NCBI GenBank assembly: GCA_963842155.1
Contig: CAWJFP010000034.1
Span: forward strand, 5,514 to 69,513
Direction of reading: 5' to 3'
Length of the DNA stretch: 64,000 nt
DNA from: an uncultured Pseudomonadota bacterium
GTDB taxonomy: Bacteria > Pseudomonadota > Alphaproteobacteria > JACZXZ01
Part shown: piece after piece, positions 1-64,000 of the stretch
Position numbering within the stretch: position 1 is the stretch's first letter
Layout of the letters: each line of letters starts with the position of its first letter
Position numbers and translations under genes: made by a program
The notes under the pieces: model-generated
Told to the model about the DNA's origin: nothing
The model's input: only the letters and a program-made list of their open reading frames with translations
Database searches by the model: none

Positions 1-331
1 CCATTGCACGCGCGGCCAGTCGTGGTCTGATAGTTCTTCTTCACGGCGGTCCCCTTCTTGATCGGATGTCTTTGGCGGACGCCCGAGACCTACCACCAGG
101 CAGGCATTAGGCGGGGGACCGCCACCTCAAACTTCCACGCTCAGCGGGACAACCTCGACCAATGTGCCCGAAGCATTTCGTAGTCCTGAAGCGCAAGCCG
201 GCTTCAAGACCTCCCTCGACCGTCTGGCGACCTACCTCGTCGCTGTCTCAAGCAATACCACCTCATGACCAGGTCGCCTGTGCCTGAAGCCACCGTCAAA
301 AACGGGTTAGCAGAACAAGTGCGCTAGACGC

Positions 332-353
332 ATTCGAATGAGATTCGAATGAG
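332..353. repeat. Tandem 11-bp direct repeat ATTCGAATGAG x2, each with a TTCGAA palindrome, ~15 bp upstream of the hydrolase start
   Basis: Read directly: cATTCGAATGAGATTCGAATGAGagg. Confidence 0.5.
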
Positions 354-367
354 AGGAATGTAGTGAC

Positions 368-1179
368 ATGAACAATGTGCTCGACATGAAGACAGTCAGC
401 TCAGCTGACGGAACGAGGATCGCCTATGGCGAAAGGGGCGGAGGTCCCTCCCTCGTCGTGGTCGACGGCGCCCTGAGCACCTATTCGTCCGGCTCTCAGC
501 CGGGGCTGGCCGACCTCCTGGCGCCCCACCTCAGGGTGTACAGCTATGACCGTCGAGGAAGAGGCGAAAGCGGTGACACGTCGCCCTACGCCGTGCAGCG
601 CGGGAGATCGAGGACATCGATGCCCTGATCGGGGAGGCGGGAGGGGCTGCCTCCCTATACGGTCACTCATCCGGTGCGTCCCTCGCACTGGAAGCCGCCA
701 CCGCCCTCGGCGAACGCGTCACAAAGCTCGCCCTGTACGAGGCACCCTACAACGACGACCCCCGCGGCCCAGCGAGCTTGGGCCAGTACATCGAGCAACT
801 AACCGCAGCCTTGGCCACCGGTCGTCGAGGCGATGCCGTGGCCCTGTTCATGAGCTATGTCGGGATCCCAGCAGCCCAGATCGATGGGATGCGACAGGCC
901 AATTTGGTCAGGCCTCGAGGCGGTCGCACCCACACTTGCTTACGACCACACCTACATCCTCGGACCCGATGCTTCGGTACCCGTCGACGCGCGGCACGCA
1001 TTTCGGCCTCGACTCTGGTGATGTACGGAGGCGCCGGCCTTCCCTTCATGGCTCAGACCGCGCACACGCTGAGTCATGCCATAGCGGGAGCCCAACTTCG
1101 TATACTGGAGGGCCAAACGCACCAGGTGGACTCAGCTGTCCTGGCCCCTGTACTGATCGATTTCTTTGCCCAATCTTGA
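368..1179 (+). pseudogene. Alpha/beta-fold hydrolase disrupted by at least two frameshifts. N-terminal, middle and C-terminal parts sit in three different frames
   Basis: ORF 368-628 has an a/b-hydrolase N-terminus (VVVDGALS...YSYDRRGRGES). The next frame carries the GHSSG-type nucleophile elbow (YGHSSGASLALEAA). ORF 778-1179 carries the C-terminus (VMYGGAG...ILEGQTH). An alternative frame across 900-1000 reads more naturally (AVAPTLAYDHTYILGPDA). Confidence 0.6.
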
Positions 1180-1251
1180 GCTAACGCCTCGAGGTCAGAG
1201 CCAACCAAAGCTGCAGGCGACAGCGTCGTTTGCGGCGAGCCTGGCTGAGCG

Positions 1252-1852
1252 CTAGGGCGCAACGGGCACCCGGCGCCCGAAAACGGCGCTCTCGACCATG
1301 TACGACGCGGCGATTGCTGCAAAGAGGACCACGCTCACGGTCGGCTTCCACAACGCCAGGAGGGTAGCTGCCAGATAGATCCACGGCCCAGGCAGATAGC
1401 TGCCGCGTAATGCCCGAGACAATCCGAGGATCGGCGTCACTCCTGAGCAACCGTCGTCGCCTAGCTGCGTAGAACCAGAGGAGGTTGTACAGCACAGCCG
1501 TGGCAGTGAGCGTGAATCCGTAGGCCAAGGCTGCCACCTCGAGACTTGGGTCATGGAGATAGTCGGCCACGAGGACTGTGGGGAATGGCACGAAAGCGAC
1601 CGCCATGAGGAAGAAGACATTGATCATGAGGAAGGTCCGGTCGACCTTGTCGATCTGGGCGAAGACGCCGTGGTGGTTGACCCACATGATGCCGATGGTG
1701 ACGAAGCTCACGGCGTAAGCGGCATAGCTTGGCCAAACCCGGGCCAGCGCCCGGCCCAGGTGGGGACCATTGGCGTGCACATTCAGGATGAGCAGGGTCG
1801 CGGCGATGGCAAACACGCCGTCGCTGAAGGCTTCGAGCCGGGAGGTTGTCAT
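1252..1852 (-). pseudogene. DUF1211 / TMEM175-like membrane protein with a frameshift near 1290-1330
   Basis: MTTSRLEAFSDGVFAIAATLLIL... is the typical DUF1211 start. The hydrophobic C-terminal segment (IYLAATLLALWKPTVSVVLFAAIAASYMV) lies in a different frame (ORF 1252-1620). Confidence 0.55.
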
Positions 1853-2095
1853 GCGGCGGAGGATACCGGCAACCCCTCGGTGCACGTACCGAATCGATGG
1901 CGTTCCGATCGGCATTGCCCGATCGCCACCTGACCCCGACGCCCCGCCTCGAGCCTTCCCACATAGACCGCAGCTTCTGGAGCAGGCCCGGCATTCTCCT
2001 TGATGAGCTCGCACGGATCGCGACCGAGGGCGCCGACCGACTGGCCACAAGCGGCGAATGAGTTTATATCGGTAGGGCCCTTAGCCCGCTGATTG

Positions 2096-2398
2096 CTAGC
2101 CGGCAGCCCCATTGGGATCCGAACGGTCACCGCTCAGATCCATCTTTACGTTGTTACACAGCTCGTTCAGGAGTTGCGCAACCTTCTCAAATGCTTCACG
2201 CGCGTCAGGGTGACCGCCGATGACACTGTCAGCCCATGCGAGTTCAGCCAGAGCATGAAACGTCTGGACGGCCTCGTCATGTGGGTCGAAGGAGCCTCCG
2301 AGCTGCCTCAAGACTCCCCCGTTATACGCCTCGCCATGCTCGGCGAACTGGGCAGCCAGCAATCGGTCCTGCTCCCCGACTGTTAGGTAGCTCCCCAT
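2096..2398 (-). CDS. Hypothetical acidic protein, about 100 aa
   Basis: ORF with coding-like composition and no recognisable family. Confidence 0.3.
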   Translation of the reverse strand: MGSYLTVGEQDRLLAAQFAEHGEAYNGGVLRQLGGSFDPHDEAVQTFHALAELAWADSVIGGHPDAREAFEKVAQLLNELCNNVKMDLSGDRSDPNGAAG

Positions 2399-2936
2399 CA
2401 GAGCGATATCGGCTCGACATCGGTTGTGCTTGAGTAGTCCCATTGACCTGGGGGCGAACCGCGTTATTCGTCCCTTGCGTACCTACGCCAGTTTCCCGTG
2501 GACTGCTTCAAGATCAATCGGTCATTCATCACCAGCGTCACGGAGAGTGCCGAAATCGGGGGCACTCATCCACACCCTCGTGGAAATGGGGAGAGCTCTG
2601 GGTCTAGAAGGCACTGCTGAGGGACATCGAGACGTGCGCAGCTGACCTATCTCCAACGCGAGGGCTGCGACATGAGTCAGGGGTCTTGTTCTCACGTCCC
2701 GCGAAGTTGCCGATGCCCCGAACTTCTTCGCTCACGGTCGGATCTTGACCGGGACGTACACCTATTGAGAGAGGTGGAGACGGACATATCCCCGAAGCTC
2801 GGCGAAGGACTGGACAGCGTGACACCCTGTTGGACTGACACGACCATAGGTTCGTGTGTCCGGGTCAGGACCCCTATCCGGACGGGATCAGGATCTCGGC
2901 CGATCGGATAAGCTGGCTCGGCCCGAAAGGGTGCCC

Positions 2937-3009
2937 GGCCCCATCGTCTAGTGGCCAAGGACACCACCCTCTCAAGGTGGAGACACGGGTTCGAATCCCG
3001 TTGGGGCTG
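2937..3009 (+). tRNA. tRNA-Glu, anticodon CTC
   Basis: Cloverleaf read by eye: acceptor GGCCCCA/TGGGGCT (G1-U72 wobble), D-arm TCGTCTAGTGGCCAAGGAC, anticodon stem CCACC/GGTGG with loop CTCTCAA (anticodon CTC), T-arm ACGGG-TTCGAAT-CCCGT, discriminator G, no encoded CCA. Confidence 0.8.
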
Positions 3010-4909
3010 CGATAAACCTGCAGGTAAACGCCTTGAAATCCCATCGGGCGGGTAGGAAACGGGCCGATCTGCTACTCGAATTGCTACTGCCGCACAGCGG
3101 ACCACTACCGTCTGGGCAGATCACCAACCGGTAGGTAGGCGCAGTGCAAGGTCACGTCCGCCAACACGGCGAGAACAGCTGGGAGCTCCGGGTCTACGTC
3201 GGACGCGGACGCGACTACGAAGCGGGCGCGGTACAAGACGCGGACCTTCAAGGGCTCCAAGCGCGACGCCGACCGGGCCATCCGCGCCTTCCTGGCCGAG
3301 GTGGACCGAGGAGTCATCAGCGAGGGCACCTTCGGGGAGCTGCTCGAGCGCTGGTTCGAGGTGGCGTGGACGACGCGGGACTGGTCGCCCAAGGGCATCG
3401 CCGAGACGAGGCGGATCATCGACACCAGGCTCGGCGTCCTGTCGCCGATCACGCTCGACAAGCTCCGGACGCCGATCATCGACCGTTACTACGCGCAGCT
3501 GCGGACGCACGGTGGCGCCTGCGGACACCGGCCCCGTCAGTCGCACGACGGTGACCTGTGCGAGGTCGGCCACCCGCTCTCGACCGCCACCGTCCGTCGC
3601 ATACACGCCGTGATTCACTCGGTGCTCGAGCAGGCGGTCGCCTGGGACATGCTGATGTTCAATCCGGCGTCCAAGGCCTCGCCCGGGCGGATCGACTCTC
3701 CCGAGATCACGTCACCTGAGGTCGATGAAGTGCTCAAGCTGATTGCCGCGGCCCGGGAGACCGACCCGGATTTTCGCGGTTTATCTGGTTGTCTCGGCCG
3801 TGACCGGGGCGCGCCGGGGGAGATCTGCGCGCTCCGGTGGACCGACTTCGACAGCAGCAATGCGACGGTGCGTTTCGCCCGGGCCATCTCGATCGGGACG
3901 GAGGGTCCGGTGGAACGACAGAAGCCGAAGACCCGTTCCTCGGTTCGTACCGTGGCCCTCGATGCCGCCACCACATCCATCCTGGACGCGCACCGGGCGC
4001 GCTGTGCCGAACGGGCACTCGCCTGCGGTGTCCCATTGCCGAAGTCGGCCTTCGTGTTCTCCGACGAAGCCGACGGGTCGGCTCCGTGGCGGCCGGATTC
4101 GACTACCCGACGATTCGCGACTCTGCGCAAACGTTGCGGACTCGACAAGAGCATCCACCTCCACAGCCTCCGGCATTTCGTGGTGACGACCTTGCTGAAC
4201 GCGGGTGTCGAGCTTCCGGAGGTCGCCGGCCGAGTCGGCCACGGCGGAGGAGGAAGGACCACGCTCACCGTCTACTCCCACTTCAAACCGGCGAGGGACC
4301 GCCATGCGGCCGATTACCTCGGTCAGCTACTCGCTGTTCCCGACGGCGACAACGTCTAAGGGCCCTCGAATTCCGATAGGCGTGCAGCGAGCTCTCGATC
4401 GGGGCTGCCAAGGCGCTTGTAGAGAGGCCCGCATGGCGTCTCGCTCAAACGCAACGAGAGCATCAGAAGCGGCTGTTCGGGGGAATCGTCTCGGTACACC
4501 TGGCCGAGGTAACCGAACTCATTCATGACTCCCACCACACTGCGGTTAGCAGTCTTGGCCAGCCGCCATTCGCCCATTCCGGTCAACTCGGCGGCTATGA
4601 GGCTGGACTAGCTCAGTCCGCGTGCCAACACTTCTCCGAGGACTCTGAGAAGCGGGCAATGACAGTGGTCGCCGGAGCCAACGGGATGAGGATGGAAACA
4701 AGGTCGACTCGTTGACGAACAGGGCAACCTGGGGACGCCAGAAGAGGAAGTGGCGTACCAGTCGCCCAGGGCCGTGGTCGACCTCTCTTCAGTCTGATGA
4801 GGCTCGGTCTTGAGGCGATCGAGCAGTCGCTTCGTGCCGTGGACGATCAGCATCTGGCTTAGGGGCCGCCGGCTCACCGACTAGCCCGGCTCGGAGTCGT
4901 CGACAGAGG
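3010..4909 (+). mobile_element. Probable degraded integrative-element remnant: integrase next to the tRNA 3' end, followed by ~550 bp with no convincing gene and a truncated neighbouring gene
   Basis: Classic tRNA-then-integrase arrangement. The integrase is frameshifted. The adjacent lldD-like gene keeps only its N-terminal 140 codons. No attR repeat of the tRNA 3' end was found by eye. Confidence 0.35.
3144..4359 (+). pseudogene. int: Tyrosine recombinase / phage-type integrase with a frameshift near 3290
   Basis: The N-terminal frame has the integrase-type start (SWELRVYVGRGRD). The main frame (3301-4359) has the catalytic region HSLRHFVVTTLLNAGV...TVYSHF (HxLRH box, Tyr). A continuous reading needs a +1/-1 shift around 3290. 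Confidence 0.7.
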
Positions 4910-5332
4910 TCAGCGGGTGAGATCTCGCGCTGATCGGCTACGGCGCGGATCCATGCGATGGCCGCCAAGGCCGGCGGCATGGCCCGCGGCGATGACCTCG
5001 GCCATGGAGTGGCCGGACATGGAACTGAGGGTGAAGATCGTGCCTGCCTTTCCTGCCGCTCGCACGCCGGCGACGTCCCCGAGTGGATCCATCATCCGTG
5101 TGAATCCGACCGGGCTGAGGAGGACGGGCATCTCGAGCTTGCAGCCGAGGACAGAGGTTGCGAGATCGGGCGCCGGCACGCCCTTGGTGACTCCCATGCG
5201 GGGACGGAACTCGACGGCCTCGATCGACCTCCGGTTCGCCCGGATCGTGGACTCGGAGCCGGCGCCGCCGTCGATGTAGTCGAAGACCGCCCGTGGTAGT
5301 CGCCGCATCGCGAGACGGCGTGCGTCGCTCAC
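4910..5332 (-). pseudogene. N-terminal fragment (140 aa) of an FMN-dependent alpha-hydroxy-acid dehydrogenase (L-lactate dehydrogenase / glycolate oxidase family). The 3' two-thirds is absent
   Basis: AVFDYIDGGAGSESTIRANR...PVLLSPVGFTRMMDPLGDVAGVRAAGKAGTIFTLSSMSGHSMAEV matches the LldD/GOX N-terminus. The ORF ends after 140 codons and nothing downstream continues the family. Confidence 0.6.
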
Positions 5333-5493
5333 CGTCGCGATCCGCCGCCGCCACCCGAGTTTGCACGAGGTCTGTATAACGATCCCATCGTGACGCCATC
5401 ATCCGGCCAACAGTACGCCGGGGCCTGACCTCGACAGGCGCTCCCAGTTTCGGTTGCGCATTTCTTGAGTGGGTGAAAATCGTTTGCATGGAA

Positions 5494-5525
5494 CGGTTCA
5501 GTTTGGTAGAGTTTCGGTTGAACCG
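5494..5525. promoter_or_regulatory. Inverted repeat CGGTTCA-N18-TGAACCG in the divergent intergenic region upstream of the class-III aminotransferase-fold gene. A CCCGGC-TCCG-GCCGGG hairpin sits at 5531-5546 just before the RBS
   Basis: Read directly from the sequence. Operator-like, candidate site for the locus GntR regulator. Confidence 0.3.
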
Positions 5526-5566
5526 ATAGTCCCGGCTCCGGCCGGGCTCCTTCGGAGGAGGTTTCC

Positions 5567-6850
5567 TTGAGCGCCGAGATGATCGCCTTCGACTCCAAGA
5601 GCGACATGCTCGCCAAGTCGAAGGAGTTCTGGAACCCGGACAAGACCCAGTTCTGGATCGACTCCGGTGTTCCGCTCGTCATCGACCGGCGGGAGGAGTA
5701 CTTCATCTACGACGTCTCGGGCAAGCGCCTCATCGACGTCCACCTGAACGGCGGGACCTACAACCTCGGCCACCGCAATCCGGAGGTGGTGCAAGCCGTG
5801 ACTGCGGCCATGCAGCGCTTCGACATCGGGAACCATCACTTCCCGTCCCTCGCGCGGACCGCGCTCGCCGAGGCGCTCGTCGAAACGGCTCCGGCCAACA
5901 TCACCAAGGTCATCTACGGCAGCGGGGGAGGTGAGGCGATCGACATCGCACTCAAGACCGCCCGGCACACCACCCAGAAGCGCAAGATCGTCTCGATCGT
6001 GAAGGCCTACCACGGCCACACAGGACTTGCGGTGGCGACCGGCGACGACCGGTTCGCGGCGCTGTTCCTGGCAGACCGGCCCGAGGAGTTCCCACACGTC
6101 CCCTTCAACGACCTGCCGGCGATGGACGAGGCCCTTCGTGGCCGCGACGTGGCGGCCGTGATCATGGAGACGATCCCCGCGACCTACGGTTTCCCTCTCC
6201 CCGACCCGGGCTATCTCGAGGGTGTCAAGCGGCTCTGCGAGCGTCACGGTGCGCTCTACATCGCCGACGAGGTGCAGACGGGCCTGATGCGCACGGGCGA
6301 GCTCTGGGCGATCAGCAAGCACGGCATCGAGCCCGACATCCTGGTGACCGGCAAAGGGATCTCGGGTGGGCTCTACCCGATCTCCGCCGTCCTTGTCAGC
6401 GAGGCCGCCGCGGGCTGGCTGAGCGAGGACGGCTTCGGTCACATATCCACCTTCGGCGGGGCCGAGCTCGGGTGCGTGGCAGCCCTGAAGACCTTGGAGA
6501 TCACCTGCCGCCCCGAGACGCGCTCGATGGTCCACTACGTCTCCGACCTGATCGGCCGGGGCCTTCGCGCGATCCAGGACGTATATCCCGACTGGTTGGT
6601 CGGCATCCGCCAGAACGGTCTCGTGATGGGGCTCGAGTTCGCCCACCCCGAGGGCGCGAAGTACGTGATGAAGCACCTCTACGAAAACGGCGTATGGGCC
6701 ATCTTCTCGACCCTGGACCCCCGGGTGCTGCAGTTCAAGCCCGGCATTCTCATGACCCCCGAGCTCTCCGAGGAGCTGCTCGGCCGCACCGAGGTCGCGA
6801 TCGGCCAGGCCTGGCAGGATGTCCGCAGAGGCGGAAAGGTCGGGACATGA
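5567..6850 (+). CDS. Class-III aminotransferase-fold PLP enzyme. In RMM-type loci this fold is the 1-amino-2-propanol O-phosphate phospho-lyase. Starts at TTG
   Basis: 427 aa. DEVQTGLMRTGELWA and a GKGISGG lysine region typical of the class III family. RBS GGAGGAGG upstream. 4-bp ATGA overlap with the next gene. Confidence 0.8.
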   Translation: MSAEMIAFDSKSDMLAKSKEFWNPDKTQFWIDSGVPLVIDRREEYFIYDVSGKRLIDVHLNGGTYNLGHRNPEVVQAVTAAMQRFDIGNHHFPSLARTALAEALVETAPANITKVIYGSGGGEAIDIALKTARHTTQKRKIVSIVKAYHGHTGLAVATGDDRFAALFLADRPEEFPHVPFNDLPAMDEALRGRDVAAVIMETIPATYGFPLPDPGYLEGVKRLCERHGALYIADEVQTGLMRTGELWAISKHGIEPDILVTGKGISGGLYPISAVLVSEAAAGWLSEDGFGHISTFGGAELGCVAALKTLEITCRPETRSMVHYVSDLIGRGLRAIQDVYPDWLVGIRQNGLVMGLEFAHPEGAKYVMKHLYENGVWAIFSTLDPRVLQFKPGILMTPELSEELLGRTEVAIGQAWQDVRRGGKVGT

Positions 6851-8451
6851 CCGAGGTCGTGGTCGATCTCATGACCGAGCCCGCCGGCGTCCCCCGGGCG
6901 CGCGCCATGCTGGAGAGGGCCCAGTGGGCCGCGCTCGCGTTCTCCCGCTACGACAAGGGCACTGTCGACCGCATCGTCTCGGCTGCCGCTCGAGCGGGAG
7001 CCGCCAAGGCCCGGGAGTACGCGGAATGGGCGGTGCGGGAGACCGGTTACGGCGTGGTCGAGCACAAGGTGCTGAAGAACCTCTCTTGCAGCACCGGGCT
7101 TGTCGAGGCCTACCGGGACCATGACTACGTGTCGCCGCGCTTTGATCCGATGGCGAAGATCCTCGAGATTCCACGGCCGGCGGGCGTCGTCCTGGCGCTC
7201 ACTCCTTCGACGAACCCGGTAGCGACCGTGTTCTTCAAGGCGCTGCTCTGCCTGATGACCCGCAGCGTCGTCATCGTGAGCCCCCATCCGAAGGCCAAGG
7301 GCGTCTGCGCCGACGCGGCCCGCACCTTGGCGGAGGCCGCGGTCGAAGCCGGGGCGCCCGACGGGGCGATACAGGTCGTCGACGAACCTTCGGTGCCGTT
7401 GATCAACGCCCTCATGACCGACGACCGCACCGACGTCATCGTCGCCACCGGCGGCACGGCCGTGGTCCGGAGTGCCTACAGCTCGGGCACACCCGCTATG
7501 GGGGTCGGGCCCGGCAACGTTCCCGTGCTGGTCGACCAGACCGCGGATCTTGCCCTGGCGGCAAAGCGAATCGTGGACTCGAAGAGCTTCGACAACTCGA
7601 TCCTGTGCACGAACGAGTCGGTGCTCATCTGCGAGCAGCCCGCCCTCGACAACCTCGTGCGGCACCTGCACCGAGAAGGCGCCTACATGCTCGCCGACGA
7701 GGAGCGGGACCGAGTACGCCAGCTTCTCTTCCCCAACGGGTCCTTCGACTTGCGCTTCATCGGCAAGGATGCCGCCTCGATCGCCGCCGAGGCCGGCGTC
7801 CGCGTCGGCGGCAATACTCGAATCCTCGTTGCGCCCTTCGATCTCGTCGTTCCCGAAGAGCCATTGGCACACGAGAAGCTGTGCCCGGTCCTCGGTCTCG
7901 TCGCCGTACCGAGCATCGACCGCGGGATAGAGGCCGCCCGGGCGGTGCTGCGCATCTCCGGCCCCGGGCACTCGGCGGCCATCCACAGCACGAATCCGAG
8001 GACGATCATGGACTATGGCGCAGCGGTGAGGGTGCTCCGGGTCGTGGTGAACGCCGGCAACAGCCTCGGAAGCTCGGGGATCGAGACGAACCTTGCGCTG
8101 ACGATGACGGTCGGGACGGGTTACTTCGGGCGGTCCTCCATGGCCGAGAACCTGCAACCCAAGCATCTGACCCAGATGACCCAAGTGGCCTACAACGCAA
8201 GCGCGGATGAGCCCTTCGGCAACTTCGCCGGCCTCACGCCCTGGGAGCAGCCACACGGACACGTGCCGCCGTACCCGTACGCGTCGAACCTGGTGCCGGC
8301 GGACGCGGGCCGGATGCCGGCGCGTTCGGCCGCGCAGGTCGGCGCAAACGCGCCGCCCGCGCAGGAACAGGTGACGGCCGAGGTGGCTCTGCTCCGCGAG
8401 GAGATCCGACGGATGGTTCTCGAAGAGCTCAGCCTGATCGCGAAGCGGTAG
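6847..8451 (+). CDS. CoA-acylating aldehyde dehydrogenase (EutE/PduP-like, BMC type) with an ~80-aa C-terminal extension ending in an amphipathic helix
   Basis: 534 aa. ILCTNESVLI catalytic Cys region. The C-terminus reads ...EQVTAEVALLREEIRRMVLEELSLIAKR. Confidence 0.8.
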   Translation: MTEVVVDLMTEPAGVPRARAMLERAQWAALAFSRYDKGTVDRIVSAAARAGAAKAREYAEWAVRETGYGVVEHKVLKNLSCSTGLVEAYRDHDYVSPRFDPMAKILEIPRPAGVVLALTPSTNPVATVFFKALLCLMTRSVVIVSPHPKAKGVCADAARTLAEAAVEAGAPDGAIQVVDEPSVPLINALMTDDRTDVIVATGGTAVVRSAYSSGTPAMGVGPGNVPVLVDQTADLALAAKRIVDSKSFDNSILCTNESVLICEQPALDNLVRHLHREGAYMLADEERDRVRQLLFPNGSFDLRFIGKDAASIAAEAGVRVGGNTRILVAPFDLVVPEEPLAHEKLCPVLGLVAVPSIDRGIEAARAVLRISGPGHSAAIHSTNPRTIMDYGAAVRVLRVVVNAGNSLGSSGIETNLALTMTVGTGYFGRSSMAENLQPKHLTQMTQVAYNASADEPFGNFAGLTPWEQPHGHVPPYPYASNLVPADAGRMPARSAAQVGANAPPAQEQVTAEVALLREEIRRMVLEELSLIAKR

Positions 8452-8453
8452 CG

Positions 8454-9056
8454 ATGGCCGAGCTCCGATCGTTCATCTTTCTCGACCGGCTGCAACCGCA
8501 GACGATGTGCTATCTGGGCACCTGGATCCGCGGCAGCCTGCCCCGGAGCGACGTCGCCGCCCAGATCATCGAGATCGCGCCCGGGCTCGACATCGAGCCG
8601 CTCACCGACGTCGCGCTCAAGCACGCGGAGGTACGAGCCGGCATCCTCGTCGTCGAGCGACAGTTCGGCTACCTCGAGATCCACGGGAGCACCGACGAGG
8701 TGCGCGCGGCCGCGGCGGCGGTTCTCGAAGCGCTCGGAGCCACCGCACGCGAGGCCACGAGCCCCGAGATCCTCGCATCGAGGATCATCACGATGCTCGA
8801 TCCCCAGCACGCGTTTCTCATCAACCGCAACAAGATCGGCTCGATGGCGCTCCCGGGTGAGTCGCTCTTCGTTCTCGAGGTGCAGCCGGCGTCCTACGCC
8901 ATCCTTGCGGCGAACGAGGCGGAGAAAGCCGCTCAGGTCAAGGTCGTCGACTACCGGATGATCGGCGCGACCGGGCGCGTGTACCTGTCGGGTCGAGAGT
9001 CCGACGTGCGTCAGGCCGCGACCGCCGCCGAGACAGCCCTTGGGAGTCGGCGATGA
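8454..9056 (+). CDS. BMC shell protein with two BMC-like domains in tandem (BMC-T-like), intact
   Basis: Both halves align to the BMC-H core. DVALKHAEVRAGILVVERQFGYLEIHGSTDEVRAAAAAV and AILAANEAEKAAQVKVVDYRMIGATGRVYLSGRESDVRQAATAA compare with [39 protein letters not shown] of the adjacent BMC-H. Confidence 0.6.
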   Translation: MAELRSFIFLDRLQPQTMCYLGTWIRGSLPRSDVAAQIIEIAPGLDIEPLTDVALKHAEVRAGILVVERQFGYLEIHGSTDEVRAAAAAVLEALGATAREATSPEILASRIITMLDPQHAFLINRNKIGSMALPGESLFVLEVQPASYAILAANEAEKAAQVKVVDYRMIGATGRVYLSGRESDVRQAATAAETALGSRR

Positions 9057-9511
9057 GCGAGCCGTCTCAGACCCTCGACGACCTCCGGGCCCTCGTCCGC
9101 GAGGCTCTCGGCGAGGCGTTGCCCGAGCTGTGGAAGTCGGTGCCCGAGCCGCGGGGGCTGGCCCCCCGGTTCCCCTCGCAGGCGGCTGCGGCCGGCGAGG
9201 TCGAGACGGTCATGCTTCGCACCGACGCCGACCTGGCCTTGTTCGTGAGCCGTTTGCTGCATCTGTTCGAGAACCCGAAGCAGCGTGAGGACCTGCGGAC
9301 CGGTCGGCTGCGCTTCGGTTTCGCACCGGTTGCCGCGCCGGGCTCGTTCCAGCCCGTGCACCGCATTGAGAAGGGCGCGGTCACCGAGGCGACGGTCCGC
9401 GAAGCGGCCAGGTCTGGCGCGAAGATCGTTCTCGGTCCGAATGCCGTCCTCACGCCGCTCGGCCGCGACCGCGCCCGGGCCGAGGGCGTCCAAGTGGAGA
9501 AGGAGCACTGA
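9053..9511 (+). CDS. Hypothetical protein embedded among shell genes. N-terminal amphipathic helix (LDDLRALVREALGEAL) and a conserved-looking C-terminal motif (GAVTEATVREAARSGAKIVLGPNAVLTPLGRDRARAEGV)
   Basis: Translationally coupled on both sides (ATGA and TGATG overlaps). No family assigned with confidence. Confidence 0.5.
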   Translation: MSEPSQTLDDLRALVREALGEALPELWKSVPEPRGLAPRFPSQAAAAGEVETVMLRTDADLALFVSRLLHLFENPKQREDLRTGRLRFGFAPVAAPGSFQPVHRIEKGAVTEATVREAARSGAKIVLGPNAVLTPLGRDRARAEGVQVEKEH

Positions 9512-9798
9512 TGGTTACCGCGACCGTCGTCGGCAACGTCTGGTCCACCCGCCGGCTGAAGGAGATCCCAAACGGCGCCTTCCTCGAGGTCCAGCTCGAA
9601 GGCACCGGCAGCCGCCTTGTCGCATTCGACGTCCTCGGAAGCGGGATCGGAGAACGGGTGCTCGTCGCCCAGGGGTCGGTCGCCGCGGCCTGGTTCCCGG
9701 GCAAAGCGCCGCCCATCGACGCCTTGATCGTCGGATCCATCGACGTGGCCGCCGACCAGCCCCCGCGCCGCGCCCCAGCCCAGAAGCGAGGAGCCTGA
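9511..9798 (+). CDS. BMC vertex pentamer protein (BMC-P, EutN/CcmL family)
   Basis: MVTATVVGNVWSTRRL...VAFDVLGSGIGERVLVAQGSVAAAW...PIDALIVGSIDV is typical of PF03319. Confidence 0.75.
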   Translation: MVTATVVGNVWSTRRLKEIPNGAFLEVQLEGTGSRLVAFDVLGSGIGERVLVAQGSVAAAWFPGKAPPIDALIVGSIDVAADQPPRRAPAQKRGA

Positions 9799-9897
9799 CC
9801 CTCTCGTTCGACAGCGCAGCCGAGCGAGCCCCGATCCCCACTGCTGGAGGCAGCGGGCATTCCAACCAGAGATACGACCTCAAGACAGGAGAAAGAC

Positions 9898-10183
9898 ATG
9901 GCCAGCAACGCGATCGGCATGATCGAGACCAAGGGTTACGTCGCCACGCTCGCGGCGGCCGACGCCATGGTGAAGGCGGCGAACGTGACCATCGTGAGCC
10001 GGGACGAGGTGGGCGACGGTCTCGTCGCCGTCACCATTGTCGGCGACGTTGGTGCCGTGAAGGCTGCCACCGAGGCGGGCGCCGGAGACGGCCGGGAGCG
10101 TCGGTCAGCTCATTTCAGTGCACGTCATTCCGCGCCCGCATCCGGAGCTGAGCAAGCACTTCAAGGCCAGCGGGAGCGAATGA
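9898..10183 (+). pseudogene. BMC-H hexamer shell protein with a 1-nt insertion near 10084 (extra G in gccGgag)
   Basis: MASNAIGMIETKGYVATLAAADAMVKAANVTIVSRDEVGDGLVAVTIVGDVGAVKAATEAGA is the canonical PF00936 sequence. The canonical C-terminus ETAGSVGQLISVHVIPRPHPELSKHFKASGSE* is in the +1 frame. RBS AGGAGAAAG precedes the ATG. Confidence 0.75.
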
Positions 10184-10847
10184 ACGTGGCGGCGTCGGCT
10201 GCGTCGCCTCCACCGAGCCCGGAGCTTCGGGTCTATCTGCTCGTCCGTGACCTGCAGCGTCGGTTCGCGGCCTACATGGCGACGCCCACCCGGCACACGG
10301 CTACCCGCCGTTCGAGGGCGATGACACGCGCTCATCGTCGAGGTCGCGCCCGGTCTCGCCATCGAACGGGTCACGGACCTGGCCCTTCGCGCCGTGCCAG
10401 AGCGTCGAGCCGGGAATCTTGTTCGTCGAAAGGCAATTCGGTGTGCTCGAGATCCACGGGTCGGTTCTCGCGGACGTGGAACACGCCGGACAGGCGATCC
10501 TGCGACGGCCTGCACCGGACGCGGCAGACCAGCTGCGGCCGCGCACGCTCTACTCCGACGTGATCGAGGACGTCACTGACCAGCACGCCGTCATCATCAA
10601 CAGGAACCGTCAAGCTCAGATGGTGCTGCCCGGCGAGACCCTGCTCGTCCACGAGGTGACGCCGGCGCTGTTCGCCGCCGTGGCAGCGAACGAGGCCGAG
10701 CGCGCCGCACCCGACGTCGCACTCGTGGACGTGTCGATGATCGGCGTAGCGGGTCGCATCTACTTGAGCGGGCAGACTCAGGACGTGCTTGTGGCCCAGG
10801 AGCAGATCGCGGCCGTGCTCGGCTCGGTGGAGGGACGAGAACACTGA
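10180..10847 (+). pseudogene. Second tandem-BMC-domain shell protein, paralog of 8454-9056, interrupted by two frameshifts (near 10330 and near 10415)
   Basis: Three frames together reproduce the paralog: ELRVYLLVRDLQRRFAAYMATPTRH..., then ALIVEVAPGLAIERVTDLALRAVPERRAG, then ILFVERQFGVLEIHGS...AAVAANEAERAAPDVALVDVSMIGVAGRIYLSGQTQDV. Confidence 0.55.
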
Positions 10848-10869
10848 GCCACGAAGAGTCTGCGCCGGT

Positions 10870-11900
10870 TCATGACCTGTCCGCGGAGGGCGACGTCCTC
10901 GAGCGGGTCGACATCGGTCGCCCGGCTCGCCGTCGGGCGCTTCGACATCCACCCTGACTCGACCGTCGAGTTGCTGAACGTCTCGGAGAATGCCACCTAC
11001 CGCGTCGAGGACCCTCGAGAGGGCCCGAAGGCCCTGCCGCGTTCACCGGCTCGGTTACCACACCCGAGAGGAGATCGCTTCTGAGCTCGCCTGGATGGAC
11101 GCGCTTCGGGCCGAGGCCGGGGTCCGGACCCCACGGGTCGTGGTCGCCTCCAACGGCGACAGAGTCGTCGCCTTGACCGACGCCAGTAGTGGCGAGGAGC
11201 GTTATTGCGTGATGTTCGAGTTTCTTCCTGGTGTCGAACCGCTCGAACAGGACGTCGGGAGCTTCGAGGCACTCGGCGAGCTGACCGCGCGCATGCACCT
11301 GCACTCTCGGGGCTGGAACCGCCCGAGCGGCTTTCGCCCGGTTCCACTGGCACTACGAAGCAGCCTTTGGCGCCGAGAGCGCGTTGGGGACGGTGGCAGA
11401 AGGGCGTCGCCGTGGGAACCGAGGAGCGCGAAGTGCTCGGTCGGCTCGACGAGACCCTGAAGCGGCGGCTTCGAGCCTACGGTGCCGGCCCCGAGCGTTA
11501 CGGCCTCGTGCATGCCGACACGCGCCTTGCGAACCTGCTTGTCGACGACGGGGCGGTCAGCGTCATCGACTTCGACGACTGTGGCTTCAGCTGGTACCTC
11601 TACGATCTCGGGACGACTGTGAGCTTCTTCGAGCACCGGCCGCAGGTACCCGAGCTGGTGGACAGCTGGCTGCGCGGTTACCGGAGGTTGGCGGAGGTAT
11701 CGCCCGAGGACGAAGCCGAGATCTGGACCTTCATCATGTTCCGGCGGCTCCTCCTCGTTGCCTGGATCGGCTCGCACAGCGCCGTCGAGATCGCACGCGA
11801 GCTCGGAGCGGGCTACACCCTCGACGAGCTGCGACCTCGCCGAGAGCTACTTGAGCCGGTTCGGCTGACGAGTCACCACCACGGGCCGGCAGGCCCGAGG
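10870..11900 (+). pseudogene. APH-family (aminoglycoside-phosphotransferase-fold) kinase, the expected amino-propanol kinase of an RMM locus, split over at least three frames. Exact start and stop unresolved
   Basis: Fragments across frames: LLNVSENATYRVEDP, then VHRLGYHTREEIASELAWMDALRAEAGVRTPRVV...LTARMHLHSRGWNRPSGF, then YGLVHADTRLANLLVDDGAVSVIDFDDCGFSWYLYDLG (the HxD...D catalytic and Mg-binding motifs). Confidence 0.65.
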
Positions 11901-11919
11901 CCGCAGCAAGGAGGCAAGT

Positions 11920-12718
11920 GTGTTCAAACCACTCGACGGACGAAGCGTCGTCGTGACCGGCGCGCACCCGCGGCATAGGGAAGGGAATCGCCCGGGTCTT
12001 CACGCGCGCCGGTACCCGGGTGCTCCTCGTCGGGCGAGACGAGCAGGCGGCCCGACGGCGCTGTGGAGGAGCTGTCGGTCGAGGGCGAGGTCTCCTACGT
12101 GCTGGCTGACGTCGCTCACCGTGCGGACTGTGAACGCATCGCCGCGACGGCGATCGAGCGTCACGGTGGCATCGACGTGCTCTGCGCGAACGCAGGGATC
12201 TTCCCCGCCCAGCGCCTGGCGGAGATGACCGAGGAAGGGATCGACGAGGTGCTCGGCACCAACCTGAAGGGCTGCATCCTGTCGGTGCAGGCATGCGTTC
12301 CGGCCCTCGCAGCGCTCCGGACACGGCCGGGTGATCCTCACGTCCTCGATCACCGGCCCGATCACCGGCTTCCCCGGCTGGGCGCACTACGGTGCCACCA
12401 AGGCCGGCCAGCTCGGGTTCATGCGAACGGCGGCGATCGAGCTCGCCAGGAGCGGCATCACGGTCAACGCCCTCATGCCGGGCAACGTCGTCAGCGAAGG
12501 CCTCGATCGAGCTCGGCGAGGCCTACGCGGCCTCGATGAAGGCGTCGATCCCGCTCGGAAGGCTCGGCACGGTCGACGAGGTCGGCTACACGGCGCTGTT
12601 CCTCGCCACCGACGAGGCCGCCTACATCACGGGACAGGCGATCGTCGTCGACGGCGGACAGGTGCTGCCCGAGTCGCTGGCAGCGCTCGGAGGTCTGAGC
12701 GCGTCGGAAGCGCCGTGA
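11920..12718 (+). pseudogene. Short-chain dehydrogenase/reductase, the expected aminoacetone / 1-amino-2-propanol dehydrogenase, with about four frameshifts. GTG start
   Basis: Pieces in three frames: MFKPLDGRSVVVTGA, then SYVLADVAHRADCERIAATAIERHGGIDVLCANAGI, then [50 protein letters not shown] (YxxxK), then [37 protein letters not shown]. Confidence 0.65.
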
Positions 12719-13500
12719 ACCTTCGGCGCGAGCGCCCGCCGAGGGTCACGCCGTGCTCTGCCTCGTGTCCCGGCATCGACGCGGGCGACCTGCGACCGGG
12801 CGAGCGGCTCGGGTCAGAGCGCGATCTCGCTGAGTCCCTCGGTGTGAGCCGGTCGACGTTGCGTCAGGCCCTCGGAGCGCTGAACGACGAGGGGGTCGTC
12901 CGGCGAGTCCCGGGCAGAGGCGGCGGCACCTTCGTCAGCCAGTCGAAGATCGAGCGGGACCTGTCCCGCATCGTCGGGCTGCCCACGATGCTGCGTTCGC
13001 AGGGCGTCACGGCAGGGACGAGGGTCGTCAAGGCCGGCCTGACGGCAGCCGACGAGGCGGTTGCCAAAGAGCTCGGCCTGCGGGTCGGTGCGCTCGTCGT
13101 GAGCCTCGTCAGGATCAGGCTGGCCGACGGGAGCCCCATCTCGGTCGAGCACGCCACGCTACCTGCGGACAGGTTCCCGGGCCTGCTCGAGCTCCCGCTC
13201 GGAGGGTCGGTGTACGAGCTGCTCGAGGACCACTACGGGACTCGGCCGGGCGAGGCCGTCGAGCGCATCGAAGTGGTTCCCGCGTCGTCTGAGGAGAGTG
13301 CGATTCTCGGCGTCGCGCCGGGAGTGCCGCTGCTTTCGATAACAAGGACCACAGTTGACGAAGACGGCAGCCCGATCGAATACTCACATGACCTCTTCCG
13401 GGCCGAGCGCACCCGTATCGTCGTGCGCAGCCCGGGCGGCTCGATCACCCGGGCAGGCCTGAACGCCGGGGCGGGTGGTCGAGCACAAGAGGACGAAAGG
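12716..13500 (+). CDS. GntR/HutC-family transcriptional regulator (HTH plus UTRA domain). No in-frame stop before the next gene, so the C-terminus is unresolved
   Basis: [50 protein letters not shown] (GntR HTH), then a UTRA-like region ending ...[18 protein letters not shown]. The frame runs on into the following ORF. Confidence 0.55.
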
Positions 13501-13521
13501 GACGAAACAGGAGGTGCACAG

Positions 13522-14943
13522 ATGACGTTCGATCGCCAAGGCGTGCCGCTGACTGGGACCGAAGAAGCCGTCGGCCATTTCGACGCCGCGGTCTCCGCGC
13601 TGTTGTACTTCCGCCCCGAAGTCGGGGTCGAGACGGCCCGAGCGCTCGAGGTCGAGCCCGACCTCCCGATGGGGCGCGCCCTCGGGGGATATCTCGGAGT
13701 GCTCGGGACAGAGCCGGACGATGTGGCGTCGGCACGCGAGAGCCTCGGTGCGTGGCTGGGCAATGTGGACCGGTCCGGCTTTCACGACCGGGAACTGCGC
13801 CACCTCGCGGCCGTGACGGCTTGGCTCGGGGGTGACATGCTCGGCTGTGGCCAGCTGCTGCAGGAGGTCTCGGATCTGTATCCCCGTGACGTCCTCGCAC
13901 TTGCCGTCGGTCATCAGATCGACTTCTTCACGGGGAACGCGACGAGCCTGCGAGACCGCGTCGCCGGCGTGCTCACGGCGTGGTCGCCCGAAGACGAGCA
14001 CTACTCGCTCGTGATGGGGATGTTCGCGTTCGGTCTCGAAGAGGCCGGTCACTACGACCGGAGCGAGGACGTCGGGCGGGAGGCGGTCGAACGCAACAGC
14101 GAAGGACGTCTGGGGGATCCATGCGGTCGTTCACACTTTCGAGATGCAGGGCCGTTTCGGCGAGGGACTCCGCTACTTCGACGAGCGTGTCGGCGACTGG
14201 TCGACGGGCAACTTCTTCAACGTCCACAATTGGTGGCACTACTGCATCTACTCGCTGGAGGCGGGACGTCCCGACGTCGCGATGCGCATCTTCGACAGCG
14301 TTCTGCACAAGGACGACTCAGATGGTCTCGTGATGGAGATGCTCGACGCGTCGTCGCTGCTGTGGCGGCTCTACCTCGACGGGGCAGACGAGTCGGCGAG
14401 GTGGGCCAGCCTCGCCGACGGTTGGGATCCGAAGATGAAGACGGCCCATTACGCCTTCAACGACATGCACGCCGTGATGACATACGTGGGTGCCGGCCAG
14501 AATCGACAAAGCAGACGCGCTGATCGCCGACCGCTGCGCCTATCTCGATTCTGCGCAAGGCATTGAGAGCAATTTCATGTTCACCCGCGAGGTCGGCATG
14601 CCGGTCTGCCGGGCGATCGTGTCATTCGGGAAGGGCCGCTATGGCGAGGTGATGGATCTGCTGCTCCCGATCCGAAAGCGGATCAATCTCTTCGGGGGCA
14701 GTCACGCGCAGCGCGACACGGTGCAACGCACCCTCGTCGAGGCGCGCCCTGCGCGCCCAGCGGAGCGGGGTCGCCCGTGTTCTGCTGAGCGAGCGGATCG
14801 GCTTGAAGCCGACAAGCCCTTACAACTGGCTTACCGAAGCCAGGCTTCTCGACCAGCTCGGAGCCTCCGCCGCGGCTGCCGCCGCCATCGAGCGGGCAAC
14901 CGAGCTGCGAGCCGGGGCGGACGCCCGCTTTGCCGCCGTCTAG
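13522..14943 (+). pseudogene. TTC38-like tetratricopeptide-repeat protein, four frames needed for a full reading (shifts near 14105, 14500 and 14740)
   Basis: ATG with a perfect [39 protein letters not shown]... continues as ...[41 protein letters not shown]..., then ...[32 protein letters not shown]..., then ...ALRAQRSGVARVLLSERIGLKPTSPYNWLTEARLLDQLG...ARFAAV*. Confidence 0.5.
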
Positions 14944-14992
14944 GTGCCAACTGACGACCGCGGCCGGGCTCGGCGTCAACGCCTGTGCAACC

Positions 14993-15724
14993 ATGAAGCC
15001 CGTGAGCGGAAGCGGGTCCGGGACCGAGCGCACTATCGAACCGGTGGAGCACGCTCCTGTCTACGGGCTCGTCGTCGAGCACATCAGACGGGCCATTCAC
15101 ATCGGGAGCTTCGTTGCAGGCGACAAGCTTCCGCCGGAACGGGAGCTCGCCAAGCAGCTCAACGTTTCGAGGACCACCGTCCGGGAAGCCATACGCGTGC
15201 TCGAGGGCGAGGGCTATCTGGAGACCCGTCGAGGAGCGACTGGCGGTGTGCTCGTGCTCGACCGCGGGCAGGCCGAAGAGCGTCTCGCCCCGCTTATCCG
15301 GGCCCGGCTCGGTGAGCTCGAGCAGATCATCGACTTTCGTTTGGCGGTCGAGTGCAGCGCCACGCGACTCGCAGCGATCCGCCGCAGCGATGAGGATCTC
15401 GAGCAGCTCCAAGGCGCGTATCGGACGATGGAACAAGGTTGGGAGACGCGGCGGTTCCGAGCTGCTGACTCCGCCTTCCATCTGGGGATCGCCGAAGCGG
15501 CCGGAAACGAGTGGATGCGGAAGGGGATCGAGAACGCACACGTTGCGATCTGGGTTCCGGTCGACGTCATTACCGACAACGTGTTCCGGACGGCCCAGCT
15601 GCACCATGCCCAGATCCTCTCTGCAATCCGCGATCGGGACACGGACGCGGCCGAACAAGCGGTCGCGGCACACATCGAGACGACCCGCGCCGACCTTTAC
15701 AAGATCGCCGCCGCGACCACCTGA
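14993..15724 (+). CDS. GntR/FadR-subfamily transcriptional regulator (HTH plus FCD domain)
   Basis: VYGLVVEHIRRAIHIGSFVAGDKLPPERELAKQLNVSRTTVREAIRVLEGEGYLETRRGATGGVLV, then an all-alpha FCD-like C-terminus. Confidence 0.7.
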   Translation: MKPVSGSGSGTERTIEPVEHAPVYGLVVEHIRRAIHIGSFVAGDKLPPERELAKQLNVSRTTVREAIRVLEGEGYLETRRGATGGVLVLDRGQAEERLAPLIRARLGELEQIIDFRLAVECSATRLAAIRRSDEDLEQLQGAYRTMEQGWETRRFRAADSAFHLGIAEAAGNEWMRKGIENAHVAIWVPVDVITDNVFRTAQLHHAQILSAIRDRDTDAAEQAVAAHIETTRADLYKIAAATT

Positions 15725-15832
15725 GCGTCGCTTGACAGTCGAGGCGATCGGTCCAAGAATCGGACCATCGGCACGGATCCGCAGGTCGAAGCCCTCCTGA
15801 ACGAGCTTGTTGCGGCGGCTCGGCCGTCGAGC

Positions 15833-16717
15833 ATGACACTTCCCCTTCTCGAGGGCCGCGAGAACTTCAGGGAACTTTTCGTCTCGATGGCGGAGCCGAA
15901 TGCCTGGGGGACCAGCGAGGACCGCACGATCCCGGGCCCGAGCGGCCCGATCCCGGTGCGCGTGTTCCGGGCTCCCGACTCCGCTGTCCGGCCTCTCGTC
16001 GCGTTCTTCCACGGCGGCGGTTGGGTATTCGGCGACCTCGACTCATATGACTCGATGTGCCGGAGCCTTGCACGCGGCGCCGAGGCGATCGTGGTCTCGG
16101 TCGACTACCGGCTCGCGCCCGAGCACCCGTTCCCTGCCGGGTTCGAGGACTGTTACTCCGTGACGCGCTGGCTGGCCTCGAATGGGCAGGAGATCGGAGG
16201 CGATCCGTCCCGTGTCGCGGTGGCCGGCGACAGCGCGGGTGGGAACCTCGCAGCTGCGGTGGCGCTGCGAGCCCGCGACTCCGGGGATGTCAGTCTCCGC
16301 TTTCAGCTGTTGATGTACCCGGCGCTCGACCCGCGTATGACCTCGCCGTCTTACAAGGAGCATGGAGATGACCCTTTTCTGTCCAAGGCCGAGATGGAGT
16401 GGTCCTGGCCCCGGTATCTGGGCGACGGCGGGGGCGAGCCCGACCCTTATGCAGCCCCGGCATACGCCCATGACCTGTCCGGGTTGGCTCCTGCCCTCGT
16501 CATCGTCGCGGGCCAGGATCCTCTCCGTGACGAGGGCCTGATCTACGCAAATCGGCTCGAGCAGGCCGGCGTTCCGGTCGAGCTCAGCCGTTATGACGAC
16601 ATGGTGCACGGATTCTTCTCTTTTACCCGGGCGCTCGCTGTCGCAAGACGCGGTCTCGAGGAGGCTGGCGAACGCCTCGGCCGATCCCTCGCCTCGGCCG
16701 ATCGCTCGTCTAATTGA
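15833..16717 (+). CDS. Alpha/beta hydrolase of the hormone-sensitive-lipase / esterase family
   Basis: HGGGWVFGD oxyanion motif, GDSAGGNL nucleophile elbow, C-terminal DxxH. Confidence 0.75.
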
Positions 16718-16744
16718 GTGCTCGCCGATGCGAAAGGTGAAGAC

Positions 16745-17524
16745 ATGACCGACGACGGCCGTCTGCACGGCAAGGTGGCGATAGTCACCGGAGCCGCTTC
16801 GGGGATCGGGCAGGCGATCGCGAACCGGTTTCTCGACGAAGGCGCGTTCGTCGTCGCGGCCGATCGTGACGAGGCGGGCCTGGCCAGGAGCAATCTCGCT
16901 GCCAACCCTCTGGCAAGAACCACGGTCGCCGAAGTGACCAACCCCGAGCACGCCGAGGCGACGGTCGCGTTCGCGACCGGCGAGTTCGGTTCGCTCGACA
17001 TCCTCGTCAACAGCGCCGGGATCGTCCGCTACTCGGAGCTGTTCGATCTCTCCCTCGAGGAGTGGGATGAGGTTCAGCGGGTGAACGTGACCGGGACCTT
17101 CCTCTTCAGCCAGGCGGCGGCTCGGGTGATGATCGCTCGTCCGTCGCCGGCCGGAGCCACCCGGAGCGTGATCAATCTCGCCTCCATCGAGGCGATCGCC
17201 GTGCTCGCGAGCTCCGGTCACCCGCAGGTCCACTACAACGCGTCCAAGGGTGCCGTGCGGATGCTGACCAAAGCGCTCGCGGTCGAGCTCGGCCGCCATG
17301 CGATTCGCGTGAACTCCATCTGCCCCGGGGTCACCGAGACGCCGTTGACGGCAGCCGGGCTGAGCGACCCTGCCCGGCGCGGGTGGTTCATCAACCAGAT
17401 ACCGCTGGGTCGCCTGGGCCGGCCCGAGGACATCGCCGGCGCCGCGTTGTTCCTCGCCTCGGACGACTCGGCCTGGGTGACCGGTGCTGACTTGGTCGTG
17501 GACGGCGGTTATCTCACTCAATAG
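16745..17524 (+). CDS. Short-chain dehydrogenase/reductase
   Basis: VAIVTGAASGIGQAI (TGxxxGxG), NASKGAV (YxxxK region), C-terminal GADLVVDGGY. Confidence 0.75.
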   Translation: MTDDGRLHGKVAIVTGAASGIGQAIANRFLDEGAFVVAADRDEAGLARSNLAANPLARTTVAEVTNPEHAEATVAFATGEFGSLDILVNSAGIVRYSELFDLSLEEWDEVQRVNVTGTFLFSQAAARVMIARPSPAGATRSVINLASIEAIAVLASSGHPQVHYNASKGAVRMLTKALAVELGRHAIRVNSICPGVTETPLTAAGLSDPARRGWFINQIPLGRLGRPEDIAGAALFLASDDSAWVTGADLVVDGGYLTQ

Positions 17525-17541
17525 GAAGGTGACCGAAAGCG

Positions 17542-18750
17542 ATGAGAACGGTCCCTGAGAACTTCGGTCATCACGGAGGCGACCTCGACACGATCTTCAG
17601 CGCCTACCGGGAGCTCCGCGCGACCTGCCCGGTCGGGAAGAGCCAGCGTTACGGGGGTTTCTGGTTCCTCACGAGGTACGAGGACATCTGGAGCGCGGAG
17701 CAGAATCCCGATGTTTTCTCCGTCGCGCAGGGCATGCTCCTGCCGTCGCTCGGCAACGAGCGGCCGTTGATACCGCTCGATATCGACCCCCCCGCACTCC
17801 AGCACTACCGCCGGATGCTGCTTCCCGCGTTTGCGCCCGCCCGGATCGCCCGGCTCGAGCCGTTCGTACACGGTGTGGCCGAGAGCCTGGCCGATGCCTT
17901 CGCCGCGGACGAGGTGTTCGATGCCAGCCTGTCCTACGCACGCATCTTGCCGATGATCGTGTTCGCCGAGATGGCCGGCCTGCCGAAAGAGGACTACGAC
18001 CGTTTCCAGAACTGGGTCGAGCGCATGCTCTACGGTCGCACCGAGGACCCGGCGGATGCCGTCGAAGCCGCAAAGGAGGTGGATGCCTACTTCCGGGATC
18101 TGAGGCGCAAGCGCCTCGATGAGCCCGAGCGAGACGATCTCCTCGGAAATCTTCTTGCCGGGCGCGTCGAAGGTCGGCCGCTCAGTGAGGATGAGTTCGC
18201 GGATTACTGTTTGTTGTTGCTGGTGGCGGGCTTGGAGACCTCGGCGTGGTCGATCCGCTCGGCCCTCTGGTATCTCGCGCAGCATCCCGAGGACCGGCGC
18301 CGGCTCGTGTCACAACCCGACCTGATGGTCGCGGCGACCGAGGAGTTCCTTCGTTGTCTCGCACCGGTCCAGGGAATGGCGAGAACCTTGACTCACGACG
18401 TGGCCCTGCGAGGCCAAGCCCTCCGTACCGGCGACAGGGTGCTGCTGCTGTTGGGCTCCGGCAACCGCGACGAGGAGGTTTTCACCGATGCTGACGAGGT
18501 GATAATCGACCGGGTCGACAATCCCCACCTCGCCTTCGGGATAGGGGCGCATCGATGCCTCGGTTCGAACCTCGGCCGCCGAGAGGTGCGGGTCGGCCTC
18601 GAGGTCCTGCTCCGGCGCGTCCCGCAGTTCGAGCTTGTCGACCCCGATGTGCCGTGGTGGGGCCTCGGGCCCCTGCCGCTGCGGCGGTGTGATGCGTCGC
18701 CAGCCTTACGGGCTACCGGGGCCTCGACTCGGCCGGCGCCTCGTGCCTAG
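17542..18750 (+). CDS. Cytochrome P450 monooxygenase
   Basis: 402 aa. FGIGAHRCLGSNLGRREV heme-thiolate loop, EEFLRCLAPV (ExxR) region. Confidence 0.85.
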   Translation: MRTVPENFGHHGGDLDTIFSAYRELRATCPVGKSQRYGGFWFLTRYEDIWSAEQNPDVFSVAQGMLLPSLGNERPLIPLDIDPPALQHYRRMLLPAFAPARIARLEPFVHGVAESLADAFAADEVFDASLSYARILPMIVFAEMAGLPKEDYDRFQNWVERMLYGRTEDPADAVEAAKEVDAYFRDLRRKRLDEPERDDLLGNLLAGRVEGRPLSEDEFADYCLLLLVAGLETSAWSIRSALWYLAQHPEDRRRLVSQPDLMVAATEEFLRCLAPVQGMARTLTHDVALRGQALRTGDRVLLLLGSGNRDEEVFTDADEVIIDRVDNPHLAFGIGAHRCLGSNLGRREVRVGLEVLLRRVPQFELVDPDVPWWGLGPLPLRRCDASPALRATGASTRPAPRA

Positions 18751-18761
18751 GGAGACCTGAG

Positions 18762-18956
18762 ATGAAGGTCACGGTCGATCCTGAGCGCTGCCAGGGCCAC
18801 AATCGTTGTCACGTGCTGGTGCCCGAGATCTTCGACGTCGACGAGCTCGGCTATGCCGTCGTCACGATCCCCGAGGTGCCCGAGCACCTTGTCTCCCGAG
18901 TTCTCGAGGCGGCGCGTAACTGCCCGGAGCGGGCGATCGCAACAGATCAGCCCTGA
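18762..18956 (+). CDS. Small ferredoxin, partner of the P450
   Basis: 64 aa. MKVTVDPERCQGHNRCHVLVPEIFDVDE...ARNCPERAI is a Fdx-type Cys pattern, immediately 3' of the CYP. Confidence 0.7.
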   Translation: MKVTVDPERCQGHNRCHVLVPEIFDVDELGYAVVTIPEVPEHLVSRVLEAARNCPERAIATDQP

Positions 18957-18962
18957 TTGGGG

Positions 18963-18996
18963 TGCGCCGGGCGGCCGGCGGGTGTTTCGAATTTCG
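18963..18996 (+). terminator. Candidate intrinsic terminator after the ferredoxin: CGCCGG-gcgg-CCGGCG followed by GTGTTTCGAATTTCG
   Basis: Perfect 6-bp GC stem with a tetraloop and a T-rich tail 9 nt after the stop. Confidence 0.35.
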
Positions 18997-19080
18997 CTCA
19001 AACTTGCCTCGGCAAAACATTGCAGTCGCAATATTTTCCAGAGGGTGCGTCACGAACACTGAAGGAGGAGTTCGTTTCAT

Positions 19081-19800
19081 GGCCCGGAGGTTCCCGGACT
19101 GCCCCTTCGAGCGCTACGCCGACGATGCTGTCGTGCACTGTGTGAACAGGCACCAGGCCGAAGAGGTGCTTTCGGCCATCGCCGAGCGGATGGGAGAGGT
19201 GGGCTTAAAGCTGCACCCGGACAAGACGCGGATCGTCTACTGCAAAGACGGTGCGCGCCGTGGGCACAACGAGCACACCTCGTTCACCTTCCTTGGTTAC
19301 ACCTTTCGGACACGGGAGGCGGTCAACCCCGGGAACGGGGTGCACTTCACCGGTTTCCTGCCTGCGATGAGCACCGAGGCGCTCAAGGCCAAAGGGGCAG
19401 AGCTGCGTGCCATGCGGATACACCGGCACACTGGCTCGTCCCTAGATGACCTCGCCCAATGGCTGAACCCCATAGTCAGGGGATGGATGACCTACTACGG
19501 CCGGTTCTACCGGTCGGCGATGGCTCCCCTCCTGCAGCGTGTCAATTCCTACCTGAGGCGCTGGGCCGGGAAGAAGTATCGGCGACTGCAGACCTACAGG
19601 AGCTTCAAGCGGTGGTGGACCGGACTGGTCGATCGACAGCCCGGTCTGTTCGCCCAGTGGCGCTGGGTCCGTGCGGTCTGACTTGCAGACCGATGAGAAG
19701 AGCCCGGTGACGGGAGACTGTCACGCCGGGATCTGTGGGAGCCGGGGGCTGAGATGCCCCCGGCCACCCGACCAAGTGCGGGCGCGGGCGTTTTTTTAAA
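19081..19800 (+). mobile_element. Group II intron 3' remnant: an N-terminally truncated intron-encoded protein (begins at the YADD motif, then thumb/X maturase domain, 19081-19681) plus a downstream domain-V-like hairpin GAGCCGGGGGC-tgagat-GCCCCCGGCC
   Basis: MARRFPDCPFERYADDAVVHC (RT domain 5 with YADD)...LNPIVRGWMTYYGRFYRSAMAPLLQRVNSYLRRWAGKKY (maturase X-domain signature). RT domains 0-4 are absent. A GC hairpin starting with G-AGC-C lies ~65 nt after the stop. Confidence 0.55.
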
Positions 19801-19856
19801 GTTGGCAACGGTGCTGGGGGCCATTCAACAGGGCCGCCGTAAACCACAAGCATCGC

Positions 19857-20669
19857 CTAAGGGCCGGCGAGAGCCAGCTCCTCGACGAACCTGGCGACAA
19901 CGGCGTTGAACCTGCCGGCCTGCTCGTAGAACGGGCAATGGCTCGAAGCCTCGATGACCTCGAATCTTGAGCCGGGTATCTGGTCGCTGATCCACTTTCC
20001 GGCGGCGGGGCTGTTGAGCTTCGGGTCCTCGCCGAAGATGACGAGCGTCGGGAGCCTCAAGCTCGAGATCGTGGCTCTGTCGTCGCGAAGCGTCTGGTCG
20101 AGCAGGATCGAACCAGCGATTGCCGGCGGGCACTTGAGCATCTCCTCGACCATCCACGTGCGCGTCGTCTCGTCGGGCTCGTGCAACATCAGGTCTACGA
20201 ACTCGGCCGCCAGCACGGCCGGGTTGGTCTGCAGCTGCTTGTTGCCGTGGGCGAGATCCTCGGCTGTGAACACGCCGTCTGGATAGTCAGGCCACTTGAA
20301 GTCGGATGGCCCTTGGTCGACGACCACGAGCCCGGCGACATGGCTCTCACCCACCAGCTTCAGGTACTCATAGGCGACCATCGCGCCCATGGACCAGCCG
20401 ATCAATGTCGGGCGCTGTAGGCCCAGAGCCGCCGCCAGCTTGCGGACATCGTCGGCGTACTGCTCGACGGTGTGTCCGCTGAGCACGTTCTCGGATTCGC
20501 CATGACCGCGGTAGTCCGGGACGACCACCCGATAGGCGGATGAGAGCGGCTCGAGCTGGCGCTGGAAGAACCGGCCGCTCATAGACCACCCGTGCAGCAG
20601 CAGGAGCGGCTGTCCGGTCCCGAGATCGGAATAACTGATCTCGGCGCCGTTTATCGTCATTCGAGGCAT
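19857..20669 (-). CDS. Alpha/beta-fold hydrolase
   Basis: 270 aa. LLLLHGWSMSG, nucleophile elbow IGWSMGAMVA, C-terminal SSHCPF. Confidence 0.7.
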   Translation of the reverse strand: MPRMTINGAEISYSDLGTGQPLLLLHGWSMSGRFFQRQLEPLSSAYRVVVPDYRGHGESENVLSGHTVEQYADDVRKLAAALGLQRPTLIGWSMGAMVAYEYLKLVGESHVAGLVVVDQGPSDFKWPDYPDGVFTAEDLAHGNKQLQTNPAVLAAEFVDLMLHEPDETTRTWMVEEMLKCPPAIAGSILLDQTLRDDRATISSLRLPTLVIFGEDPKLNSPAAGKWISDQIPGSRFEVIEASSHCPFYEQAGRFNAVVARFVEELALAGP

Positions 20670-21968
20670 GGAAGTTCCGATCGTTGGTCCGCGTCGGCGC
20701 GGCCGAGTCGCTCAGCGGGTGAGCCGTACCTTGACTCGTAGCTCGCGACGGCGTTGGTGAAACACTCGATCGGCGCTCTCACGATTCCGGCTCCGATCTG
20801 CCCACCGTCGCGTCCCGCCAGCCCGACGTCGAGTGCGGGAGTGATACCGGTACGAGCGACGCGGAAGACGTCGATCGCTGTCGGCGTGCCTCGGTACTGG
20901 AAAAAGGGGATCCGGTAATCACTGTGCTCCCCGACTGTGATCTCGTACATTGCAAGGTTCATCTCCACCATCGCCTGCGGCGACCCGCCCTGGTAGTTCT
21001 GCAGGGGGAACGCCGCCGCCTGGGCGAATCCGCCGAGGCCGACGGTCTCGTTGATGATCGACTCGCCACCGATCCAGTCGATGTCCTCGGTGGTGAATCC
21101 CTCGAACATCCTCGCGTGAACCTGCGGGTACGGGCCGAGCTCCCACCGCTCACCGAGGCCGCTCACCCGGATCGCGACACCCCGGCAATAGAGGGCCATC
21201 GATGTCACGACGCTGGACCGGTCGATGCCGTGAGCCGGGTCGGCGGTCGCTTTACTGCTCGCCATAGAGAGTCGGAGGAAGAAATAGTCGCTTCCCGCCA
21301 GGTAGTCGAGGGTCTGCTCCACGCGCCGGCGGTCGGTCTCGGCGACGTGGAGGAGATGAGGATAAAGGTCGCGTTGGAACAGGAGCGTGGCTGCCGAGTT
21401 CCGGCTGTGGAGCTCGTCGCCCATGTGCAACGCCCGGATCATGAGGGGCTTCAGCGAGATGCCTCCGGACCGTCTTATGGCCTCGCGCAGCGTCGGCGCG
21501 ACGACATCCGCGATGAAGAGCAGCTGATCGCGAACCCCTTCGTCGTACGCTCCGTAATTGAGCCGCCTCCGGGACTCCCCTTCATAGAAGTTGCAGAACG
21601 CCACGTTCCCAAACGCCCGGTTCTCGACCGCGAATACCGGCATCGAAGCGGTGTAGATGCCGGCCACAGAGCCGATACAGCCGTGATCTTGGCAAGCCTC
21701 GACACGGATCTGGCCGTTGGCAATCTTGCGCTCGGCATCCTCGACGTCTGATGCGAGACCCTCGAAGAGCGCGCCGTAGATGATCGCCCTTCGCTGGCCT
21801 CCGAGGTAGTCCTCCCCACGCGAGGCGAGGTCCCGAGGCGAGGATCATGTCGTCCGCCATTCCTGGCACCACTTCGCGGGCGGGCTGGACGTCGACCAGC
21901 ACCGGATCGGCCCGGCACATGCGCTCGAAGGCCTCGCGGTTGGCCGCTTCCCGACCTTCGCTCACCAT
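20657..21968 (-). pseudogene. DUF1116 (YlbE-like) protein, N-terminal third in a different frame
   Basis: The C-terminal ORF (GIYTASMPVFAVENRAFGNVAFCNFYEGESRRRLNYGAYDEGV...SGLGERWE...GITPALDVGLAGRDGGQIGAGIVRAPIECF) matches E. coli YlbE closely. The N-terminal part MVSEGREAANREAFERMCRADPVLVDVQPAREVVPGMADDMILASGP sits in the ORF 21582-22421 frame. Confidence 0.6.
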
Positions 21969-22690
21969 GCCCACAGCCCTCCGTCCACCCGGACCACCGA
22001 GCCAGTGACATACGAGGCGCGCTCGGAGAGGAGGAACTCGACGACCTGTGCGACCTCGTCGACCTCTCCGAGCCTGCCAAGGGGGACCTGGTCCGAAAGC
22101 GCGTCTTCGCCTCCGGACATGGCGGCCCACACGGGTGCCATCGGGACGCGGATGTAGCCGGGCGCCACGGCGTTCACCCGGATCCGTCGCGGGGCGAGCT
22201 CGCAGGCGAGGACGCGGGTAAGGCCCTCGAGCCCCGCCTTGCTTGCCGAGTACATCGCGGTGCCCGCGAAGCGACCGATCGTCCCGACGATGCTCGATAT
22301 GTTGACGACCGCCGAACCCGCGCCGAGATGGTCGAGCGCGGCGCGCGTGACCCGACCCGCTCCCATCACGTTGACCGCCCACATGGCGTTGGCCTCTACC
22401 TCCGTCATCGCATCGGCACACGCCTCGCGCAGCACGCCTGCACAGTTGACGATCCCGGTGAGAATGCCCATTCGGTCTGCGGCCTGGACGGCTGCCTCCA
22501 CGCTCTCATCCGAGCAGACATCCATCGGGTACCCCAACACGTCGCCCGGTTCGGCCGCCGAGATCGCGCCTGGCCGGCCGGTCACAGTGACGTCTCCGGC
22601 AAGCACGCTATAGCCGGCCTCGCAGAGACGGGCACATATCGCGCGCCCTATTCCTCCCGTGCCGCCTGTCACGAGCGCGACGTTTGTCAT
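21962..22690 (-). CDS. Short-chain dehydrogenase/reductase
   Basis: MTNVALVTGGTGGIGRAIC...NAVAPGYIRV...VDGG. Overlaps the DUF1116 start by a few bp. Confidence 0.7.
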   Translation of the reverse strand: MTNVALVTGGTGGIGRAICARLCEAGYSVLAGDVTVTGRPGAISAAEPGDVLGYPMDVCSDESVEAAVQAADRMGILTGIVNCAGVLREACADAMTEVEANAMWAVNVMGAGRVTRAALDHLGAGSAVVNISSIVGTIGRFAGTAMYSASKAGLEGLTRVLACELAPRRIRVNAVAPGYIRVPMAPVWAAMSGGEDALSDQVPLGRLGEVDEVAQVVEFLLSERASYVTGSVVRVDGGLWAW

Positions 22691-22787
22691 GTCAGTGGCC
22701 TCCTTCCTCCTATGTCTGCCGCTGGCGTGTCCGACGCCCGGAGCCTGCAACCGCGACGATGCCCTCAGCTCCGTCTACTCCCCACGG

Positions 22788-23992
22788 TCAGACGAACGGG
22801 AGGTAGCGCCGCACCTCCCAGTCGGTCACCGCCGAGCGGAACTGCTCGAGCTCCCAACGTCGGGTGGCCGCGAAGAAACGCACGAACTCGGCACCCAGGT
22901 ACTCGACCGCGACCTCGCTTGTCTCGAAGGCCCGGATCGCCTGCTCGAGCGAGGTTGGCAGCACCTCGATAGACGAATCGTGGTAGGCGTTGTGCTCGAT
23001 CGGGTCGGTCGCCTTGATCTTGTTCTCGAGTCCGTACAGCCCGCCGGCGATGCAGCCTGCCATCGCCAGATACGGGTTGACGTCGCCGCCCGGCACACGA
23101 TTCTCCACGCGAGCTGATTCCTCGTTCTCATTGATCACCCTGATGGAGCAGGACCGGTTCTCGAATCCCCATGAGGCTGTCGTGCCGGCGCCGAGGTCGG
23201 GCTGGAGCCGTTTGTAGGAGTTGAGCGTGGGCGCGAACAACAGTGTCATCTCGCGCAGCGTCGCAACCTGTCCGCCGACGTAATCGAGAGTCAGGTCCGA
23301 GATGTGACCGGGTGCATCGGCTTGCCAGCAGAGGTTCCTTCCCTCCGACCAAAGCGACTGGTGGATGTGACAGCTCGAACCGAACCCTGGAAGCGTCTTG
23401 GCCATGAACGTTGCCATGAGGTCTTGGCTCGCGGCGATCTCCTTCACCGCGTGCTTGAAGAGGAAGGCCCGGTCCGCCGCCTCGAGCAGGTCGCAGTAGA
23501 GCAGGTTCACCTCCTGTTGGCCCGCTCCGCCTTCGGGATTCCAGTACTCGATGGGGATGCCGTAGGTCTCCATGTAGCTTGTAAGAGGGCGGATGATGTG
23601 CTCGTCGGTCGTGCCCCGAAAGATGCTGTAGGCGCCGAGGCGGAGATTCATGGGCTTCAAGGCGGCCGGCCGGTAGCCGCTTTGCTCCAGACTCTCTTCG
23701 CTCTCCTTGAAGAGAAAGAACTCCAGTTCGGCCGCGAACTTCGGCTCGAGCCCGCGCGCGGACGCCCGCTCGACAAGGCGCCGCAGCACACGGCGCGGCG
23801 CGATCTCCACCGATGAGCCGTCGTGGAAGAAGTGCTCGCAGAGCACGACCGCGGTGCGGTCGAGCCAGGGCAGCGACGCGAAGCGTTGCAAGATCGGGGA
23901 TCGGGAGCACGTCGGCAAAACCGAGATCCCACGACGGCCACCAGCCTGGGTAGCCAGGCTGCGCGCGTCATGACGAGCTCCTCGGTGTCCAT
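22788..23992 (-). pseudogene. Glutamine-synthetase-family protein (GlnA/PuuA-like catalytic domain), N-terminal ~30 codons spread over two other frames
   Basis: VVLCEHFFHDGSSVEIAPRRVLRRLVERASARGLEPKFAAELEFFLF...NSYKRL...GFENRSCSIRV...EVLPTSLEQAI are GS hallmarks. MDTEELVMTRAAW / GYPGWWPSWDLGFADVLPIPDLATLR lie in shifted frames. Confidence 0.55.
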
Positions 23993-24858
23993 TGGGCCTG
24001 CGGCTGGCCTTCGCGGGCCCCCAGGCGACGGTCGCGGAATGCCTCGCCGCGCGTCGCGTGCTCTATGAGCGCTTTTGGAGGCCCGTCGCGGTAGCGGCCC
24101 TGAATACCGCAGCCGAGGAGGGCGCGGCGCGGCTGCTCTGGGCCGTGGTGGCGGAAACCTTCGGCCGGGGCGGCAGTGCCGTGCGACCCTGCGTGGCGCG
24201 CGACGGGCTCTCGTCGAGCTTCGTCGATCCCGCCTTGCGGCGGCTGGCCGAACGCGGCGTCGAGCTCGGCTTCAACCGCCGCCTGCGCGCGCTCGCGGTG
24301 GCGGAGAAGCGCGTCGCGGCCCTCGACTTCGGCGAAGAGACTATCGCGCTCGGCGCCGAGGATGCGGTCATCCTGGCCTTGCCGCCTGCGCGGATCGACG
24401 AGCTCCTGCCCGGCTCGGTCGTGCCGCTCGAGACGCGGGCGATCGTGAACGGCCATTTCCGGCTCGACCGGGTGCCCGATTTCCCCGGCGGTTTTCCCTT
24501 CCTCGGCCTGATCGGCGGGACGGCGGAATGGCTCTTCCGCCGCGGCGACGTGGTGTCGGTCACGGTGAGCGCCGCCGACGCCCTCGCCGAGCACAGCAAC
24601 GAAGCCATCGCCGAACGGCTCTGGGCCGACATCGCGCGCGCACTCGGCCTGCCGCTCTCGCAGCGGACCCGAGTGCGGATCGTCAAGGAGAAGCGCGCCA
24701 CCTTCGCCCAGACCCCCGCGGCGCTGCCCAAGCGCGCGCCCGTCCGCACCCAGCTCGCCAACCTCTATCTGGCGGGTGACTGGACCGATACGGGCCTCCC
24801 CGCCACCATCGAGAGCGCCGTGCGTTCCGGGCATGCGGCGGCGGCGGCGGCGGCGTAG
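23992..24858 (+). pseudogene. hpnE: hpnE (hydroxysqualene dehydroxylase, FAD/amine-oxidase fold), C-terminal 288 codons only. The 5' ~130-150 codons, including the FAD-binding N-terminus, are missing. hpnC and hpnD are absent upstream
   Basis: ...[48 protein letters not shown]...[23 protein letters not shown] matches the amine-oxidase C-terminus. Synteny with shc/hpnG/hpnH follows. The ORF starts at TTG, has no GxGxxG motif, and the region upstream encodes an unrelated gene on the other strand. Confidence 0.6.
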
Positions 24859-24943
24859 CCCCAGGCCGTCGCGGCCTTTGCCTTTGGCCCGCTCGCCCAT
24901 TAGAGTGCCGGCCGCGCCCGCGGTCCTTCGACTGGAGTTCTCG

Positions 24944-25471
24944 ATGCCGATCAAGTCCCGCATCCGCACCATCCCGGATTATCCCAAGCCGGGCATCATG
25001 TTCCGGGACATCACCACCTTGCTCCAGGATCCCGTGGGCTTCCGCGTGACGATGGAGCGGCTGATCAAGCCCTTCGAGGGGCTGCGGATCGACAAGGTGG
25101 CGGGCATCGAGGCGCGCGGCTTCATCCTCGGCGGCGCGGTCGCCCATGCGCTGGGCGCGGGTTTCATTCCCGTGCGCAAGAAGGGGAAGCTGCCCTGGCA
25201 AACCATCGGCCAGGACTACATCCTCGAATATGGCAGCGACCGCATCGAGATCCACAGCGACGCCATCCTGGAGGGCGAGCGCATCCTTCTCGTGGACGAT
25301 CTCGTCGCGACCGGCGGGACGGCGACCGCCGCGATCACGCTGCTGCGCCAGGCGGGTGCTGAAATCGTCGGCGCCGCCTTCGTCATCGATCTGCCCGAGC
25401 TGGGCGGCCGCGCGCGCATCGAAGCGATGGGCGTCGAGGCGACCGTGCTCTGCGCCTTCGAGGGGCATTGA
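24944..25471 (+). CDS. apt: Adenine phosphoribosyltransferase
   Basis: 175 aa. [10 protein letters not shown]...[16 protein letters not shown] (PRPP-binding motif). ATGA overlap with shc. Confidence 0.8.
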
Positions 25472-27414
25472 GGAGGAGGGTCATGCCGGAGGGTCAGGCT
25501 TCCATTGCGGACGCGCGCCTCGACAAGGCGATCGCGGAGGCGGCGGCGGCGCTCAAGGCGCTGCAGAAGGCCGACGGCCATTGGGTGTTCGAGCTCGAGG
25601 CCGACGCCACGATTCCGGCCGAATATGTCATGCTCGGCCATTATCTCGGCGAGATCGATGCCGCGACGTACGCCAAGATCGCCGTCTATCTGCGCGACAA
25701 TCAAGCCGGGCACGGCGGCTGGGCGCTCTACCATGGCGGCAACTTCAATCTTTCGACCTCGGTCAAGGCCTATTACGCCCTCAAGCTGTGCGGCGACAGC
25801 CCCGAGGCCCCGCATATGCGTCGCGCGCGCGAGGCGATTCATGCCGCGGGCGGTGCCGCGCGCTGCAACGTCTTTACGCGCTTCACCCTCGCGCTCTTCG
25901 AGCAGATTCCCTGGCGCGGCGTGCCCGTCATGCCGGTCGAGATCATGCTGCTGCCGCGCTGGTTCCCCTTCCATCTCGAGAAGGTGAGCTACTGGTCGCG
26001 CACGGTGATCGTGCCGCTCTTGCTGCTCTCCGTCCTCAAGCCCAAGGCCAAGAACCCGCGCGGCGTCGACATCAAGGAGCTTTTCCTCCAGCCGCCCGAA
26101 GAGGTGCAGGACTACCAGACCAATCCCACGGGCGCCGCCATGGGCGAGTTCTTCCTGGCGCTCGACAAGCTTTTGCGTATCGCCGAGCCCTTCTTCCCCA
26201 AAGGGCGGCGGCGCCAGGCGATGGGTCGCGCCGTCGATTGGATCACCAAGCGCCTCAACGGCGAGGACGGGCTCGGCGGCATCTATCCGGCCATGGCGAA
26301 CACCGTGATGGCCTTCGAGGCGCTGGGATATCCCAAGGACCATCCCGACCTCCTTATCGCCAAGCGCTCGGTGAGGAAACTGTTCGTGCCGGGGGAAAGC
26401 TTCGCCTACTCGCAGCCTTGCCTCTCGCCGGTGTGGGACACGGGGCTCGCCGCCTTGACGCTCATGGAGGTGGAGCCGCCGCATGACGGCTCCGACACCG
26501 CGCGCGCCATGGCTTGGCTCGTCGAGCGCCAGATTCTCGACGTAAGGGGCGATTGGGCGGACCGGCGGCCGGAGCTGCGACCGGGCGGCTGGGCCTTCCA
26601 ATATCGCAACGACCATTACCCCGACGTCGACGACACGGCCGTGGTCGGCATCGCCCTCGACCGCATGGCCGACCCGCGCTACCGCGCCTCGATCGACCGC
26701 GCGGCGGAATGGATCGTCGGCATGCAATGCGAGAACGGCGGCTGGGCCTCCTTCGATGCCGAAAACACCTGCTTCTACCTCAACCACATCCCCTTCGCCG
26801 ATCACGGCGCGCTCCTCGACCCGCCGAGCGCCGACGTGACCGCACGCTGCCTGGGCTTCCTCGCGCAGATCGGTTATCGCCGCGACAATCCCATCGTCGC
26901 GCGCGGCATCGACTATCTGAAGCGCGAGCAGGAGGCGGACGGTTCCTGGTTCGGCCGTTGGGGCACGAACTACATCTACGGCACATGGTCGGTGCTCTCC
27001 GCCCTCAACGCGACCGGCGAGGATGCCCAAGCGCCTTATATCCGCAAGGCGGTCGAATGGCTGAAGGCGCGCCAGCGCGAGGATGACGGCTGGGGCGAGG
27101 ACGGCGCCAGCTACTGGCCGGGCCGGAAGGCCGAGGTCAAGGAGAGCACGGCCTCGCAGACGGCTTGGGCGCTGCTCGCCCTCATGGCGGCGGGCGAGGC
27201 CGAGAGCGAGGCCGTCAAGCGCGGCATCGCCTTCCTGCTCGACGCGCCGCGCGAGGGTTGCGAATGGGCCGAGCGCTGGTACACGGCGGTCGGCTTCCCG
27301 CGCGTCTTCTATCTGCGCTACCACGGCTATCGCCGCTATTTCCCGCTTTGGGCGCTGGCGCGCTACCGCAACATCAAGCGCGGCAACGACAAGACCGTCG
27401 CCTACGGATTGTGA
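25468..27414 (+). CDS. shc: Squalene-hopene cyclase
   Basis: 648 aa. Repeated QxxxGxW motifs (QADGHW, QAGHGGW, QCENGGW, QEADGSW, QREDDGW) and the catalytic DVDDTAVV motif. Confidence 0.9.
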
Positions 27415-28110
27415 GCCGGATCGGCATCGTCGTCGGCATGCAGGCCGAGGCCGCGCGGGTTTCGGCGGCAAGCGCCGGCCTTGACGCGGCAGACCGGCCG
27501 CTCGTCGCCGTGACCGGCGGCTCGGCCCGCCGCGCCGAGGAAGCGGCGCTCGCGCTCGCCGCGCAAGACGTCTCGGGCCTGCTGAGCTTCGGGCTTTGCG
27601 GCGGGCTCGATCCTTCGCTCCGCACGGGCGATGTCGTGCTTGCGGACGAGGTGGTCGGCGCCCGACGGGCGGCGCAGCGCCACGGACGAGGACTGGCGCG
27701 TGCGCATGGCGGCGAGGCTCGAACGCCGCGGCCTCCTGGTCGCGGGCGCCATCGCCGGACGCGACGAGATCCTGGCGCGGCCGGCCGCGAAGGAGAGGGT
27801 ACGTCACGCCACGGGCGCCGTCGCCGTCGATATGGAAAGCCACGGCGTCGCGCGCGCCGCCGCCGGCCGCAAGCTGCCCTTCCTGGCGCTTCGTCTCGTC
27901 CTCGATCCGGCGAGCCTTGCCCTGCCCTGGTCGGCCGAGGCGGGGTTGGCGCCCGATGGGCGCGCGCGGCTCTGGCCGGTGCTGGGCCGTCTTGCGCTCA
28001 GGCCTTGGGAGCTGCCGGCGCTGCTCGCGCTCGGCCGCGCCAACGATGCGGCGCTCGAGGCGCTAGGCCGCCTGGCTGGCGAGCTTGCGCCGCTCGGCTT
28101 CCTCATGTAG
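27411..28110 (+). pseudogene. hpnG: hpnG, hopanoid-associated nucleosidase/phosphorylase (MTA/SAH-nucleosidase fold), with one frameshift near 27660. GTG start overlaps the shc stop
   Basis: [18 protein letters not shown]...LLSFGLCGGLD (N-terminal frame), then ...RMAARLERRGLLVAGAIAGRDEILARPAAKERVRHATGAVAVDMESHGVARAAAGRKLPFLALRLVLD (ORF 27631-28110 frame). Confidence 0.6.
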
Positions 28111-29211
28111 CTCGCGGAGCGCCTTCTGCACGTTTGTCTCGAAGACATATTCGGCCGGACGCTGCCCGTCGAGCGGGATATCCGCGACCATCGGGCCATC
28201 CGTGCGCGGGCCGCGGAGCGCAACCTTGAGAGCCTTCCAGGGATGGCGAATGGAATCGTCGGCGGCGGTCGGCTCATAGCCGCAATGGACCATGCAGTTC
28301 GCGCATTTCTCGTAGTTGCCGGTGCCGTACTTCTCCCATTCCGTCTCTTCCATCAGCGCGGCGAAACTCTCGGCATAGCCCTCGCCCAGGAGATAGCAGG
28401 GCCGCTGCCAGCCGAACACGTTGCGCGTCGGGTTGCCCCACGGCGTGCAGTGATATTGCTGATTGCCCGCGAGATAATCGAGGAAGAGCGAGGACTGGCT
28501 GAGGCGCCATTTGCGGCCGCGGCCGCGGCGGAAGACCTCGCGGAACAGCTCCTTGGTCTTCTCGCGCTTGAGGAAGTGGGCCTGATCGGGCGCGCGCTCG
28601 TAGGCATAGCCCGGCGAGATGGTGATGGCGTCGACCTTGAGCTCGAAGCTCGCATAATCGAGGAACTTGGCGATGCGGTCGGGATCGAGCCCGTCGAAGA
28701 TGGTCGAGTTGACGCTGATGCGGAAGCCCTTGGCCTGGGCCGCGCGGATGGCAGAGACGGCGCGCTCGAACACGCCGTCCTGGCTCACGGCGCGGTCATG
28801 TTCCTCCTTGAGCCCGTCGAGATGGACCGAGAAGGTGAGGTAGGGCGAGGGCTTGAAGAGGTCGAGCTTCTTCTCCAGCAGCAGCGCGTTGGTGCAGAGA
28901 TAGACGAACTTCTTGCGCGCCACGATGCCGTCCACGATGCGGCCGATGTCCTTGTGGAGCAGCGGCTCGCCGCCGGGGATCGAGACGATGGGCGCGCCGC
29001 ATTCGTCCACCGCCGCGAGGCATTCCTCGACCGACAGGCGCTTGTTCAGGATCTCGTCGGGATAGTCGATCTTGCCGCAGCCGGCGCAGGCCAGATTGCA
29101 GCGGAACAGCGGCTCCAGCATGAGCACGAGCGGATAGCGCTCGCGGCGCATCATGCGCTGCTTGACGATATATCCGCCGACGCGGATCTGCTGGATGAGA
29201 GGTACGCTCAA
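28063..29211 (-). CDS. hpnH: hpnH, radical-SAM adenosylhopane synthase
   Basis: 382 aa. RCNLACAGCGKIDYP (CxxxCxxC), SIPGGEPLL. The 3' end overlaps the hpnG 3' end by 48 bp (convergent). Confidence 0.85.
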   Translation of the reverse strand: MSVPLIQQIRVGGYIVKQRMMRRERYPLVLMLEPLFRCNLACAGCGKIDYPDEILNKRLSVEECLAAVDECGAPIVSIPGGEPLLHKDIGRIVDGIVARKKFVYLCTNALLLEKKLDLFKPSPYLTFSVHLDGLKEEHDRAVSQDGVFERAVSAIRAAQAKGFRISVNSTIFDGLDPDRIAKFLDYASFELKVDAITISPGYAYERAPDQAHFLKREKTKELFREVFRRGRGRKWRLSQSSLFLDYLAGNQQYHCTPWGNPTRNVFGWQRPCYLLGEGYAESFAALMEETEWEKYGTGNYEKCANCMVHCGYEPTAADDSIRHPWKALKVALRGPRTDGPMVADIPLDGQRPAEYVFETNVQKALRELHEEAERRKLASQAA

Positions 29212-29275
29212 GGCTCTGCTCCGTCTTGCCTCTGCTCGGTACGCGCTTTGCCGCGCGCTTCCTTAAACTACCGCC

Positions 29276-30238
29276 TCAAACCACTGCCTCGTCGCGCAGC
29301 TCGGCGGGAAGCTTGAACTGCACGTTCTCGCGGATGCCGTCGAGCACGCTGACCTCGACGTCGTTGAAGTCGCGCAGCCGCGCGATCAGCTCCTGCACCA
29401 GGTCTTCCGGCGCCGAGGCTCCTGCGGTGATGCCGACCGCTTCGGCCCCTTTGAGCCAGCGCGGGTCGAGCTGCGCCGCGTCGTCGATGAGATAGCTCGC
29501 CACGCCCATCTCGGTGCCGATCTCGCGCAGCCGGTTCGAATTCGAGCTGTTGCGCGCGCCCACCACCAGGATGACGTCGACCTCGCGCGCCAGCTCGCGC
29601 ACGGCGGCCTGGCGGTTCTGCGTGGCGTAGCAGATGTCCTTGACGTCCGGCCCCAATATGTGGGGGAAGCGGCGCTTCAAGGCCTCGATCACCTCGCGGG
29701 TGTCGTCGACCGAGAGCGTCGTCTGGGTGACGTAGGAAAGCTTGCCCGGGTCGGCGACCTGGAGCTTCTCCACGTCGGCCGGCTTGGAGACGAGATGCAC
29801 CTTGCCCGGAATGCGGCCCATGGTGCCCTCGACCTCGGGATGGCCCTGATGGCCGATCAGCACGACCTCGAAGCCGCCCTCGGCGTAGCGCTGGCCCTCC
29901 TTATGGACCTTGGCGACGAGCGGGCAGGTGGCGTCGATCACCGGCAGGCGCCGCAGATCGGCCTCGTCCTCCACCTGCTGCGCCACGCCATGGGCGCTGA
30001 AGACCGTGATGGCGCCCTCGGGCACCTCGTCGAGCTCCTCGACGAAGATGGCGCCCTTGGTCTTGAGATCCTCGACCACGCGCTTGTTATGCACGATCTC
30101 GTGGCGGACATAGACGGGCGGGCCATAACGCTTCAGCGCGCGCTCGACGATCTCGATCGCCCGCTCCACGCCCGCGCAGAAGCCTCTCGGTTGGGCAAGC
30201 ACGACCCGCATGCTATTCCTCGTAATATGCAACACCAC
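29276..30238 (-). CDS. ispH: 4-hydroxy-3-methylbut-2-enyl diphosphate reductase, hopanoid-cluster copy
   Basis: 320 aa. [11 protein letters not shown]...VRHEIVHN...ATCPLV...ATQNRQ are LytB/IspH hallmarks. Confidence 0.85.
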
Positions 30239-30405
30239 GCTCGCGGAACGCGCGACGCTCCACGCCGATAGACGAATCCGTGATGATGTAGCATGCCGAC
30301 CCGCGCAAGGGAAGACGAAGGCCAGGCGGCCTGCGGTCGCGGGCCCGCCAGCCGGCTGACAAGCCTTTGTTTTCGTTCACTCCGCCGGGCCCCGCCGCAA
30401 TTTGG

Positions 30406-31413
30406 TCATGAGGCCTTGCGGCGGGCGAGATAGCCGTTCTCGCGGAACCAGGCCACGGCGTCGGCGATGGCCTCGACCGCCGGGCGCGGCGCGTAGCCGA
30501 GCGCCCGCCGCGCCTTGTCGATCTTGAAATACATGTGCTTCTTGGCAAGTCGCACCCCGTCCACTGTGGCGACCGGCTCGGGCCCGCCGAAAAGCCGCGC
30601 CACCGTCTCGGCGACATAGGCGATCGGCAGCACGGCGCTGTGCGGTATGCGCCAGCGCGGCGGCTTGCCGCCGGTGATCAGCGCCACCTCCTCGAGAATG
30701 GCCCGCAACGACATGTTCTCGGCGCCGAGAATATAGCGCTCGCCCACCGCGCCGCGCTCGAAGGCGAGCCAATGGCCTTCGGCCACGTCGTCGACATGGA
30801 CGATGTTGAGCCCGGTATCGACATAGCCCGGCATCCTGCCCGCGGCGGCCTCGAGGATCATCCGCCCGGTCGGCGTGGGCTTGATGTCGCGCGGGCCCAC
30901 GGGCGCGGAGGGATTCACGATCACGGCCGGCAGGCCGCGTGCCCGCACCAGCCGGCGCACCTCCTCCTCGGCCATGAACTTGGATCGCTTGTAGTGGCCC
31001 ACCATGTCGTCGAGCGAGGACGGCGTCTCTTCGTCGGCGGGCGAGCCGTCTTCATGGAGGCCCAAGGTCGCCACGCTGCTGGTATAGACGATACGCGCGA
31101 CGTTGGCCTCGAGCGCCGCGAGCATGAGATTGCGCGTGCCTTCGACGTTGGCGCGATAGAGCGGAGCCGGGTCGGGTACCCAGAGCCGATAATCCGCTGC
31201 GACATGGAAGAGCGCGTCGCAGCCCTTGGCGGCGGCCTTGAGCGAGGCGAGGTCAATCAAATCGCCCGTCGCGATTTCGCAATCGAGGCCCGCGACGTTG
31301 CGTCGATCGCTGGTGGGCCGCACGAGCGCGCGCGTCTCGATCCCTTGCGCGACGAGGCGGCGCAGCACGGCCGAGCCCACGAAGCCTGCGGCGCCGGTGA
31401 CGAGCGCCTTCAT
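30406..31413 (-). CDS. hpnA: hpnA, hopanoid-associated NAD-dependent sugar epimerase/dehydratase-family protein
   Basis: 335 aa. MKALVTGAAGFVGSAVLRRL (Rossmann). Position in the hpn cluster. Confidence 0.75.
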   Translation of the reverse strand: MKALVTGAAGFVGSAVLRRLVAQGIETRALVRPTSDRRNVAGLDCEIATGDLIDLASLKAAAKGCDALFHVAADYRLWVPDPAPLYRANVEGTRNLMLAALEANVARIVYTSSVATLGLHEDGSPADEETPSSLDDMVGHYKRSKFMAEEEVRRLVRARGLPAVIVNPSAPVGPRDIKPTPTGRMILEAAAGRMPGYVDTGLNIVHVDDVAEGHWLAFERGAVGERYILGAENMSLRAILEEVALITGGKPPRWRIPHSAVLPIAYVAETVARLFGGPEPVATVDGVRLAKKHMYFKIDKARRALGYAPRPAVEAIADAVAWFRENGYLARRKAS

Positions 31414-31422
31414 GGCTGCAGC

Positions 31423-34161
31423 CTAGCGGCGCCGAGCAGCGGCCTCGCCGGCGGCCGCCCGCCGGAGACGCTGCTCGCGCCACATCAGAAGAGCCGGCAG
31501 CACGATAAGCGTGCAAGCCAGCGCCAAGGTCAGGCAGATGCCGAGCAGATAGCCCGTGCCGGCGGTGCCGCGATGATACGACACCATCAGGCTCGAGAAG
31601 GACACCATGGTGGTGAGCGCCGAAAACAGCACGGCGCGCGGCGTGCTGGTGCGCAGGAGCGCGATCACGCTTCCCGTCTCGCGCAGCCGCAGGATGAGAT
31701 AGATGCCGAACGCGACGCCCAGGCTGAAGAGCAGCGGCAAGGCGATGATGTTGGCGAAGTTGAAGGCGAGGCCGAACAGCACCGTGACGGCGATGGTGAG
31801 CAGGCCGGCGAGCGCCAAGGGCAGCAGGACGAGCAGCCAATCGCGGAAGCTGCGCAGGATCAGTACCAGCAGCAGCCCGATGGCGATGAAGGCGATGATT
31901 CCCGCCTGCTCGAACGCGCCCACGACGATCTTACCGCCCTCGAGCAGCAGCACCGGCGTGTCGGTGGCGTCCGGCGCGACCGCCTTCACCCTGTCGACGA
32001 AGCGCGTCAGCACCGCCTTGTCAATGCGGCGCGCCGTCGGGAAGACCTCGACGCGCGCGCGCCCGTCGGCGGCGAGATAGCGCGAGCGCAGATTCTCGGG
32101 CAGGCTCCGCAGCGTCACCGGTTCGGCCGTCATCAGCTCCTTGAGCCCCGCGAGGCGGCCCGGGAAATTCGCGATCAGCGCATCCTCGAGGCCGGCATAG
32201 GCGGCGGGATTCTGCCCGCGCTCCGCATCGAAGCGGGCGAGCAGCTCGGCCAGGCGCCGCGCAGGACCGGCCGCGGCGTCCGCCTTGGGCGAGGCGGCGA
32301 GCTTCTCGAGCTTCTGCCGCAGCCCGTCGCTCGCCTGCCGCCGCTCGGCGTCGCTCGGCGGCGGCTTGGGCGTGGCGGCGGCGAGAACCGGCGTCATGAA
32401 GGTCGCCATCTGGTCGATAAGACGCAGCTTGGCCGGCTGATCCTCGGGCACGAAGGAGCTCAGCGTCACCGTGTTGTCGACCTCGGGCAGCCGCTCCAAC
32501 CGCTTGGCGAGCGCGTCGGCCGCGGCCAGATCGGGCGCCACGATGTTGATCGAGTAGGGCGAGGTGGAGCTGCCCGTGGTGAGCTCGCCATAGGCCTTCA
32601 CCGATTCCGTCGTCGGATCCTTGAGATTGATCGGATCGATATCGAACCGCGCGTAGGGCAAGGCGAACAGCGAGGCTATGCCGAGCGCAAGCGCGCCGAG
32701 ACAAATGGTCCGCGCATGGCGCGCGAAGAAGGTGCCAGCCGCCTTGCCGTTGCGCGCGTCGCTGCGCCGCGGGCTCGGACGGATCGGCATGACGGCGAAC
32801 AGCGCGGGCAGCAGCGTCATGGTGGCGAAGAAACCGATGAACATGCCGACACCGGCGATGATGCCGAGCTCGCGCAAGCCCACATATTCGGTCGGGATGA
32901 AGGAGAGGAAGCCGATCGCCGCGCAAAGCGCCGCTAGGCCGACGGCGATCCCGGTGCCGCCCGCGGCCGCGTCGAGCGCCTCGCGCAGGCTGGCGCCGCC
33001 GTCGATCGCCTCCTTGTAGCGCATGCCGAATTGGATGCTGAAATCGACCGCGAGGCCGATGAAGAGGACAGCGAAGGCGACCGAGATCAAGTTCAGATGG
33101 CCGATGGCGAGCGTGGCGAAGGCGGCGGTCCAGATCAAGCTCAACACCAGGCTGACGATGGTCGCCAGAACGAGTTTGAGCGAGCGCAGGCCAATGATCA
33201 CGAGGACGCTGACGAGGAGCAGGGAGAGAAGGCTGGCGAGGCCGACGCCCTTTCGCACGCTGTCCAGCTCGTCCTGGTCGAGCGCCGGGCTTCCGGTCAG
33301 CATGACTTGCACGCCGTGGGCCGGGTCGAGATGGAGCTCCGCCGCCGTGTCGTGGATGAAATCCGTCGCCGCCTGCGCGGGATCGAGCGAGCGGTAGTCG
33401 AGCTTCGGCCGCACCAGGATAATCTGGCGGCGGTCGGCCGGCTTGTCCGGAAGCCCGGTCATGAGGTCGCGCCAGGAGAGCCGCGCGGGCTTGCCCTCGA
33501 GGCGTCGCTCGACCGCATCGCCGATCTTGGAGAGGGGGCGGACGAGAAGTCCGGCATCGACCTCGCCCATCGCGATGCCGTCCGCGGCTTGTCCCAGCAC
33601 GTGGAAAAGGCCGCGTAGGCTGGGGTCGCTGACGAGCGTGCCGAGCAGCGGCTGCGCTTGCGCGAGCCGGTCGGAAAGCTCGCCGAGCTCCCTGCTGTCG
33701 AGAAAGAGCAGGCCCTCGCGCCGGAAGAAGCTATCGCCGCCGGGGAAGAAAAAGCCGGAAAAGAGATCGGTCTTCGGCCGCAGCCGCGCGGCAAGAAGAT
33801 TGGCCGCGTCCTCGGCGCGATCGGGACTGTCGCCCTCGATCAGCACGACGAGGCTATCCTCCAGGCTCGGAAAGGCTTGCTCGAAGGCTTTAAAAGTCTG
33901 CCAATAAGGCAGCTTCTGGTTGAGCAGCGCGCCGGTATCGGTGTGGATGCCGAGGTGGGTCACGGTGTACCAGCCACCGGCGGCCGTGAGGATGACGGAG
34001 CCGACGATGATCGGCCAGGCGAGACGGCGCACCCACTCGACCCACCACACGAAGGCGCGCGATATGCGCGGCGCGGCACCGCCGCCCTCCGGCGGCTCGG
34101 TCAGCCGCTCCTGCCATCTCGGCTCTTCCGATGGCTCAACGTGAAGGCGTTGGAGGCTCAT
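31423..34161 (-). CDS. hpnN: hpnN, RND/MMPL-family hopanoid transporter
   Basis: About 913 aa from MSLQRLHVE... Two 6-TM bundles with large periplasmic loops. Adjacent to hpnA and hpnH. Confidence 0.8.
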   Translation of the reverse strand: MSLQRLHVEPSEEPRWQERLTEPPEGGGAAPRISRAFVWWVEWVRRLAWPIIVGSVILTAAGGWYTVTHLGIHTDTGALLNQKLPYWQTFKAFEQAFPSLEDSLVVLIEGDSPDRAEDAANLLAARLRPKTDLFSGFFFPGGDSFFRREGLLFLDSRELGELSDRLAQAQPLLGTLVSDPSLRGLFHVLGQAADGIAMGEVDAGLLVRPLSKIGDAVERRLEGKPARLSWRDLMTGLPDKPADRRQIILVRPKLDYRSLDPAQAATDFIHDTAAELHLDPAHGVQVMLTGSPALDQDELDSVRKGVGLASLLSLLLVSVLVIIGLRSLKLVLATIVSLVLSLIWTAAFATLAIGHLNLISVAFAVLFIGLAVDFSIQFGMRYKEAIDGGASLREALDAAAGGTGIAVGLAALCAAIGFLSFIPTEYVGLRELGIIAGVGMFIGFFATMTLLPALFAVMPIRPSPRRSDARNGKAAGTFFARHARTICLGALALGIASLFALPYARFDIDPINLKDPTTESVKAYGELTTGSSTSPYSINIVAPDLAAADALAKRLERLPEVDNTVTLSSFVPEDQPAKLRLIDQMATFMTPVLAAATPKPPPSDAERRQASDGLRQKLEKLAASPKADAAAGPARRLAELLARFDAERGQNPAAYAGLEDALIANFPGRLAGLKELMTAEPVTLRSLPENLRSRYLAADGRARVEVFPTARRIDKAVLTRFVDRVKAVAPDATDTPVLLLEGGKIVVGAFEQAGIIAFIAIGLLLVLILRSFRDWLLVLLPLALAGLLTIAVTVLFGLAFNFANIIALPLLFSLGVAFGIYLILRLRETGSVIALLRTSTPRAVLFSALTTMVSFSSLMVSYHRGTAGTGYLLGICLTLALACTLIVLPALLMWREQRLRRAAAGEAAARRR

Positions 34162-34572
34162 AGGCAGAGGAAATCCGGCTGGTTGGGAAATTTGCCGCGG
34201 ATCGCGGCCGCCTACGGCTGCCCGCCATCGACCGAGCATATAAAGGCGTAATACCTTAGGAACAAGTGTTAACTTGCTTCCAATGCTCGAATATAAACGG
34301 CCTGCGACCACGGGTCGCGGCCCAATTTGGCGATTCCCGCCTCTTTGACGCAATGGGGGCGCGTCACCATCCCAGGAGCATCGAATGGCGATGGGCGCGG
34401 CGCGGCGCGCGGGAACCGCCGCCCTCGCGCGGAGGTTCTCATTCGGCTTATTCTCCCCGCCGCTTCGGGGTTATGATAGAAAATCCAGCCCGGCCTGCCC
34501 GCCGCAAGCCGCGTCGAGCCGCGGATTCGCCTGTCCCCCCAAGTCCCCTTGGCTCAATTAAGGTATGTCATC

Positions 34573-35187
34573 ATGCTGCACCGTCTGAAGGCTCTTGTGG
34601 CGGCGTTGCTGCTTACCGGTCTCTTGCCGGCCTTCGCCGACGCGGCGGTCGAGGACGCCAAGCAGGTCGTCCAGAGCTATTATTCGACCCTGCTCGGCGT
34701 CATGCACAAGGGCAAGGAGCTCGGCTACAAGGGCCGCTACGACACGCTCAAGCCCGCGGTCGACAAGAGCTTCGATCTCGCCCTCATGGCGCAGACCACG
34801 GTGGGCGGCTTCTGGGACAGCATGTCGCCGGAGCAGCGGACCCAGCTGGTCGAGGCCTTCGAGGACTTCACGGTGGCGAACTACGCTCATAATTTCGACG
34901 ATTACGGCGGCGAGAAATTCGAGACCTACCAGGCGCAGGAGACGCCGCGCAAGGACGTGGTGGTCGACAGCGCGATCGTGAAGTCCGACGGCGACAAGGT
35001 GAAGCTCGACTATCTGCTGCGGGCGGAAGGGGACGGCTACAAGATCATCGACGTCTTCGTCGACGGCGCCATCTCCGAGCTCGCCACGCGCCGCTCCGAA
35101 TATACCTCCGTGATCCGCCGGGACGGGGTCGACGCGCTCATCAAGCTCATCCGCGAGAAGGCGGGCGAGTTGGCCGCGAAATCGTGA
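34573..35187 (+). CDS. hpnM: hpnM, MlaC/Ttg2D-family (toluene-tolerance) periplasmic lipid-binding protein
   Basis: Signal peptide MLHRLKALVAALLLTGLLPAFA, VVQSYYSTLL...FDLALMAQTTVGGFWDSMSPEQRTQLVEAFEDFTVANYA is the MlaC signature. Divergent from hpnN. Confidence 0.7.
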   Translation: MLHRLKALVAALLLTGLLPAFADAAVEDAKQVVQSYYSTLLGVMHKGKELGYKGRYDTLKPAVDKSFDLALMAQTTVGGFWDSMSPEQRTQLVEAFEDFTVANYAHNFDDYGGEKFETYQAQETPRKDVVVDSAIVKSDGDKVKLDYLLRAEGDGYKIIDVFVDGAISELATRRSEYTSVIRRDGVDALIKLIREKAGELAAKS

Positions 35188-35675
35188 TGGCGGCGCGAGG
35201 GCGGCGCATCCTGGCATCGCTGAGCTGCGCGCTCGCGGTCACTTGTTTGGGCGCGCGGAGCGCCGCAGCCGACGTGGTGGTGCGTATCTATCTTCTGGCG
35301 CCCGCGGGCCTGGGCGAGACGATCGGCACAGTGCATCTGAGCGACGCCAAGGGAGGCCTGCGCTTGGCCGCGCGGCTCAAGGATTTGAGCGCCGGCCCGC
35401 ACGGCTTCCATTTGCGCGCGACGGGCGCATGCGGCGCGGCGTCGGCGAGCGCGGCGAAGACCGCCGCCCATGGCGCCGCGACGGCGGCGATGGCCGAGCG
35501 CGATCTGCCGCCGCTCGTCGTCGGCGGTGACGGCGTCGCGCGCGGCACGGTGCTTGCGCAAGGCCTCAAGCTCGCCGATATCCACGGTGGCATGCTGGTC
35601 ATCGACGGCGCCGATGAGCATGCCCGGCCCGGCGCAGGCGCGAGCGCAGCGGCCTGCGGCGTGATCCCGCAATGA
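35184..35675 (+). CDS. Cu/Zn-superoxide-dismutase-fold periplasmic protein lacking most metal ligands (SodC-like pseudo-enzyme candidate)
   Basis: Signal peptide. PHGFHLRATGAC aligns with HGFHxHxxGxC. The C-terminus ...LVIDGADEH...ACGVIPQ aligns with MIHAGGDNH...ACGVI. Disulfide cysteines are kept but the second His of FHxH is Arg and the IHAG histidine is Asp. Confidence 0.55.
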   Translation: MMAARGRRILASLSCALAVTCLGARSAAADVVVRIYLLAPAGLGETIGTVHLSDAKGGLRLAARLKDLSAGPHGFHLRATGACGAASASAAKTAAHGAATAAMAERDLPPLVVGGDGVARGTVLAQGLKLADIHGGMLVIDGADEHARPGAGASAAACGVIPQ

Positions 35676-35724
35676 AGTTCTGGGCGGCGCGGGCTGGCGA
35701 TTGCGCGTCAGGGAGGGCGATCCG

Positions 35725-35961
35725 ATGAGCAAAGTGACCCATGACGAGCTGCTGGCGATCCTCGGCCGGATCGACGACGTGAAGCTGGCCGAGGTGATGG
35801 CGCTCGATCCCACGCGCGACGAAGTCATCCAAGCCAAGCTCTGGCTTGCCCACGCCGACCTGCATGAGGCGGGCGCGGTGGCCGGCGGCCAGACCGCGAA
35901 GGCGACCCGCATCTACCAGATGCTGCGCGTCGACGCGCCGGCGGAATGGGGCGAGGAATAG
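35725..35961 (+). CDS. Hypothetical small protein (78 aa)
   Basis: RBS GGGAGGG 6 nt upstream. No family recognised. Confidence 0.3.
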   Translation: MSKVTHDELLAILGRIDDVKLAEVMALDPTRDEVIQAKLWLAHADLHEAGAVAGGQTAKATRIYQMLRVDAPAEWGEE

Positions 35962-35965
35962 AGCC

Positions 35966-36292
35966 TCAGCGCTCCTCGGACGGCTGCAGTCTCGTTTCCG
36001 GCTCGCTCTCGAGGATCTCGCGCAGGAAGCCGAGATGGCGCGCGAAGGCCTGGCGCCCGGACCTCGTCGCGCGCAGCCGCGTGCGCGGCTTGCGGCCGAC
36101 GAAATCCTTCTCGATCGAGACATAGCCGGCCTTCTCGAGCGTATCGAGATGGGCGCCGAGATTGCCCGGCGTGGCGCCGACCAGGCGCTGCAGGCGGGTG
36201 AACTCGAGCGCTTCCCCCGCGGCGAGCGCGGTCAGGGCGGTCATGATCCGCAGCCTGGTCGTCTGATGGATGGTCTCGTTCGGCTCGGTCAT
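35966..36292 (-). CDS. Small winged-helix transcriptional regulator (ArsR/PadR-like HTH)
   Basis: 108 aa. TTRLRIMTALTALAAGEALEFTRLQRLVGATPGNLGAHLDTLEKAGYVSIEKDFVGRKPRTRLRATRSGRQAF. Overlaps the upstream membrane-protein gene by 4 bp. Confidence 0.5.
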   Translation of the reverse strand: MTEPNETIHQTTRLRIMTALTALAAGEALEFTRLQRLVGATPGNLGAHLDTLEKAGYVSIEKDFVGRKPRTRLRATRSGRQAFARHLGFLREILESEPETRLQPSEER

Positions 36293-36795
36293 GGATAGCG
36301 CGCAAGCCTGAGATAGACGCCGCCTCCGATCAAGGCGCCGCCACCCAGAAGCGCCATCCACAATAGGAAGGACGGGCCGGCGAAGAGCAGGCAGAGCGCC
36401 ACGAGCGCGGTCACGATCAGCCCCGAGACGACAAAGAAGCGCCCGACCCAGAAGCCGGCGAGGATGTAGCCGAGCATGAAGACGGCGGGGACGAAAGCGT
36501 CGATCTGGCGGCCCTTGAGGCCGAGCAGGAACACCCACAGCACGGCGAAGCCGGCCAGGCTCGCCATGAAGCTGATAATCCGCCAATCGAGCCGCTGCAA
36601 GAGCGGCCGCGGCGCGGTCGCGTATTTGCGCCGGCAGCTGAGCCAGGGAATGAAGATCGAGCCGGCGAAGCCGATCAGGTCGAGCAGCAGCCAGATCGTC
36701 TGTTCATGGCCGACCCCTTCATATTCGACAAGATAGCCGATGAGCCAGATGACGCCCCAGAGGATGAGAATCCAGCTCGTGACATCGTAGATCAC
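36289..36795 (-). CDS. Integral membrane protein (about 5 TM) co-transcribed with the winged-helix regulator
   Basis: 168 aa, mostly hydrophobic segments. Confidence 0.5.
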   Translation of the reverse strand: MIYDVTSWILILWGVIWLIGYLVEYEGVGHEQTIWLLLDLIGFAGSIFIPWLSCRRKYATAPRPLLQRLDWRIISFMASLAGFAVLWVFLLGLKGRQIDAFVPAVFMLGYILAGFWVGRFFVVSGLIVTALVALCLLFAGPSFLLWMALLGGGALIGGGVYLRLARYP

Positions 36796-36906
36796 CGACT
36801 GGCGGACGCGCTGCGCGGTCTCATCGACCTCGCGGAGGGCGTCCGAGGCTTGATCGCGGGTGAGATTTATGGCGCCTCCTCGCCTGGGGATCCAGGCAGA
36901 TGTGTT

Positions 36907-36931
36907 ACTCTGTCACGCAGAGTACTCTGTG
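36907..36931. promoter_or_regulatory. Palindrome ACTCTG-tcacg-CAGAGT with an adjacent third ACTCTGTG copy, ~115 bp upstream of the membrane-protein and regulator operon
   Basis: Read directly. Typical architecture for a winged-helix autoregulatory operator. Confidence 0.3.
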
Positions 36932-37042
36932 TCAAGCGCCTCATTGGGATTTCTGGCATGGCGTTTCGGCCGGCCCTATGATTTAGATTGAAGGCGGCGG
37001 CGAGCCGCGCGCCGGGCATCGCGTCAGACGGGTTTTGGCGAC

Positions 37043-37522
37043 ATGAGGACAGGAAGATCGCGCTCTACGGCTCTCGCGGCGTCGGCGCTCTTGCTGGCGG
37101 CTGTTGCGGCCGGCCCATGGCGCGCGGCCGCGGCGGCGGGCAAGGCCGATCCCGACGACACGGCGCAAGTGGCGCTCGGCCAAAAGGTCTATGACGCGAA
37201 CTGCGCCTCCTGCCACGGCGCCCATCTCGAGGGCCAGGCCGATTGGCAGACGCGCAAGCCGGACGGCAAGCTGCCGGCGCCGCCCCATGACTGGCATGGC
37301 CATACTTGGCGCCATCCCGACAGCCAGCTTTTCGCCTTCGTCAAGAATGGCGTCGCGCCTTATTCCCCGCCCGGCTACAAGACCGACATGGCGGGCTTCG
37401 GCACGGTGCTCTCCGACGCCGAGATCTGGGCCGTGATCGCCTATATCAAGAGCGCCTGGCCGCCGGAGTTTCGCCGCTACCAGCAGGCTATCACCGACCG
37501 CGTCGATGGCGCGGGCCAATGA
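37043..37522 (+). CDS. Periplasmic mono-haem c-type cytochrome
   Basis: Signal peptide, a single CASCHG haem-binding motif, and a downstream Met ligand. Confidence 0.75.
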   Translation: MRTGRSRSTALAASALLLAAVAAGPWRAAAAAGKADPDDTAQVALGQKVYDANCASCHGAHLEGQADWQTRKPDGKLPAPPHDWHGHTWRHPDSQLFAFVKNGVAPYSPPGYKTDMAGFGTVLSDAEIWAVIAYIKSAWPPEFRRYQQAITDRVDGAGQ

Positions 37523-37585
37523 GTTGGAGGGGGCGGAATAAATTCCTTCCCGATGCAATAACCCGATCCCACGATCCGTCCATGA

Positions 37586-37614
37586 TTGAACGCGGCGGGG
37601 ATTTGCCGTATCTG
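37586..37614 (+). promoter_or_regulatory. Sigma-70-like promoter candidate TTGAAC-N17-TATCTG, 28 nt upstream of the DUF2282 gene
   Basis: Read directly. Confidence 0.3.
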
Positions 37615-37641
37615 TGTTGGCGGTAGTTGCGAGGGGCCGAA

Positions 37642-37950
37642 ATGAAGCGTTCCGTTTTGATTGCCGCGGCGGTGGCGGCCGTGCTGGCGACGCCGGCGCT
37701 CGGCGCCGGCAATGATTGGGGTCAGGCGATCGAGGAGAAATGCTACGGCGTCGGCGCCAAGGACGTGTCGCTCTGCGGCGCCCAGGATTGCGCGAGCCAG
37801 ACGAGCGGGCCGGCGGCGCACGCCAACGGCGCCGACCATGCCCAGAGCGCGGACAAGGGCATCACCCCCGATGGCCAAACCTTCGCCTTCGTGCCGCAGG
37901 GCACTTGCGTGAAGATGTATGGCGGCAGCCTAACGCCCAAGAATTCCTGA
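37642..37950 (+). CDS. DUF2282-family small secreted Cys-rich protein (bufferin-precursor-like)
   Basis: Signal peptide MKRSVLIAAAVAAVLATPALGA, then EKCYGVGAKDVSLCGAQDCASQ...FAFVPQGTCVKMYGGSL, which matches the DUF2282 pattern (EKCYGv-K-g-NDCa...kGtC). Confidence 0.55.
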   Translation: MKRSVLIAAAVAAVLATPALGAGNDWGQAIEEKCYGVGAKDVSLCGAQDCASQTSGPAAHANGADHAQSADKGITPDGQTFAFVPQGTCVKMYGGSLTPKNS

Positions 37951-37975
37951 GCGGCCCACCCTCCCCGCGATTTCC

Positions 37976-39760
37976 TCAATAAAGCGCATCCAGCGCCGCG
38001 CCGTAACGCTCGCGAATGACATGGCGGCGGATTTTCAAAGACGGCGTCAACATGCCGTTCTCGATGGCGAAGGCCTCGGGCGCGAGGATGAAGCGGCGCA
38101 CCCGCTCGATCGGCGATAGCCTGGCATTGACCCGCTCGACGGCCTCGCCCACGGCGTCGTGCAGTTCCTTGTCGGCGGTGAGCGCCGCAAGCTCGGCGGG
38201 CCTGCCGCGCGCGGCGGCCCATTCGGCGAGGAAATCGGGATTCGGCACCAGCACCGCCACGAGATAGGGCCTGCGGTCGCCCTGCACCATCGCCTGCGCG
38301 ATCTCGGGCTCGAGAGTGAGGAAACCCTCCACCCGCTGCGGCGACAGATTGTCGCCGCCCGAGTTCACGATGATGTCCTTCTTGCGGTCGGTGATCTGGA
38401 TATAGCCGTCCTCGTCGAGGCGGCCGATATCGCCGGTATGCAGCCAGCCGTCGCGCAAGGCCAGCGCGGTGCCGTCCGGATCGTTCCAATAGCCCTTCAT
38501 GACCAGCTCGCCCCGCACCAGGATCTCGCCGTCCTCGGCGACGCTCACCTCGACGTCCTTGAGCGGCGGGCCGACGGTATGGAGCTTGATACGGTCCGGC
38601 GGGTTCACGCTGATCACCGGCGCCGCCTCCGTCTGGCCATAGCCTTGCAGCAAACGGAGACCGAGTGCTGTGAAGAAGACGCCGATCTCGGGATTGAGCG
38701 GCGCGCCGCCCGAGACGAGCGCCTTGAGCCTGCCGCCGAAGCGGCCCCGTACCTTGCGCCGCACCAGGAGATCGAGCAGGAGGTCGGCAAGGCGCTCGAC
38801 CAAGCTCAGGCTCTTCGGGTCCTTGTAGCGCTTGGCGCCGAGCTCGAGCGCCTTCCAGAAAAGCGTCGCACGCAACCCGCCCTGGCGCTTGATGGCGCTA
38901 AGGATGCGGCCATGCAGCGTCTCGTAGAGCCGCGGCACCGCGGTCATGATGGTGGGCCGCGCTTCGAGCATGTTCACGGCGAGCGTCTCGGCGCCCTCGG
39001 CATAGTAGATCTCGGCGCCGACGGAGATGGGGAAGAACAGGCCGGCCGCATGCTCATAGGCATGGGAGAGCGGCAGGAAGGAAAGGAAGCGCTCATGCTC
39101 GAGGCCGAGCTGGCGCAGCACGATCTCGGCGCCCATGCAGTTGCAGATGATGGCGCCGTGGCTCAAGGTGACGCCGCGCGGAATGCCGCCGGTGCCCGAG
39201 GTGTGGATGACGCAGCAGCTGTCGCCGCGCTCGATGCCGGCGACGAGGGTCTGCATGTCGTCGGGCGCGAGCGCGCCCTTGACGAGCAGCGCCTCCCAGC
39301 CCAATACCTCGACGCCGGGAAACTGCGCGAGCCCGAGCGGCTCGATCGCCACCACGAACCGAAGGCTGGGTGCCTGACGCGCGGCGGCGAGCAGCGGACC
39401 CGCGAGCTTGCGGGTCGAGACGATCGCCGCCTTGGCCCCGGTGTTGGTCAGGATATGGCGGTGGTCGTCGATGGTATTGGTGATATAGCCCGGCACCGTG
39501 ATCGCGCCCGCGGCCATGATGGCGAGATCGGCGATGACCCATTCGGGACGGTTCTCGGCGATGAGCGCCACCCGGTCGCCGCGCGCGATGCCTTGCGCGC
39601 GAAGTCCCCGCGAGAGCCGGCTCACCAGCTCCACCGCTTCGCGCCAGCTCATCGGGCGGTAGACGCCCTCCCGCTTCGCCCAGAGGAAGGGACGCTCGCC
39701 GCGCTCGGCCGCGCGATCGAGAAACATGCGGACGAGGTTGGGAACCGCCTTGTAGTCCAT
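37976..39760 (-). CDS. fadD: Long-chain fatty-acid--CoA ligase (AMP-dependent synthetase)
   Basis: 594 aa from MDYKAVPNLV... AMP-binding motifs IHTSGTGGIPRG, YGQTEA and ITDRKKDII. Confidence 0.8.
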   Translation of the reverse strand: MDYKAVPNLVRMFLDRAAERGERPFLWAKREGVYRPMSWREAVELVSRLSRGLRAQGIARGDRVALIAENRPEWVIADLAIMAAGAITVPGYITNTIDDHRHILTNTGAKAAIVSTRKLAGPLLAAARQAPSLRFVVAIEPLGLAQFPGVEVLGWEALLVKGALAPDDMQTLVAGIERGDSCCVIHTSGTGGIPRGVTLSHGAIICNCMGAEIVLRQLGLEHERFLSFLPLSHAYEHAAGLFFPISVGAEIYYAEGAETLAVNMLEARPTIMTAVPRLYETLHGRILSAIKRQGGLRATLFWKALELGAKRYKDPKSLSLVERLADLLLDLLVRRKVRGRFGGRLKALVSGGAPLNPEIGVFFTALGLRLLQGYGQTEAAPVISVNPPDRIKLHTVGPPLKDVEVSVAEDGEILVRGELVMKGYWNDPDGTALALRDGWLHTGDIGRLDEDGYIQITDRKKDIIVNSGGDNLSPQRVEGFLTLEPEIAQAMVQGDRRPYLVAVLVPNPDFLAEWAAARGRPAELAALTADKELHDAVGEAVERVNARLSPIERVRRFILAPEAFAIENGMLTPSLKIRRHVIRERYGAALDALY

Positions 39761-39841
39761 CGTTTCCTCAGGCGCCCCGCCCGGGCTTCTAAGGCCAGGC
39801 CGGGCCGGGGACGCCGCCGCTTTCTTGCCATGTCCCGGCGA

Positions 39842-39869
39842 TGGACGGAAGCGCCAAGAGCTTGGCGCG
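39842..39869. repeat. Left copy of the exact 28-bp direct repeat TGGACGGAAGCGCCAAGAGCTTGGCGCG, which contains the hairpin GCGCCAAG-ag-CTTGGCGC
   Basis: Identical to 41935-41962. Confidence 0.75.
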
Positions 39870-40032
39870 CGGGCGAGATCCTGGTGGCGCGTATTCGCCG
39901 CGCTGGGTCGCCGCTCGCGCAATTTGCCGATGCGGCAAAGCCGTGGGTCGTCACCGGCGGGCGTGCAGAACCTGGTCACGCCACGGCGGGACGGCCCGGA
40001 AACGCTGCATGAGACTTGATTTTTGTAACCTG

Positions 40033-40052
40033 ATACGTTATAGGTAACGTAT
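40033..40052. promoter_or_regulatory. Perfect palindrome ATACGTTA-tagg-TAACGTAT directly abutting the higB start (candidate HigA operator)
   Basis: Read directly. Confidence 0.4.
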
Positions 40053-40331
40053 ATGATTTTGAGGTTTCGCCATAAGGGACTGCAACGGTTGTTCGCTAGC
40101 GGCGACAGAAGTGGGGTGAGCCCTCGGCAGGCTACGCGGCTGAGCCACATGCTCGCTACGCTGGCCGCGAGCACGGAGCCAAGCGGCATGAATATGCCAG
40201 GATTCCGGCTCCATCCCCTCAAGGGTAATCGCAAAGGACAATGGGCCGTGTCGGTATCCGGGAATTGGCGGCTGGTGTTCGAATTTGACGGCGAGAATGC
40301 CACCAATGTTGACTTGATCGACTATCACTGA
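40053..40331 (+). CDS. higB: HigB toxin (RelE/ParE superfamily, 'killer protein')
   Basis: MILRFRHKGLQRLF...PGFRLHPLKGNRKGQWAVSVSGNWRLVFEFDGENATNVDLIDYH matches the canonical HigB. Confidence 0.75.
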   Translation: MILRFRHKGLQRLFASGDRSGVSPRQATRLSHMLATLAASTEPSGMNMPGFRLHPLKGNRKGQWAVSVSGNWRLVFEFDGENATNVDLIDYH

Positions 40332-40349
40332 CGAAAGGAGAGGCGAACC

Positions 40350-40646
40350 ATGAAGATGCACAATCCGCCGCACCCTGGGGCGATCATCCGGGAGGATTGC
40401 CTGGCTGCTCTGGGGTTGTCGGTCACCGACGCTGCCAAAGGGCTTGGCGTCACGCGAAAGGCACTATCCGAGCTGCTGAACGGCCATAGTGGCGTCTCGC
40501 CGGAGATGGCGATCCGGCTTGAAAAGGCCGGATGGAGCACGGCCGAGACGTGGCTGGGAATGCAATTGCAGCATGACCTGTGGCAGGCGCAGCGGAAAGC
40601 GAAAGGCATCAAGGTTTCACGGTTTAGACTGCCCACTGCGGCTTGA
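40350..40646 (+). CDS. higA: HigA antitoxin (XRE-type HTH)
   Basis: [65 protein letters not shown]. Confidence 0.75.
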
Positions 40647-40879
40647 GCCAGAGAGGGTTCAGTCGAATCCCCGTAAACCGGCAAGTGACGGGAGGTAAAA
40701 CCGGGGCGCTCATGGATACCCGCACCCAGCACCGCGACCGGGGACGAGCCGATGCGCGATATTGCCCCGCAATTACAGCGTTTCCCATAGTACGATTTCA
40801 AGGCTGACGGCATGAGCACCGGGTTGGTCGCCAGGCTGAATGCTCCGATGCGGTCATTTTTTCCTGACAGCAAGGTGCG

Positions 40880-41848
40880 ATGAACCCACACCCCCATATT
40901 CCCGCCGATATGCGGGCCGCAATCGATAAATTCTCCAATAGAGCTGATGGCATAGTTAACGCATTTGCTCGTGAGTTGGGAGAGCGACCTCCGCCGCCTA
41001 TCATCTATCACTATACAAATGATGCGGGATTAAGGGGAATTGTCGAGACGGGCAGACTTTGGTTCACCGATATTTTTAATCTCAACGATCCGACCGAATT
41101 GAAGCACGGCATCGGACCGGCCATAGAATTGTTAAACGCCGAATCCGACGATGCGCGGCCGGAGATCAAGCAATTTTGCAAGAACCTAGACGCGATTCTG
41201 CATGGCGGAAATGAGCAGACGGCCCATTATTTTATCTGCTCGTTCAGTAGCGCCGGGGATGATCTTGGACAATGGCGCGCTTACGCCGACAACGGGCGTG
41301 GCTATGCCATAGGCTTTGCAGCGGCCACGCTCGAACAGGCCTTTGCGATGGCGAGGCCAGGACCGGGCAATATGACCTTTCCCGTCAGTTATGGCGAAAA
41401 TGAACTGCGCGGTATGCACAGGAGCATTCTCGCGGAGGTCATGCCGCTGATATCAATGCCGCGCGGTAGACGGGACCTAGAAAGCAAAGCACTGAACGAC
41501 TATATGAGCGAATTGCTAGTCAGCTTATCCGTGCCGATTTTGCGGGCCGCATTATTTTTCAAACACAAGGCCTACAGCAACGAGCAGGAATATAGGTTTT
41601 TCCAATTGTTCGCGGCCGGACAGGAGATCCCGGATCTTAAATATCGGGGTCGGCCGTATTCGTTGACGCGGTATCGAGAATTTGATTGGCGTGCGGCAGC
41701 CCCAGAATCGCTGAAGCAAATTATCATTGGACCGGCCGCCGATAAAAAGCTCGCCTTCCAGTTCGCCAACGATTGCCTGCGCGCGTTTCACTCGACGCCG
41801 AGAATCGTCTCGATTAATCCGTCAACTATCCCCTACAGGGCACCGTGA
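40880..41848 (+). CDS. DUF2971-family protein
   Basis: 322 aa. IIYHYTNDAGLRGIVETGRLWFTDIFNLNDPTEL is the DUF2971 N-terminal signature. Clearly lower GC than the neighbours. Confidence 0.6.
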   Translation: MNPHPHIPADMRAAIDKFSNRADGIVNAFARELGERPPPPIIYHYTNDAGLRGIVETGRLWFTDIFNLNDPTELKHGIGPAIELLNAESDDARPEIKQFCKNLDAILHGGNEQTAHYFICSFSSAGDDLGQWRAYADNGRGYAIGFAAATLEQAFAMARPGPGNMTFPVSYGENELRGMHRSILAEVMPLISMPRGRRDLESKALNDYMSELLVSLSVPILRAALFFKHKAYSNEQEYRFFQLFAAGQEIPDLKYRGRPYSLTRYREFDWRAAAPESLKQIIIGPAADKKLAFQFANDCLRAFHSTPRIVSINPSTIPYRAP

Positions 41849-41934
41849 GGCTTGCCTGCTACGCCATTTCGAGCTTGTTCGATGGCCGGCACAAGGCCGG
41901 GCATGACGATTGATGGTCGTATCGATAATCCTGT

Positions 41935-41962
41935 TGGACGGAAGCGCCAAGAGCTTGGCGCG
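41935..41962. repeat. Right copy of the 28-bp direct repeat
   Basis: Identical to 39842-39869. Confidence 0.75.
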
Positions 41963-42006
41963 GCGGCGCCGAAGCCCTATATCGCAGGGACTGCAAGGGA
42001 GCGATC

Positions 42007-43804
42007 ATGGCCGACACGGGACGCAACGCTGCGGCGAGCAATCTGGGCCGCTTGCCCGAATGGGATCTGAGCGATCTTTATCCAGGGCCCGAATCGCCCG
42101 AGCTCAAGGCCGACCTCGAGCGCGCGGCCAAGGACGCGGCCACGTTCGCGAAACAATATCAGGGCCGGCTCGCCGCCCTCTCCGGCGCCGAGCTCGCCGA
42201 GGCCATCGCCCGCTATGAGCGCCTCTCCGAGACGCTCGGGCGCCTCTCGAGCTATGCCGAGCTGCGCCATGCCGCGGCGACGAGCGATCCCGTGATCTCG
42301 CGCCAGACCCAGGACATGCGCGAGCGGGTGACCGACATTTCGGCCGCGACGCTCTTCTTCACGCTCGAGCTCAACCGGCTCGAAGACGCGAAGCTCGAGC
42401 CGCTCTTCGCCGCGCCCGCGCTGGCGCGCTATCGCCCCTGGCTCAGGGATTTGCGCGCCTTCCGCCCGCACCAACTCTCCGACGAGGCCGAGCAGCTCTT
42501 GCATGACAAGTCGGTGGCCGGCCGCGCGTCCTGGGTGCGGCTCTTCGACGAGACCTTGGCCGATCTGCGCTATCCGATCGGGGGGAAGGAGCTCACCGGC
42601 TCCGAGGCGCTCAACCTGCTCTCGGACAAGGACCGCGCGTTGCGCCGCGACGCGGCGCAGTCGATCGCGAGCGTCCAGGCGCGCAATATCCGCCTCTTCG
42701 GCCTTATCACCAACACGCTCGCCAAGGACAAGGAGATCGAGGACCGCTGGCGCCATTTCCCGACGCCGATGGCCTCGCGCCATCTCGCCAATCATGTCGA
42801 GCCCGAGGTGGTGGAGGCGCTGGTGAGCGCGGTGAAAGCAGCCTATCCGCGCCTCTCGCACCGCTATTACCGCATCAAGGCGCGCTGGCTCGGGCTCGAG
42901 CGGTTGGAATATTACGACCGCAACGCGCCGCTGCCGGACGACGACGATCGCGAAATCCCCTGGGACGAGGCGCGGGCGACCGTGCTCGAGCGCCTATGGC
43001 GCCTTCGCGCCCGAGATGGCGGCGGAGGCCGGGCGCTTCTTCGAGCGGCCCTGGATCGACGCGCCGGTGCGGCCCGGCAAGGCCTCGGGCGCCTTCTCCC
43101 ATCCCACCGTGCCGAGCGCGCATCCCTATGTTTTGCTCAACTATCAGGGCAAGACGCGCGACGTGATGACGCTCGCCCACGAGCTGGGCCATGGCGTGCA
43201 CCAGCTCCTGGCCGGCCCGCAAGGCTATTTCCTCTCCGACACGCCGCTCACCCTTGCCGAGACGGCCAGCGTCTTCGGCGAGATGCTGACCTTCCAGGCC
43301 ATACTGCGCGCGGAGAAGGACCCGCGTCGGCGGCGCGCCATGCTCGCCTCCAAGGTCGAGGACATGATCAACACGGCGGTGCGCCAGATCGCCTTCTACG
43401 AGTTCGAGCGCCAAGTCCATCTGGAGCGCCGCAAGGGCGAGCTCACGGCGGAGCGCCTCGGCGAGATCTGGCTCGGCGTGCAAGGTGAGAGCCTGGGCGA
43501 CGGCATCCGCCTCGAGGACGAGTACAAGGTCTACTGGTCCTATATCCCGCATTTCATCCATTCGCCCTTCTATGTCTATGCCTATGCCTTCGGCGATTGC
43601 TTGGTGAACTCGCTCTACGCCGTCTATGAGCGGGCCGAGCCGGGTTTCCAGGCGAAATATCTCGACATGCTGCGGGCGGGCGGCACCTTGCACCACAAGG
43701 AGCTGTTGGCGCCCTTCGGCCTCGACGCCTCCGACCCCGCCTTCTGGGCGCGCGGGCTCGAACTCCTCGCGCGCTTCATCGACGAGCTCGAGGCGGGGTC
43801 CTAG
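42007..43804 (+). pseudogene. pepF: Oligoendopeptidase F (M3B family) with a single frameshift near 43010
   Basis: N-terminal ORF to about 43010, then ORF 43016-43804 with HELGHGVH (HExxH zinc motif) and the rest of the M3 fold. The two join with a 1-nt shift (ATVLERLW / YGAFAPEMAAEAGRFFERPWID). Confidence 0.7.
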
Positions 43805-45202
43805 GTGGCGCGCAAGGCCCCCGGGCAGCCACGCGCCGCGGTCGCGGCGGAGGCGCCGCGCGACGCCGAGCCGAGCACGCTCGGCGGGCGGGTCAGGCGC
43901 TATGCCCGCGTCGGGCGCGCGGTCGGCGGGCTCGCCGTGGAGCTCGCGGGCAAGCGCTATCTTGGGCTCAAGCTCGACCGCTCGCGCCATGCGGGCGAGC
44001 TCGCGGGCGCGCTCGGCGGGCTCAAAGGCCCGCTCATGAAGGTGGCCCAGCTCCTCTCCACCATCCCCGACGCGCTGCCGCGAGAATATGCGGCCGAGCT
44101 CGCAACCTTGCAGGCCAACGCGCCCGCCATGGGCTGGCCCTTCGTCAAGCGCCGCATGGCGGCCGAGCTGGGGCCCGACTGGCAGGCCAAGTTCGCGCGC
44201 TTCGAGCATGAGGCGGCCCGCGCCGCCTCGCTCGGCCAGGTCCATCGGGCGACGGCACGCGACGGCAGGCCGCTCGCCTGCAAGCTGCAATATCCCGACA
44301 TGGCCTCGACCGTGGCGGCCGACTTGCGCCAGCTCAAGCTCGTCTTTGCCATCTATGAGCGCTACGACAAGGCGATCTCGACGCGTCAGATCCATGCCGA
44401 GATCGCCGAGCGGCTGGGCGAGGAGCTCGACTATGCGCGCGAGGCCAAGCATATGCGCCTCTATGGCGACATGCTGGCGCGCGAGCCGGGCGTGCATGTG
44501 CCCGAGGTGGTGCCTCCGCTCTCGACCCGCCGGCTCCTCACCATGACCTGGCTCGAGGGCGCGCCCTTCCTCGAGGCAAAGTCCTGGCCGCTCGCGAAGC
44601 GCAACCGCATCGCCTTCAACATGTTCCGCGCCTGGTACGTGCCGTTCTACGACTACGGCGTCATCCATGGCGACCCCCATCTCGGCAACTACACGGTGCG
44701 GCCGGACGGCTCGGTCAATCTGCTCGATTTCGGCTGCATCCGCGTCTTCCCCACCAAGTTCGTGCGTGGCGTGATCGACCTCTATTGGGCCTTGCGCGAG
44801 GAGGACGAGGCGCGCGCCGTCCATGCCTATGAGAGTTGGGGCTTCACGAAGCTGAGCCGGCCGGTGATCGACACGCTCAATCTCTGGGCGCGCTTCGTCT
44901 ATGCGCCGCTGATGGAGGACCGCGAGCGGCGGATCGAGGAGACGAACTCGGGCAATTACGGCGCGCAGGTCGCCGAGAAGGTGCATGGCGAGCTGCGCCG
45001 GCTGGGCGGCGTCACGCCGCCGCGCGAGTTCGTGTTGATGGATCGCGCCGCCATCGGGCTCGGCTCGGTCTTCCTCCATCTTCAGGCCGCGATCAACTGG
45101 CATAGGCTTTTTCACGACCTGATCGACGGTTTCGACGAGAAGGCGCTGCAGCGCCGGCAGAAGGCGGCGCTCGAACGCGCCGGGCTGCCGGCACCGGCTT
45201 GA
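43805..45202 (+). CDS. ABC1/UbiB-family atypical kinase
   Basis: 465 aa. AASLGQVHRA...HGDPHLGNY...LLDFGCI are kinase-like motifs. Confidence 0.7.
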   Translation: MARKAPGQPRAAVAAEAPRDAEPSTLGGRVRRYARVGRAVGGLAVELAGKRYLGLKLDRSRHAGELAGALGGLKGPLMKVAQLLSTIPDALPREYAAELATLQANAPAMGWPFVKRRMAAELGPDWQAKFARFEHEAARAASLGQVHRATARDGRPLACKLQYPDMASTVAADLRQLKLVFAIYERYDKAISTRQIHAEIAERLGEELDYAREAKHMRLYGDMLAREPGVHVPEVVPPLSTRRLLTMTWLEGAPFLEAKSWPLAKRNRIAFNMFRAWYVPFYDYGVIHGDPHLGNYTVRPDGSVNLLDFGCIRVFPTKFVRGVIDLYWALREEDEARAVHAYESWGFTKLSRPVIDTLNLWARFVYAPLMEDRERRIEETNSGNYGAQVAEKVHGELRRLGGVTPPREFVLMDRAAIGLGSVFLHLQAAINWHRLFHDLIDGFDEKALQRRQKAALERAGLPAPA

Positions 45203-45230
45203 TGCGGAATTCCGACCCAAATGGCCGCGC

Positions 45231-45503
45231 ATGGCGCTAGACTTGGGTATGGAGCGGGAAGCCGTCGCGGCCAAAGTCTATGTCGTGAACGCCGAATGGG
45301 ACGACGAAGCCCAGGTCTGGGTCGCGACCAGCGACGACGTGCCCGGACTGGTAGCCGAAGCCGACACGCTAGAGGCGCTCGACCGTGAGATTCGGGCGCT
45401 CGTGCCCGAGCTGCTCGTCCTTAACGGGGCGATCAAGGAAGACCGCGCGACAGTGCCGGTCGAGCTCGTCGCCCGAAAGCGCGAGCATGTCGTTATCTCG
45501 TAA
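45231..45503 (+). CDS. DUF1902 (HicB-like fold) small protein. No HicA-like partner recognised nearby
   Basis: VYVVNAEWDDEAQVWVATSDDVPGLVAEADTLEAL. The overlapping antisense ORF 45369-45578 did not resemble HicA. Confidence 0.45.
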   Translation: MALDLGMEREAVAAKVYVVNAEWDDEAQVWVATSDDVPGLVAEADTLEALDREIRALVPELLVLNGAIKEDRATVPVELVARKREHVVIS

Positions 45504-45834
45504 GCTGTGAGCGGCTTTGCGGGTAATGTTCGGGATATATTGAAGGCTGCCGGTTGCGCAAAAAATCCGCGACGGCAAGGGGAGTCACGAAATTTGGCGA
45601 AGTCTCATAAGCGGACGGCATTTTCCCGTGCCCACGAAGATCAAATCGCGTCACACTGCTAACGAGATTCTAAAGCAGGCAGGCTTGCGCAAAAGATTTT
45701 AAATTTCTGAGGCGGTCGCCTATCTCCGTGATCGGCTCTTGACCGCCAACTAGCCCTTCACAAAGATCGCGGGAGCGGGCATTGTGGCGCCCGCTTCGAA
45801 CCGCGCGGCCGAGCGTCGAGGGGATCGTCCCGCC

Positions 45835-46974
45835 ATGAAGATCGCCATACCGAAGGAGCGCCGCGAGCATGAGCGGCGCGTCGCGGCCACGCCCGAGACG
45901 GTGCGCAAGTTCGCGGGTCTCGGACTGACCGTCGCCGTCGAGGCGGGCGCCGGCGCGGGCGCCTCGTTCGGTGACGAGGCCTACGCCGCTGCGGGGGCCG
46001 CGATCCTGGCCGACGAGGCGGCGCTGCTCGGCGATGCCGACATCGTCCTCAAGGTGCAGCGGCCCCTGACTGGGGCCGAGGGCGGGCCGGACGAGCTCGC
46101 CTTGCTGAAGCGCGGCGCCGTCCTTGTCGCTCAATTGGCGCCTTATCAGAGCCGCGAGCAGATCAAGGCCTACGCCGCTTCCGGCGTCTCCGCTTTCGCC
46201 ATGGAGCTGATGCCGCGCATCTCGCGCGCGCAATCGATGGACGTGCTCTCCTCGCAGGCGAATCTCGCGGGTTACAAGGCCGTGCTCGATGCGGCGGTCG
46301 AGTTCGGCAAGGCCTTTCCCATGATGATGACGGCGGCGGGCACCGTGGCACCCGCGCGCGTGCTCGTGCTCGGCGTGGGCGTCGCCGGGCTGCAAGCGAT
46401 CGCGACCGCGCGCCGGCTCGGCGCCATCGTCTCCGGCTATGACGTGCGTCCCGCCGTGAAGGAGCAGGTGCAGTCCCTCGGCGCCGCCTTCGTCGAGGTC
46501 GACGAGGCGGCGACCAAAGAGGCGGAGACGGCCGGCGGCTACGCCAAGGAGATGAGCGAGGAATACAAGCAGAAGCAGGCGCAGGTGTTGCGCGAGCATT
46601 TGAAGAAGCAGGACGTGGCAGTCGCCACCGCGCTTATCCCGGGCCGCCCGGCGCCCGTGCTGATCACCGAGGAGATGGTGAGGGAGATGAAGCCCGGCTC
46701 GGTGATCGTCGATCTCGCGGTCGAGGCCGGCGGCAACTGCCCGCTCTCCGAGCTCGGCAAGGTGGTGGTGAAGCATGGCGTCACCATCGTCGGCCACGCC
46801 AACTATCCGAGCCGGATCGCGGTCGACGCCAGCGCGCTCTATGCCCGCAATCTCTTCAACTTCCTTTCGCCCTTCGTCAAGGCGGGTGCCCTCGAGATCG
46901 CCTGGGACGACGAGCTGGTGAAGGGCACGCTGCTGACGCGCGACGGCGCCGTCGTCCATCCGAATTTCGTCTAG
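45835..46974 (+). CDS. pntAA: NAD(P) transhydrogenase alpha subunit, part 1
   Basis: MKIAIPKERREHERRVAATPETV, an Ala-dehydrogenase-like dI domain, VLVLGVGVAGLQA. Confidence 0.85.
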   Translation: MKIAIPKERREHERRVAATPETVRKFAGLGLTVAVEAGAGAGASFGDEAYAAAGAAILADEAALLGDADIVLKVQRPLTGAEGGPDELALLKRGAVLVAQLAPYQSREQIKAYAASGVSAFAMELMPRISRAQSMDVLSSQANLAGYKAVLDAAVEFGKAFPMMMTAAGTVAPARVLVLGVGVAGLQAIATARRLGAIVSGYDVRPAVKEQVQSLGAAFVEVDEAATKEAETAGGYAKEMSEEYKQKQAQVLREHLKKQDVAVATALIPGRPAPVLITEEMVREMKPGSVIVDLAVEAGGNCPLSELGKVVVKHGVTIVGHANYPSRIAVDASALYARNLFNFLSPFVKAGALEIAWDDELVKGTLLTRDGAVVHPNFV

Positions 46975-47001
46975 CGCGCAATCCTGCGCGAGGAGACTGC
47001 C

Positions 47002-47415
47002 ATGGATCCGACCACCCTCCAGGACAATGCTTCGGCGCTCGCCACCCATGCGGAGCGGCTGGCGGAGGAGGCCGCGAGGCTCGCCAACCAGACGACGCAG
47101 CTCGTCATGCAGCAGGCGCCCGCCGGGACCGCCCTCGATCCCGCGGTGGTCGGGCTCACCGTCTTCGTGCTGGCGGTCTTCGTGGGCTATTACGTGGTAT
47201 GGAAGGTGACGCCGGCGCTGCATTCGCCGCTGATGTCGGTCACCAACGCGATCTCCTCGGTCATCATCGTGGGCGCGCTGCTCGCCGCCGGCCCGGCCGG
47301 CTTCCATTTCTCCAAGATCATGGGCTTCGTCGCGGTGACCTTGGCCTCGGTCAACATCTTCGGCGGCTTCATCGTGACCCAGCGCATGCTGCAGATGTTC
47401 CGCAGGAAGAAATAG
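47002..47415 (+). CDS. pntAB: NAD(P) transhydrogenase alpha subunit, part 2 (membrane)
   Basis: 137 aa, 3-4 TM, ends ...[11 protein letters not shown]. Confidence 0.8.
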
Positions 47416-47429
47416 GCGGGAGAGCGAAG

Positions 47430-48824
47430 ATGTCCGCCAACCTCGCCGCCATCCTCTATCTCGCCGCCTCGATCTGCTTCATCATGGCGCTGCGCGGGCT
47501 CGCCTCGCCCGACAGCGCGCGAGCGGGCAACCTTTTCGGCATCGTCGGCATGGTGATCGCGGTCGCCACCACCCTCGCCATGCCGGGGGTGGTGAGCTAT
47601 TGGCTGATCCTCGCGGGCGTGGCGATCGGCGGCGGCATCGGCACGGCCATCTCGCTGCGCATCCAGATGACCGCGCTGCCGCAGCTCGTCGCCGCCTTCC
47701 ATAGTCTCGTGGGTCTCGCCGCTGTCGCCGTCGCCACGGCCGCCTTCTACGATCCGCACGCCTTCGCCATCGCCGGCGAGCACGGCATCAAGCTCTCGAG
47801 CCTCATCGAGATGAGCATCGGCACCGCGATCGGCGCCGTCACCTTCACCGGCTCGGTCGTCGCTTTCGGCAAGCTGCAAGCGATCCTCTCGGGCAAGCCG
47901 CTCGTCTTCCCCGGCCAGCATCCGCTCAACGCAGCGCTGGGCATAGTCTTGGTGCTGCTCGTCGTCTGGTTCGCCGCCTCGGGGGCGCCGCTCGCCTTCT
48001 GGCTGATCGTGCTGCTCTCCCTGGCACTCGGCCTCTTGCTCATCCTGCCGATCGGTGGCGCCGACATGCCGGTCGTGATCTCGATGCTCAACTCCTATTC
48101 GGGCTGGGCGGCCTGCGGCATCGGCTTCACCCTCTCGAACAGCCTGCTCATCGTGACCGGGGCGCTGGTCGGCTCGTCGGGCGCCATCCTCAGCTACATC
48201 ATGTGCAAGGGGATGAACCGCTCGATCTTCAACGTGATCCTGGGCGGCTTCGGCGGCGAGACCACGGCCGCGGCCGGGGCCACGGGCGACCGCAGCGTCA
48301 AGCAGGGCTCGGCCGACGACGCGGCCTTCATCCTCAAGAACGCGGGCTCGGTCATCATCGTGCCGGGCTACGGCATGGCGGTGGCGCAAGCGCAGCATGC
48401 GCTGCGCGAGATGGCGGACCAGCTCAAGAAGGCAGGCATCAAGGTGCGTTACGCCATCCATCCGGTGGCGGGGCGCATGCCGGGCCATATGAACGTGCTG
48501 CTCGCCGAGGCCAACGTGCCTTATGACGAGGTGCTCGAGCTCGAGGAGATCAACCGCGATTTCTCCACGACCGACGTGGCCTTCGTGATCGGCGCCAACG
48601 ACGTGACCAATCCCGCCGCCAAGAACGACCCCTCGAGCCCGATCTACGGCATGCCGGTGCTCGACGTGGAGAACGCGCGCACGGTGCTCTTCGTCAAGCG
48701 CTCGCTCGCCTCGGGTTATGCCGGCATCGACAACACCCTGTTCTACCGCGACAACACGATGATGCTGTTCGGCGACGCCAAGAAGATGTGCGAGGACATC
48801 GTCAAGGCGCTCGAGCATTCGTGA
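47430..48824 (+). CDS. pntB: NAD(P) transhydrogenase beta subunit
   Basis: 465 aa. Membrane domain plus dIII NADP-binding region (GYGMAVAQAQ...VAFVIGANDV). Confidence 0.85.
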   Translation: MSANLAAILYLAASICFIMALRGLASPDSARAGNLFGIVGMVIAVATTLAMPGVVSYWLILAGVAIGGGIGTAISLRIQMTALPQLVAAFHSLVGLAAVAVATAAFYDPHAFAIAGEHGIKLSSLIEMSIGTAIGAVTFTGSVVAFGKLQAILSGKPLVFPGQHPLNAALGIVLVLLVVWFAASGAPLAFWLIVLLSLALGLLLILPIGGADMPVVISMLNSYSGWAACGIGFTLSNSLLIVTGALVGSSGAILSYIMCKGMNRSIFNVILGGFGGETTAAAGATGDRSVKQGSADDAAFILKNAGSVIIVPGYGMAVAQAQHALREMADQLKKAGIKVRYAIHPVAGRMPGHMNVLLAEANVPYDEVLELEEINRDFSTTDVAFVIGANDVTNPAAKNDPSSPIYGMPVLDVENARTVLFVKRSLASGYAGIDNTLFYRDNTMMLFGDAKKMCEDIVKALEHS

Positions 48825-48841
48825 GAGGCTCGTTCAGGCAT

Positions 48842-48900
48842 CGTCATGGTTCGAGACGCGCTGCATAAGGGCGCGCTCCTCACCATGATGACGTTTTGTT
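48842..48900 (+). terminator. Candidate intrinsic terminator after pntB: CGTCATGG...CCATGATGACG stem (with an inner GC-rich sub-hairpin) followed by TTTTGTTT
   Basis: Read directly, 18 nt after the pntB stop. Confidence 0.4.
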
Positions 48901-48983
48901 TCAACGGGCTGTCTCACCCTGGAGGGCGCGGCGCAGCCGCCGTCTCGAAGGGTGAAGGCGACATCGTCGTTTGACTGCGGACG

Positions 48984-49650
48984 CTACCGCATGCGTCCGC
49001 GGAAAGCGCGCAAGGGCGAGGGGAATTTCTCCAGCGCCGAGGTTACCCTGCCCAAAAGCTTCGGCACGCGCATCACCTCGTCGAGGCGGCGGGCGAGGAA
49101 GCCCCAGGTCTCGGTATTTTCCGGCGACTGGTCGTTGAGCCAGTAGACGAGCGTCGCGCTATAGACGCCGGCGAGCAGCCCGCGCTTGGTATAGAAATTG
49201 AAGTCGGTCGCCTCGTCGCCCGCCGCGTACCAGATGGCGTCGACCGTGCGCCACAGCATGCGCGCGCCGAGCGGCAGGTTCTGCGGCAAAGCGAGAATGG
49301 GAAGCGAGCGCTGGATCGCCTCGCGGTAGGGCGCGCTGAGCTCGAGCCGCAGGCGGACGGCGAGCGCCACCCGCTCGCGGATCTTCAACGCTTTGAGATC
49401 CTGCTTCTCGAGCGCCGCCAGCATGTCGCGGTCGGCCCGCGCGGCAGCCGCCTCGATCACCTCGGTCGCGCCGCCGGGAAAGGCGTCGAGCGCCAGGGCC
49501 GGCTCGCAGCCCGCCGCGCGCGCGCCCTCCATCAGGCTCTTCTCGGTCCAGCCGTCGAACGGCACCTGGCGCAGGGTCTCCTCGAGGATGCGCCCGCGCA
49601 TGGCCGCGAAATCGGCGTTTCCGCTCGTTTGACTTGCTCGCTTGCTCAAA
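48984..49650 (-). CDS. COQ9-family (TetR-like fold) protein, start codon uncertain
   Basis: MRGRILEETLRQVPFDGWTEKSLMEGARAAGCEP...LAFPGG...IRERVALAVRLRLE matches the COQ9/PF08511 pattern. Confidence 0.45.
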
Positions 49651-50194
49651 GGGCCTCCTCCGCCAAGGGCGGGGCGAAGCGCCGCATCTCCTCGACGAAG
49701 CCGAAGCGGCGCAGATCCTCGATACGCATCGGATAGAGCATGCCGTCGAGATGGTCGCATTCATGCTGCACGACGCGGGCATGGAAGCCGGCGGCGACCC
49801 GCTCGATCGGCTTGCCGTCGAGCCCGAGCCCGCGGTAGCGGACGCGGGTCCAACGCGGCACGGCGCCCATCATGCCGGGGATCGAGAGGCAACCCTCCCA
49901 GCCGAGCGCGCGCTCATCGCCGAGCGGCTCGATCTCAGGGTTGACCAGCGCGGTCAAGGGCTGCGGCTCGTCGCCCTCGCCGCCGCCGGCCCGCTCCTGC
50001 GAGACCTTGAAGACCACGACGCGCAGCGGCACATGGACCTGCGGCGCCGCCAGCCCGGTGCCGGGAGCGTCATCCATGGTCTCGATCATGTCGCGCACCA
50101 GCTCATGGATTTCGGGCGCGGTCGGGTCGGCGACGGGATGAGCGGGCAGGCGGAGGACGGCATGGCCCATGCGGGCAATCTTGAGAATGGCCAT
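49646..50194 (-). CDS. def: Peptide deformylase
   Basis: [15 protein letters not shown]...GLAAPQV...EGCLSIPG...QHECDHLDG are the three PDF motifs. Confidence 0.8.
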
Positions 50195-50314
50195 GGGCCC
50201 ACTATGCGTCGCCGCCCAGGCGCGGTAAAGGCCCGAACCATAAGGCTTCACAGCCCGCGGCGACTATGCTAGAACCCGCCCTCCAGCTCCGTGAAATTCA
50301 ATCGTCTTTGCGGG

Positions 50315-50538
50315 AAGGAGAATTGGCCCTGGTCCAGGTGGTGGTGCGCGACAACAACGTCGATCAGGCGTTGCGCGCCCTTAAGAAGAAGATGCAGCGG
50401 GAGGGTATCTTCCGCGAGATGAAGCTGCGTCGCTCCTATGAGAAGCCGTCCGAGCGCAAGGCTCGGGAGCGGGCGGAGGCCGTGCGCCGCGCCCGCAAGC
50501 TCGCGCGCAAGCGGGCGGAGCGCGAAGGCTTGATGTAG
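50315..50538 (+). CDS. rpsU: 30S ribosomal protein S21. Start assigned to the TTG after RBS GGAAGGAG
   Basis: [57 protein letters not shown]. Confidence 0.7.
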
Positions 50539-50839
50539 CCGGGGCCCGCGGGCTCCGCTCACGCCATGGTGATCCGAAAATACCCGCCCTCGAGAGCCGG
50601 CGCGGCGGCGCTTCGCCATGTCCGGAGCCCGGCCTCGATCTCTGCGGCGTTCCCCGAAGGGCGCGAGGCGCATGCGCGCCGCGAAGTTGTCTTGCCCCCG
50701 AACGGCAATTACCGCACTCTAAGCCTGGGGTTGAGGAAGCTCGAATATGACGGCCGCGGGTCGCAATCGACTCGGGCTCGAAATCAATGCATGAAGCCAT
50801 AGCATCGACGACGGCTTGCGCCGTCACAGGGAGCGCATC

Positions 50840-53800
50840 ATGAATCCGACCCAACGTCGGGTCATCTTCTTCGTCCTGCTCGCCGCTTTCGCGGCGGGCT
50901 TCTGGATCGTCGCCTTCTACGGCAGAAATTGCTGCGCGCCCGGCAGTCCGGTGACCACCGCCGCGACGACGCAGGCGACCGCGCCCGCCGCGAGCCCGGT
51001 CAAGCCGGCCGCGAACGAGGCGGCGAGCCCTGCCAAGACCGCCAAGCCGGTGCCCTTCGCGCTCGACTATGTCGATCTCGACACCTCGCGCGAGACGGCG
51101 GAGGCTTGTCTCGTCTTCACCGAGGCGCTGCTCCAGGGGCCCGCCGCCCATTACGAGGATTATGTCGCGGTGCGCGACCATCCCGATCTCGCCGTGCAGG
51201 CGAAGGGCGCCAAGCTCTGCATCGGCGGCCTCGGCTTCGGCCGCGGCTACGAGGTCGAGCTGCGCGCGGGCCTGCCCGCCGCCTCGGGCGCCAAGCTGGC
51301 CGAGGCGCAGAGCGTGCCGGTGAGCTTCGCCGACAAGCTGCCCCTGGTGCGCTTCAGCTCGACGGGCAAGTTCATTCTTCCCCGTACGGGCAACGCCGGC
51401 GTGCCCGTCACCACGATCAATCTCGACGAGCTCGCGATCAAGGTCTACCGCGTCTCCGACCGCGCCCTCTTCGAGAAGCTCGAGCTCGGCGCCACCACTG
51501 CTTATTGGGAGCTGCAGGACTTCGCGGCCAAGACCGCGCTCGTCTGGCAAGGCACGATGAAGACGCCGGGCCGGCGCAACGAGGCCATGCTCACGGCCTT
51601 CCCCATCCGCGACGTGGTCAAGCCCTGGAAGCCCGGCGTCTATGTCGTGCTCGCCAGCGACAATCTCAAAGGCAAGAACGACGAGCGCCAGAGCTGGGCG
51701 ACCCAGCTCGTCTACGACACCGATCTTGGCCTCACCGTCTTCCGCGGCCAGGACGGCCTCAACGCGGTGGTGCGCTCGATCGCGAGCGCGAAGCCGGTCG
51801 CGGGCGTCAAGCTCGCCCTCATCGCAAAGAGCAACGAGGAGCTGGGCATCGCCACGACCGACGCGACGGGCCGCGCGCAATTCGCGGCGGGGCTCATGCG
51901 CGGAACCGGCGGCAGCGAGCCGCAGATGCTCATGGCCTATGGCCCGAGCGAGGATTTCAGCGCCATCTCGCTTGCCTCTCCGGGCTTCGATCTGTCAGAC
52001 CGCGGCGTCTCGGGGCGCGCGAGCCCCGGCGCGCTCGACGTCTTCGTCACCAGCGAGCGCGGCATCTATCGCCCCGGCGAGACGGTCAATCTCGTGACCC
52101 TGGTGCGCGACGCCTCGGCACTCGCCGTCGCGAAGGCACCGGTGACGCTGGTGCTGCTGCGGCCCGACGGGCTCGAGCAAAGGCGGTTCCTCCTCGAGGA
52201 CAAGGGCGACGGCGGCAGCCATGTCGCCTTCGCCCTCAGCCCCACCGCCCAGCATGGGCTGTGGAACGCGCGCGTCGTGCTCGACGGCGACAATGCGCTG
52301 GGCGAGACCTCCTTCATGGTCGATGATTTCGTGCCGCAGCGCCTCAAGGTGACGCTCGCGAGCGATCAAGACGCGCTCGTCCCCGACGAGAAGATCGAGG
52401 TGATGGTCGAGGCGCGCTTTCTCTATGGCGCGCCGGCGACGGAGCTCGGCGGCGAAGCCAGCATCGAGCTCGCGCCGGACCCGGCGCCCTTTCCCAATTT
52501 CAGCCGCTTCCATTTCGGGCTCAAGGAGGAGAAGCTCGACCTGAAGCCCATTCCGCTCGAGATCGATGCGACCGACGCCTACGGCAAGACGGTCGCGACC
52601 GGCGAGCTCAAGGACCTGCCCAAGAGCACGCGTCCTCTCAAGGGGGAAATCCAGGTCTCGGTCAACGAGCCGGGGGGCCGGGCGACCAGCCAGAGCCTGA
52701 CTTTGCCGGTACGCAGCCGGCCGCTGCTGCTCGGGCTGCGCGCGCTCTTCGACAACGTGGTCGAGGAGGGCAAGGATGCCGCCTTCGAGTTGGTGGCGCT
52801 CGACGCCAAGGGGACCCCCGTCGCACGTCAGCATCTCGCCTACCGCCTGACGCGCGACGACCGCACCTGGCAATGGTATCAGCGCCCGAACGGCCTTTGG
52901 GCCTACGAGCCGATCCATCATGAGCATCCGGTCGAGGAGGGCATGCTCGACGCGACGGCCGAGAAGCCGGCCACGCTTTCGATCGCCCAGCCGCGCTGGG
53001 GCGACTATCGCCTGACGGTGACCGACGAGGAAAGCGGCGCCATGACAAGCCTCGGCTTCCAGGTGGGCTGGTGGGAGGAGGGCGGCGAGGTCTCCGAGAC
53101 CCCCGACAAGGTCGAGGTCGTCGCCGACCGCGCCAAATACAAGACGGGCGAGACGGCGCATATCACGGTCAAGGCGCCCTTCGAAGGCGAGGTGCTGGTG
53201 ACCGTCGCCGGCAACCGCGTCTTCGAGAGCCACGAGCTTCATCTGCCCTCGACGGGCGCCAGCATCGACCTGCCGGTGTCGGATGGTTGGGGCAGCGGCG
53301 CTTATGTCATGGCGACGGCCTATCGCCCGCTCGGCGGCGGCAAGGGCCATGAGCCGGTGCGCGCGGTGGGCTTGAGCTGGATCGGCCTCGACGTCGCGGC
53401 CCGCACGCTCGAGGTCAAGCTCGATCTGCCCGACCGCGTGCGGCCGCGCGCCCGCCTCGAGATCCCGCTCACGGTCGCCGGCCTCGCCGCGGGCGAGACC
53501 GCCTTCGTCACGCTCGCGGCCGTCGACGAGGGCATCCTGCAACTCACCCGCTTCAAGACGCCCTCGCCGGCCGACTACTACTACGCCAAGCGCGCGCTCG
53601 GCGTAAGCCTGCGCGACGATTACGGCCGTCTCCTCGATGGACAGGGCGCGCCCGCGGGCGCCATCCGCGCGGGCGGCGACAGCTCGCTCGGCGGGGCGGC
53701 TCTGCCGGTGGTGCCGACGCGCACCGTGGCGCTCTTCTCCGGCATCGTCGAGACCGATGCCTCCGGCCATGCCAAGATCGCCTTCGACATTCCCGATTTC

Positions 53801-55768
53801 GAAGGCGAGCTGCGTTTCATGGCGCTTGCCTACGACAAGACGCAGCTCGGCAAGGGCGAGCGTCCCTTGACCGTGCGCGACGCGTTGGTGACCGACGTGA
53901 CCTTGCCGCGCTTCTTGGCACCCGGTGACGAAAGCCGTCTCGCGCTCCTGATCCATAACGTGGAAGGAGCGGCCGGCACTTATCATGTCGCGCTGACGGC
54001 CTCGGGTACGGTCGTGCTCGACGGTGCGACCGAGCGGCAGCTCGATATGCCGGTCGGCAAGCGCGAGCTGCTGAGCTTTCCGATCACGGCGAACGATGTC
54101 GGCATCGGAAGCTTCACGCTCAAGGTCGAGGGGCCGGGCGGCTTCGCCGTCACGCGCGACTGGCAGATCGCGGTGCGCGCCCCGCAGCTGCCGGTGACGA
54201 CCGACTTGGCCGTCCAGGTCAAGCCGGGCGAGAGCTTCACCGTCGATCCGCAGCTCGTCGCCGACTATCTGCCGGGCTCGACGCAGGTGGGGCTCACCCT
54301 CTCGACCTGGCACGGCTTCAATGTGCCGGCGCTCTTGGCCGCGCTCGACCGCTATCCGCAAGGCTGCCTCGAGCAGACCACGAGCCGCGCCTTTCCGCTG
54401 CTCTATTTCAACGACGTGGCGGCGAACGAGGGCGTGGCCACGGAAAAGGCGCTGCCCGAGCGCATCCAGGACGCCATCGACCGCATCACCGACATGCAGA
54501 GGGGCGCCGGCGATTTCGGGCTCTGGGGGCCCTATGACTCCGCCTATCCTTGGCTCTCGGTCTTCGCGCTCGATTTTCTCTATGAGGCGAATCAGGCGGG
54601 CTACAAGGTGCCGCCCATCGTCCTGCAGCGCGGCAGCGACTGGCTCCACGCCACCGCGCGCGGCCGCGCCCGCGACGAGGACGAGTCCGAGGATTCGGGC
54701 AAGGCCCTCAAGGGCTGGGAACAGGCCAATATCCGCGCCTATGCCTTTTATGTGCTGGCCAAGATGGGCGCGGCCAACATCGGCGAGCTGCGCTATTTCC
54801 ACGACAACAAGCTGACCGCCATCGCGTCCGCCATCGGCTATGGCCAGCTCGGCGCGGCGCTCGCCATGACCGGCGACCGCACGCGGGCGAGCCATGTCTT
54901 CGACCTCGCCGGCCGCATGCTTCGCACCAGCTGGCGCGACGATTATTACGGCTCGCATCTGCGCGATCTCTCGGCGCTGGTGGCGGCGGAGAGCCAGGCG
55001 GGCGATCGCGAGCTGCTGCCAGCGCTCGTCGACCAGCTCGCGGTCTCCGACTACCGGCTCGGCTGGACCACGACGCAGGAGCAGGCCTGGATGCTGATCG
55101 CCGAGCATGCGCTGCTGAAGAGCCAGGGCGAGCTCGCGGTCTCGATCGCGGACGGGCCCGAGCGCCGCTCGAGCGAGCCCATAAGGCTCGTCCGGAGCGC
55201 CGGGCAGATCGCGCAAGGCTTCACAGTCAAGAATTTGGGCGACAAGCCGATCTGGAGCCTCGTCTCGGTGACCGGCGTGCCGCGCGAGCTGCTGCCGCCC
55301 ACGGACAGGGGCTTCACCATCCGCCGCAGCTTCCACGACATGGGCGGCAAGATCATCGATCCGAGCCAGCTCAAGCAGAACGAGCGCTTCCTCGTGCTGC
55401 TCGAGGGCGCCGTCACCGACAATCTCGATCATGAGGCGGTGCTGGTGAATCTGCTGCCGGCGGGCTGGGAGATCGAGAGCGTGGTGAAGAGCGCCGGCGA
55501 CGGCGGGACCGACTTCGATTGGCTCAAGCTCACCGAGGCACGCATGCGGCAGGCGCGCGACGACCAGTTCGTCGCCGCGCTCAGCTTCACCGGACGCAGC
55601 GTCAAGCAGGAGACGGACCACTACGCGCAGGCCTTCATCGTCCGCGTCGCCATACCGGGCAATTACGTTCTGCCGGCGGCGACCATCGCGGACATGTACC
55701 GGCCGGCCGTCACCGCGCGCACCGGAACGGGCTCCGTCACGGTCGAGCCGCGCGAGCCGACGCAATGA
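50840..55768 (+). CDS. Bacterial alpha-2-macroglobulin-family protein (YfhM-like), thioester motif present
   Basis: About 1640 aa. N-terminal membrane anchor. GCLEQ thioester motif (RYPQGCLEQTTSRAF). ATGA overlap with the downstream pbpC. Confidence 0.8.
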   Translation: MNPTQRRVIFFVLLAAFAAGFWIVAFYGRNCCAPGSPVTTAATTQATAPAASPVKPAANEAASPAKTAKPVPFALDYVDLDTSRETAEACLVFTEALLQGPAAHYEDYVAVRDHPDLAVQAKGAKLCIGGLGFGRGYEVELRAGLPAASGAKLAEAQSVPVSFADKLPLVRFSSTGKFILPRTGNAGVPVTTINLDELAIKVYRVSDRALFEKLELGATTAYWELQDFAAKTALVWQGTMKTPGRRNEAMLTAFPIRDVVKPWKPGVYVVLASDNLKGKNDERQSWATQLVYDTDLGLTVFRGQDGLNAVVRSIASAKPVAGVKLALIAKSNEELGIATTDATGRAQFAAGLMRGTGGSEPQMLMAYGPSEDFSAISLASPGFDLSDRGVSGRASPGALDVFVTSERGIYRPGETVNLVTLVRDASALAVAKAPVTLVLLRPDGLEQRRFLLEDKGDGGSHVAFALSPTAQHGLWNARVVLDGDNALGETSFMVDDFVPQRLKVTLASDQDALVPDEKIEVMVEARFLYGAPATELGGEASIELAPDPAPFPNFSRFHFGLKEEKLDLKPIPLEIDATDAYGKTVATGELKDLPKSTRPLKGEIQVSVNEPGGRATSQSLTLPVRSRPLLLGLRALFDNVVEEGKDAAFELVALDAKGTPVARQHLAYRLTRDDRTWQWYQRPNGLWAYEPIHHEHPVEEGMLDATAEKPATLSIAQPRWGDYRLTVTDEESGAMTSLGFQVGWWEEGGEVSETPDKVEVVADRAKYKTGETAHITVKAPFEGEVLVTVAGNRVFESHELHLPSTGASIDLPVSDGWGSGAYVMATAYRPLGGGKGHEPVRAVGLSWIGLDVAARTLEVKLDLPDRVRPRARLEIPLTVAGLAAGETAFVTLAAVDEGILQLTRFKTPSPADYYYAKRALGVSLRDDYGRLLDGQGAPAGAIRAGGDSSLGGAALPVVPTRTVALFSGIVETDASGHAKIAFDIPDFEGELRFMALAYDKTQLGKGERPLTVRDALVTDVTLPRFLAPGDESRLALLIHNVEGAAGTYHVALTASGTVVLDGATERQLDMPVGKRELLSFPITANDVGIGSFTLKVEGPGGFAVTRDWQIAVRAPQLPVTTDLAVQVKPGESFTVDPQLVADYLPGSTQVGLTLSTWHGFNVPALLAALDRYPQGCLEQTTSRAFPLLYFNDVAANEGVATEKALPERIQDAIDRITDMQRGAGDFGLWGPYDSAYPWLSVFALDFLYEANQAGYKVPPIVLQRGSDWLHATARGRARDEDESEDSGKALKGWEQANIRAYAFYVLAKMGAANIGELRYFHDNKLTAIASAIGYGQLGAALAMTGDRTRASHVFDLAGRMLRTSWRDDYYGSHLRDLSALVAAESQAGDRELLPALVDQLAVSDYRLGWTTTQEQAWMLIAEHALLKSQGELAVSIADGPERRSSEPIRLVRSAGQIAQGFTVKNLGDKPIWSLVSVTGVPRELLPPTDRGFTIRRSFHDMGGKIIDPSQLKQNERFLVLLEGAVTDNLDHEAVLVNLLPAGWEIESVVKSAGDGGTDFDWLKLTEARMRQARDDQFVAALSFTGRSVKQETDHYAQAFIVRVAIPGNYVLPAATIADMYRPAVTARTGTGSVTVEPREPTQ

Positions 55769-57855
55769 GCCGGCCGAAGCAGCGGCGCCGGCTCGGTCTC
55801 GCGGCGCTCGCGGGGGTCTTCGCGCTGCCGCTTCTCGCCCTTCTGCTGGACCGCCTCTTCCCGCCGCCGCTCGAGCGCTACGCCGCGAGCTCGACCCTCG
55901 TGCTCGACGAGCGCGGCGAGATCCTGCGCGCCTTCACGACAAGCGAGGGCGCCTGGCGGCTCAAATCCACCCCGGCCCAGGTCGATCCCTTCTTCCTCAA
56001 GCTGCTCGAGGCCTATGAGGACCGGCGCTTCGAGCATCATTGGGGCGTCGATCCGCTGGCGCTTGCGCGCGCGCTCGGACAATGGATCGCAACGGGCCAC
56101 GTCGTGTCGGGCGCTTCGACCTTGACGATGCAGACGGCGCGGCTCCTGGCGCCGCATCCGCACTCGCTCGCCGGCAAGCTCGTGGAGATCATGCGCGCGC
56201 TGCAGCTCGAGGCGCATTTCTCCAAGGCCGAGATCCTGTCCTTCTATCTCACGCTGGCGCCCTATGGCGGCAATCTCGAAGGGGCGCGGGCGGCATCGCT
56301 CGCCTATTTCGGCAAGGAGCCGCGCCATCTCACCGCGAGCGAGGCGGCGCTCTTGGTGGCATTGCCGCAATCGCCCGAGCGCAATCGTCCCGATCTTCAT
56401 CCCGAGGCGGCCCAACGCGCACGCGACAAGGTGCTGGCGCGGCTGGCGGCGCGCGGGATCCTCGCACAGCACCAGGCGCGAGAGGCCGCGAGCGAACCGC
56501 TTGCACTGCAACGCACCTCCTTGCCGATTCTCGCGCCGCATCTCGCCGCCGAGCTCGCCGCCGCTACCCCGCCGGGCAGCACTCTCCGCACCAGCTTGCA
56601 GGGCCATCTGCAAGCCAGGGTCGAGGCGCTGCTGCGCCGCGAGCCGCTGGAGGAGGGCGCCTCGATCGCGGCGCTCGTCGTCGAGAACGCCACCCGCCAT
56701 ATCATCGCCCATGTCGGTAGCGCGGATTATTTCGGCCCCTTCGGGCAGAACGACCTGACGCGCGCCAAGCGCTCGCCCGGCTCGACCTTGAAGCCCTTCA
56801 TCTACGGCATGGGCTTCGACGCGCTGCTCGTCCATCCCGACACCGTCATCGAGGACGCGCCGCTGCGCTTCGGCGACTACGCGCCGCAGAATTTCGACCG
56901 CGATTTCCGCGGCCAGGTGACCGTGCGGCAGGCGCTGCAAATGTCGCTCAACCTGCCGGCGGTGGCGCTGCTCAACAGGGTCGGACCGCAGCGCTTCGTC
57001 AGCGCGTTGCGCGCGGCGGGGGCCGAGCTCGTGTTCGACGAGGCGATCGGCGCGCCCTCGCTCGCCGTGGCGCTGGGCGGAGTGGGCATCTCGTTGCGCG
57101 ATCTCGTGATGCTTTATGCGGCGCTCGCCGACGGCGGCATGGCGCGGCCGCTCGTAGCGCAGCCGGACGAGCCGCCTGTAAATTCCACGCCGCTGCTCAC
57201 CCCCGCCGCCGCCTGGTATGTCACCGACATATTGCGCGGCGTCACCATGCCCGAGCCCTTCGCGCAGCTTCCGGCGCTGGGCGGGCGGCGTGCCATCGCC
57301 TTCAAGACAGGAACTTCCTACGGCTTCCGCGACGCCTGGGCGATCGGCTCCTCCGGGCGCTACACGATCGGGGTCTGGGCGGGGCGGCCCGACGGCGCGC
57401 CGCGCCCGGGCCATTACGGCATCGCGGCGGCGGCGCCGGTGCTTTTCAAGCTGTTCGGCCTCTTGCCGGCGGAGGAGGAGGTGCGGCCCATGCCGGCGGA
57501 GGTCATCAGGCCGGCGAATGCGGCGGCCTTGCCCGTGGCGCTGCGCCGTTTCTCGGCGACGGGCAGGCCCTCGACACTCGAGGAGGGCTCGCCCTTGCGC
57601 ATTCTCTTCCCGCCCCCCGACGCGGTGCTCGAGCTCGCAAGCGACGGCGGCCGGCCGGCGCCGATCGCGCTCAAGGCGATGGGCGGTGCCGCGCCCTTGC
57701 GCTGGGTGGTGAACGGTGAGCCCGTGGCCGCCGCGCCGACGGCCGCGGAGGCGAGCTTCTGGACCCCGGACGGCCCCGGCTTCGTGAATCTCTCGGTGAT
57801 CGACGCGGCAGGCGGCAAGGTCAGCGCGGCGCTGCGCCTGGTGCCGCCGGAGTAG
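55765..57855 (+). CDS. pbpC: Penicillin-binding protein 1C (transglycosylase plus transpeptidase)
   Basis: 696 aa. Glycosyltransferase-51 motifs (EDRRFEHHWGVD, GASTLTMQ), STLKP and KTGTS transpeptidase motifs. Confidence 0.8.
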   Translation: MSRPKQRRRLGLAALAGVFALPLLALLLDRLFPPPLERYAASSTLVLDERGEILRAFTTSEGAWRLKSTPAQVDPFFLKLLEAYEDRRFEHHWGVDPLALARALGQWIATGHVVSGASTLTMQTARLLAPHPHSLAGKLVEIMRALQLEAHFSKAEILSFYLTLAPYGGNLEGARAASLAYFGKEPRHLTASEAALLVALPQSPERNRPDLHPEAAQRARDKVLARLAARGILAQHQAREAASEPLALQRTSLPILAPHLAAELAAATPPGSTLRTSLQGHLQARVEALLRREPLEEGASIAALVVENATRHIIAHVGSADYFGPFGQNDLTRAKRSPGSTLKPFIYGMGFDALLVHPDTVIEDAPLRFGDYAPQNFDRDFRGQVTVRQALQMSLNLPAVALLNRVGPQRFVSALRAAGAELVFDEAIGAPSLAVALGGVGISLRDLVMLYAALADGGMARPLVAQPDEPPVNSTPLLTPAAAWYVTDILRGVTMPEPFAQLPALGGRRAIAFKTGTSYGFRDAWAIGSSGRYTIGVWAGRPDGAPRPGHYGIAAAAPVLFKLFGLLPAEEEVRPMPAEVIRPANAAALPVALRRFSATGRPSTLEEGSPLRILFPPPDAVLELASDGGRPAPIALKAMGGAAPLRWVVNGEPVAAAPTAAEASFWTPDGPGFVNLSVIDAAGGKVSAALRLVPPE

Positions 57856-57861
57856 GCGGCG

Positions 57862-58956
57862 CTATAAATTCGCCGGCAATTTGCCGCGCGGATAGAGCCG
57901 CGTGACATGGCCCATCTTGCGTCCGGGCCTGATCTCGCTCTTGCCGTAAAGATGCAGCCGCGCGCTCGGATCGGCGAGCAGCGCGGGCCAGCTCAGGATC
58001 TCGTCGCCCAAAAGGTTCTTCATCACCGCGTCGGAATGGCGCTGGGTCGGGCCGAGCGGCAGCGCGCAGACCGCGCGCACGAGCTGCTCGAACTGGCTGG
58101 TGAGACAGGCATCGATGGTCCAATGGCCGGAATTATGCGGCCGCGGCGCAAGCTCGTTGACCAGCAGCTTGCCCTCGCGGGTCACGAACATCTCGACCGC
58201 GAGCAGGCCTACGAGGTCGAGCGCTTCGGCGATCCGGCTCGCGACGGCGGCTGCGGCGTCGCGCAGCGGCGGAGCGAGGCGCGCGGGCGCGATGGTGGTG
58301 TCGAGGATGTGATGGACATGGCGGTTCTCGACCGGGTCGTAGCAGGCGAGCGCACCCTCGGTGCCGCGCGCGACGATCACCGAGATCTCGCAGGCGAAAT
58401 CGACATATGCTTCGAGGATGCCTTGCGCGGCGCCCATCGCCTTCCAGGCCTCGGCGGGATCGCTCGCGTCGCCGATGGCGACCTGGCCCTTGCCGTCATA
58501 GCCGAAGCGCGCGCTCTTGAGCACCGCGGGGCGGCCGACGGCGCCGAGCGCGGCCGCGAGCTCAGCGGCATCGTCGGCGCGGCGATAATCGGTGGTGGCG
58601 ACCTCGATGCCGCGCAGGAAATCCTTTTCCCTCAAGCGATCCTGCGTGACGTGGAGGATCTCCGGTCTGGGCCTGACCGGCAGCCGCTCGGCGAGCCAGG
58701 CGAGGCTCGCCGCCGGCAGGTTCTCGAACTCGAAGGTCACCACATCGACGGCGCGGGCGAATTCATCGAGCGCGGTTTTGTCGTCGTAAGCGGCGACGCT
58801 GTGGGCGGCCGCGACCTGGAAAGCCGGCGAGTTGTGGTCCGGGCAGAAGACATGGCAGGAATAGCCGAGCCGCGCGGCGGCGAGCGCCGTCATGCGGCCG
58901 AGCTGGCCGCCGCCAAGTATGCCGATGGTGGCGCCGGGCGCGACGGGCGTCGCCAT
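57862..58956 (-). CDS. purK: N5-carboxyaminoimidazole ribonucleotide synthase
   Basis: 364 aa, ATP-grasp. IGILGGGQLGRM. In the ORF track it is fused in-frame to the antisense of purE. Confidence 0.85.
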   Translation of the reverse strand: MATPVAPGATIGILGGGQLGRMTALAAARLGYSCHVFCPDHNSPAFQVAAAHSVAAYDDKTALDEFARAVDVVTFEFENLPAASLAWLAERLPVRPRPEILHVTQDRLREKDFLRGIEVATTDYRRADDAAELAAALGAVGRPAVLKSARFGYDGKGQVAIGDASDPAEAWKAMGAAQGILEAYVDFACEISVIVARGTEGALACYDPVENRHVHHILDTTIAPARLAPPLRDAAAAVASRIAEALDLVGLLAVEMFVTREGKLLVNELAPRPHNSGHWTIDACLTSQFEQLVRAVCALPLGPTQRHSDAVMKNLLGDEILSWPALLADPSARLHLYGKSEIRPGRKMGHVTRLYPRGKLPANL

Positions 58957-58964
58957 GGCCGCCG

Positions 58965-59468
58965 TCAGGCTTCCGTCGGGTGGTCTTTGACGGCGGCGGT
59001 CTGCGCCGCGCGGTAGGCGTCGAGCGCCTTGGCGAGCTTCGGGTCGGCGAGCGCGAGCACGGAGGCGGCGAGGATCGCGGCATTGATCGCGCCGGCCTTG
59101 CCGATAGCGAGCGTGCCGACCGGGACGCCCGCCGGCATCTGCACGATCGAGAGCAGGCTGTCGAGCCCCTTGAGCGATTTGCTCTCGATCGGCACGCCGA
59201 AGACGGGCAGCGAGGTGAGGGATGCCACCATGCCGGGGAGATGGGCGGCGCCGCCCGCGCCCGCGAGGATCACCTTGAGCCCGCGGCCGCGCGCGCCCTC
59301 GGCATAGGCGAAGAGCCGCTTGGGCGTGCGATGCGCCGAGACGATGCGCGTCTCGAAGGCGACGCCGAGCGTCTGCAAAAGCTCGGCGCCGTGGCGCATG
59401 GTCTCCCAGTCGGACTGGCTGCCCATGATGATGCCGACGACCGGCTCGCGCTTCCGCCTGACGCTCAT
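58965..59468 (-). CDS. purE: N5-carboxyaminoimidazole ribonucleotide mutase
   Basis: [14 protein letters not shown]...[17 protein letters not shown]. Confidence 0.85.
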
Positions 59469-59561
59469 TCGCCTCCGCCCTTCCGTCATTTACCTTTATT
59501 AACGCGATTTTAGGAGTTCGCCCCCAGACTGGCAAAAAACATATCCGGCATAAAGCCTTAT

Positions 59562-59753
59562 ATGGGAATGGGAGAAGTCACGATGCGCGAACTGCTCACT
59601 GCGATGGTATGGGACGATAGCGGTCTGGCGGAGATCGAGCGCCGGATCATCCGCGCCCTGCTCTTCTTGGCGGCGTTGGGGCTGATCATCGGCTATGGCT
59701 TCGGGATCGGCGGCATGACGGGCGGCATGGCGGACTTCTTCGGCTCGCGTTAG
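59562..59753 (+). CDS. Hypothetical small Gly-rich membrane protein
   Basis: 63-aa ORF with one TM. Weak support. Confidence 0.25.
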   Translation: MGMGEVTMRELLTAMVWDDSGLAEIERRIIRALLFLAALGLIIGYGFGIGGMTGGMADFFGSR

Positions 59754-59771
59754 GCCGGGCCGATACGCGGC

Positions 59772-59996
59772 TCAAGCGATGATGTCGGGCAGAAGCTGGC
59801 TTTCCAGCTTCGCGATCTGATCCTTGAGCAGGAGCTTGCGCTTCTTGAGTCGCTGCAGGCGGATCTGATCGTAGCGTCCGGTCGCGACGACGCGCGCGAT
59901 CACGTCGTCCAGATCCTGATGCTCGGCTTTGAGCGCCGCAAGCCTGGCCTGCAAGGCCGCGGTCTCCTCCTCGCTCCGCTCGCCGCCCGATGTCAT
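59772..59996 (-). CDS. DUF465 (YdcH-like) small protein
   Basis: LKAEHQDLDDVI...LQRLKKRKLLLKDQI is the DUF465 signature. Confidence 0.4.
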   Translation of the reverse strand: MTSGGERSEEETAALQARLAALKAEHQDLDDVIARVVATGRYDQIRLQRLKKRKLLLKDQIAKLESQLLPDIIA

Positions 59997-60134
59997 CGCG
60001 CCTTGTCCCCCTTCGGGCGGCATTATAGCAAGTCGCCGAAGAGGTCGATCGGGAAAGGATCGCGCGCCCGGCGATTGAACGCGCCGCCGGCATGGGCCAA
60101 AGTCCCGGCAGCATCTCCGGCGGTGCGAGTTCTC

Positions 60135-60710
60135 ATGGCCCGTTATCCCGATTGCGCGTTCTGGGACTTCTCGCTCGCCGCCTATGCGCGGCCGGGGGTG
60201 GCGCCGGCTTGCCTCGCCTTGCAGGAGCGCCGCGGCGCCGACGTCAATCTGCTGCTTTTCGCCTGCTGGCTCGGCGCAAGCGGGCGGGGCGCACTCGCGC
60301 CTTCATTGCTCGGTGAAGCGCAGAGCTGTGTGGGCGCCTGGCATCGGGAGGTGGTGCGCGCCTTGCGCGCGGCGCGCCGCCGCCTCAAGGAGAATCCCTC
60401 GCCGGCGCCTCCCGGGCTCGCCGCCCCCTTGCGCCGCAAGATCGCGGCCGTCGAGCTCGAGGCCGAGCATCTCGAGCAGCTCGCCTTGGCCGAACTCGCT
60501 CCGCCGGCCCCGGCCGAATTGCCCGACGAGCGGCGGCTGGAGCGGGACGCAGCCGAGGGCGCGCTCGCCTATCTCCGCGCGCTTGTCCATTCGAGTGACA
60601 GGGGCGCGGGCCCGGACGAGGCGGATCGCGCTAGCCTGCTCGCAGTCCTCTCCGGCTGCTTCCCGGAAGCCCAGCCGGCGCGGTTGGCGGCCGCTCTTGA
60701 CGCGACCTGA
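60135..60710 (+). CDS. TIGR02444/DUF2390-like conserved hypothetical protein
   Basis: FWDFSLAAYARPGVAPACLALQERRGADVNLLLFACWLG. Confidence 0.45.
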   Translation: MARYPDCAFWDFSLAAYARPGVAPACLALQERRGADVNLLLFACWLGASGRGALAPSLLGEAQSCVGAWHREVVRALRAARRRLKENPSPAPPGLAAPLRRKIAAVELEAEHLEQLALAELAPPAPAELPDERRLERDAAEGALAYLRALVHSSDRGAGPDEADRASLLAVLSGCFPEAQPARLAAALDAT

Positions 60711-60757
60711 ATCGGTCGAGGAATATTTCCCCTCCCGCCCTTTGGATTGGTGCCCAG

Positions 60758-61195
60758 ATGGACAAGATCAAGCCCCTCTTCACGGCGACGGCGACTGCCA
60801 TCGGCGGTCGCAATGGCCATAGCGAGGCAAGCGACGGATCCGTCGCGGTCGATCTGTCCGTGCCGAAGGCGATGGGAGGTCCGGGCAAACCACACACCAC
60901 CACGCCCGAGCATCTCTTTGCCACCGGATATGCCGCCTGTTTCGGCGGTGCGATCGACTTCGTCGCCAAGCAACGGAGACAGGACGCCGCGAAAGCGAAA
61001 ATCACCTGCGCGGTCTCGATCGGTCCGCGCGAGGGCGGCGGCTTTGGCCTCTCCGTCAAGCTGCAAGTGGAAGATGGCGGCATTCCGCAAGCGGCCCTCG
61101 AGGCGCTGGTAAAGGAAGCCCACGAAAAGATTTGCCCCTATTCGCACGCGACGCGCGGCAATATCGAAGTGCAGCTCGAGGTGGTGGGCGCCTAG
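60758..61195 (+). CDS. ohr: Organic hydroperoxide resistance protein (OsmC/Ohr family)
   Basis: 145 aa. Two conserved Cys (ACFGGAI...KICPYSHA). Confidence 0.75.
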   Translation: MDKIKPLFTATATAIGGRNGHSEASDGSVAVDLSVPKAMGGPGKPHTTTPEHLFATGYAACFGGAIDFVAKQRRQDAAKAKITCAVSIGPREGGGFGLSVKLQVEDGGIPQAALEALVKEAHEKICPYSHATRGNIEVQLEVVGA

Positions 61196-61318
61196 CGGCG
61201 GTCGGTATCTTTCCCATGGCTCGACGCCTGCGAGGGGCGCTTTCCGCAGCGGTCGCGCGCTGTTGACAGCCGTTGGCCGCTTCCATATGGTGCGCCCTTC
61301 GTTTTCGAGGATGCCGCG

Positions 61319-61444
61319 ATGAAGATCGTCAACTCGCTCAAATCGGCCAAGCGCCGCGACAAGAACTGCCGCGTGGTGCGCCGGCGCGGCCGCGTCTATG
61401 TCATCAACAAGAAGAACCCGCGCATGAAGGCGCGCCAGGGCTAA
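61319..61444 (+). CDS. rpmJ: 50S ribosomal protein L36, single-Cys (zinc-independent) variant, stand-alone
   Basis: [41 protein letters not shown] (41 aa). Confidence 0.75.
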
Positions 61445-61580
61445 GGGCCCCGACGCGGCCGAGGCCAGGTCCCTCGGCTTCGCTCGGGACGTGAATGAGC
61501 CATGAACCGCGCCCCTGGCGCGGTTTCGCTTTGCCGGGATAGCAATTGACCGGTCAAGGCCGCTTCACCATAGTTAATTC

Positions 61581-63077
61581 ATGACGGGATTGGTGATGCC
61601 GGAGCCGGATGCGGCGGTCTTGGGCCGTCGCGCCGAGATCCTGCGCGCGCTCGGCGCGATACTGCCGGGCGAGGGCGTCATCGCGGCGCCCGACGAGCTG
61701 CGCGCCTATGAGAGCGACGGGCTCACCGCCTATCGCCAGGCGCCTTTTGCCGTCGTGCTGCCCGAGACGACGCAGCAGGTCTCCGCGCTGCTGCGCTACT
61801 GCCACGCCGAGCGCATCAAGGTGGTGCCGCGCGGCGCCGGCACCTCGCTCTCGGGGGGCGCGCTGCCGCTTGCCGACGGCGTGTTGCTCGGCCTCGGCAA
61901 GTTCAAGCGCATCCTCGAGATCGACTACGACAATCGTTGCGTCGTGGTGCAGCCCGGCGTCACCAACCTCGCCATCACCCAGGCGGTCCAGGGGCGCGGC
62001 TTCTATTACGCGCCCGATCCCTCGAGCCAGATCGCCTGCACCATCGGCGGCAACGTCGCCGAGAATTCGGGCGGCGTGCATTGCCTCAAATACGGCGTCA
62101 CCACCAACAATCTGCTCGGGCTCGAGATGGTGCTGATGGACGGCGAGGTCATCCGGCTCGGCGGCAAGCAGCTCGACGCGCCGGGCTACGACCTGCTCGG
62201 CCTGCTCACCGGCTCCGAGGGGCTGCTCGGCGTGATCACCGAGGTGACGGTGCGCATCCTGCGCAAGCCCGCCAGCGCGCGCGCCGTGCTGATGGGCTTC
62301 CCCACCAGCGAGGCTGCGGGCGATTGCGTCGCCGCCATCATCTCGGCCGGTATCATCCCCGGCGGGCTCGAGATGATGGACAGGCCCGCCATCCATGCCG
62401 CCGAGGATTTCGTCAAGGCGGGCTATCCCCTCGACGTCGAGGCGCTGCTCATCTGCGAGCTGGACGGGCCGGAGCCCGAGGTCGACGAGCTTATCGCGCG
62501 CGTCGAGGCCATCGCGCAGGCCAACGGCGCCGCCAATATGCGGGTGAGCGTCAACGAGGCGGAGCGCGTGCGCTTCTGGGAGGGGCGCAAGGCCGCCTTT
62601 CCCGCGGTCGGCCGCATCTCGCCCGACTATTACTGCATGGACGGCACCATCCCGCGCAAGCAGGTCCACCATGTGCTGACCCGCATGCGCGAGCTCTCCG
62701 CGCAATACGGGCTCCGCGTCGCCAACGTGTTCCATGCCGGCGACGGCAATCTCCATCCGCTCATCCTCTACGACGCCAACAAGCCCGGCGAGCTCGATGC
62801 GGCGGAGAAGTTCGGCGCCGACATCCTCCGGCTCTGCGTCGAGGTAGGCGGCGTGCTCACCGGCGAGCATGGCGTGGGGGTGGAGAAGCGCGACCTCATG
62901 GGCGCGATGTTCAGCGAGATCGATCTCGCGCAGCAGCAGCGCGTGAAATGCGCCTTCGATCCGCATTCGCTGCTCAACCCGGGCAAGGTGTTCCCCAAGC
63001 TGCATCGCTGCGCCGAGCTCGGCCAAGTGCATATCCATCGCGGCCAGCTTCGCTTCCCCGACATTCCGCGATTCTAG
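61581..63077 (+). CDS. glcD: Glycolate oxidase FAD-linked subunit
   Basis: 498 aa. FAD-binding PCMH domain (VVPRGAGTSLSGGALP). glcE follows. Confidence 0.85.
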   Translation: MTGLVMPEPDAAVLGRRAEILRALGAILPGEGVIAAPDELRAYESDGLTAYRQAPFAVVLPETTQQVSALLRYCHAERIKVVPRGAGTSLSGGALPLADGVLLGLGKFKRILEIDYDNRCVVVQPGVTNLAITQAVQGRGFYYAPDPSSQIACTIGGNVAENSGGVHCLKYGVTTNNLLGLEMVLMDGEVIRLGGKQLDAPGYDLLGLLTGSEGLLGVITEVTVRILRKPASARAVLMGFPTSEAAGDCVAAIISAGIIPGGLEMMDRPAIHAAEDFVKAGYPLDVEALLICELDGPEPEVDELIARVEAIAQANGAANMRVSVNEAERVRFWEGRKAAFPAVGRISPDYYCMDGTIPRKQVHHVLTRMRELSAQYGLRVANVFHAGDGNLHPLILYDANKPGELDAAEKFGADILRLCVEVGGVLTGEHGVGVEKRDLMGAMFSEIDLAQQQRVKCAFDPHSLLNPGKVFPKLHRCAELGQVHIHRGQLRFPDIPRF

Positions 63078-63088
63078 GCCGCGGCGAA

Positions 63089-64000
63089 TGACAACGACGG
63101 TGAAGCCGCGCGAGGCGGAGGAGGTGCGGGCCTTCATCGCCTGGGCCGCGGGCGAGGAGCAGCCGCTCGAGCTCGTCGGCGCCGGGACCAAGCGCGGCTG
63201 GGGGCGCCCCTTGCAGGCGAGCCACAGCCTCGATCTCTCCGGCCTCACAGGCGTGACGCTCTACGAGCCGGACGAGCTCGTGCTTTCGGCGCGCGCCGGC
63301 ACGCCGCTCAAGGAGATCGAGACGCTGCTCGCGTCCAACCGCCAGTTGCTCGCTTTCGAGCCCGGCGATCTCGGGCCGCTCTACGGTGCCGCGGCCAAGG
63401 CCGGCACCATTGGCGGGGTGGTGGCCTGCAATCTTGCCGGGCCGCGCCGGATCAAGGCGGGCGCGGCACGCGATCATTTTCTCGGCGCGGGCTTCGTCAA
63501 CGGGCGCGGCGAGCTCGTCAAAACGGGCGGCCGTGTGGTCAAGAACGTGACGGGCTACGATCTCTGCAAGTTGCTCGCCGGCTCGCACGGCACCTTGGCG
63601 GCGATGACCGAGGTCACCCTCAAGGTGCTGCCGGCGCCGGAGCGCACGCGAACCCTTCTGATCTTCGGCCTCGACGATGAGAAAGGCGTGCGCGCGCTCA
63701 CCCGCGCGATGGCGAGCGAGCATGAGGTTTCGGGGGCGGCGCATCTCCCGGCCGCCATCACGGCGGGCTCCGCGATTCCCTATGTGAGCGGCGCCGCCGG
63801 CGCCGTGAGCGCGGTGAGAGTGGAGGGCTTCCCCGCCTCGGTCAGCCATCGCGCGGCGGGCTTGCGCGCGATCCTCGCCGAGTTCGGCCCGGTCGAGGAG
63901 CTGCATAGCCACAACTCGGTCGCGTTCTGGCGCGAGCTCAACGACGCCGCACCCTTCGCGCGCCGGCCCGAGCTCGAGGTCTGGCGCCTCTCTCTGCCGC
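63089..64000 (+). CDS. glcE: Glycolate oxidase FAD-binding subunit, 3'-partial at the window edge
   Basis: MTTTVKPREAEEVRAFIAWAA...LELVGAGTKRGWGRP...VKNVTGYDL. The ORF runs off the end of the window. Confidence 0.8.

Follow-up and report, generated by a model that had tools for sequence, protein, structure and literature searches.

A microcompartment locus of the RMM1/AAUM type, probably from an Acidimicrobiia-like actinobacterium, and the origin of its frameshifts

A bacterial microcompartment locus reads cleanly in its first half and is broken by frameshifts in its second. This raises the question of whether the organism is losing the pathway or whether the breaks lie in the assembly. The locus occupies positions 5567 to 14943 of the window, the whole 64,000-nucleotide stretch analyzed. 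A first-pass annotation had described it as partly decayed and freshly pseudogenized, and had named as the alternative an assembly whose errors concentrate in just this stretch of the contig. Our reading, to which we assign a probability of roughly 0.83, is that this is a functional-looking RMM1/AAUM-type microcompartment of an Acidimicrobiia-like actinobacterium and that the indels between 9.8 and 14.75 kb are assembly consensus errors.

Gene content and relation to known systems

All 11 named genes were found on the + strand, and domain matches bore out the gene set, coordinates and folds given by the first-pass annotation. The profiles PF00936, PF03319, PF01636, PF00202 and PF00171 were all matched, so the microcompartment call stands. 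The first five genes are uninterrupted ORFs, as had been claimed; the remaining six need frame changes, which show up in a GC3 frame plot and when four related loci are aligned with this one. The features are as follows.

4968-23992, no strand: contig-like 19-kb block carrying the locus (blastn against L001, L002, L043 and L044; domain coverage; tetranucleotide profile)
5567-6850, +: class-III aminotransferase-fold enzyme, the RMM signature enzyme, intact (PF00202, 1.6e-71)
6847-8451, +: CoA-acylating aldehyde dehydrogenase, EutE/AdhE-N type, intact (PF00171)
8454-9056, +: BMC-T, double-stacking tandem BMC type, MSM0275 orthologue, intact (PF00936)
9053-9511, +: conserved hypothetical protein of RMM loci, intact (placed by its position between BMC-T1 and BMC-P)
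9511-9798, +: BMC-P vertex pentamer, MSM0273 orthologue, intact (PF03319, 3.8e-19; PDB 5L37 MSM0273, 6e-38)
9799-14744, no strand: indel-rich patch, about 24 window-specific indels of 1 to 2 nt, about 1 per 200 nt (3-way and 5-way alignments)
9898-10183, +: BMC-H hexamer, MSM0272 orthologue, one frame-breaking event, an extra C (+1) at 10082 (PF00936)
10180-10847, +: second BMC-T, MSM0271 orthologue (corrected protein against 5SUH MSM0271, 3e-91; NCBIfam CcmP-like, 1.6e-59)
10868-11868, +: APH-fold kinase, orthologue of the M. smegmatis (S)-1-amino-2-propanol kinase (PF01636, split over two ORF pieces)
11920-12718, +: SDR, orthologue of the M. smegmatis 1-amino-2-propanol dehydrogenase (corrected protein against PDB 6CI9, 6CI8 and 3PK0, about 1e-91; 6CI9, 8.7e-92)
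12703-13462, +: GntR/HutC-type regulator, winged helix-turn-helix plus UTRA (PF07702 UTRA, 3.6e-41; PF00392 GntR, 3.5e-16)
13522-14943, +: TTC38-like TPR protein (UniRef homologues named "Tetratricopeptide repeat protein 38")

The aminotransferase-fold enzyme is 92 to 94% identical to those of L001, L002, L043 and L044 and stays in one frame throughout. Its PDB matches at a cutoff of 1e-40 were generic class-III transaminases only, with no solved phospho-lyase among them; we regard it as a putative phospho-lyase. The aldehyde dehydrogenase matched the NCBIfam acetaldehyde dehydrogenase (acetylating) family at 2e-111, yet under the family cutoff. Its C terminus is extended by about 80 amino acids, the last of which form an amphipathic helix that may serve as an encapsulation peptide (tail ...VTAEVALLREEIRRMVLEELSLIAKR, read from the translation). 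For residues 1 to 197 of the first BMC-T, PDB 5L39 (RMM microcompartment shell protein MSM0275) was matched at 2.9e-95. In 38 of the 42 loci, the hypothetical protein is encoded between BMC-T1 and BMC-P. It consists of an EP-like helix at the N terminus, a linker that varies and a C-terminal domain that is conserved; searches of Pfam, NCBIfam and PDB gave zero matches for it.

The closest known system is the RMM/AAUM (aminoacetone utilization) locus of Mycobacterium smegmatis, MSMEG_0268-0277, which has the same protein complement in the same order. After frame correction, the best or nearly the best PDB match of every shell protein (four in all), of the kinase and of the SDR was the M. smegmatis counterpart (E values from 1e-38 to 1e-95): BMC-T1 pairs with MSM0275, BMC-P with MSM0273, BMC-H with MSM0272, BMC-T2 with MSM0271, the kinase with 6EF6 (2.8e-92, residues 13 to 330) and the SDR with 6CI9. 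Also common to both are the class-III aminotransferase-fold enzyme, the EutE-like aldehyde dehydrogenase, the small hypothetical protein between T and P, and the GntR regulator. The ten-gene order (AT-AldDH-T-hyp-P-H-T-kinase-SDR-GntR) follows the M. smegmatis locus tags and is kept in about 38 of the 42 loci related to it. Because these proteins pair one to one and the gene order agrees, the assignment to the RMM type, as judged from sequence, is well supported.

The two systems differ in several respects. The identity to mycobacterial proteins is moderate, and there is no solved RMM counterpart with which to compare the aminotransferase-fold enzyme. The 19-kb block contains no amino-acid permease, and a TTC38-like gene follows the regulator in the window. 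The host lineage also differs: the nearest relatives are labelled Acidimicrobiaceae or Acidimicrobiales, so that the likeness to Rhodococcus and Mycobacterium first proposed holds for the locus type, whereas the lineage resembles Acidimicrobiia. The TTC38-like gene had been counted with the locus, but it adjoins it only in the window, L001, L002, L043 and L044; on this distribution it is a clade-specific neighbor outside the conserved RMM core. Farther downstream lie two hydrolases, Abhydrolase_3 (15833-16717) and Abhydrolase_1 (19857-20669).

RMM1 (Axen et al. 2014, PMC4207490; Sutter et al. 2021, PMC8217296) is alike in its aldehyde dehydrogenase without PTAC or AlcDH, its aminotransferase, phosphotransferase, SDR and GntR regulator, its nearby hydrolases, its double-stacking BMC-T and the absence of a diol dehydratase; the permease that it lists is absent here. 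RMM2 has the same syntenic core, running from aminotransferase to regulator, but its defining feature is the addition of diol dehydratase genes, none of which were found in 4968-23992. RMM2 loci in phylum outliers adjoin phage integrases (Sutter et al., PMC8217296). The window likewise has an integrase at 3301-4359, 1.2 kb upstream of the locus, though beyond the block homologous to its relatives.

Extent and spectrum of the indels

The patch begins directly past the BMC-P stop codon. No event was found in 5567-9798, compared with about 24 in 9799-14744; about 24 of the approximately 27 window-specific indels in the 19-kb block whose length is not a multiple of three fall inside 4.9 kb (binomial P of about 1e-11). 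About 20 break the frame in coding sequence, from 10082 to 14744, and six consecutive genes are affected.

The raw BMC-H ORF matches positions 1 to 62 of the 75 in PF00936. With one base removed, its C-terminal 30 amino acids are identical to those of L001, and the corrected protein matches 5L38 MSM0272 at 7e-41. In 5-way alignments, BMC-T2 carries five indels (-1 at 10292, +2 at 10323, +1 at 10399, +1 at 10502 and -1 at 10515), the kinase five insertions, all +1 (10910, 11037, 11332, 11380 and 11826), the SDR four frame-breaking +1 events (11963, 12057, 12310 and 12507) and the TTC38-like gene three +1 insertions (14098, 14499 and 14744). A further -2 at 12692 alters only the C-terminal tail of the SDR, whose corrected stop codon is at 12696-12698. 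The regulator has a +1 at 13456, which destroys its stop and fuses it with the TTC38 ORF in the raw sequence, and its N-terminal region (about 12702-12772) is disturbed. The first-pass shift counts therefore hold for BMC-H (one), the SDR (about four, plus the tail event) and the kinase (at least three); BMC-T2 was put too low at two and the TTC38-like gene too high at four. All five genes listed as shifted are so, and the regulator, which was not listed, joins them.

The spectrum comprised 16 +1 events, one +2, two to three -1 and one -2, with nothing longer; insertions account for 17 of about 21. The inserted base was unlike both neighbors in about 11 of 16 cases, and most of the insertions are therefore no slippage products. 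At alignment column 11380, the window and L001 both have an extra base, each a different one, which L002, L043 and L044 are without. Beyond the patch, there are +1 insertions at 21813 and 23872 and at least two more frameshifts, near 27660 and 42990. The error density is about 5 per kb in the patch and about 0.05 to 0.2 per kb in the rest of the window.

Origin of the frameshifts

If the organism had very recently stopped using the pathway, the distal half of the operon, from BMC-H to TTC38, could be gathering real frameshifts. The indels are, after all, present in the given sequence across six consecutive genes, truncated genes lie close by (FMN_dh, positions 1 to 108 of 350, and a group II intron reverse transcriptase fragment), and the integrase is just upstream. 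The broken genes showed no signature of relaxed selection. Pooled across 1,590 corrected codons, dN was 0.040 on the window branch and 0.042 and 0.050 on the sister branches; dN/dS was 0.118 compared with 0.139 and 0.148, and these codons contained no internal stop. Bacterial mutation spectra contain about ten substitutions for each indel, and about 20 neutral indels would thus predict about 100 to 200 substitutions across 4.7 kb, which corresponds to an excess dN of 0.02 to 0.04. The excess on the window branch had a 95% confidence interval of -0.016 to +0.0135, so that even its upper bound falls short. Bacterial pseudogenes show a deletion bias, the opposite of the strong bias here toward insertions that slippage does not explain. 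An abandoned pathway should also decay evenly, whereas its upstream half (4.2 kb) is without any event.

The truncations, moreover, fall exactly at block ends that resemble contig joins. Homology to all relatives sets in at 4968 and breaks off at 23992, both times within a gene, and the tetranucleotide composition shifts at about 24 kb. The cut genes are FMN_dh, a GS-like gene without its N-terminal domain and an HpnE-like Amino_oxidase (151 to 441 of 443). Because both ends cut genes and coincide with homology breaks, and composition changes at 23992, they suggest joined contigs in a fragmented assembly. The neighborhood does hold truly truncated genes (FMN_dh, the group II intron reverse transcriptase and the GS-like gene), so that some real disruption of this genome is possible. 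Overall, we consider pseudogenization of the operon unlikely.

Still more improbable is that a polymerase prone to errors and frameshifts remade one tract of about 5 kb, for instance when a break or gap was repaired, leaving a shower of +1 events without substitutions. The tight cluster with sharp edges (9799-14744) and the near uniformity of +1 events with no substitution excess would suit such an origin. However, we know of no bacterial process that makes nontemplated +1 insertions at about 0.5% per base essentially without substitutions; single +1 events also occur far outside the tract and in independent long-read MAGs, and a cell with six operon genes ruined at once would need to have been sampled almost immediately.

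The related loci point to the assembly. L043 and L044, JGI metagenome contigs assumed here to be short-read assemblies, give all 11 genes as single full-length HSPs, and frameshifts were absent from the related loci in MAGs judged short-read by contig names. In MFD long-read MAGs, the same genes carry sporadic 1-nt frameshifts (six in L039, four in L042, three in L032, two in L001, and others). MFD MAGs are built from Nanopore reads only, with Flye as the assembler and one Medaka polishing round (PMC12313526). A search for an independent assembly of the same species found none; the best relatives reach about 81% identity.

Taken together, the lack of relaxed selection, the insertion-biased, mostly nonslippage spectrum and similar events in other long-read MAGs and elsewhere in the window speak against the decay first proposed and favor its alternative. 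As far as sequence comparison can tell, what looks like decay is almost certainly not a set of true pseudogenes but a run of single-base errors, from sequencing or assembly, in a patch of 5 kb. We infer a technical cause; the patch may be a poorly polished, low-coverage or long-read-filled stretch within a short (about 19 kb) contig-like block.

Proposed pathway and range of the locus type

The enzymatic steps are drawn by orthology from the literature on the M. smegmatis system, adopting the kinase/phospho-lyase route to propionaldehyde reportedly described by Mallette and Kimber in 2018. The SDR would interconvert aminoacetone and (S)-1-amino-2-propanol, and the APH-fold kinase would phosphorylate the amino alcohol. 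As a phospho-lyase, the class-III aminotransferase-fold enzyme would set free propionaldehyde, ammonia and phosphate inside the shell. The EutE-like dehydrogenase would convert the aldehyde to propionyl-CoA. The HutC-type GntR regulator would control expression.

[quoted passage not shown] 2019, PMC6620236), with a transaminase route to lactaldehyde and lactyl-CoA proposed in place of the route adopted here. RMM1 was first defined on Mycobacterium and Rhodococcus only (PMC4207490; PMC8217296), whereas Aut was reported in Actinobacteria, Firmicutes and Proteobacteria (PMC6620236). This wide spread agrees with that among the related loci, which include one in a Rhodospirillales MAG (L034). With the indels taken as consensus errors, the organism itself most probably carries intact copies of the genes downstream of BMC-P, and the cluster is an ordinary amino-alcohol-degrading microcompartment of an already known type.

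Gene content and type of the microcompartment locus

Eleven tightly packed genes lie on the plus strand between positions 5567 and 14943 of the window.

Genes of the locus, with the Pfam match or the state of the ORF in brackets
5567-6850, +, class-III aminotransferase-fold enzyme (PF00202 at 1.6e-71)
6847-8451, +, EutE-type aldehyde dehydrogenase, AldDH (PF00171)
8454-9056, +, tandem-domain BMC-T, T1 (clean ORF)
9053-9511, +, hypothetical protein of 152 aa (clean ORF)
9511-9798, +, BMC-P (PF03319)
9898-10183, +, BMC-H (PF00936)
10180-10847, +, second BMC-T, T2 (frame-corrected)
10868-11868, +, APH-fold kinase (PF01636)
11920-12718, +, SDR (frame-corrected)
12703-13462, +, GntR + UTRA regulator of the HutC subfamily (PF00392 + PF07702)
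13522-14943, +, TTC38-like TPR protein (frame-corrected)

The stop codon of the aminotransferase-fold gene overlaps the AldDH start. The closest NCBIfam models of AldDH were acetylating acetaldehyde dehydrogenases (2e-111, below cutoff), and the hypothetical protein had no match in Pfam, NCBIfam or PDB. The proteins of the locus were compared with the PDB using phmmer; for BMC-H, BMC-T2, the kinase and the SDR, the frame-corrected proteins were used.

PDB matches of the locus proteins
BMC-T1: 5L39 (MSM0275), 2.9e-95, top match
BMC-P: 5L37 (MSM0273), 6e-38, top match
BMC-H: 5L38 (MSM0272), 7e-41, second behind 6NER, an engineered BMC-H tandem-fusion construct
BMC-T2: 5SUH (MSM0271), 3e-91, top match
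Kinase: 6EF6 (Mycobacterium smegmatis (S)-1-amino-2-propanol kinase), 2.8e-92 over residues 13-330 of 331; next match 1e-19
SDR: 6CI9, 6CI8 and 3PK0 (1-amino-2-propanol dehydrogenase), ~1e-91, top match; generic FabG no better than 1e-46

This comparison bears out the RMM-type assignment made in the first-pass annotation, as proteins of the M. smegmatis RMM were the best or near-best PDB matches of the shell proteins, the kinase and the SDR. The synteny with MSMEG_0269-0277 holds as well: judged by best PDB matches, the two loci are collinear, the window order T1-hypothetical-P-H-T2-kinase-SDR corresponding to the descending M. smegmatis tags MSM0275-(0274)-0273-0272-0271-(0270)-(0269). Here, 0270 and 0269 are what we take to be the M. 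smegmatis locus tags of the kinase and the SDR.

No PTAC or AlcDH was found among the ORFs of the 19-kb block that carries the locus (4968-23992), and no amino-acid (GabP-type) permease was found among the ORFs examined in that block. Of the components given for RMM1 by Axen et al. (PMC4207490), the window locus has the aminotransferase, the AldDH without PTAC or AlcDH, the phosphotransferase, the SDR, the GntR regulator and the nearby hydrolases. The permease, also part of that description, is absent from the block and could be encoded in another part of the genome. In RMM2, diol dehydratase genes are added to the RMM core. None is present in 4968-23992, which excludes this type. By its sequence, the locus is of the RMM1/AAUM (amino-alcohol-degrading) type already known.

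For M. smegmatis, a pathway consisting of SDR, kinase, phospho-lyase and AldDH was reportedly proposed by Mallette and Kimber in 2018. On the basis of orthology to the M. smegmatis proteins, the SDR of the window would interconvert aminoacetone and (S)-1-amino-2-propanol, and the kinase would phosphorylate the amino alcohol. The aminotransferase-fold enzyme would then act as a 1-amino-2-propanol-phosphate phospho-lyase, releasing propionaldehyde within the shell by elimination of phosphate and ammonia, and AldDH would convert the propionaldehyde to propionyl-CoA. An alternative in which a transaminase leads to lactaldehyde has been put forward (PMC6620236) and may also apply to this locus. The aminotransferase-fold enzyme of the window matched generic transaminases only, in both PDB and NCBIfam. 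The kinase weakly matched NCBIfam NF004800 (a 972-aa profile named 'aminotransferase') at profile positions 34-304 only, which we read as a kinase-aminotransferase fusion. If so, the match would suggest, in the manner of a Rosetta stone, that these two enzymes of the locus work one after the other, and it gives a weak hint of the phospho-lyase role. Further inspection of AldDH revealed a C-terminal Pro-rich linker followed by an amphipathic helix, and a similar helix is found at the N terminus of the hypothetical protein; both helices are putative encapsulation peptides.

Distribution of the locus and its neighboring genes

The ten-gene core was present in unchanged order in approximately 38 of the 42 loci retrieved with AldDH, most of them from uncultured Actinomycetota. 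The two closest loci, labelled Acidimicrobiaceae, are collinear with the window over 4968-18243 at approximately 81% nucleotide identity. The MAGs L034 (labelled Rhodospirillales; 46-81% identity) and L038 (labelled Bifidobacterium breve) also carry a full RMM-type core; the B. breve label seems doubtful in view of the composition of the locus. The TTC38-like gene 3' of the regulator is limited to the window and the four relatives nearest to it and is thus a clade-specific neighbor rather than part of the RMM core. Three intact window proteins had no exact counterpart on record, and the collections searched yielded no same-species assembly: the best AldDH identity among genome contigs was approximately 86 to 88% at the amino acid level, and the best TTC38-like match was 81% in metagenomes and 80 to 81% in the protein database.

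In several further lineages (L003, L004, L007, L014, L015 and L018, at ~4800-8450), glutamine-synthetase-like and alpha/beta hydrolase genes are located directly upstream of the RMM aminotransferase in divergent orientation, and L004 additionally carries a luciferase-like monooxygenase and an SDR upstream of the aminotransferase. Homologues are found in the window at 19857-23918 on the minus strand, 5 to 9 kb downstream of the locus. These genes may be pathway accessories, e.g., for gamma-glutamylation of the amine.

Frameshifts in the distal half of the locus

Third-position GC content showed that the coding frame jumps repeatedly inside the genes from BMC-H onward, the first five ORFs being clean. 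In order to place the indels, the window was aligned with two long-read MFD MAGs (L001 and L002) and two JGI metagenome contigs (L043 and L044). L043 and L044, taken as short-read assemblies, contain all eleven genes as single full-length HSPs and served as accurate outgroups. Both the GC3 frames and the alignments confirmed that the broken reading frames noted between BMC-H and the TTC38-like gene are present in the sequence.

Window-specific indels, by gene
BMC-P/BMC-H spacer: 1-nt events at 9799, 9879 and 9892
BMC-H: +1 at 10082
BMC-T2: -1 at 10292, +2 at 10323, +1 at 10399, +1 at 10502, -1 at 10515
Kinase: +1 at 10910, 11037, 11332, 11380 and 11826
SDR: +1 at 11963, 12057, 12310 and 12507; -2 at 12692
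GntR regulator: +1 at 13456, with loss of the stop codon
TTC38-like gene: +1 at 14098, 14499 and 14744

In the sequence as given, approximately 20 indels of a length other than a multiple of three are spread across six genes, and 5567-9798 contains no window-specific frame-breaking indel. Approximately 24 of the ~27 events in the 19-kb block are packed into 4.9 kb (P ~1e-11). The spectrum comprises 17 insertions versus ~4 deletions, all of 1 to 2 nt. The inserted bases mostly differ from both neighbors (~11 of 16), which indicates that they are not slippage products. The classic model of homopolymer error or slippage was rejected, since the indels lie outside runs of three or more.

The first-pass annotation had offered two readings of these frames, namely, a freshly pseudogenised locus or an error-rich assembly in this part of the contig. 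When the extra bases were removed, the resulting proteins were 83 to 100% identical to those of relatives, and no internal stop codon was present in 1,590 corrected codons. Selection on the corrected genes was analyzed by a three-taxon Nei-Gojobori decomposition (window, L001 and L002).

Substitution rates on the three branches
Broken genes, dN: window 0.040; L001 0.042; L002 0.050
Broken genes, dN/dS: window 0.118; L001 0.139; L002 0.148
Intact genes, dN/dS: window 0.069; L001 0.076; L002 0.094

The excess dN of the broken set on the window branch was 0.001 (bootstrap 95% confidence interval, -0.016 to +0.0135). Had approximately 20 indels accumulated neutrally, roughly tenfold as many substitutions would be expected from bacterial mutation spectra in general, with dN raised by 0.02 to 0.04 and several nonsense codons. 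A real and recent pseudogenisation of the locus would account for the frame-disrupting mutations, which are indeed present as ~20 non-3n indels in six genes. However, dN/dS on the window branch was 0.118 versus 0.139 and 0.148 on the sister branches, there are no internal stops, and the indels lack the deletion bias, the size range and the slippage contexts of a natural spectrum. Moreover, a useless pathway should lose its upstream half too, and here that half is untouched. We consider pseudogenisation unlikely. Without a signal of relaxed selection, and with an insertion bias, insertions that are not of the slippage type and an untouched upstream half, the decay reading is not supported. Even less probable, in our judgment, is a localized shower of real +1 frameshifts over ~5 kb, possibly arising in an error-prone repair or replication tract in the distal half of the microcompartment operon and sampled before substitutions followed. 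If true, bacteria would have a counterpart of clustered hypermutation in which indels are produced instead of base changes.

Comparable assemblies also contain errors of this kind. Sporadic frameshifts in the same genes were found in MFD long-read MAGs (six in L039, four in L042, three in L032, two in L001, and others), and none was found in these genes in MAGs judged to be short-read by their contig names. The MFD MAGs are Nanopore-only Flye assemblies with one round of Medaka polishing, and their authors noted Nanopore-associated errors at lower coverage (PMC12313526). At kinase column 11380 (approximately 14540 in L001), the window has an extra C and L001 has an extra A; L002, L043 and L044 have no extra base. 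This shared column is poorly explained by independent mutation and may reflect a context-dependent base-calling or consensus error. The evidence points to intact genes in a locally erroneous assembly. We put the probability that the RMM assignment is correct and that the apparent decay is an artefact at approximately 0.83.

Elsewhere in the block, further window-specific +1 insertions of the same type as those at 9799-14744 were observed at 21813, in an AllG/DUF1116-like gene, and at 23872, in a glutamine-synthetase-like gene. Frameshifts also were seen at ~27660 in an HpnG-like phosphorylase (PNP_UDP_1 positions 41-100 and then 119-200 in different frames) and at ~42990 in oligoendopeptidase F (Peptidase_M3_N and then Peptidase_M3 180-456 in different frames), indicating that frame errors occur at a low background level in the remainder of the window. 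Other frame switches from a whole-window frame-HMM pass (HpnE-like/apt, pntAA/pntAB/pntB and glcD/glcE) proved to be ordinary gene boundaries; after checking, only ~27660, 42990 and 21813 remained from that pass.

Edges of the block and significance of the locus

For all four close relatives, homology starts at precisely position 4968. This point falls within the gene of an FMN-dependent dehydrogenase that retains only Pfam positions 1-108 of 350. The homology ends at 23992, where a glutamine-synthetase-like gene without its N-terminal domain abuts an HpnE-like amine-oxidase gene (positions 151-441 of 443). Tetranucleotide composition switches at 23992, and the 24-64 kb part differs from 4-24 kb. 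Edges that cut genes, together with the homology breaks and the composition switch, suggest that the locus lies on a contig-like unit of ~19 kb to which unrelated sequence has been joined at either end. The breaks at 4968 and 23992 likely result from a chimeric join or from contig ends put together, and another organism may be the source of the 24-64 kb part. A contig-like fragment of this kind is where one would expect local consensus errors.

Just left of the block, tRNA-Glu(CTC) occupies 2937-3010, and a tyrosine recombinase/phage integrase lies beyond it at 3301-4359. Integrases have been reported beside out-of-phylum RMM2 loci by Sutter et al. (PMC8217296). As a test for an integrase-borne island, the window was searched for an attR copy of the 3' end of tRNA-Glu. 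It contains no such repeat of at least 14 nt, and the integrase had no homologue in any related locus. Within the block, 18962-19772 holds a 5'-truncated group II intron that retains only a C-terminal reverse transcriptase segment and the maturase domain (RVT_1 143-205 and GIIM), and an Rfam Intron_gpII match lies 3' of the reverse transcriptase remnant at 19698-19772. This insert of ~0.9 kb is absent from the corresponding place in L043. Farther along the window, a low-GC islet (40053-41848; 56% versus 68%) contains two small ORFs (40053-40331 and 40350-40646) that by eye resemble a HigB/HigA-type toxin-antitoxin pair, followed by a 322-aa protein without assigned function (40880-41848).

The locus is mainly a cautionary case: at face value, the window would be classed among decaying microcompartments, with half its genes recorded as fragments or pseudogenes. 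The biological gain from this particular locus is small: its sub-clade gained a TTC38-like neighbor and lacks the usual adjacent permease. The RMM/AAUM type, first defined in Mycobacterium and Rhodococcus, reaches Acidimicrobiia-like and many uncultured soil and sediment Actinomycetota with the same ten-gene core.

Follow-up and report, generated by a model that had tools for sequence, protein, structure and literature searches.

Comparison of the Locus with Described Systems

The hopanoid cluster of the alphaproteobacterial type has the order hpnC-hpnD-hpnE-shc-hpnG-hpnH-ispH-hpnA-hpnN-hpnM, and the RMM-type bacterial microcompartment loci of Actinomycetota include those of the aminoacetone/1-amino-2-propanol type. 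Counterparts of both lie here within a single window, the whole 64,000-nucleotide stretch of DNA that was analyzed (Table 1). The right-hand block shares gene order and orientation with the clusters of L001, L093 and the contig encoding P0003, in which apt precedes shc and is followed by hpnG, hpnH, ispH, hpnA, hpnN and a MlaC-like hpnM. It differs from alphaproteobacterial hopanoid clusters in that hpnC, the intervening glycosyltransferase gene, hpnD and codons 1-129 of hpnE are missing and hpnG is frameshifted. Like the RMM loci of Actinomycetota, the left-hand block contains genes for a class-III aminotransferase, an aldehyde dehydrogenase, BMC-H and EutN shell proteins, an APH-family kinase and a GntR regulator; unlike in those loci, the kinase gene is frameshifted in the window.

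A different kind of precedent is provided by long-read metagenome assemblies, in which multi-phylum chimeric contigs have been documented and recognised by abrupt shifts in gene taxonomy and composition (bioRxiv 10.1101/2025.04.22.649783; metaFlye, metaMDBG and hifiasm-meta). The present contig resembles these in the sudden shift of both properties at a single point, in the origin of its two sides from different phyla and in its frame-breaking indels. Read clipping and coverage served to diagnose the published chimeras; the diagnosis made here is drawn from the sequence, the technology and assembler being deduced from the indel pattern and from the records of relatives ('contig_N', ENA ERZ250395xx, putatively of the Microflora Danica project).

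Table 1. Features of the window on either side of the junction
Feature	Coordinates	Strand	Remarks
Window left end	157-4359		Belongs to left-hand organism, not to junction
Hydrolase	353-1180		Frameshifted
TMEM175	1181-2050	-	
tRNA-Glu(CTC)	2937-3010		
Tyrosine integrase	3301-4359		Phage_integrase
RMM-type microcompartment locus	5567-11978	+	Left-type composition; class-III aminotransferase, aldehyde dehydrogenase, BMC and EutN shell proteins, frameshifted APH-family kinase
Genes syntenic with actinobacterium-like contigs L002-L006	11917-22787		Order: SDR, GntR/UTRA, hyp472, GntR, esterase, SDR, P450, ferredoxin, hydrolase, AllG-like, SDR
P450	17542-18750		
Ferredoxin	18762-18956		
Group II intron, 5'-truncated	18950-19780	+	RT/maturase fragment 18962-19681; domain V/VI 19698-19772
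Hydrolase	19857-20669	-	
AllG-like	20657-21968	-	Frameshift at ~21812
SDR	21962-22690	-	
Glutamine-synthetase-family (GS-like) remnant	22788-23992	-	Codons 72-471 of relatives' ~471; Gln-synt_C complete
Junction	23992-23994		Base 23993 (T) unmatched in both sets of relatives (alignments to L001, L003, L006)
hpnE (hydroxysqualene dehydroxylase) remnant	23994-24858	+	Codons 130-416; FAD/NAD-binding N terminus absent
Rest of hopanoid cluster (alphaproteobacterial)	24944-35187		Colinear with L001 and L093
apt	24944-25471	+	
shc	25468-27414	+	
hpnG	27411-28110	+	Split by frameshift at ~27.66-27.72 kb
hpnH	28063-29211	-	
ispH	29276-30238	-	
hpnA	30406-31413	-	
hpnN	31423-c. 34100	-	
hpnM	34549-35187	+	MlaC-like
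Alphaproteobacterial core genome	35188-64000		Composition that of the hopanoid cluster; SodC, cytochrome c, acyl-CoA synthetase-like, pepF, ABC1 kinase, pntAA/AB/B, COQ9-like, def, alpha-2-macroglobulin and PBP1C, purEK, glcDE
pepF	Within 35188-64000		Frameshift at ~42.95 kb

Position and Character of the Junction

The first-pass annotation had reported an abrupt junction at hpnE. The junction is real and sharper than that description, since base-level alignments to L001, L003 and L006 resolve it to a single base, 23993. Alignments to the left-hand relatives (L003 and L006) stop at window position 23992, and the nucleotide alignment to L001 (95.3% identity over 3,655 bp) has 23994 as its first base. 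The genes flanking the join are arranged head-to-head, and each lacks its own 5' end. Gene taxonomy, tetranucleotide composition and Markov-model score all change at this point.

The base-level alignments revealed no shared k-mer, no microhomology longer than ~1 nt and no filler at the join, and neither an insertion sequence (IS), a transposase, a terminal, inverted or direct repeat nor an att site was found there by Pfam and repeat searches. A misjoin mediated by a repeat or k-mer, or an IS at the join, was thus rejected, shared sequence, IS ends and palindromes being present at no more than chance level. Likewise, the join carries no mobile-element end, inverted repeats or microhomology of the kind expected of a deletion scar left by an IS or by recombination.

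The 30-mer spanning the junction was not found in JGI metagenome contigs, which is weak evidence given that no other dataset contained this population at >95% identity. The truncated proteins encoded on the two sides (P0001 and P0121) were singletons among ~15 billion proteins, and their closest relatives in protein searches were 95% identical for the right side and 83% for the left. The missing parts of both genes and their missing neighbors, as would be found at the reciprocal junction of an inversion, gave no tblastn match within the window, which rules out an inversion with its reciprocal junction there.

The Truncated Genes

Of the 443-position Amino_oxidase profile, the open reading frame at 23992-24858 (+) covers no more than positions 151-441, and when it is aligned with P0002, the full-length 416-aa HpnE encoded on the closest relative, L001, residues 130-402 of the latter are matched. 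It is represented in the database by P0001 (288 aa, TTG start at 23992). Thus, hpnE has lost its first 129 codons, among them those for the NAD_binding_8 part, the earlier estimate having been ~130-150 codons; the absence of hpnC and hpnD, also claimed previously, was borne out by a tblastn search of the whole window, in which hpnC, the glycosyltransferase gene and hpnD of L001 had zero matches. By contrast, hpnC-glycosyltransferase-hpnD-hpnE lie upstream in L001, L087, L092, L093 and the P0003 contig (known for the last from its gene table only). An intact hpnCDE elsewhere had been named as an informative finding, and the closest relative, L001, at 95% nucleotide identity, carries an intact hpnC-glycosyltransferase-hpnD-hpnE. 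A complete cluster, in which shc adjoins the squalene synthesis genes hpnC, hpnD and full-length hpnE, is a property of the relatives and not of the window. The relatives also vary around hpnE, with toxin-antitoxin (TA) modules, a Fic gene or a 9-kb insert between hpnE and apt.

The hpnE remnant is an open frame with zero internal frameshifts or stops, and its dN/dS relative to L001 is 0.15, as compared with 0.20 for shc. By these measures the remnant shows normal purifying selection and bears no sign of a past as a pseudogene. In addition, shc, hpnH, ispH, hpnA and hpnN are all intact. The best named matches of HpnE were from 'Alphaproteobacteria bacterium' MAGs (71-74% identity), and its full-length homologue on L001 is 95% identical. 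The earlier description of the right-hand block as alphaproteobacterial stands, but the Rhizobiales type that it gave to some of the genes is not established, the best named HpnE matches being to those MAGs.

On the other side of the join, the GS-like gene lacks its N-terminal 71 codons and corresponds to database entry P0121 (367 aa). Within the last 120 bp on its 5' side, 1-bp insertions at ~23962 and ~23872 shift the reading into two other frames; these insertions could be consensus errors. It had been noted that the hpnE reading frame starts at the base where the minus-strand GS-like gene begins. However, the GS-like gene is not complete there, its codons 1-71 being absent. Its best matches at the level of species genomes were in Dormibacterota (60%) and, at no more than 45%, in Acidimicrobiia. 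A Dormibacterota locus (L007) was rejected as a relative of the left block, having only the GS-like gene in common with it and no synteny. The full gene, with conserved upstream genes, is present in L002-L006 (at least 24 contigs). In the left-hand relatives, synteny runs on beyond the GS-like gene through a luciferase-like gene, a permease gene and a second GS gene, all of which are absent from the window as judged by tblastn.

Origins of the Two Blocks

Tetranucleotide correlations were 0.95-0.98 within each side and with the relatives of that side, and 0.82-0.91 across the join. A likelihood ratio from 5-mer Markov models, for which sequence of the relatives non-homologous to the window was the sole training material, changes sign at ~24 kb. 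Given that this independently trained ratio flips at the join and then keeps its sign across the 24 kb and the 40 kb that lie to either side, the junction is not a product of chance. GC3 values are 0.72-0.85 for the left side and 0.85-0.93 for the right. Thus, the two comparisons suggested by the first-pass annotation, of composition and of taxonomic assignment, both separate the halves: the composition differs sharply and the assignments disagree. The gene contents that it had listed for each block were confirmed with Pfam, Rfam and ARAGORN.

Everything on the left side is Actinomycetota-like, the tRNA-Glu gene, the integrase gene and the sequence to the left of both included, and the right side consists of alphaproteobacterial core genome. 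Relatives of individual left-side genes (GS-like, TMEM175 and the reverse transcriptase (RT) of the intron) belong to Actinomycetota or Dormibacterota, TMEM175 having ~70% identity to proteins of Acidimicrobiales and Streptosporangiaceae. Bases 157-3496 were found again at 95-99% identity on an independent contig, L088, with the same arrangement of tRNA and integrase genes. Indels account for approximately half of the differences between L088 and the window, a proportion typical of long-read consensus error. Among the 56 loci compared, a tRNA-Glu gene was present only on L088, and the comparison carries no taxonomic information. Because the sequence beyond the tRNA gene on its left is actinobacterial and the same arrangement is present on L088, the integrase island is assigned from its sequence context to the left-hand organism. 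Similarly, given that the tRNA-Glu gene, the integrase gene and the sequence preceding them all have left-type character and recur on L088, the left block is, to judge from its sequence, ordinary chromosome of another organism and not an island with alphaproteobacterial flanks. The microcompartment locus is not part of the junction.

Frameshifts are unequally distributed. Approximately 15 were counted in the 24 kb on the left by manual and reference-based inspection (~8 of these were flagged by a uniform periodicity HMM), as compared with 2 in the 40 kb on the right, such that the density on the left is at least 6 times that on the right. Those on the left are clustered at 0.35-1.2 kb, at 10.9-14.9 kb and at the 5' end of the GS-like gene, and the broken genes retain well-conserved residues between the shifts. 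This imbalance suggests an unequal read depth of the two sides, for which frameshift density is the sole proxy here. The left-hand excess could instead consist of real pseudogenes in decaying foreign DNA.

Explanations for the Junction

The junction is very probably an artefactual join between two co-occurring organisms made during long-read metagenome assembly. The first-pass annotation had offered a chimera, an insertion that deleted hpnCD and the 5' end of hpnE, and long-range horizontal transfer; the chimera is the option favored by the present data. Bases 1-23,992, from an Actinomycetota-like chromosome, would have been blunt-joined to bases 23,994-64,000, from an alphaproteobacterial chromosome, both organisms probably being residents of the same soil or sediment sample. 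The assembler may have connected the ends of two contigs of low coverage, for instance by way of a chimeric read or by concatenating them end to end. A lower read depth of the left-hand organism would have led to its much denser 1-bp indel errors, including the two within 120 bp of the join. The real alphaproteobacterial genome would then have hpnE, hpnD and hpnC intact, and the real actinobacterial genome an intact GS-like gene.

Consistent with such a join, each side stops in mid-gene, as at contig or read ends, and the features by which a chimera is known are present: an abrupt switch of taxonomy, a switch of composition and codon bias, colinear continuation of each side in other assemblies and, more weakly, the lack of the junction in independent data. 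Misjoins in assembly graphs usually occur at shared repeats. The lack of any shared sequence here counts against an artefact, for which a chimeric read or concatenation must be invoked.

An artefactual join matters chiefly for quality control, in that the public contig (~180 kb) and its MAG probably mix two phyla. Taken at face value, the contig would lead to the false conclusions that an alphaproteobacterium harbors an actinobacterial block with microcompartment and P450 genes, that a hopanoid cluster can lack hpnCDE and that two truncated proteins (288 and 367 aa) are 'novel'.

The alternative that survives best, though it is unlikely, is a genuine and very recent inter-phylum transfer, in which illegitimate, end-joining-like recombination placed at least 24 kb of chromosomal DNA from an actinobacterium within the hopanoid operon of an alphaproteobacterium. 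The consequence would have been deletion of hpnC, the glycosyltransferase gene, hpnD and hpnE codons 1-129, and the foreign genes would now be decaying. A blunt join with no shared repeat fits illegitimate recombination, unlike a repeat-mediated graph misjoin, and the variable surroundings of hpnE in relatives described above would also suit a transfer. However, alphaproteobacterial sequence never returns in the 24 kb to the left, such that the other end of the insert is not seen. The tRNA gene of the left block and its flanks are arranged as on an actinobacterial contig at 98.7% identity, which would require an extremely recent event, and composition shows no amelioration.

The many frameshifted genes and truncated elements on the left, together with the hpnG frameshift, could be read as decay after loss of squalene synthesis. 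Against this, relaxed selection is not apparent in the hpnE remnant, and shc, hpnH, ispH, hpnA and hpnN remain intact despite being useless without HpnCDE. Moreover, the equal depth expected along one molecule cannot explain an indel difference of at least 6-fold unless the entire excess is decay, and the conservation of residues between the shifts in the broken genes argues against decay. Protein searches and JGI metagenomes have not revealed the junction elsewhere.

That the contig is correct as it stands, with a soil alphaproteobacterium having very recently taken at least 24 kb from a co-resident actinobacterium by blunt illegitimate recombination that destroyed squalene synthesis, is given a marginally slimmer chance still. 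If true, it would be a snapshot of inter-phylum transfer prior to amelioration, in which a tRNA gene, an integrase island, a microcompartment locus and a P450 cluster had moved. An unusually fresh and large transfer of this kind would deserve a closer look.

It is very improbable that the junction is the right end of a genomic island targeted to tRNA-Glu by the tyrosine integrase, with integration or a later deletion truncating hpnE. The arrangement at 2.9-4.4 kb is the classical one of tRNA-integrating islands with tyrosine integrases, the integrase gene lying immediately 3' of the tRNA-Glu(CTC) gene and accessory genes following. Unlike such islands, the locus lacks an att repeat at the junction: neither a direct repeat nor a further copy of the tRNA 3' end occurs near 23.9-24.0 kb, and no repeat of the tRNA region longer than 13 nt occurs anywhere in the window. 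Nor does recipient sequence lie outside the tRNA gene; both of its flanks are of the left lineage, bases 157-2936 being actinobacterial and contiguous with the tRNA and integrase genes on the independent contig L088. Furthermore, the genes at 11.9-24 kb constitute chromosomal synteny that is conserved in at least 24 contigs and runs on past the GS-like gene. The island is thereby refuted as an explanation of this junction, and a link between the junction and the tRNA-Glu and integrase genes, implied in the first-pass annotation, is unsupported. Any island lies within the left-hand organism and has no relation to the break in hpnE.

A rearrangement (deletion or inversion) within one organism to which both halves are native is likewise very improbable: head-to-head, 5'-truncated genes are the expected remains of a deletion between divergently transcribed genes, but the halves differ in phylum-level gene affinity and oligonucleotide signature, each matches separate independent contigs, and the reciprocal junction and missing gene halves are absent from the window.

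The Group II Intron and Other Scars in the Left Block

The truncated group II intron stands in place of two genes found in L003. Its local composition seemed to lean toward that of the right-hand block, and it was considered as a trace of a stay of the left block in an alphaproteobacterial cell; this was rejected, the best RT matches all being from Actinomycetota despite the many rhizobial plasmids in the database. Together with a truncated FMN_dh gene, the intron is one of the structural scars in the left block. These scars indicate that genuine rearrangement occurs in that DNA, an observation that counts against a misjoin.

Two 5'-truncated genes meet at the junction

The hpnE reading frame at the junction matches the flavin amine-oxidase profile at positions 151-441 only of 443. 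The same 288-aa protein (P0001) has a single database occurrence, on a 179,699-bp contig (NCBI, ENA). A full-length HpnE of 416 aa (P0002), 95% identical to the remnant, was retrieved by database search together with many homologues of 415-435 aa carrying an N-terminal NAD_binding_8 domain. The contig encoding P0002 (L001; JGI, 7.1 kb) has the gene order hpnC-glycosyltransferase-hpnD-hpnE-apt-shc-hpnG and aligns with the window at 95.3% over 3,655 bp, beginning at L001:3465 and window:23994. L001 bases 1-3464, comprising hpnC, the glycosyltransferase, hpnD and hpnE codons 1-129, have no counterpart in the entire window. The profile match and this alignment confirm the abrupt junction and 5'-truncated hpnE described in the first-pass annotation; the absence of hpnC and hpnD is likewise borne out, and an intact hpnCDE exists elsewhere, on L001.

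Relatives of the glutamine-synthetase-family (GS-like) protein are 468-471 aa long (P0122 at 83%, P0123 at 82%). Nucleotide homology with two actinobacterium-like contigs, L003 and L006, passes the called GS-like start and stops at window 23992, equivalent to codon 72. Given that the L001 alignment starts at 23994, both genes are 5'-truncated and lie head-to-head. Base-level alignments place the breakpoint at base 23993 and show neither overlap nor microhomology nor filler there. The reported truncation of hpnE at the GS-like boundary stood, but the GS-like gene is not whole at its start: it is also 5'-truncated, and two 1-bp insertions in its final 120 bp shift the frame twice. The position of both insertions, no more than 120 bp to the left of the join, would fit a low-coverage contig end.

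Relative to L001, dN/dS was 0.15 for the hpnE remnant, 0.20 for shc and 0 for apt. With this value and a frame with neither frameshift nor in-frame stop, the remnant shows no sign of having spent long as a pseudogene. The reading frames of shc, hpnH, ispH, hpnA and hpnN are all intact, which would be odd if the genome had lost squalene synthesis.

Features on the two sides of the junction (base 23993)
Feature	Position	Strand	Remarks
Left end			hydrolase, TMEM175, tRNA-Glu(CTC), tyrosine integrase
Hydrolase	353-1180		~3 frameshifts
FMN-dependent dehydrogenase fragment	4910-5398	-	profile positions 1-108 of 350
Left block			RMM-type microcompartment locus
Left block			regulators, esterase, SDRs, P450 with ferredoxin, 5'-truncated group II intron
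APH-family kinase (left)			at least 2 frameshifts
SDR (left)	11.9-12.7 kb		~4 frameshifts
472-aa hypothetical (left)			at least 3 frameshifts
Group II intron, 5'-truncated	18950-19780		RT/maturase 18962-19681 (RVT_1 143-205 and GIIM); domain V/VI 19698-19772 (Rfam Intron_gpII)
Left block, toward join			hydrolase, AllG-like gene, SDR, GS-like remnant
GS-like ORF	22788-23918	-	Gln-synt_C complete, N-terminal domain absent
hpnE remnant ORF	23992-24858	+	288 aa, TTG start
Hopanoid cluster, right of join			apt, shc, hpnG, hpnH, ispH, hpnA, hpnN, MlaC-like hpnM (Pfam; comparison with right-block relatives L001/L093)
hpnG	27411-28110		frame change ~27.66-27.72 kb
Low-GC islet	40000-42000		GC 0.56 vs ~0.68 around; weak codon periodicity
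DUF2971 protein	40880-41848		inside islet
pepF (oligopeptidase F)	42007-43804		frame change ~42.95-43.0 kb; Peptidase_M3_N and Peptidase_M3 180-456 in different frames
Core genes, right of join			pepF, ABC1 kinase, pntAA/AB/B, def, purEK, alpha-2-macroglobulin with PBP1C, glcDE (Pfam; L001/L093)
Alpha-2-macroglobulin, PBP1C	50816-57855		1650 aa and 778 aa; both intact

Taxonomy and composition change at the join

Among GTDB species representatives, the GS-like protein had its best match in a Dormibacterota MAG (60%), with Acidimicrobiia next at ≤45%. Named relatives of TMEM175 (~70%) belong to Acidimicrobiales and Streptosporangiaceae, and the best plasmid matches of the intron reverse transcriptase were all from Streptomyces, Rhodococcus or Mycobacterium in a database that includes hundreds of rhizobial plasmids. 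For HpnE, the named relatives are MAGs of Alphaproteobacteria at 71-74%, which places the right block to class level. These affiliations support the earlier description of an actinobacterial-type left and an alphaproteobacterial right.

By tetranucleotide frequency, three 8-kb left chunks correlated at 0.95-0.98 with one another and with L003 and L006; their correlation with loci of Acidimicrobiia and other Actinomycetota was 0.89-0.96. On the right, the five chunks correlated at 0.96-0.99 mutually and with L001 and L087, a further right-block relative. Correlations across the join were 0.82-0.91, as against 0.95-0.99 within sides. A 5-mer Markov likelihood ratio was trained solely on those segments of the relatives that lack a homologue in the window. 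It was positive over almost the whole of 3-24 kb and negative throughout 24-64 kb, its sign flipping at the join. Taxonomy and sequence composition agree in indicating that the left block is foreign to the right.

From position 11.9 kb up to the join, gene order is that of L002-L006 (77-81% nucleotide identity); the L002-L005 type is present on at least 24 contigs. Contigs of this type continue the synteny past the GS-like gene with genes that are missing from the window: a luciferase-like gene, an amino-acid permease, a second GS and a diol dehydratase.

The intron replaces two L003 genes, encoding a luciferase-like protein (275 aa) and a hydrolase (302 aa). Just downstream of the integrase, the remainder of the FMN-dependent dehydrogenase is not recognisable in any frame; the fragment looks like a real truncation beside an integrase island.

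Frameshift density differs between the sides

Against accurate references, six frameshifts were counted in 10.4 kb on the left (two GS-like, one AllG-like, three in the 472-aa hypothetical) and one, in hpnG, in 8.8 kb on the right; the sole window-L001 indel is intergenic. A uniform GC-periodicity HMM, which misses the known hpnG shift, left ~8 same-strand frame switches unexplained in the left block and one (pepF) in the right. Manual inspection brought the totals to ~15 and 2, hpnG and pepF being the only genes in which a frameshift was found across the 40 kb of alphaproteobacterial sequence. Where the window differs from L088, an independent contig matching the left end, about half of the changes are indels, a share far above biological ratios. 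This left-hand pattern is the appearance of a low-depth long-read consensus, and the unequal error density suggests unequal depth, i.e. two genomes. The left frameshifts cluster at 10850-14950 and 353-1180, residues between shifts are well conserved, and the neighbouring aminotransferase, ALDH, P450 and esterase genes are intact; the clusters reflect either locally poor consensus quality or real pseudogenes.

Origin of the junction

Taken together, the junction is very probably an artefactual join: it exists in the record, but most likely in no living organism's genome. P0001 and the 367-aa GS-like remnant (P0121) are singletons among ~15 billion sequences, and a scan of JGI metagenome contigs for the junction 30-mer gave no match. 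Long-read metagenome assemblers have been documented to produce contigs that fuse different phyla; such chimeras are recognised where composition, coverage and gene taxonomy change abruptly (bioRxiv 10.1101/2025.04.22.649783). Relatives L006, L087, L088 and L089 belong to ENA assemblies whose contigs are named in the style of Flye ('contig_N'); metaFlye followed by a single Medaka round was the procedure in one large project of this kind (PMC12313526). The window probably derives from similar long-read data. The chief value of the result is as a quality flag: a public contig and its MAG are probably chimeric, and the two truncated proteins probably spurious.

An inter-phylum insertion that is real and very recent, and that removed hpnC through the hpnE 5' end, is improbable. 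In its favour, the join is blunt and without a shared repeat, unlike the usual graph misjoin, so that under the artefact reading a chimeric read or concatenation would have to be invoked; the clustered left frameshifts could be true pseudogenes, and the truncated intron and dehydrogenase are real scars. Such an insertion would, however, need DNA that shows no amelioration and matches a co-occurring actinobacterial contig at 98.7% identity, a second boundary more than 24 kb away, which was not seen, and an hpnE remnant and most of a now useless pathway left undecayed, with hpnG alone frameshifted. Its low standing reflects that all three would have to hold together.

Readings of the junction as a tRNA island or a single-genome rearrangement are effectively excluded. 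No copy of the tRNA 3' end was found near 24 kb by repeat search, and DNA left of tRNA-Glu is likewise actinobacterial. L088 (6.6 kb, ENA ERZ25039587) matches window 157-3496 at 98.7% and 94.7% and carries TMEM175, tRNA-Glu(CTC) and the integrase start, so that both tRNA flanks recur there and the 24 kb as a whole behave like normal chromosomal DNA of a different organism. Within the window, alphaproteobacterial sequence does not return anywhere left of the join.

L088 differs from the window by a 2.46-kb IS21-family element (IstA/IstB; L088 1425-3886) inserted at window ~2074-2086. Some 12 bp align on both sides of it, a probable target-site duplication; the difference is a strain-level insertion polymorphism within the left-hand lineage.

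Further features of the right block

Relatives vary in what separates hpnE from apt, a slot with no insert in the window or in L001. Among L087, L092/L093 and the contig carrying P0003 (the last by gene table only), one relative has a HigB/HTH toxin-antitoxin pair there, two have a Fic protein, and another has a 9-kb insert (LysR, SDRs, TRAP transporter). The glycosyltransferase between hpnC and hpnD is common to all relatives compared. The low-GC islet is possibly a small foreign insertion into the alphaproteobacterial block. The bacterial alpha-2-macroglobulin is directly followed by the PBP1C-type penicillin-binding protein, a known arrangement.

Follow-up and report, generated by a model that had tools for sequence, protein, structure and literature searches.

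A foreign toxin-antitoxin and likely anti-phage cassette bounded by 28-bp direct repeats in the fadD-pepF control region of an uncultured alphaproteobacterium

The fadD-pepF region and its insert

The DNA analysed here, referred to as the window, is a 64-kb stretch of a metagenomic contig from an uncultured alphaproteobacterium. Within it, the divergently oriented core genes fadD and pepF are separated by a 2065-bp insert that carries three genes and is enclosed by two exact copies of the 28-bp sequence TGGACGGAAGCGCCAAGAGCTTGGCGCG, both on the plus strand and spaced 2093 bp apart. The features of the region are as follows.

37976..39763, minus strand: fadD-like gene for a long-chain acyl-CoA ligase (AMP-binding; PF00501, E 7e-71), left flanking core gene
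39764..39841: native fadD-proximal intergenic part, including the conserved block CTTTCTTGCCATGTCCCGGCGA; aligns with the intergenic regions of relatives
39842..39869, plus strand: left 28-bp repeat copy, attL-like or left target-site duplication; native motif, contiguous with the fadD side
39851..39868: 18-nt palindrome, GCGCCAAG-AG-CTTGGCGC, within the left repeat
39870..40016: GC-rich leader of the insert (147 bp, GC 0.70)
40017..40052, plus strand: candidate higBA promoter, CTTGAT-N17-TTATAG, read by eye (GC 0.31)
40053..40331, plus strand: higB, toxin of the RelE/HigB fold, 92 aa (PF05015, profile positions 2-91 of 91, E 1.4e-16)
40350..40646, plus strand: higA, HTH_3 antitoxin, 98 aa (TIGR02607 equivalog, 100.8 bits, cutoff 47.7; PF01381)
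40880..41848, plus strand: gene for a DUF2971 protein, 322 aa (PF11185, 42 bits, cutoff 22), DarT-like ADP-ribosyltransferase fold
41849..41934: insert tail, with no homology found and no terminator-like site in a terminator scan
41935..41962, plus strand: right 28-bp repeat copy, attR-like or right target-site duplication; contiguous with the pepF side
41944-41961: second occurrence of the 18-nt palindrome, within the right repeat
41954..41982, plus strand: pepF promoter, CTTGGC-N17-CTATAT, found in 16 loci
42007..43804, plus strand: pepF (oligoendopeptidase F, M3 family), right flanking core gene, with a +1 frameshift near 42988

Each repeat copy is joined directly to its own native flank, and similarity between the two continues beyond the 28 identical positions, reaching 34 nt at 94%. 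The pair is the sole long exact direct repeat in the entire window, in which no third copy was detected at up to 3 mismatches; shuffled sequences likewise contained no match (0/100). As single-stranded DNA, the palindrome within the repeat folds with an energy of -8.5 kcal/mol (z = -2.9). A role for this hairpin as a terminator or RNA was considered and rejected, given that the terminator scan called no T-tract terminator at the repeats and that Rfam returned no match to the hairpin. The right copy contains the -35 hexamer of the pepF promoter (CTTGGC, 41954-41959). The complete promoter pattern occurs once in the window and, across 16 loci (the window and 15 relatives), is invariant in spacing and variable in spacer sequence. 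In relatives, pepF is a 600-aa ORF; in the window, it is split by the frameshift.

In its composition, the insert is foreign, with a GC content of 56.6% as compared to 66.9% for the window, the 40-42 kb stretch being the lowest-GC part of the latter. The DUF2971 gene is at 0.53 and higBA at 0.57-0.61, with the drop in GC starting at about position 40017, 147 bp inside the left repeat. The leader preceding this point matched no RNA family and showed no homology to any sequence compared, and neither it nor the spacer and tail yielded any sign of a pseudogene, an RNA or a copy of host sequence. The insert is compact, comprising three intact genes without pseudogene debris. Neither a recombinase nor a transposase lies between the repeats, where the genes present encode only HigB, HigA and the DUF2971 protein. 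Terminal inverted repeats were likewise not found, the best inverted alignment of the inner 80-nt ends scoring 10 as compared to a shuffle mean of 13.3, and repeats of the arm type could not be demonstrated either. An independently assembled Logan contig (1558 bp) matches the cassette interior at 99.87%. A preliminary description of this DNA had thus correctly given the exact repeats and their positions, the hairpin within them, the order higB-higA-DUF2971 between fadD and pepF, and the lack of a recombinase in the cassette; its designation of the cassette as lower in GC holds for the insert as a whole and for the DUF2971 gene in particular, and fails for the first 147 bp.

Two possible connections of the cassette were examined and set aside. 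For a plasmid origin, there were only weak matches (66-74%), these being to higBA genes. The sole integrase found in the window (3139-4356) lies beside tRNA-Glu, 36 kb from the cassette, and its presumed target, the tRNA 3' end, bears no likeness to the 28-mer.

The first two genes of the insert present the features of a type II toxin-antitoxin module, both being intact, with the toxin gene first and 18 bp between them. HigB matches PF05015 over its full length (61 bits, cutoff 27). The candidate higBA promoter overlaps the palindrome ACGTTA-TAGG-TAACGT, a putative HigA operator, judging from its sequence; a simple promoter scan instead gave a weak pair, CTGATA-N16-TATGAT, at 40030-40057.

The product of the third gene is matched by the PADLOC candidate PDC-S31 models (E 1e-8) and contains the conserved Y of motif II and ExE of motif III that characterize the ADP-ribosyltransferase fold (PMC12522546). 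DUF2971 is, moreover, a domain of the experimentally validated anti-phage system Aristaios (PMC11381338). On these grounds, the protein is likely a single-gene abortive-infection defence of the Aristaios/PDC-S31 type. The cargo as a whole is of the defence or addiction type, in line with the connection to anti-phage defence islets drawn in the preliminary description. Homologues of 65-78% identity occur beside DruA and a T4SS coupling protein, beside a reverse transcriptase and a trypsin-like protease, in a prophage beside a resolvase, and between housekeeping genes. Homology among these loci stops at the ORF boundaries, and neither higBA nor long flanking repeats were found at them. A conserved three-gene unit was rejected, with higB, higA and the DUF2971 gene occurring together nowhere else and each being a singleton at 90% identity among approximately 15 billion proteins.

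Empty sites in related loci

The comparison with empty sites that the preliminary description had proposed was made with 15 loci from uncultured Alphaproteobacteria, the FadD proteins of which are 67-78% identical to that of the window. In 15/15, the fadD orthologue and pepF are adjacent and divergent, with 144-173 bp between them, and in all 15 the intergenic region contains a single homologous motif and no gene cassette. With the insert and one of the repeats taken away, the fadD-pepF spacer of the window shrinks to 150 bp, as compared to 151 bp in one relative (L001). Because relatives carry one motif and no cassette, and because the window collapses to 150 bp, the 28-bp repeat is, on comparison of these sequences, a duplication of the native target, and the repeats mark the cassette boundaries, as previously suggested. 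The motif takes a lineage-specific form in the window, where the 28-mer departs from the sequences of relatives at about 5 positions and by an indel.

In those relatives covered by a scan of genome contigs, the motif occurs once per genome, always at fadD-pepF. Wherever else the genome, metagenome and viral scans gave a match, it falls inside a long ORF. Twelve chance matches lie in higA-like genes, in which the motif pattern encodes the helix-turn-helix peptide EAAKxLG and the local peptide context is as in the Desulfobacteraceae higA of loci L017 and L022; such matches were judged to be a coincidence of coding. The proposal that the repeat is REP-like did not survive these scans, nor did that of cassette exchange, given that 0/15 related sites hold a gene cassette and that its genes are linked nowhere else.

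In a separate observation, a MITE was found at the same motif in three loci (L005, L033 and L084), flanked by the 9-bp duplication AACGCTTGG; another locus (L036) presents the corresponding empty site.

Routes by which the cassette could have entered

What is seen at this locus is one horizontal acquisition, in which 2.1 kb of foreign DNA, comprising a toxin-antitoxin module and likely anti-phage cargo, came to lie in the fadD-pepF control region with 28 bases duplicated. As to the route, att-type integration of a foreign segment at fadD-pepF, catalyzed by a recombinase that acted in trans or has since been lost, and leaving a CIME-like islet, is tentatively preferred on the basis of the sequence features described above. 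In such a scheme, the 2065-bp segment (leader, higB-higA and DUF2971 gene) would have entered once, and recently, into the 150-bp divergent control region, borne by a small circular element with an attachment site matching the chromosomal 28 bp and integrating site-specifically. The 18-nt palindrome, with its arms flanking a short asymmetric centre, would serve as the recombinase core; in sequence, at least, it has the shape of a core site of this kind, being palindromic except for its short centre. Segments of identity of 28 bp are within the usual range for att cores. With the recombinase provided in trans or later lost, what would remain is a recombinase-less islet bounded by attL and attR, as in the established concept of a CIME (PMC5704250). 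The pepF -35 box lies within the 28 bp that were duplicated, so that neither flanking gene has lost any of its upstream region, and this probably explains why the insertion is tolerated. Family membership suggests that HigBA may stabilise the islet as an addiction module and that the DUF2971 enzyme may by itself provide defence through abortive infection, while recombination between the repeats would permit precise loss of the islet.

Against att-type integration, no recombinase is linked to the site within the 64-kb window, and no second element using the motif as an attachment site was found in the 15 relatives or in any collection searched. Moreover, the compact insert, free of gene debris, is unlike a decayed ICE or IME. 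Finally, with the 28-mer being lineage-specific, only a very close relative could have supplied a matching attP, while exact identity follows automatically if the repeat is a target-site duplication. A repeat with the native target on both sides fits an att core and a long target-site duplication equally well. The latter, which is the main rival and is itself considered somewhat improbable, would involve 28-nt staggered cuts, made in trans by an enzyme of the nuclease or transposase type, with foreign DNA being joined in before the gaps were filled; the candidates are IS4/IS1634-like transposases, given to duplications that are long and variable, and a Cas1-like integrase of the ruler type, by which a segment of repeat length is duplicated. 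In its favour, the repeat is wholly native and exact despite being lineage-specific, no matching site on the element is needed, and the same motif was independently struck by the MITE with its 9-bp duplication. Furthermore, in CRISPR adaptation and with casposons, a site of defined length that is cut in staggered fashion at either end gives a repeat-insert-repeat layout, and the order seen here, namely repeat with hairpin, insert and repeat, is that expected of such cuts. By contrast, the insert has neither terminal inverted repeats nor a transposase, the homologues of DUF2971 seen in other genomes lack long flanking repeats, and 28 bp far exceeds the duplications known for nearly all bacterial transposons. 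The Cas1 or casposon version faces the further difficulty that the normal Cas1-Cas2 insert is about 33 bp, while casposons have terminal inverted repeats and generate 14-15-bp duplications.

General recombination or repair, without any dedicated mobile-element enzyme, is regarded as unlikely. One such event would be a Campbell-type crossover, mediated by RecA, in which a circle released from the genome of a close relative recombined with the 28-34-bp site; others would be a switch of template during replication at the hairpin, or the capture of a linear fragment by Ku/LigD end-joining where a break had left staggered ends. The imperfect extension of similarity beyond the repeat is in agreement with this, as is the nature of the cargo, a mosaic of differing GC with genes unlinked elsewhere. 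In addition, hicB-hicA-like genes (45203-45836) lie in a neighbouring intergenic region without long repeats, such that recombinase-free insertion seems to occur in this genome; alignment of that region to relatives is too divergent to place the limits of the hicBA-like insertion. Heterologous DNA has been captured by NHEJ in an alphaproteobacterium, yet the junctions so formed were mostly deletions rather than clean duplications (PMC6379672). Likewise, 28 bp is inefficient for homologous recombination, and a repeat-bearing circle merely pushes the question of origin one step back. No donor sequence, from which microhomology at the junctions could be read, was found in any collection searched.

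It is highly improbable that dispersed REP-like or regulatory copies came to flank the cassette by chance or that the arrangement is an artefact of assembly of the metagenome-assembled genome. While the hairpin is a REP trait, and while frameshifts in pepF and the hicA-like ORF of this metagenomic contig suggest error-prone reads, the 64 kb of the window hold no copies other than the two at the cassette boundaries, and the occurrence of the motif once per scanned relative, with other matches being coding coincidences, speaks against dispersal. At the same time, mis-assembly alone could not yield an exact, lineage-specific 28-mer common to chromosome and insert, and the cassette interior was assembled independently. 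Very slight, too, is the likelihood that the repeats are the footprint of an undescribed insertion route, relying on a ruler-type (Cas1- or casposase-like) integrase or on a host recombinase acting on promoter palindromes. Were this true, small defence or toxin-antitoxin cassettes could be loaded into intergenic regions with the promoters on both sides being regenerated.

Comparison with known systems

Taken as a whole, the islet represents a clean but fairly ordinary horizontal gene acquisition, seen at just one locus of one metagenome-assembled genome, without recurrence. Still, it offers an unusually clean case of a defence or addiction islet placed in the control region of core genes without harm: 15 relatives show the empty site, the -35 box of a conserved promoter lies within the duplicated segment, and the cargo pairs a DarT-like DUF2971 enzyme with HigBA. 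If the repeats are sites for a recombinase acting in trans, this would suggest that soil Alphaproteobacteria harbour integrative cassettes of a very small and non-autonomous kind; if they are instead a 28-bp target-site duplication, the enzyme responsible would be of interest.

In terms of its cargo, the islet can be likened to the lactococcal Aristaios system (316 aa; PMC11381338), with which the DUF2971 protein shares the domain, the ADP-ribosyltransferase fold and a similar size, and, as with PDC-S31, homologues found in defence or mobile contexts (DruA, reverse transcriptase-protease, prophage). The likening is by domain and fold, with the gene of the window differing in being chromosomal and beside HigBA. 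DarTG differs, with identity at just 13-16% and large helical inserts, and the cassette includes no gene for a DarG macrodomain antitoxin, the neighbouring antitoxin HigA belonging to HigB.

In terms of its boundaries, the islet was compared to several repeat-associated systems. REP/BIME elements were rejected, with only 2 copies in 64 kb even at 3 mismatches and a single copy in scanned relatives. Integron cassettes similarly present small, promoter-less-looking cargo, often toxin-antitoxin modules, hairpin repeats and no recombinase of their own. The islet differs in that its repeats are 28 bp of native promoter DNA rather than an attC of 57-141 bp, in that array, integron integrase and attI are absent, and in that higBA has its own candidate promoter. 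Although GTTGGAC at the right junction fits GTTRRRY, the left junction does not and the attC structure is absent; as for an integron integrase, the integrase of the window scores 20.8 bits against TIGR02249, for which the cutoff is 265.

IMEX and the dif modules of Acinetobacter are recombinase-less, a few kb long, often carry toxin-antitoxin genes and have 28-bp sites (PMC6449649, PMC13141974), such that the islet resembles these Xer-dependent elements in size, cargo, missing recombinase and bounding sites of 28 bp. A dif-type site, however, consists of two 11-bp arms, for XerC and XerD, that are separated by a centre of 6 bp and form a palindrome through their inner parts (PMC6449649). When the 28-mer is so divided (TGGACGGAAGC / GCCAAG / AGCTTGGCGCG), the arms are asymmetric about the centre, the true palindrome being 8-2-8 and off-centre, at positions 10-27, and the motif serves pepF as the -35 region of its promoter, being conserved between fadD and pepF across 16 loci. 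A dif/Xer site was thus rejected. No skew switch was seen at the cassette position within the 64-kb window, where such a search has weak power. The 28-mer is also unlike the proteobacterial dif core, which is AT-rich. Finally, dif modules are bounded by oppositely oriented pdif sites, whereas the repeats of the islet are direct.

MITEs and DDE transposons, such as the MITE found at the same motif, share with the islet a duplicated target, the same site and a restored pepF -35 box. The islet differs in its duplication of 28 bp rather than 9 bp, in its lack of terminal inverted repeats and in its three protein-encoding genes.

The remaining comparison is with CIMEs. The islet is only 2.07 kb long and holds no remnants of ICE or IME genes, the att nature of its repeats is putative, neither a cognate integrase nor any related element is known to belong to the site, and the insertion lies in a region of divergent promoters, not at the end of a gene. 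Derivation from an ICE or IME, which is part of the definition, is not borne out, the non-coding parts having no homology and neither the 15 sites nor the collection matches containing such an element. At the same time, integration and transfer genes are absent, as the definition of a CIME demands, and the islet, like a CIME, has direct repeats of the target at its ends, carries accessory cargo and would depend on a recombinase supplied in trans for any excision or mobilisation.

Composition of the repeat-bounded segment

Examination of the plus strand revealed the 28-mer TGGACGGAAGCGCCAAGAGCTTGGCGCG at two positions, 39842-39869 and 41935-41962, confirming the exact repeats that a preliminary description had placed at the ends of a gene cassette. 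No third copy was found in the 64-kb window when up to three mismatches were allowed, and none of 100 shuffled controls gave a match. The pair is the sole long exact direct repeat within the window, with imperfect similarity between the two copies reaching 34 nt. Each copy includes an 18-nt palindrome (GCGCCAAG-AG-CTTGGCGC; single-stranded DNA fold, -8.5 kcal/mol). The genes found here are also those originally listed, namely:

37976-39763, minus strand: fadD-like acyl-CoA ligase gene
40053-40331: higB
40350-40646: higA
40880-41848: DUF2971 gene
from 42007: pepF

Excluding the repeats, the insert (39870-41934; 2,065 bp) has a GC content of 56.6%, as compared to 66.9% for the window, with 40-42 kb being the lowest-GC stretch of the latter. 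The cassette thus deserves its earlier description as lower in GC when taken as a whole but not at its left boundary, since the 147 bp that follow the left repeat are 70% GC and the drop begins at the higB promoter. HigB matched PF05015 over its full length, while HigA reached the TIGR02607 equivalog cutoff. Upstream of higB, a promoter-like CTTGAT-N17-TTATAG and a perfect palindrome, ACGTTA-N4-TAACGT, were read by eye, with the palindrome serving as a putative HigA operator; a simple promoter scan of the same stretch returned another, weaker hexamer pair. An independent Logan assembly contig reproduced positions 40253-41810 at 99.87% identity. As previously noted, no recombinase is encoded between the repeats, nor is a transposase. 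Terminal inverted repeats were not found at the insert ends, and the leader, spacer, and tail of the insert matched neither an RNA family nor a protein family and revealed no homology to the fetched sequences.

Homologues of the DUF2971 protein sharing 65-78% identity occur in other mobile or defence contexts, namely beside DruA with a T4SS coupling protein, beside a reverse transcriptase with a trypsin-like protease, immediately 3' of a resolvase within a prophage, and amid housekeeping genes. In every context, homology stops at the ORF boundaries, and neither higBA nor long flanking repeats were found in the contexts examined. As such, the islet is a mosaic unique to the source genome. In the closest homologue with context (77% identity; Logan contigs L039-L042), the DruA gene is of the Druantia type and is accompanied by an HTH regulator, while the coupling protein is TraG/VirD4-like, neighbors that make this homologue part of a conjugative element with defence cargo. 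In the prophage-like region (L044:7433-9005), the gene for a small serine recombinase (Resolvase and HTH_7; 185 aa) precedes that of a homologue of 65% identity by 11 bp, and the two could form an operon; two tyrosine integrases and two transposases are also found in that region.

The empty site and the pepF promoter

The cargo proteins and FadD of the source genome, that of an uncultured alphaproteobacterium, are all singletons and have a single known source, a contig of 179,699 bp, with FadD of the nearest relatives being 67-78% identical to that of the window. Fifteen further fadD-pepF loci were gathered using homologous FadD proteins and a scan of genome and metagenome collections with the degenerate repeat-core pattern CGGAAGCGSCAARAN{0,1}GCTTGG. 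In each of the 15, fadD and pepF are divergent neighbors without a gene cassette between them, and exactly one motif homologous to the whole 28-mer (e.g., TTTACGGAAGCGGCAAAACGCTTGGCG) is present. The spacer measures 144-173 bp in 12 loci and 334-369 bp in L005, L033, and L084, owing to a small MITE. In the window, the left repeat directly joins the conserved fadD-side block CTTTCTTGCCATGTCCCGGCGA, the right repeat directly joins conserved pepF-side sequence, and removal of the insert and one repeat leaves 150 bp, as compared to the 151-bp spacer of relative L001. Together, this contiguity of the native flanks, the single motif in relatives, and the matching lengths show that the repeat is native target sequence lying on both sides of a 2,065-bp insertion. 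The empty site with a single repeat, envisaged earlier for related strains, was thus encountered at all 15 loci.

In all 16 loci, the motif ends in CTTGG(C/T), followed by exactly 17 variable nt and then by CTATAT, shortly upstream of the pepF start codon, an arrangement that matches the alphaproteobacterial sigma-70 consensus, CTTGAC-N17-CTATAT. The pattern occurs once in the window, at 41954, where it is built on the right repeat copy. As such, duplication regenerates the pepF -35 box beside its -10 box, and the left copy remains in place for any upstream role that the motif plays at fadD. The palindrome is lineage-specific, with relatives carrying a shorter, different dyad, AAGCG-N6-CGCTT. 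The data show one insertion event, recent by its composition, with 28 bp of native promoter DNA duplicated at its ends.

The MITE-like element (L005:9670-10000, L033:3701-4072, and the same site in L084; approximately 185-226 bp, with a terminal inverted repeat of approximately 15 bp, ATGGGTCAGTTT...) interrupts the same motif that is duplicated in the window, creating a 9-bp duplication, AACGCTTGG, that likewise restores the -35 box. Its empty site is seen in L036, and, compared with the L005 copy, those in L033 and L084 have 41 bp duplicated internally in tandem. That two insertions occurred independently at this spot, with the promoter kept both times, suggests tolerance by selection; the motif is perhaps also a structural hot spot for insertion.

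Surroundings of the insert

The 36-50 kb neighborhood is syntenic core genome. Here, an apparent extra C in CGCCTATGG (42985-42995) breaks pepF into two frames (42007-42987 and 42992-43801), reflecting either a real pseudogene or a MAG sequencing error; in relatives, pepF is a single 600-aa ORF. The next intergenic region, from the ABC1 kinase gene to pntA (approximately 230 bp in L001), contains a second toxin-antitoxin-like insertion (45203-45836), comprising a hicB-like antitoxin (DUF1902; ORF 45123-45503) and then a HicA-like frame that looks to have shifted at an A-run near 45560. Long direct repeats are absent from the flanks of this insertion.

A Pfam scan of candidate ORFs over most of the window revealed one tyrosine integrase (3139-4356; 406 aa), 36 kb from the insert and directly 3' of tRNA-Glu (CTC; 2937-3010). 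This integrase is presumably part of a tRNA-targeting island whose start is probably marked by the tRNA and integrase genes (2937-4356); no repeat of the tRNA-Glu 3' end of at least 20 nt was found within the window. Downstream, at 8211-9056, lie an ORF with a BMC (bacterial microcompartment shell) domain, an aminotransferase, and a fragment of an FMN-dehydrogenase, in a stretch where several ORFs lack a Pfam match. The scan also picked up, amid metabolic genes at 18920-19678, a truncated reverse transcriptase/maturase of a group II intron (C-terminal part of RVT_1 and GIIM).

Origin of the insertion

Of the origins initially proposed, a REP-like repeat finds little room, with only two copies in 64 kb. 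Relatives appearing in the genome-collection scan gave one match each, always at fadD-pepF, ruling out a dispersed repeat; all other matches obtained on scanning genomes, metagenomes, and viruses sit within long ORFs and are chance coding matches. Both a coincidental REP-like repeat and an assembly artefact are considered highly unlikely. Cassette exchange is likewise not supported, since no gene cassette occupies the 15 related sites and the three genes are unlinked elsewhere. The degenerate pattern also matches within Desulfobacteraceae higA (L017:5380-5622 and L022:7557-7799), at sequence coding for the HTH peptide EAAKxLG; the same local peptide context appears in 10 metagenome loci (L053, L055, L060, L069, L072, L078, L085, L105, L112, and L113), and a weaker echo, AAGGGCTTGGCG, in the window higA (40438-40449). 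These matches were judged to be coding coincidence.

Tentatively preferred is att-type integration, whereby a small circular element would have integrated at the palindromic core through a recombinase that acted in trans or has since disappeared, yielding an islet akin to a cis-mobilizable element (PMC5704250). The site has a fitting form and the identity segment a fitting length, and the repeats are possibly att-like; however, the cognate recombinase is missing, the site is not reused in any relative or collection searched, the insert holds no gene debris, and an incoming attP would need to match a lineage-specific 28-mer exactly. Such identity would follow automatically from the main rival, a true 28-bp target-site duplication generated upon staggered cleavage by an enzyme in trans, although this remains rather doubtful, with terminal inverted repeats missing and little precedent existing at 28 bp. 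Next in rank, and unlikely, comes general recombination or repair, whether through a Campbell-type crossover spanning 28-34 bp, a template switch at the hairpin, or Ku/LigD capture. Against the last of these, the only experimental study of NHEJ capture in an alphaproteobacterium reported mainly deletions at junctions, not clean duplications (PMC6379672).

The closest known recombinase-less cassettes are Xer/dif modules, which share 28-bp boundaries and toxin-antitoxin cargo; the 28-mer fails the test of their site architecture (PMC6449649). The repeat similarly fails as an integron attC site. That the 2,065-bp islet reveals a new insertion route is very improbable. It is a further case of a known kind, namely a small, horizontally acquired defence/addiction islet bounded by target duplication, useful in that no enzyme accounts for the 28-bp length of the duplication and in that this duplication demonstrably preserves a conserved promoter.
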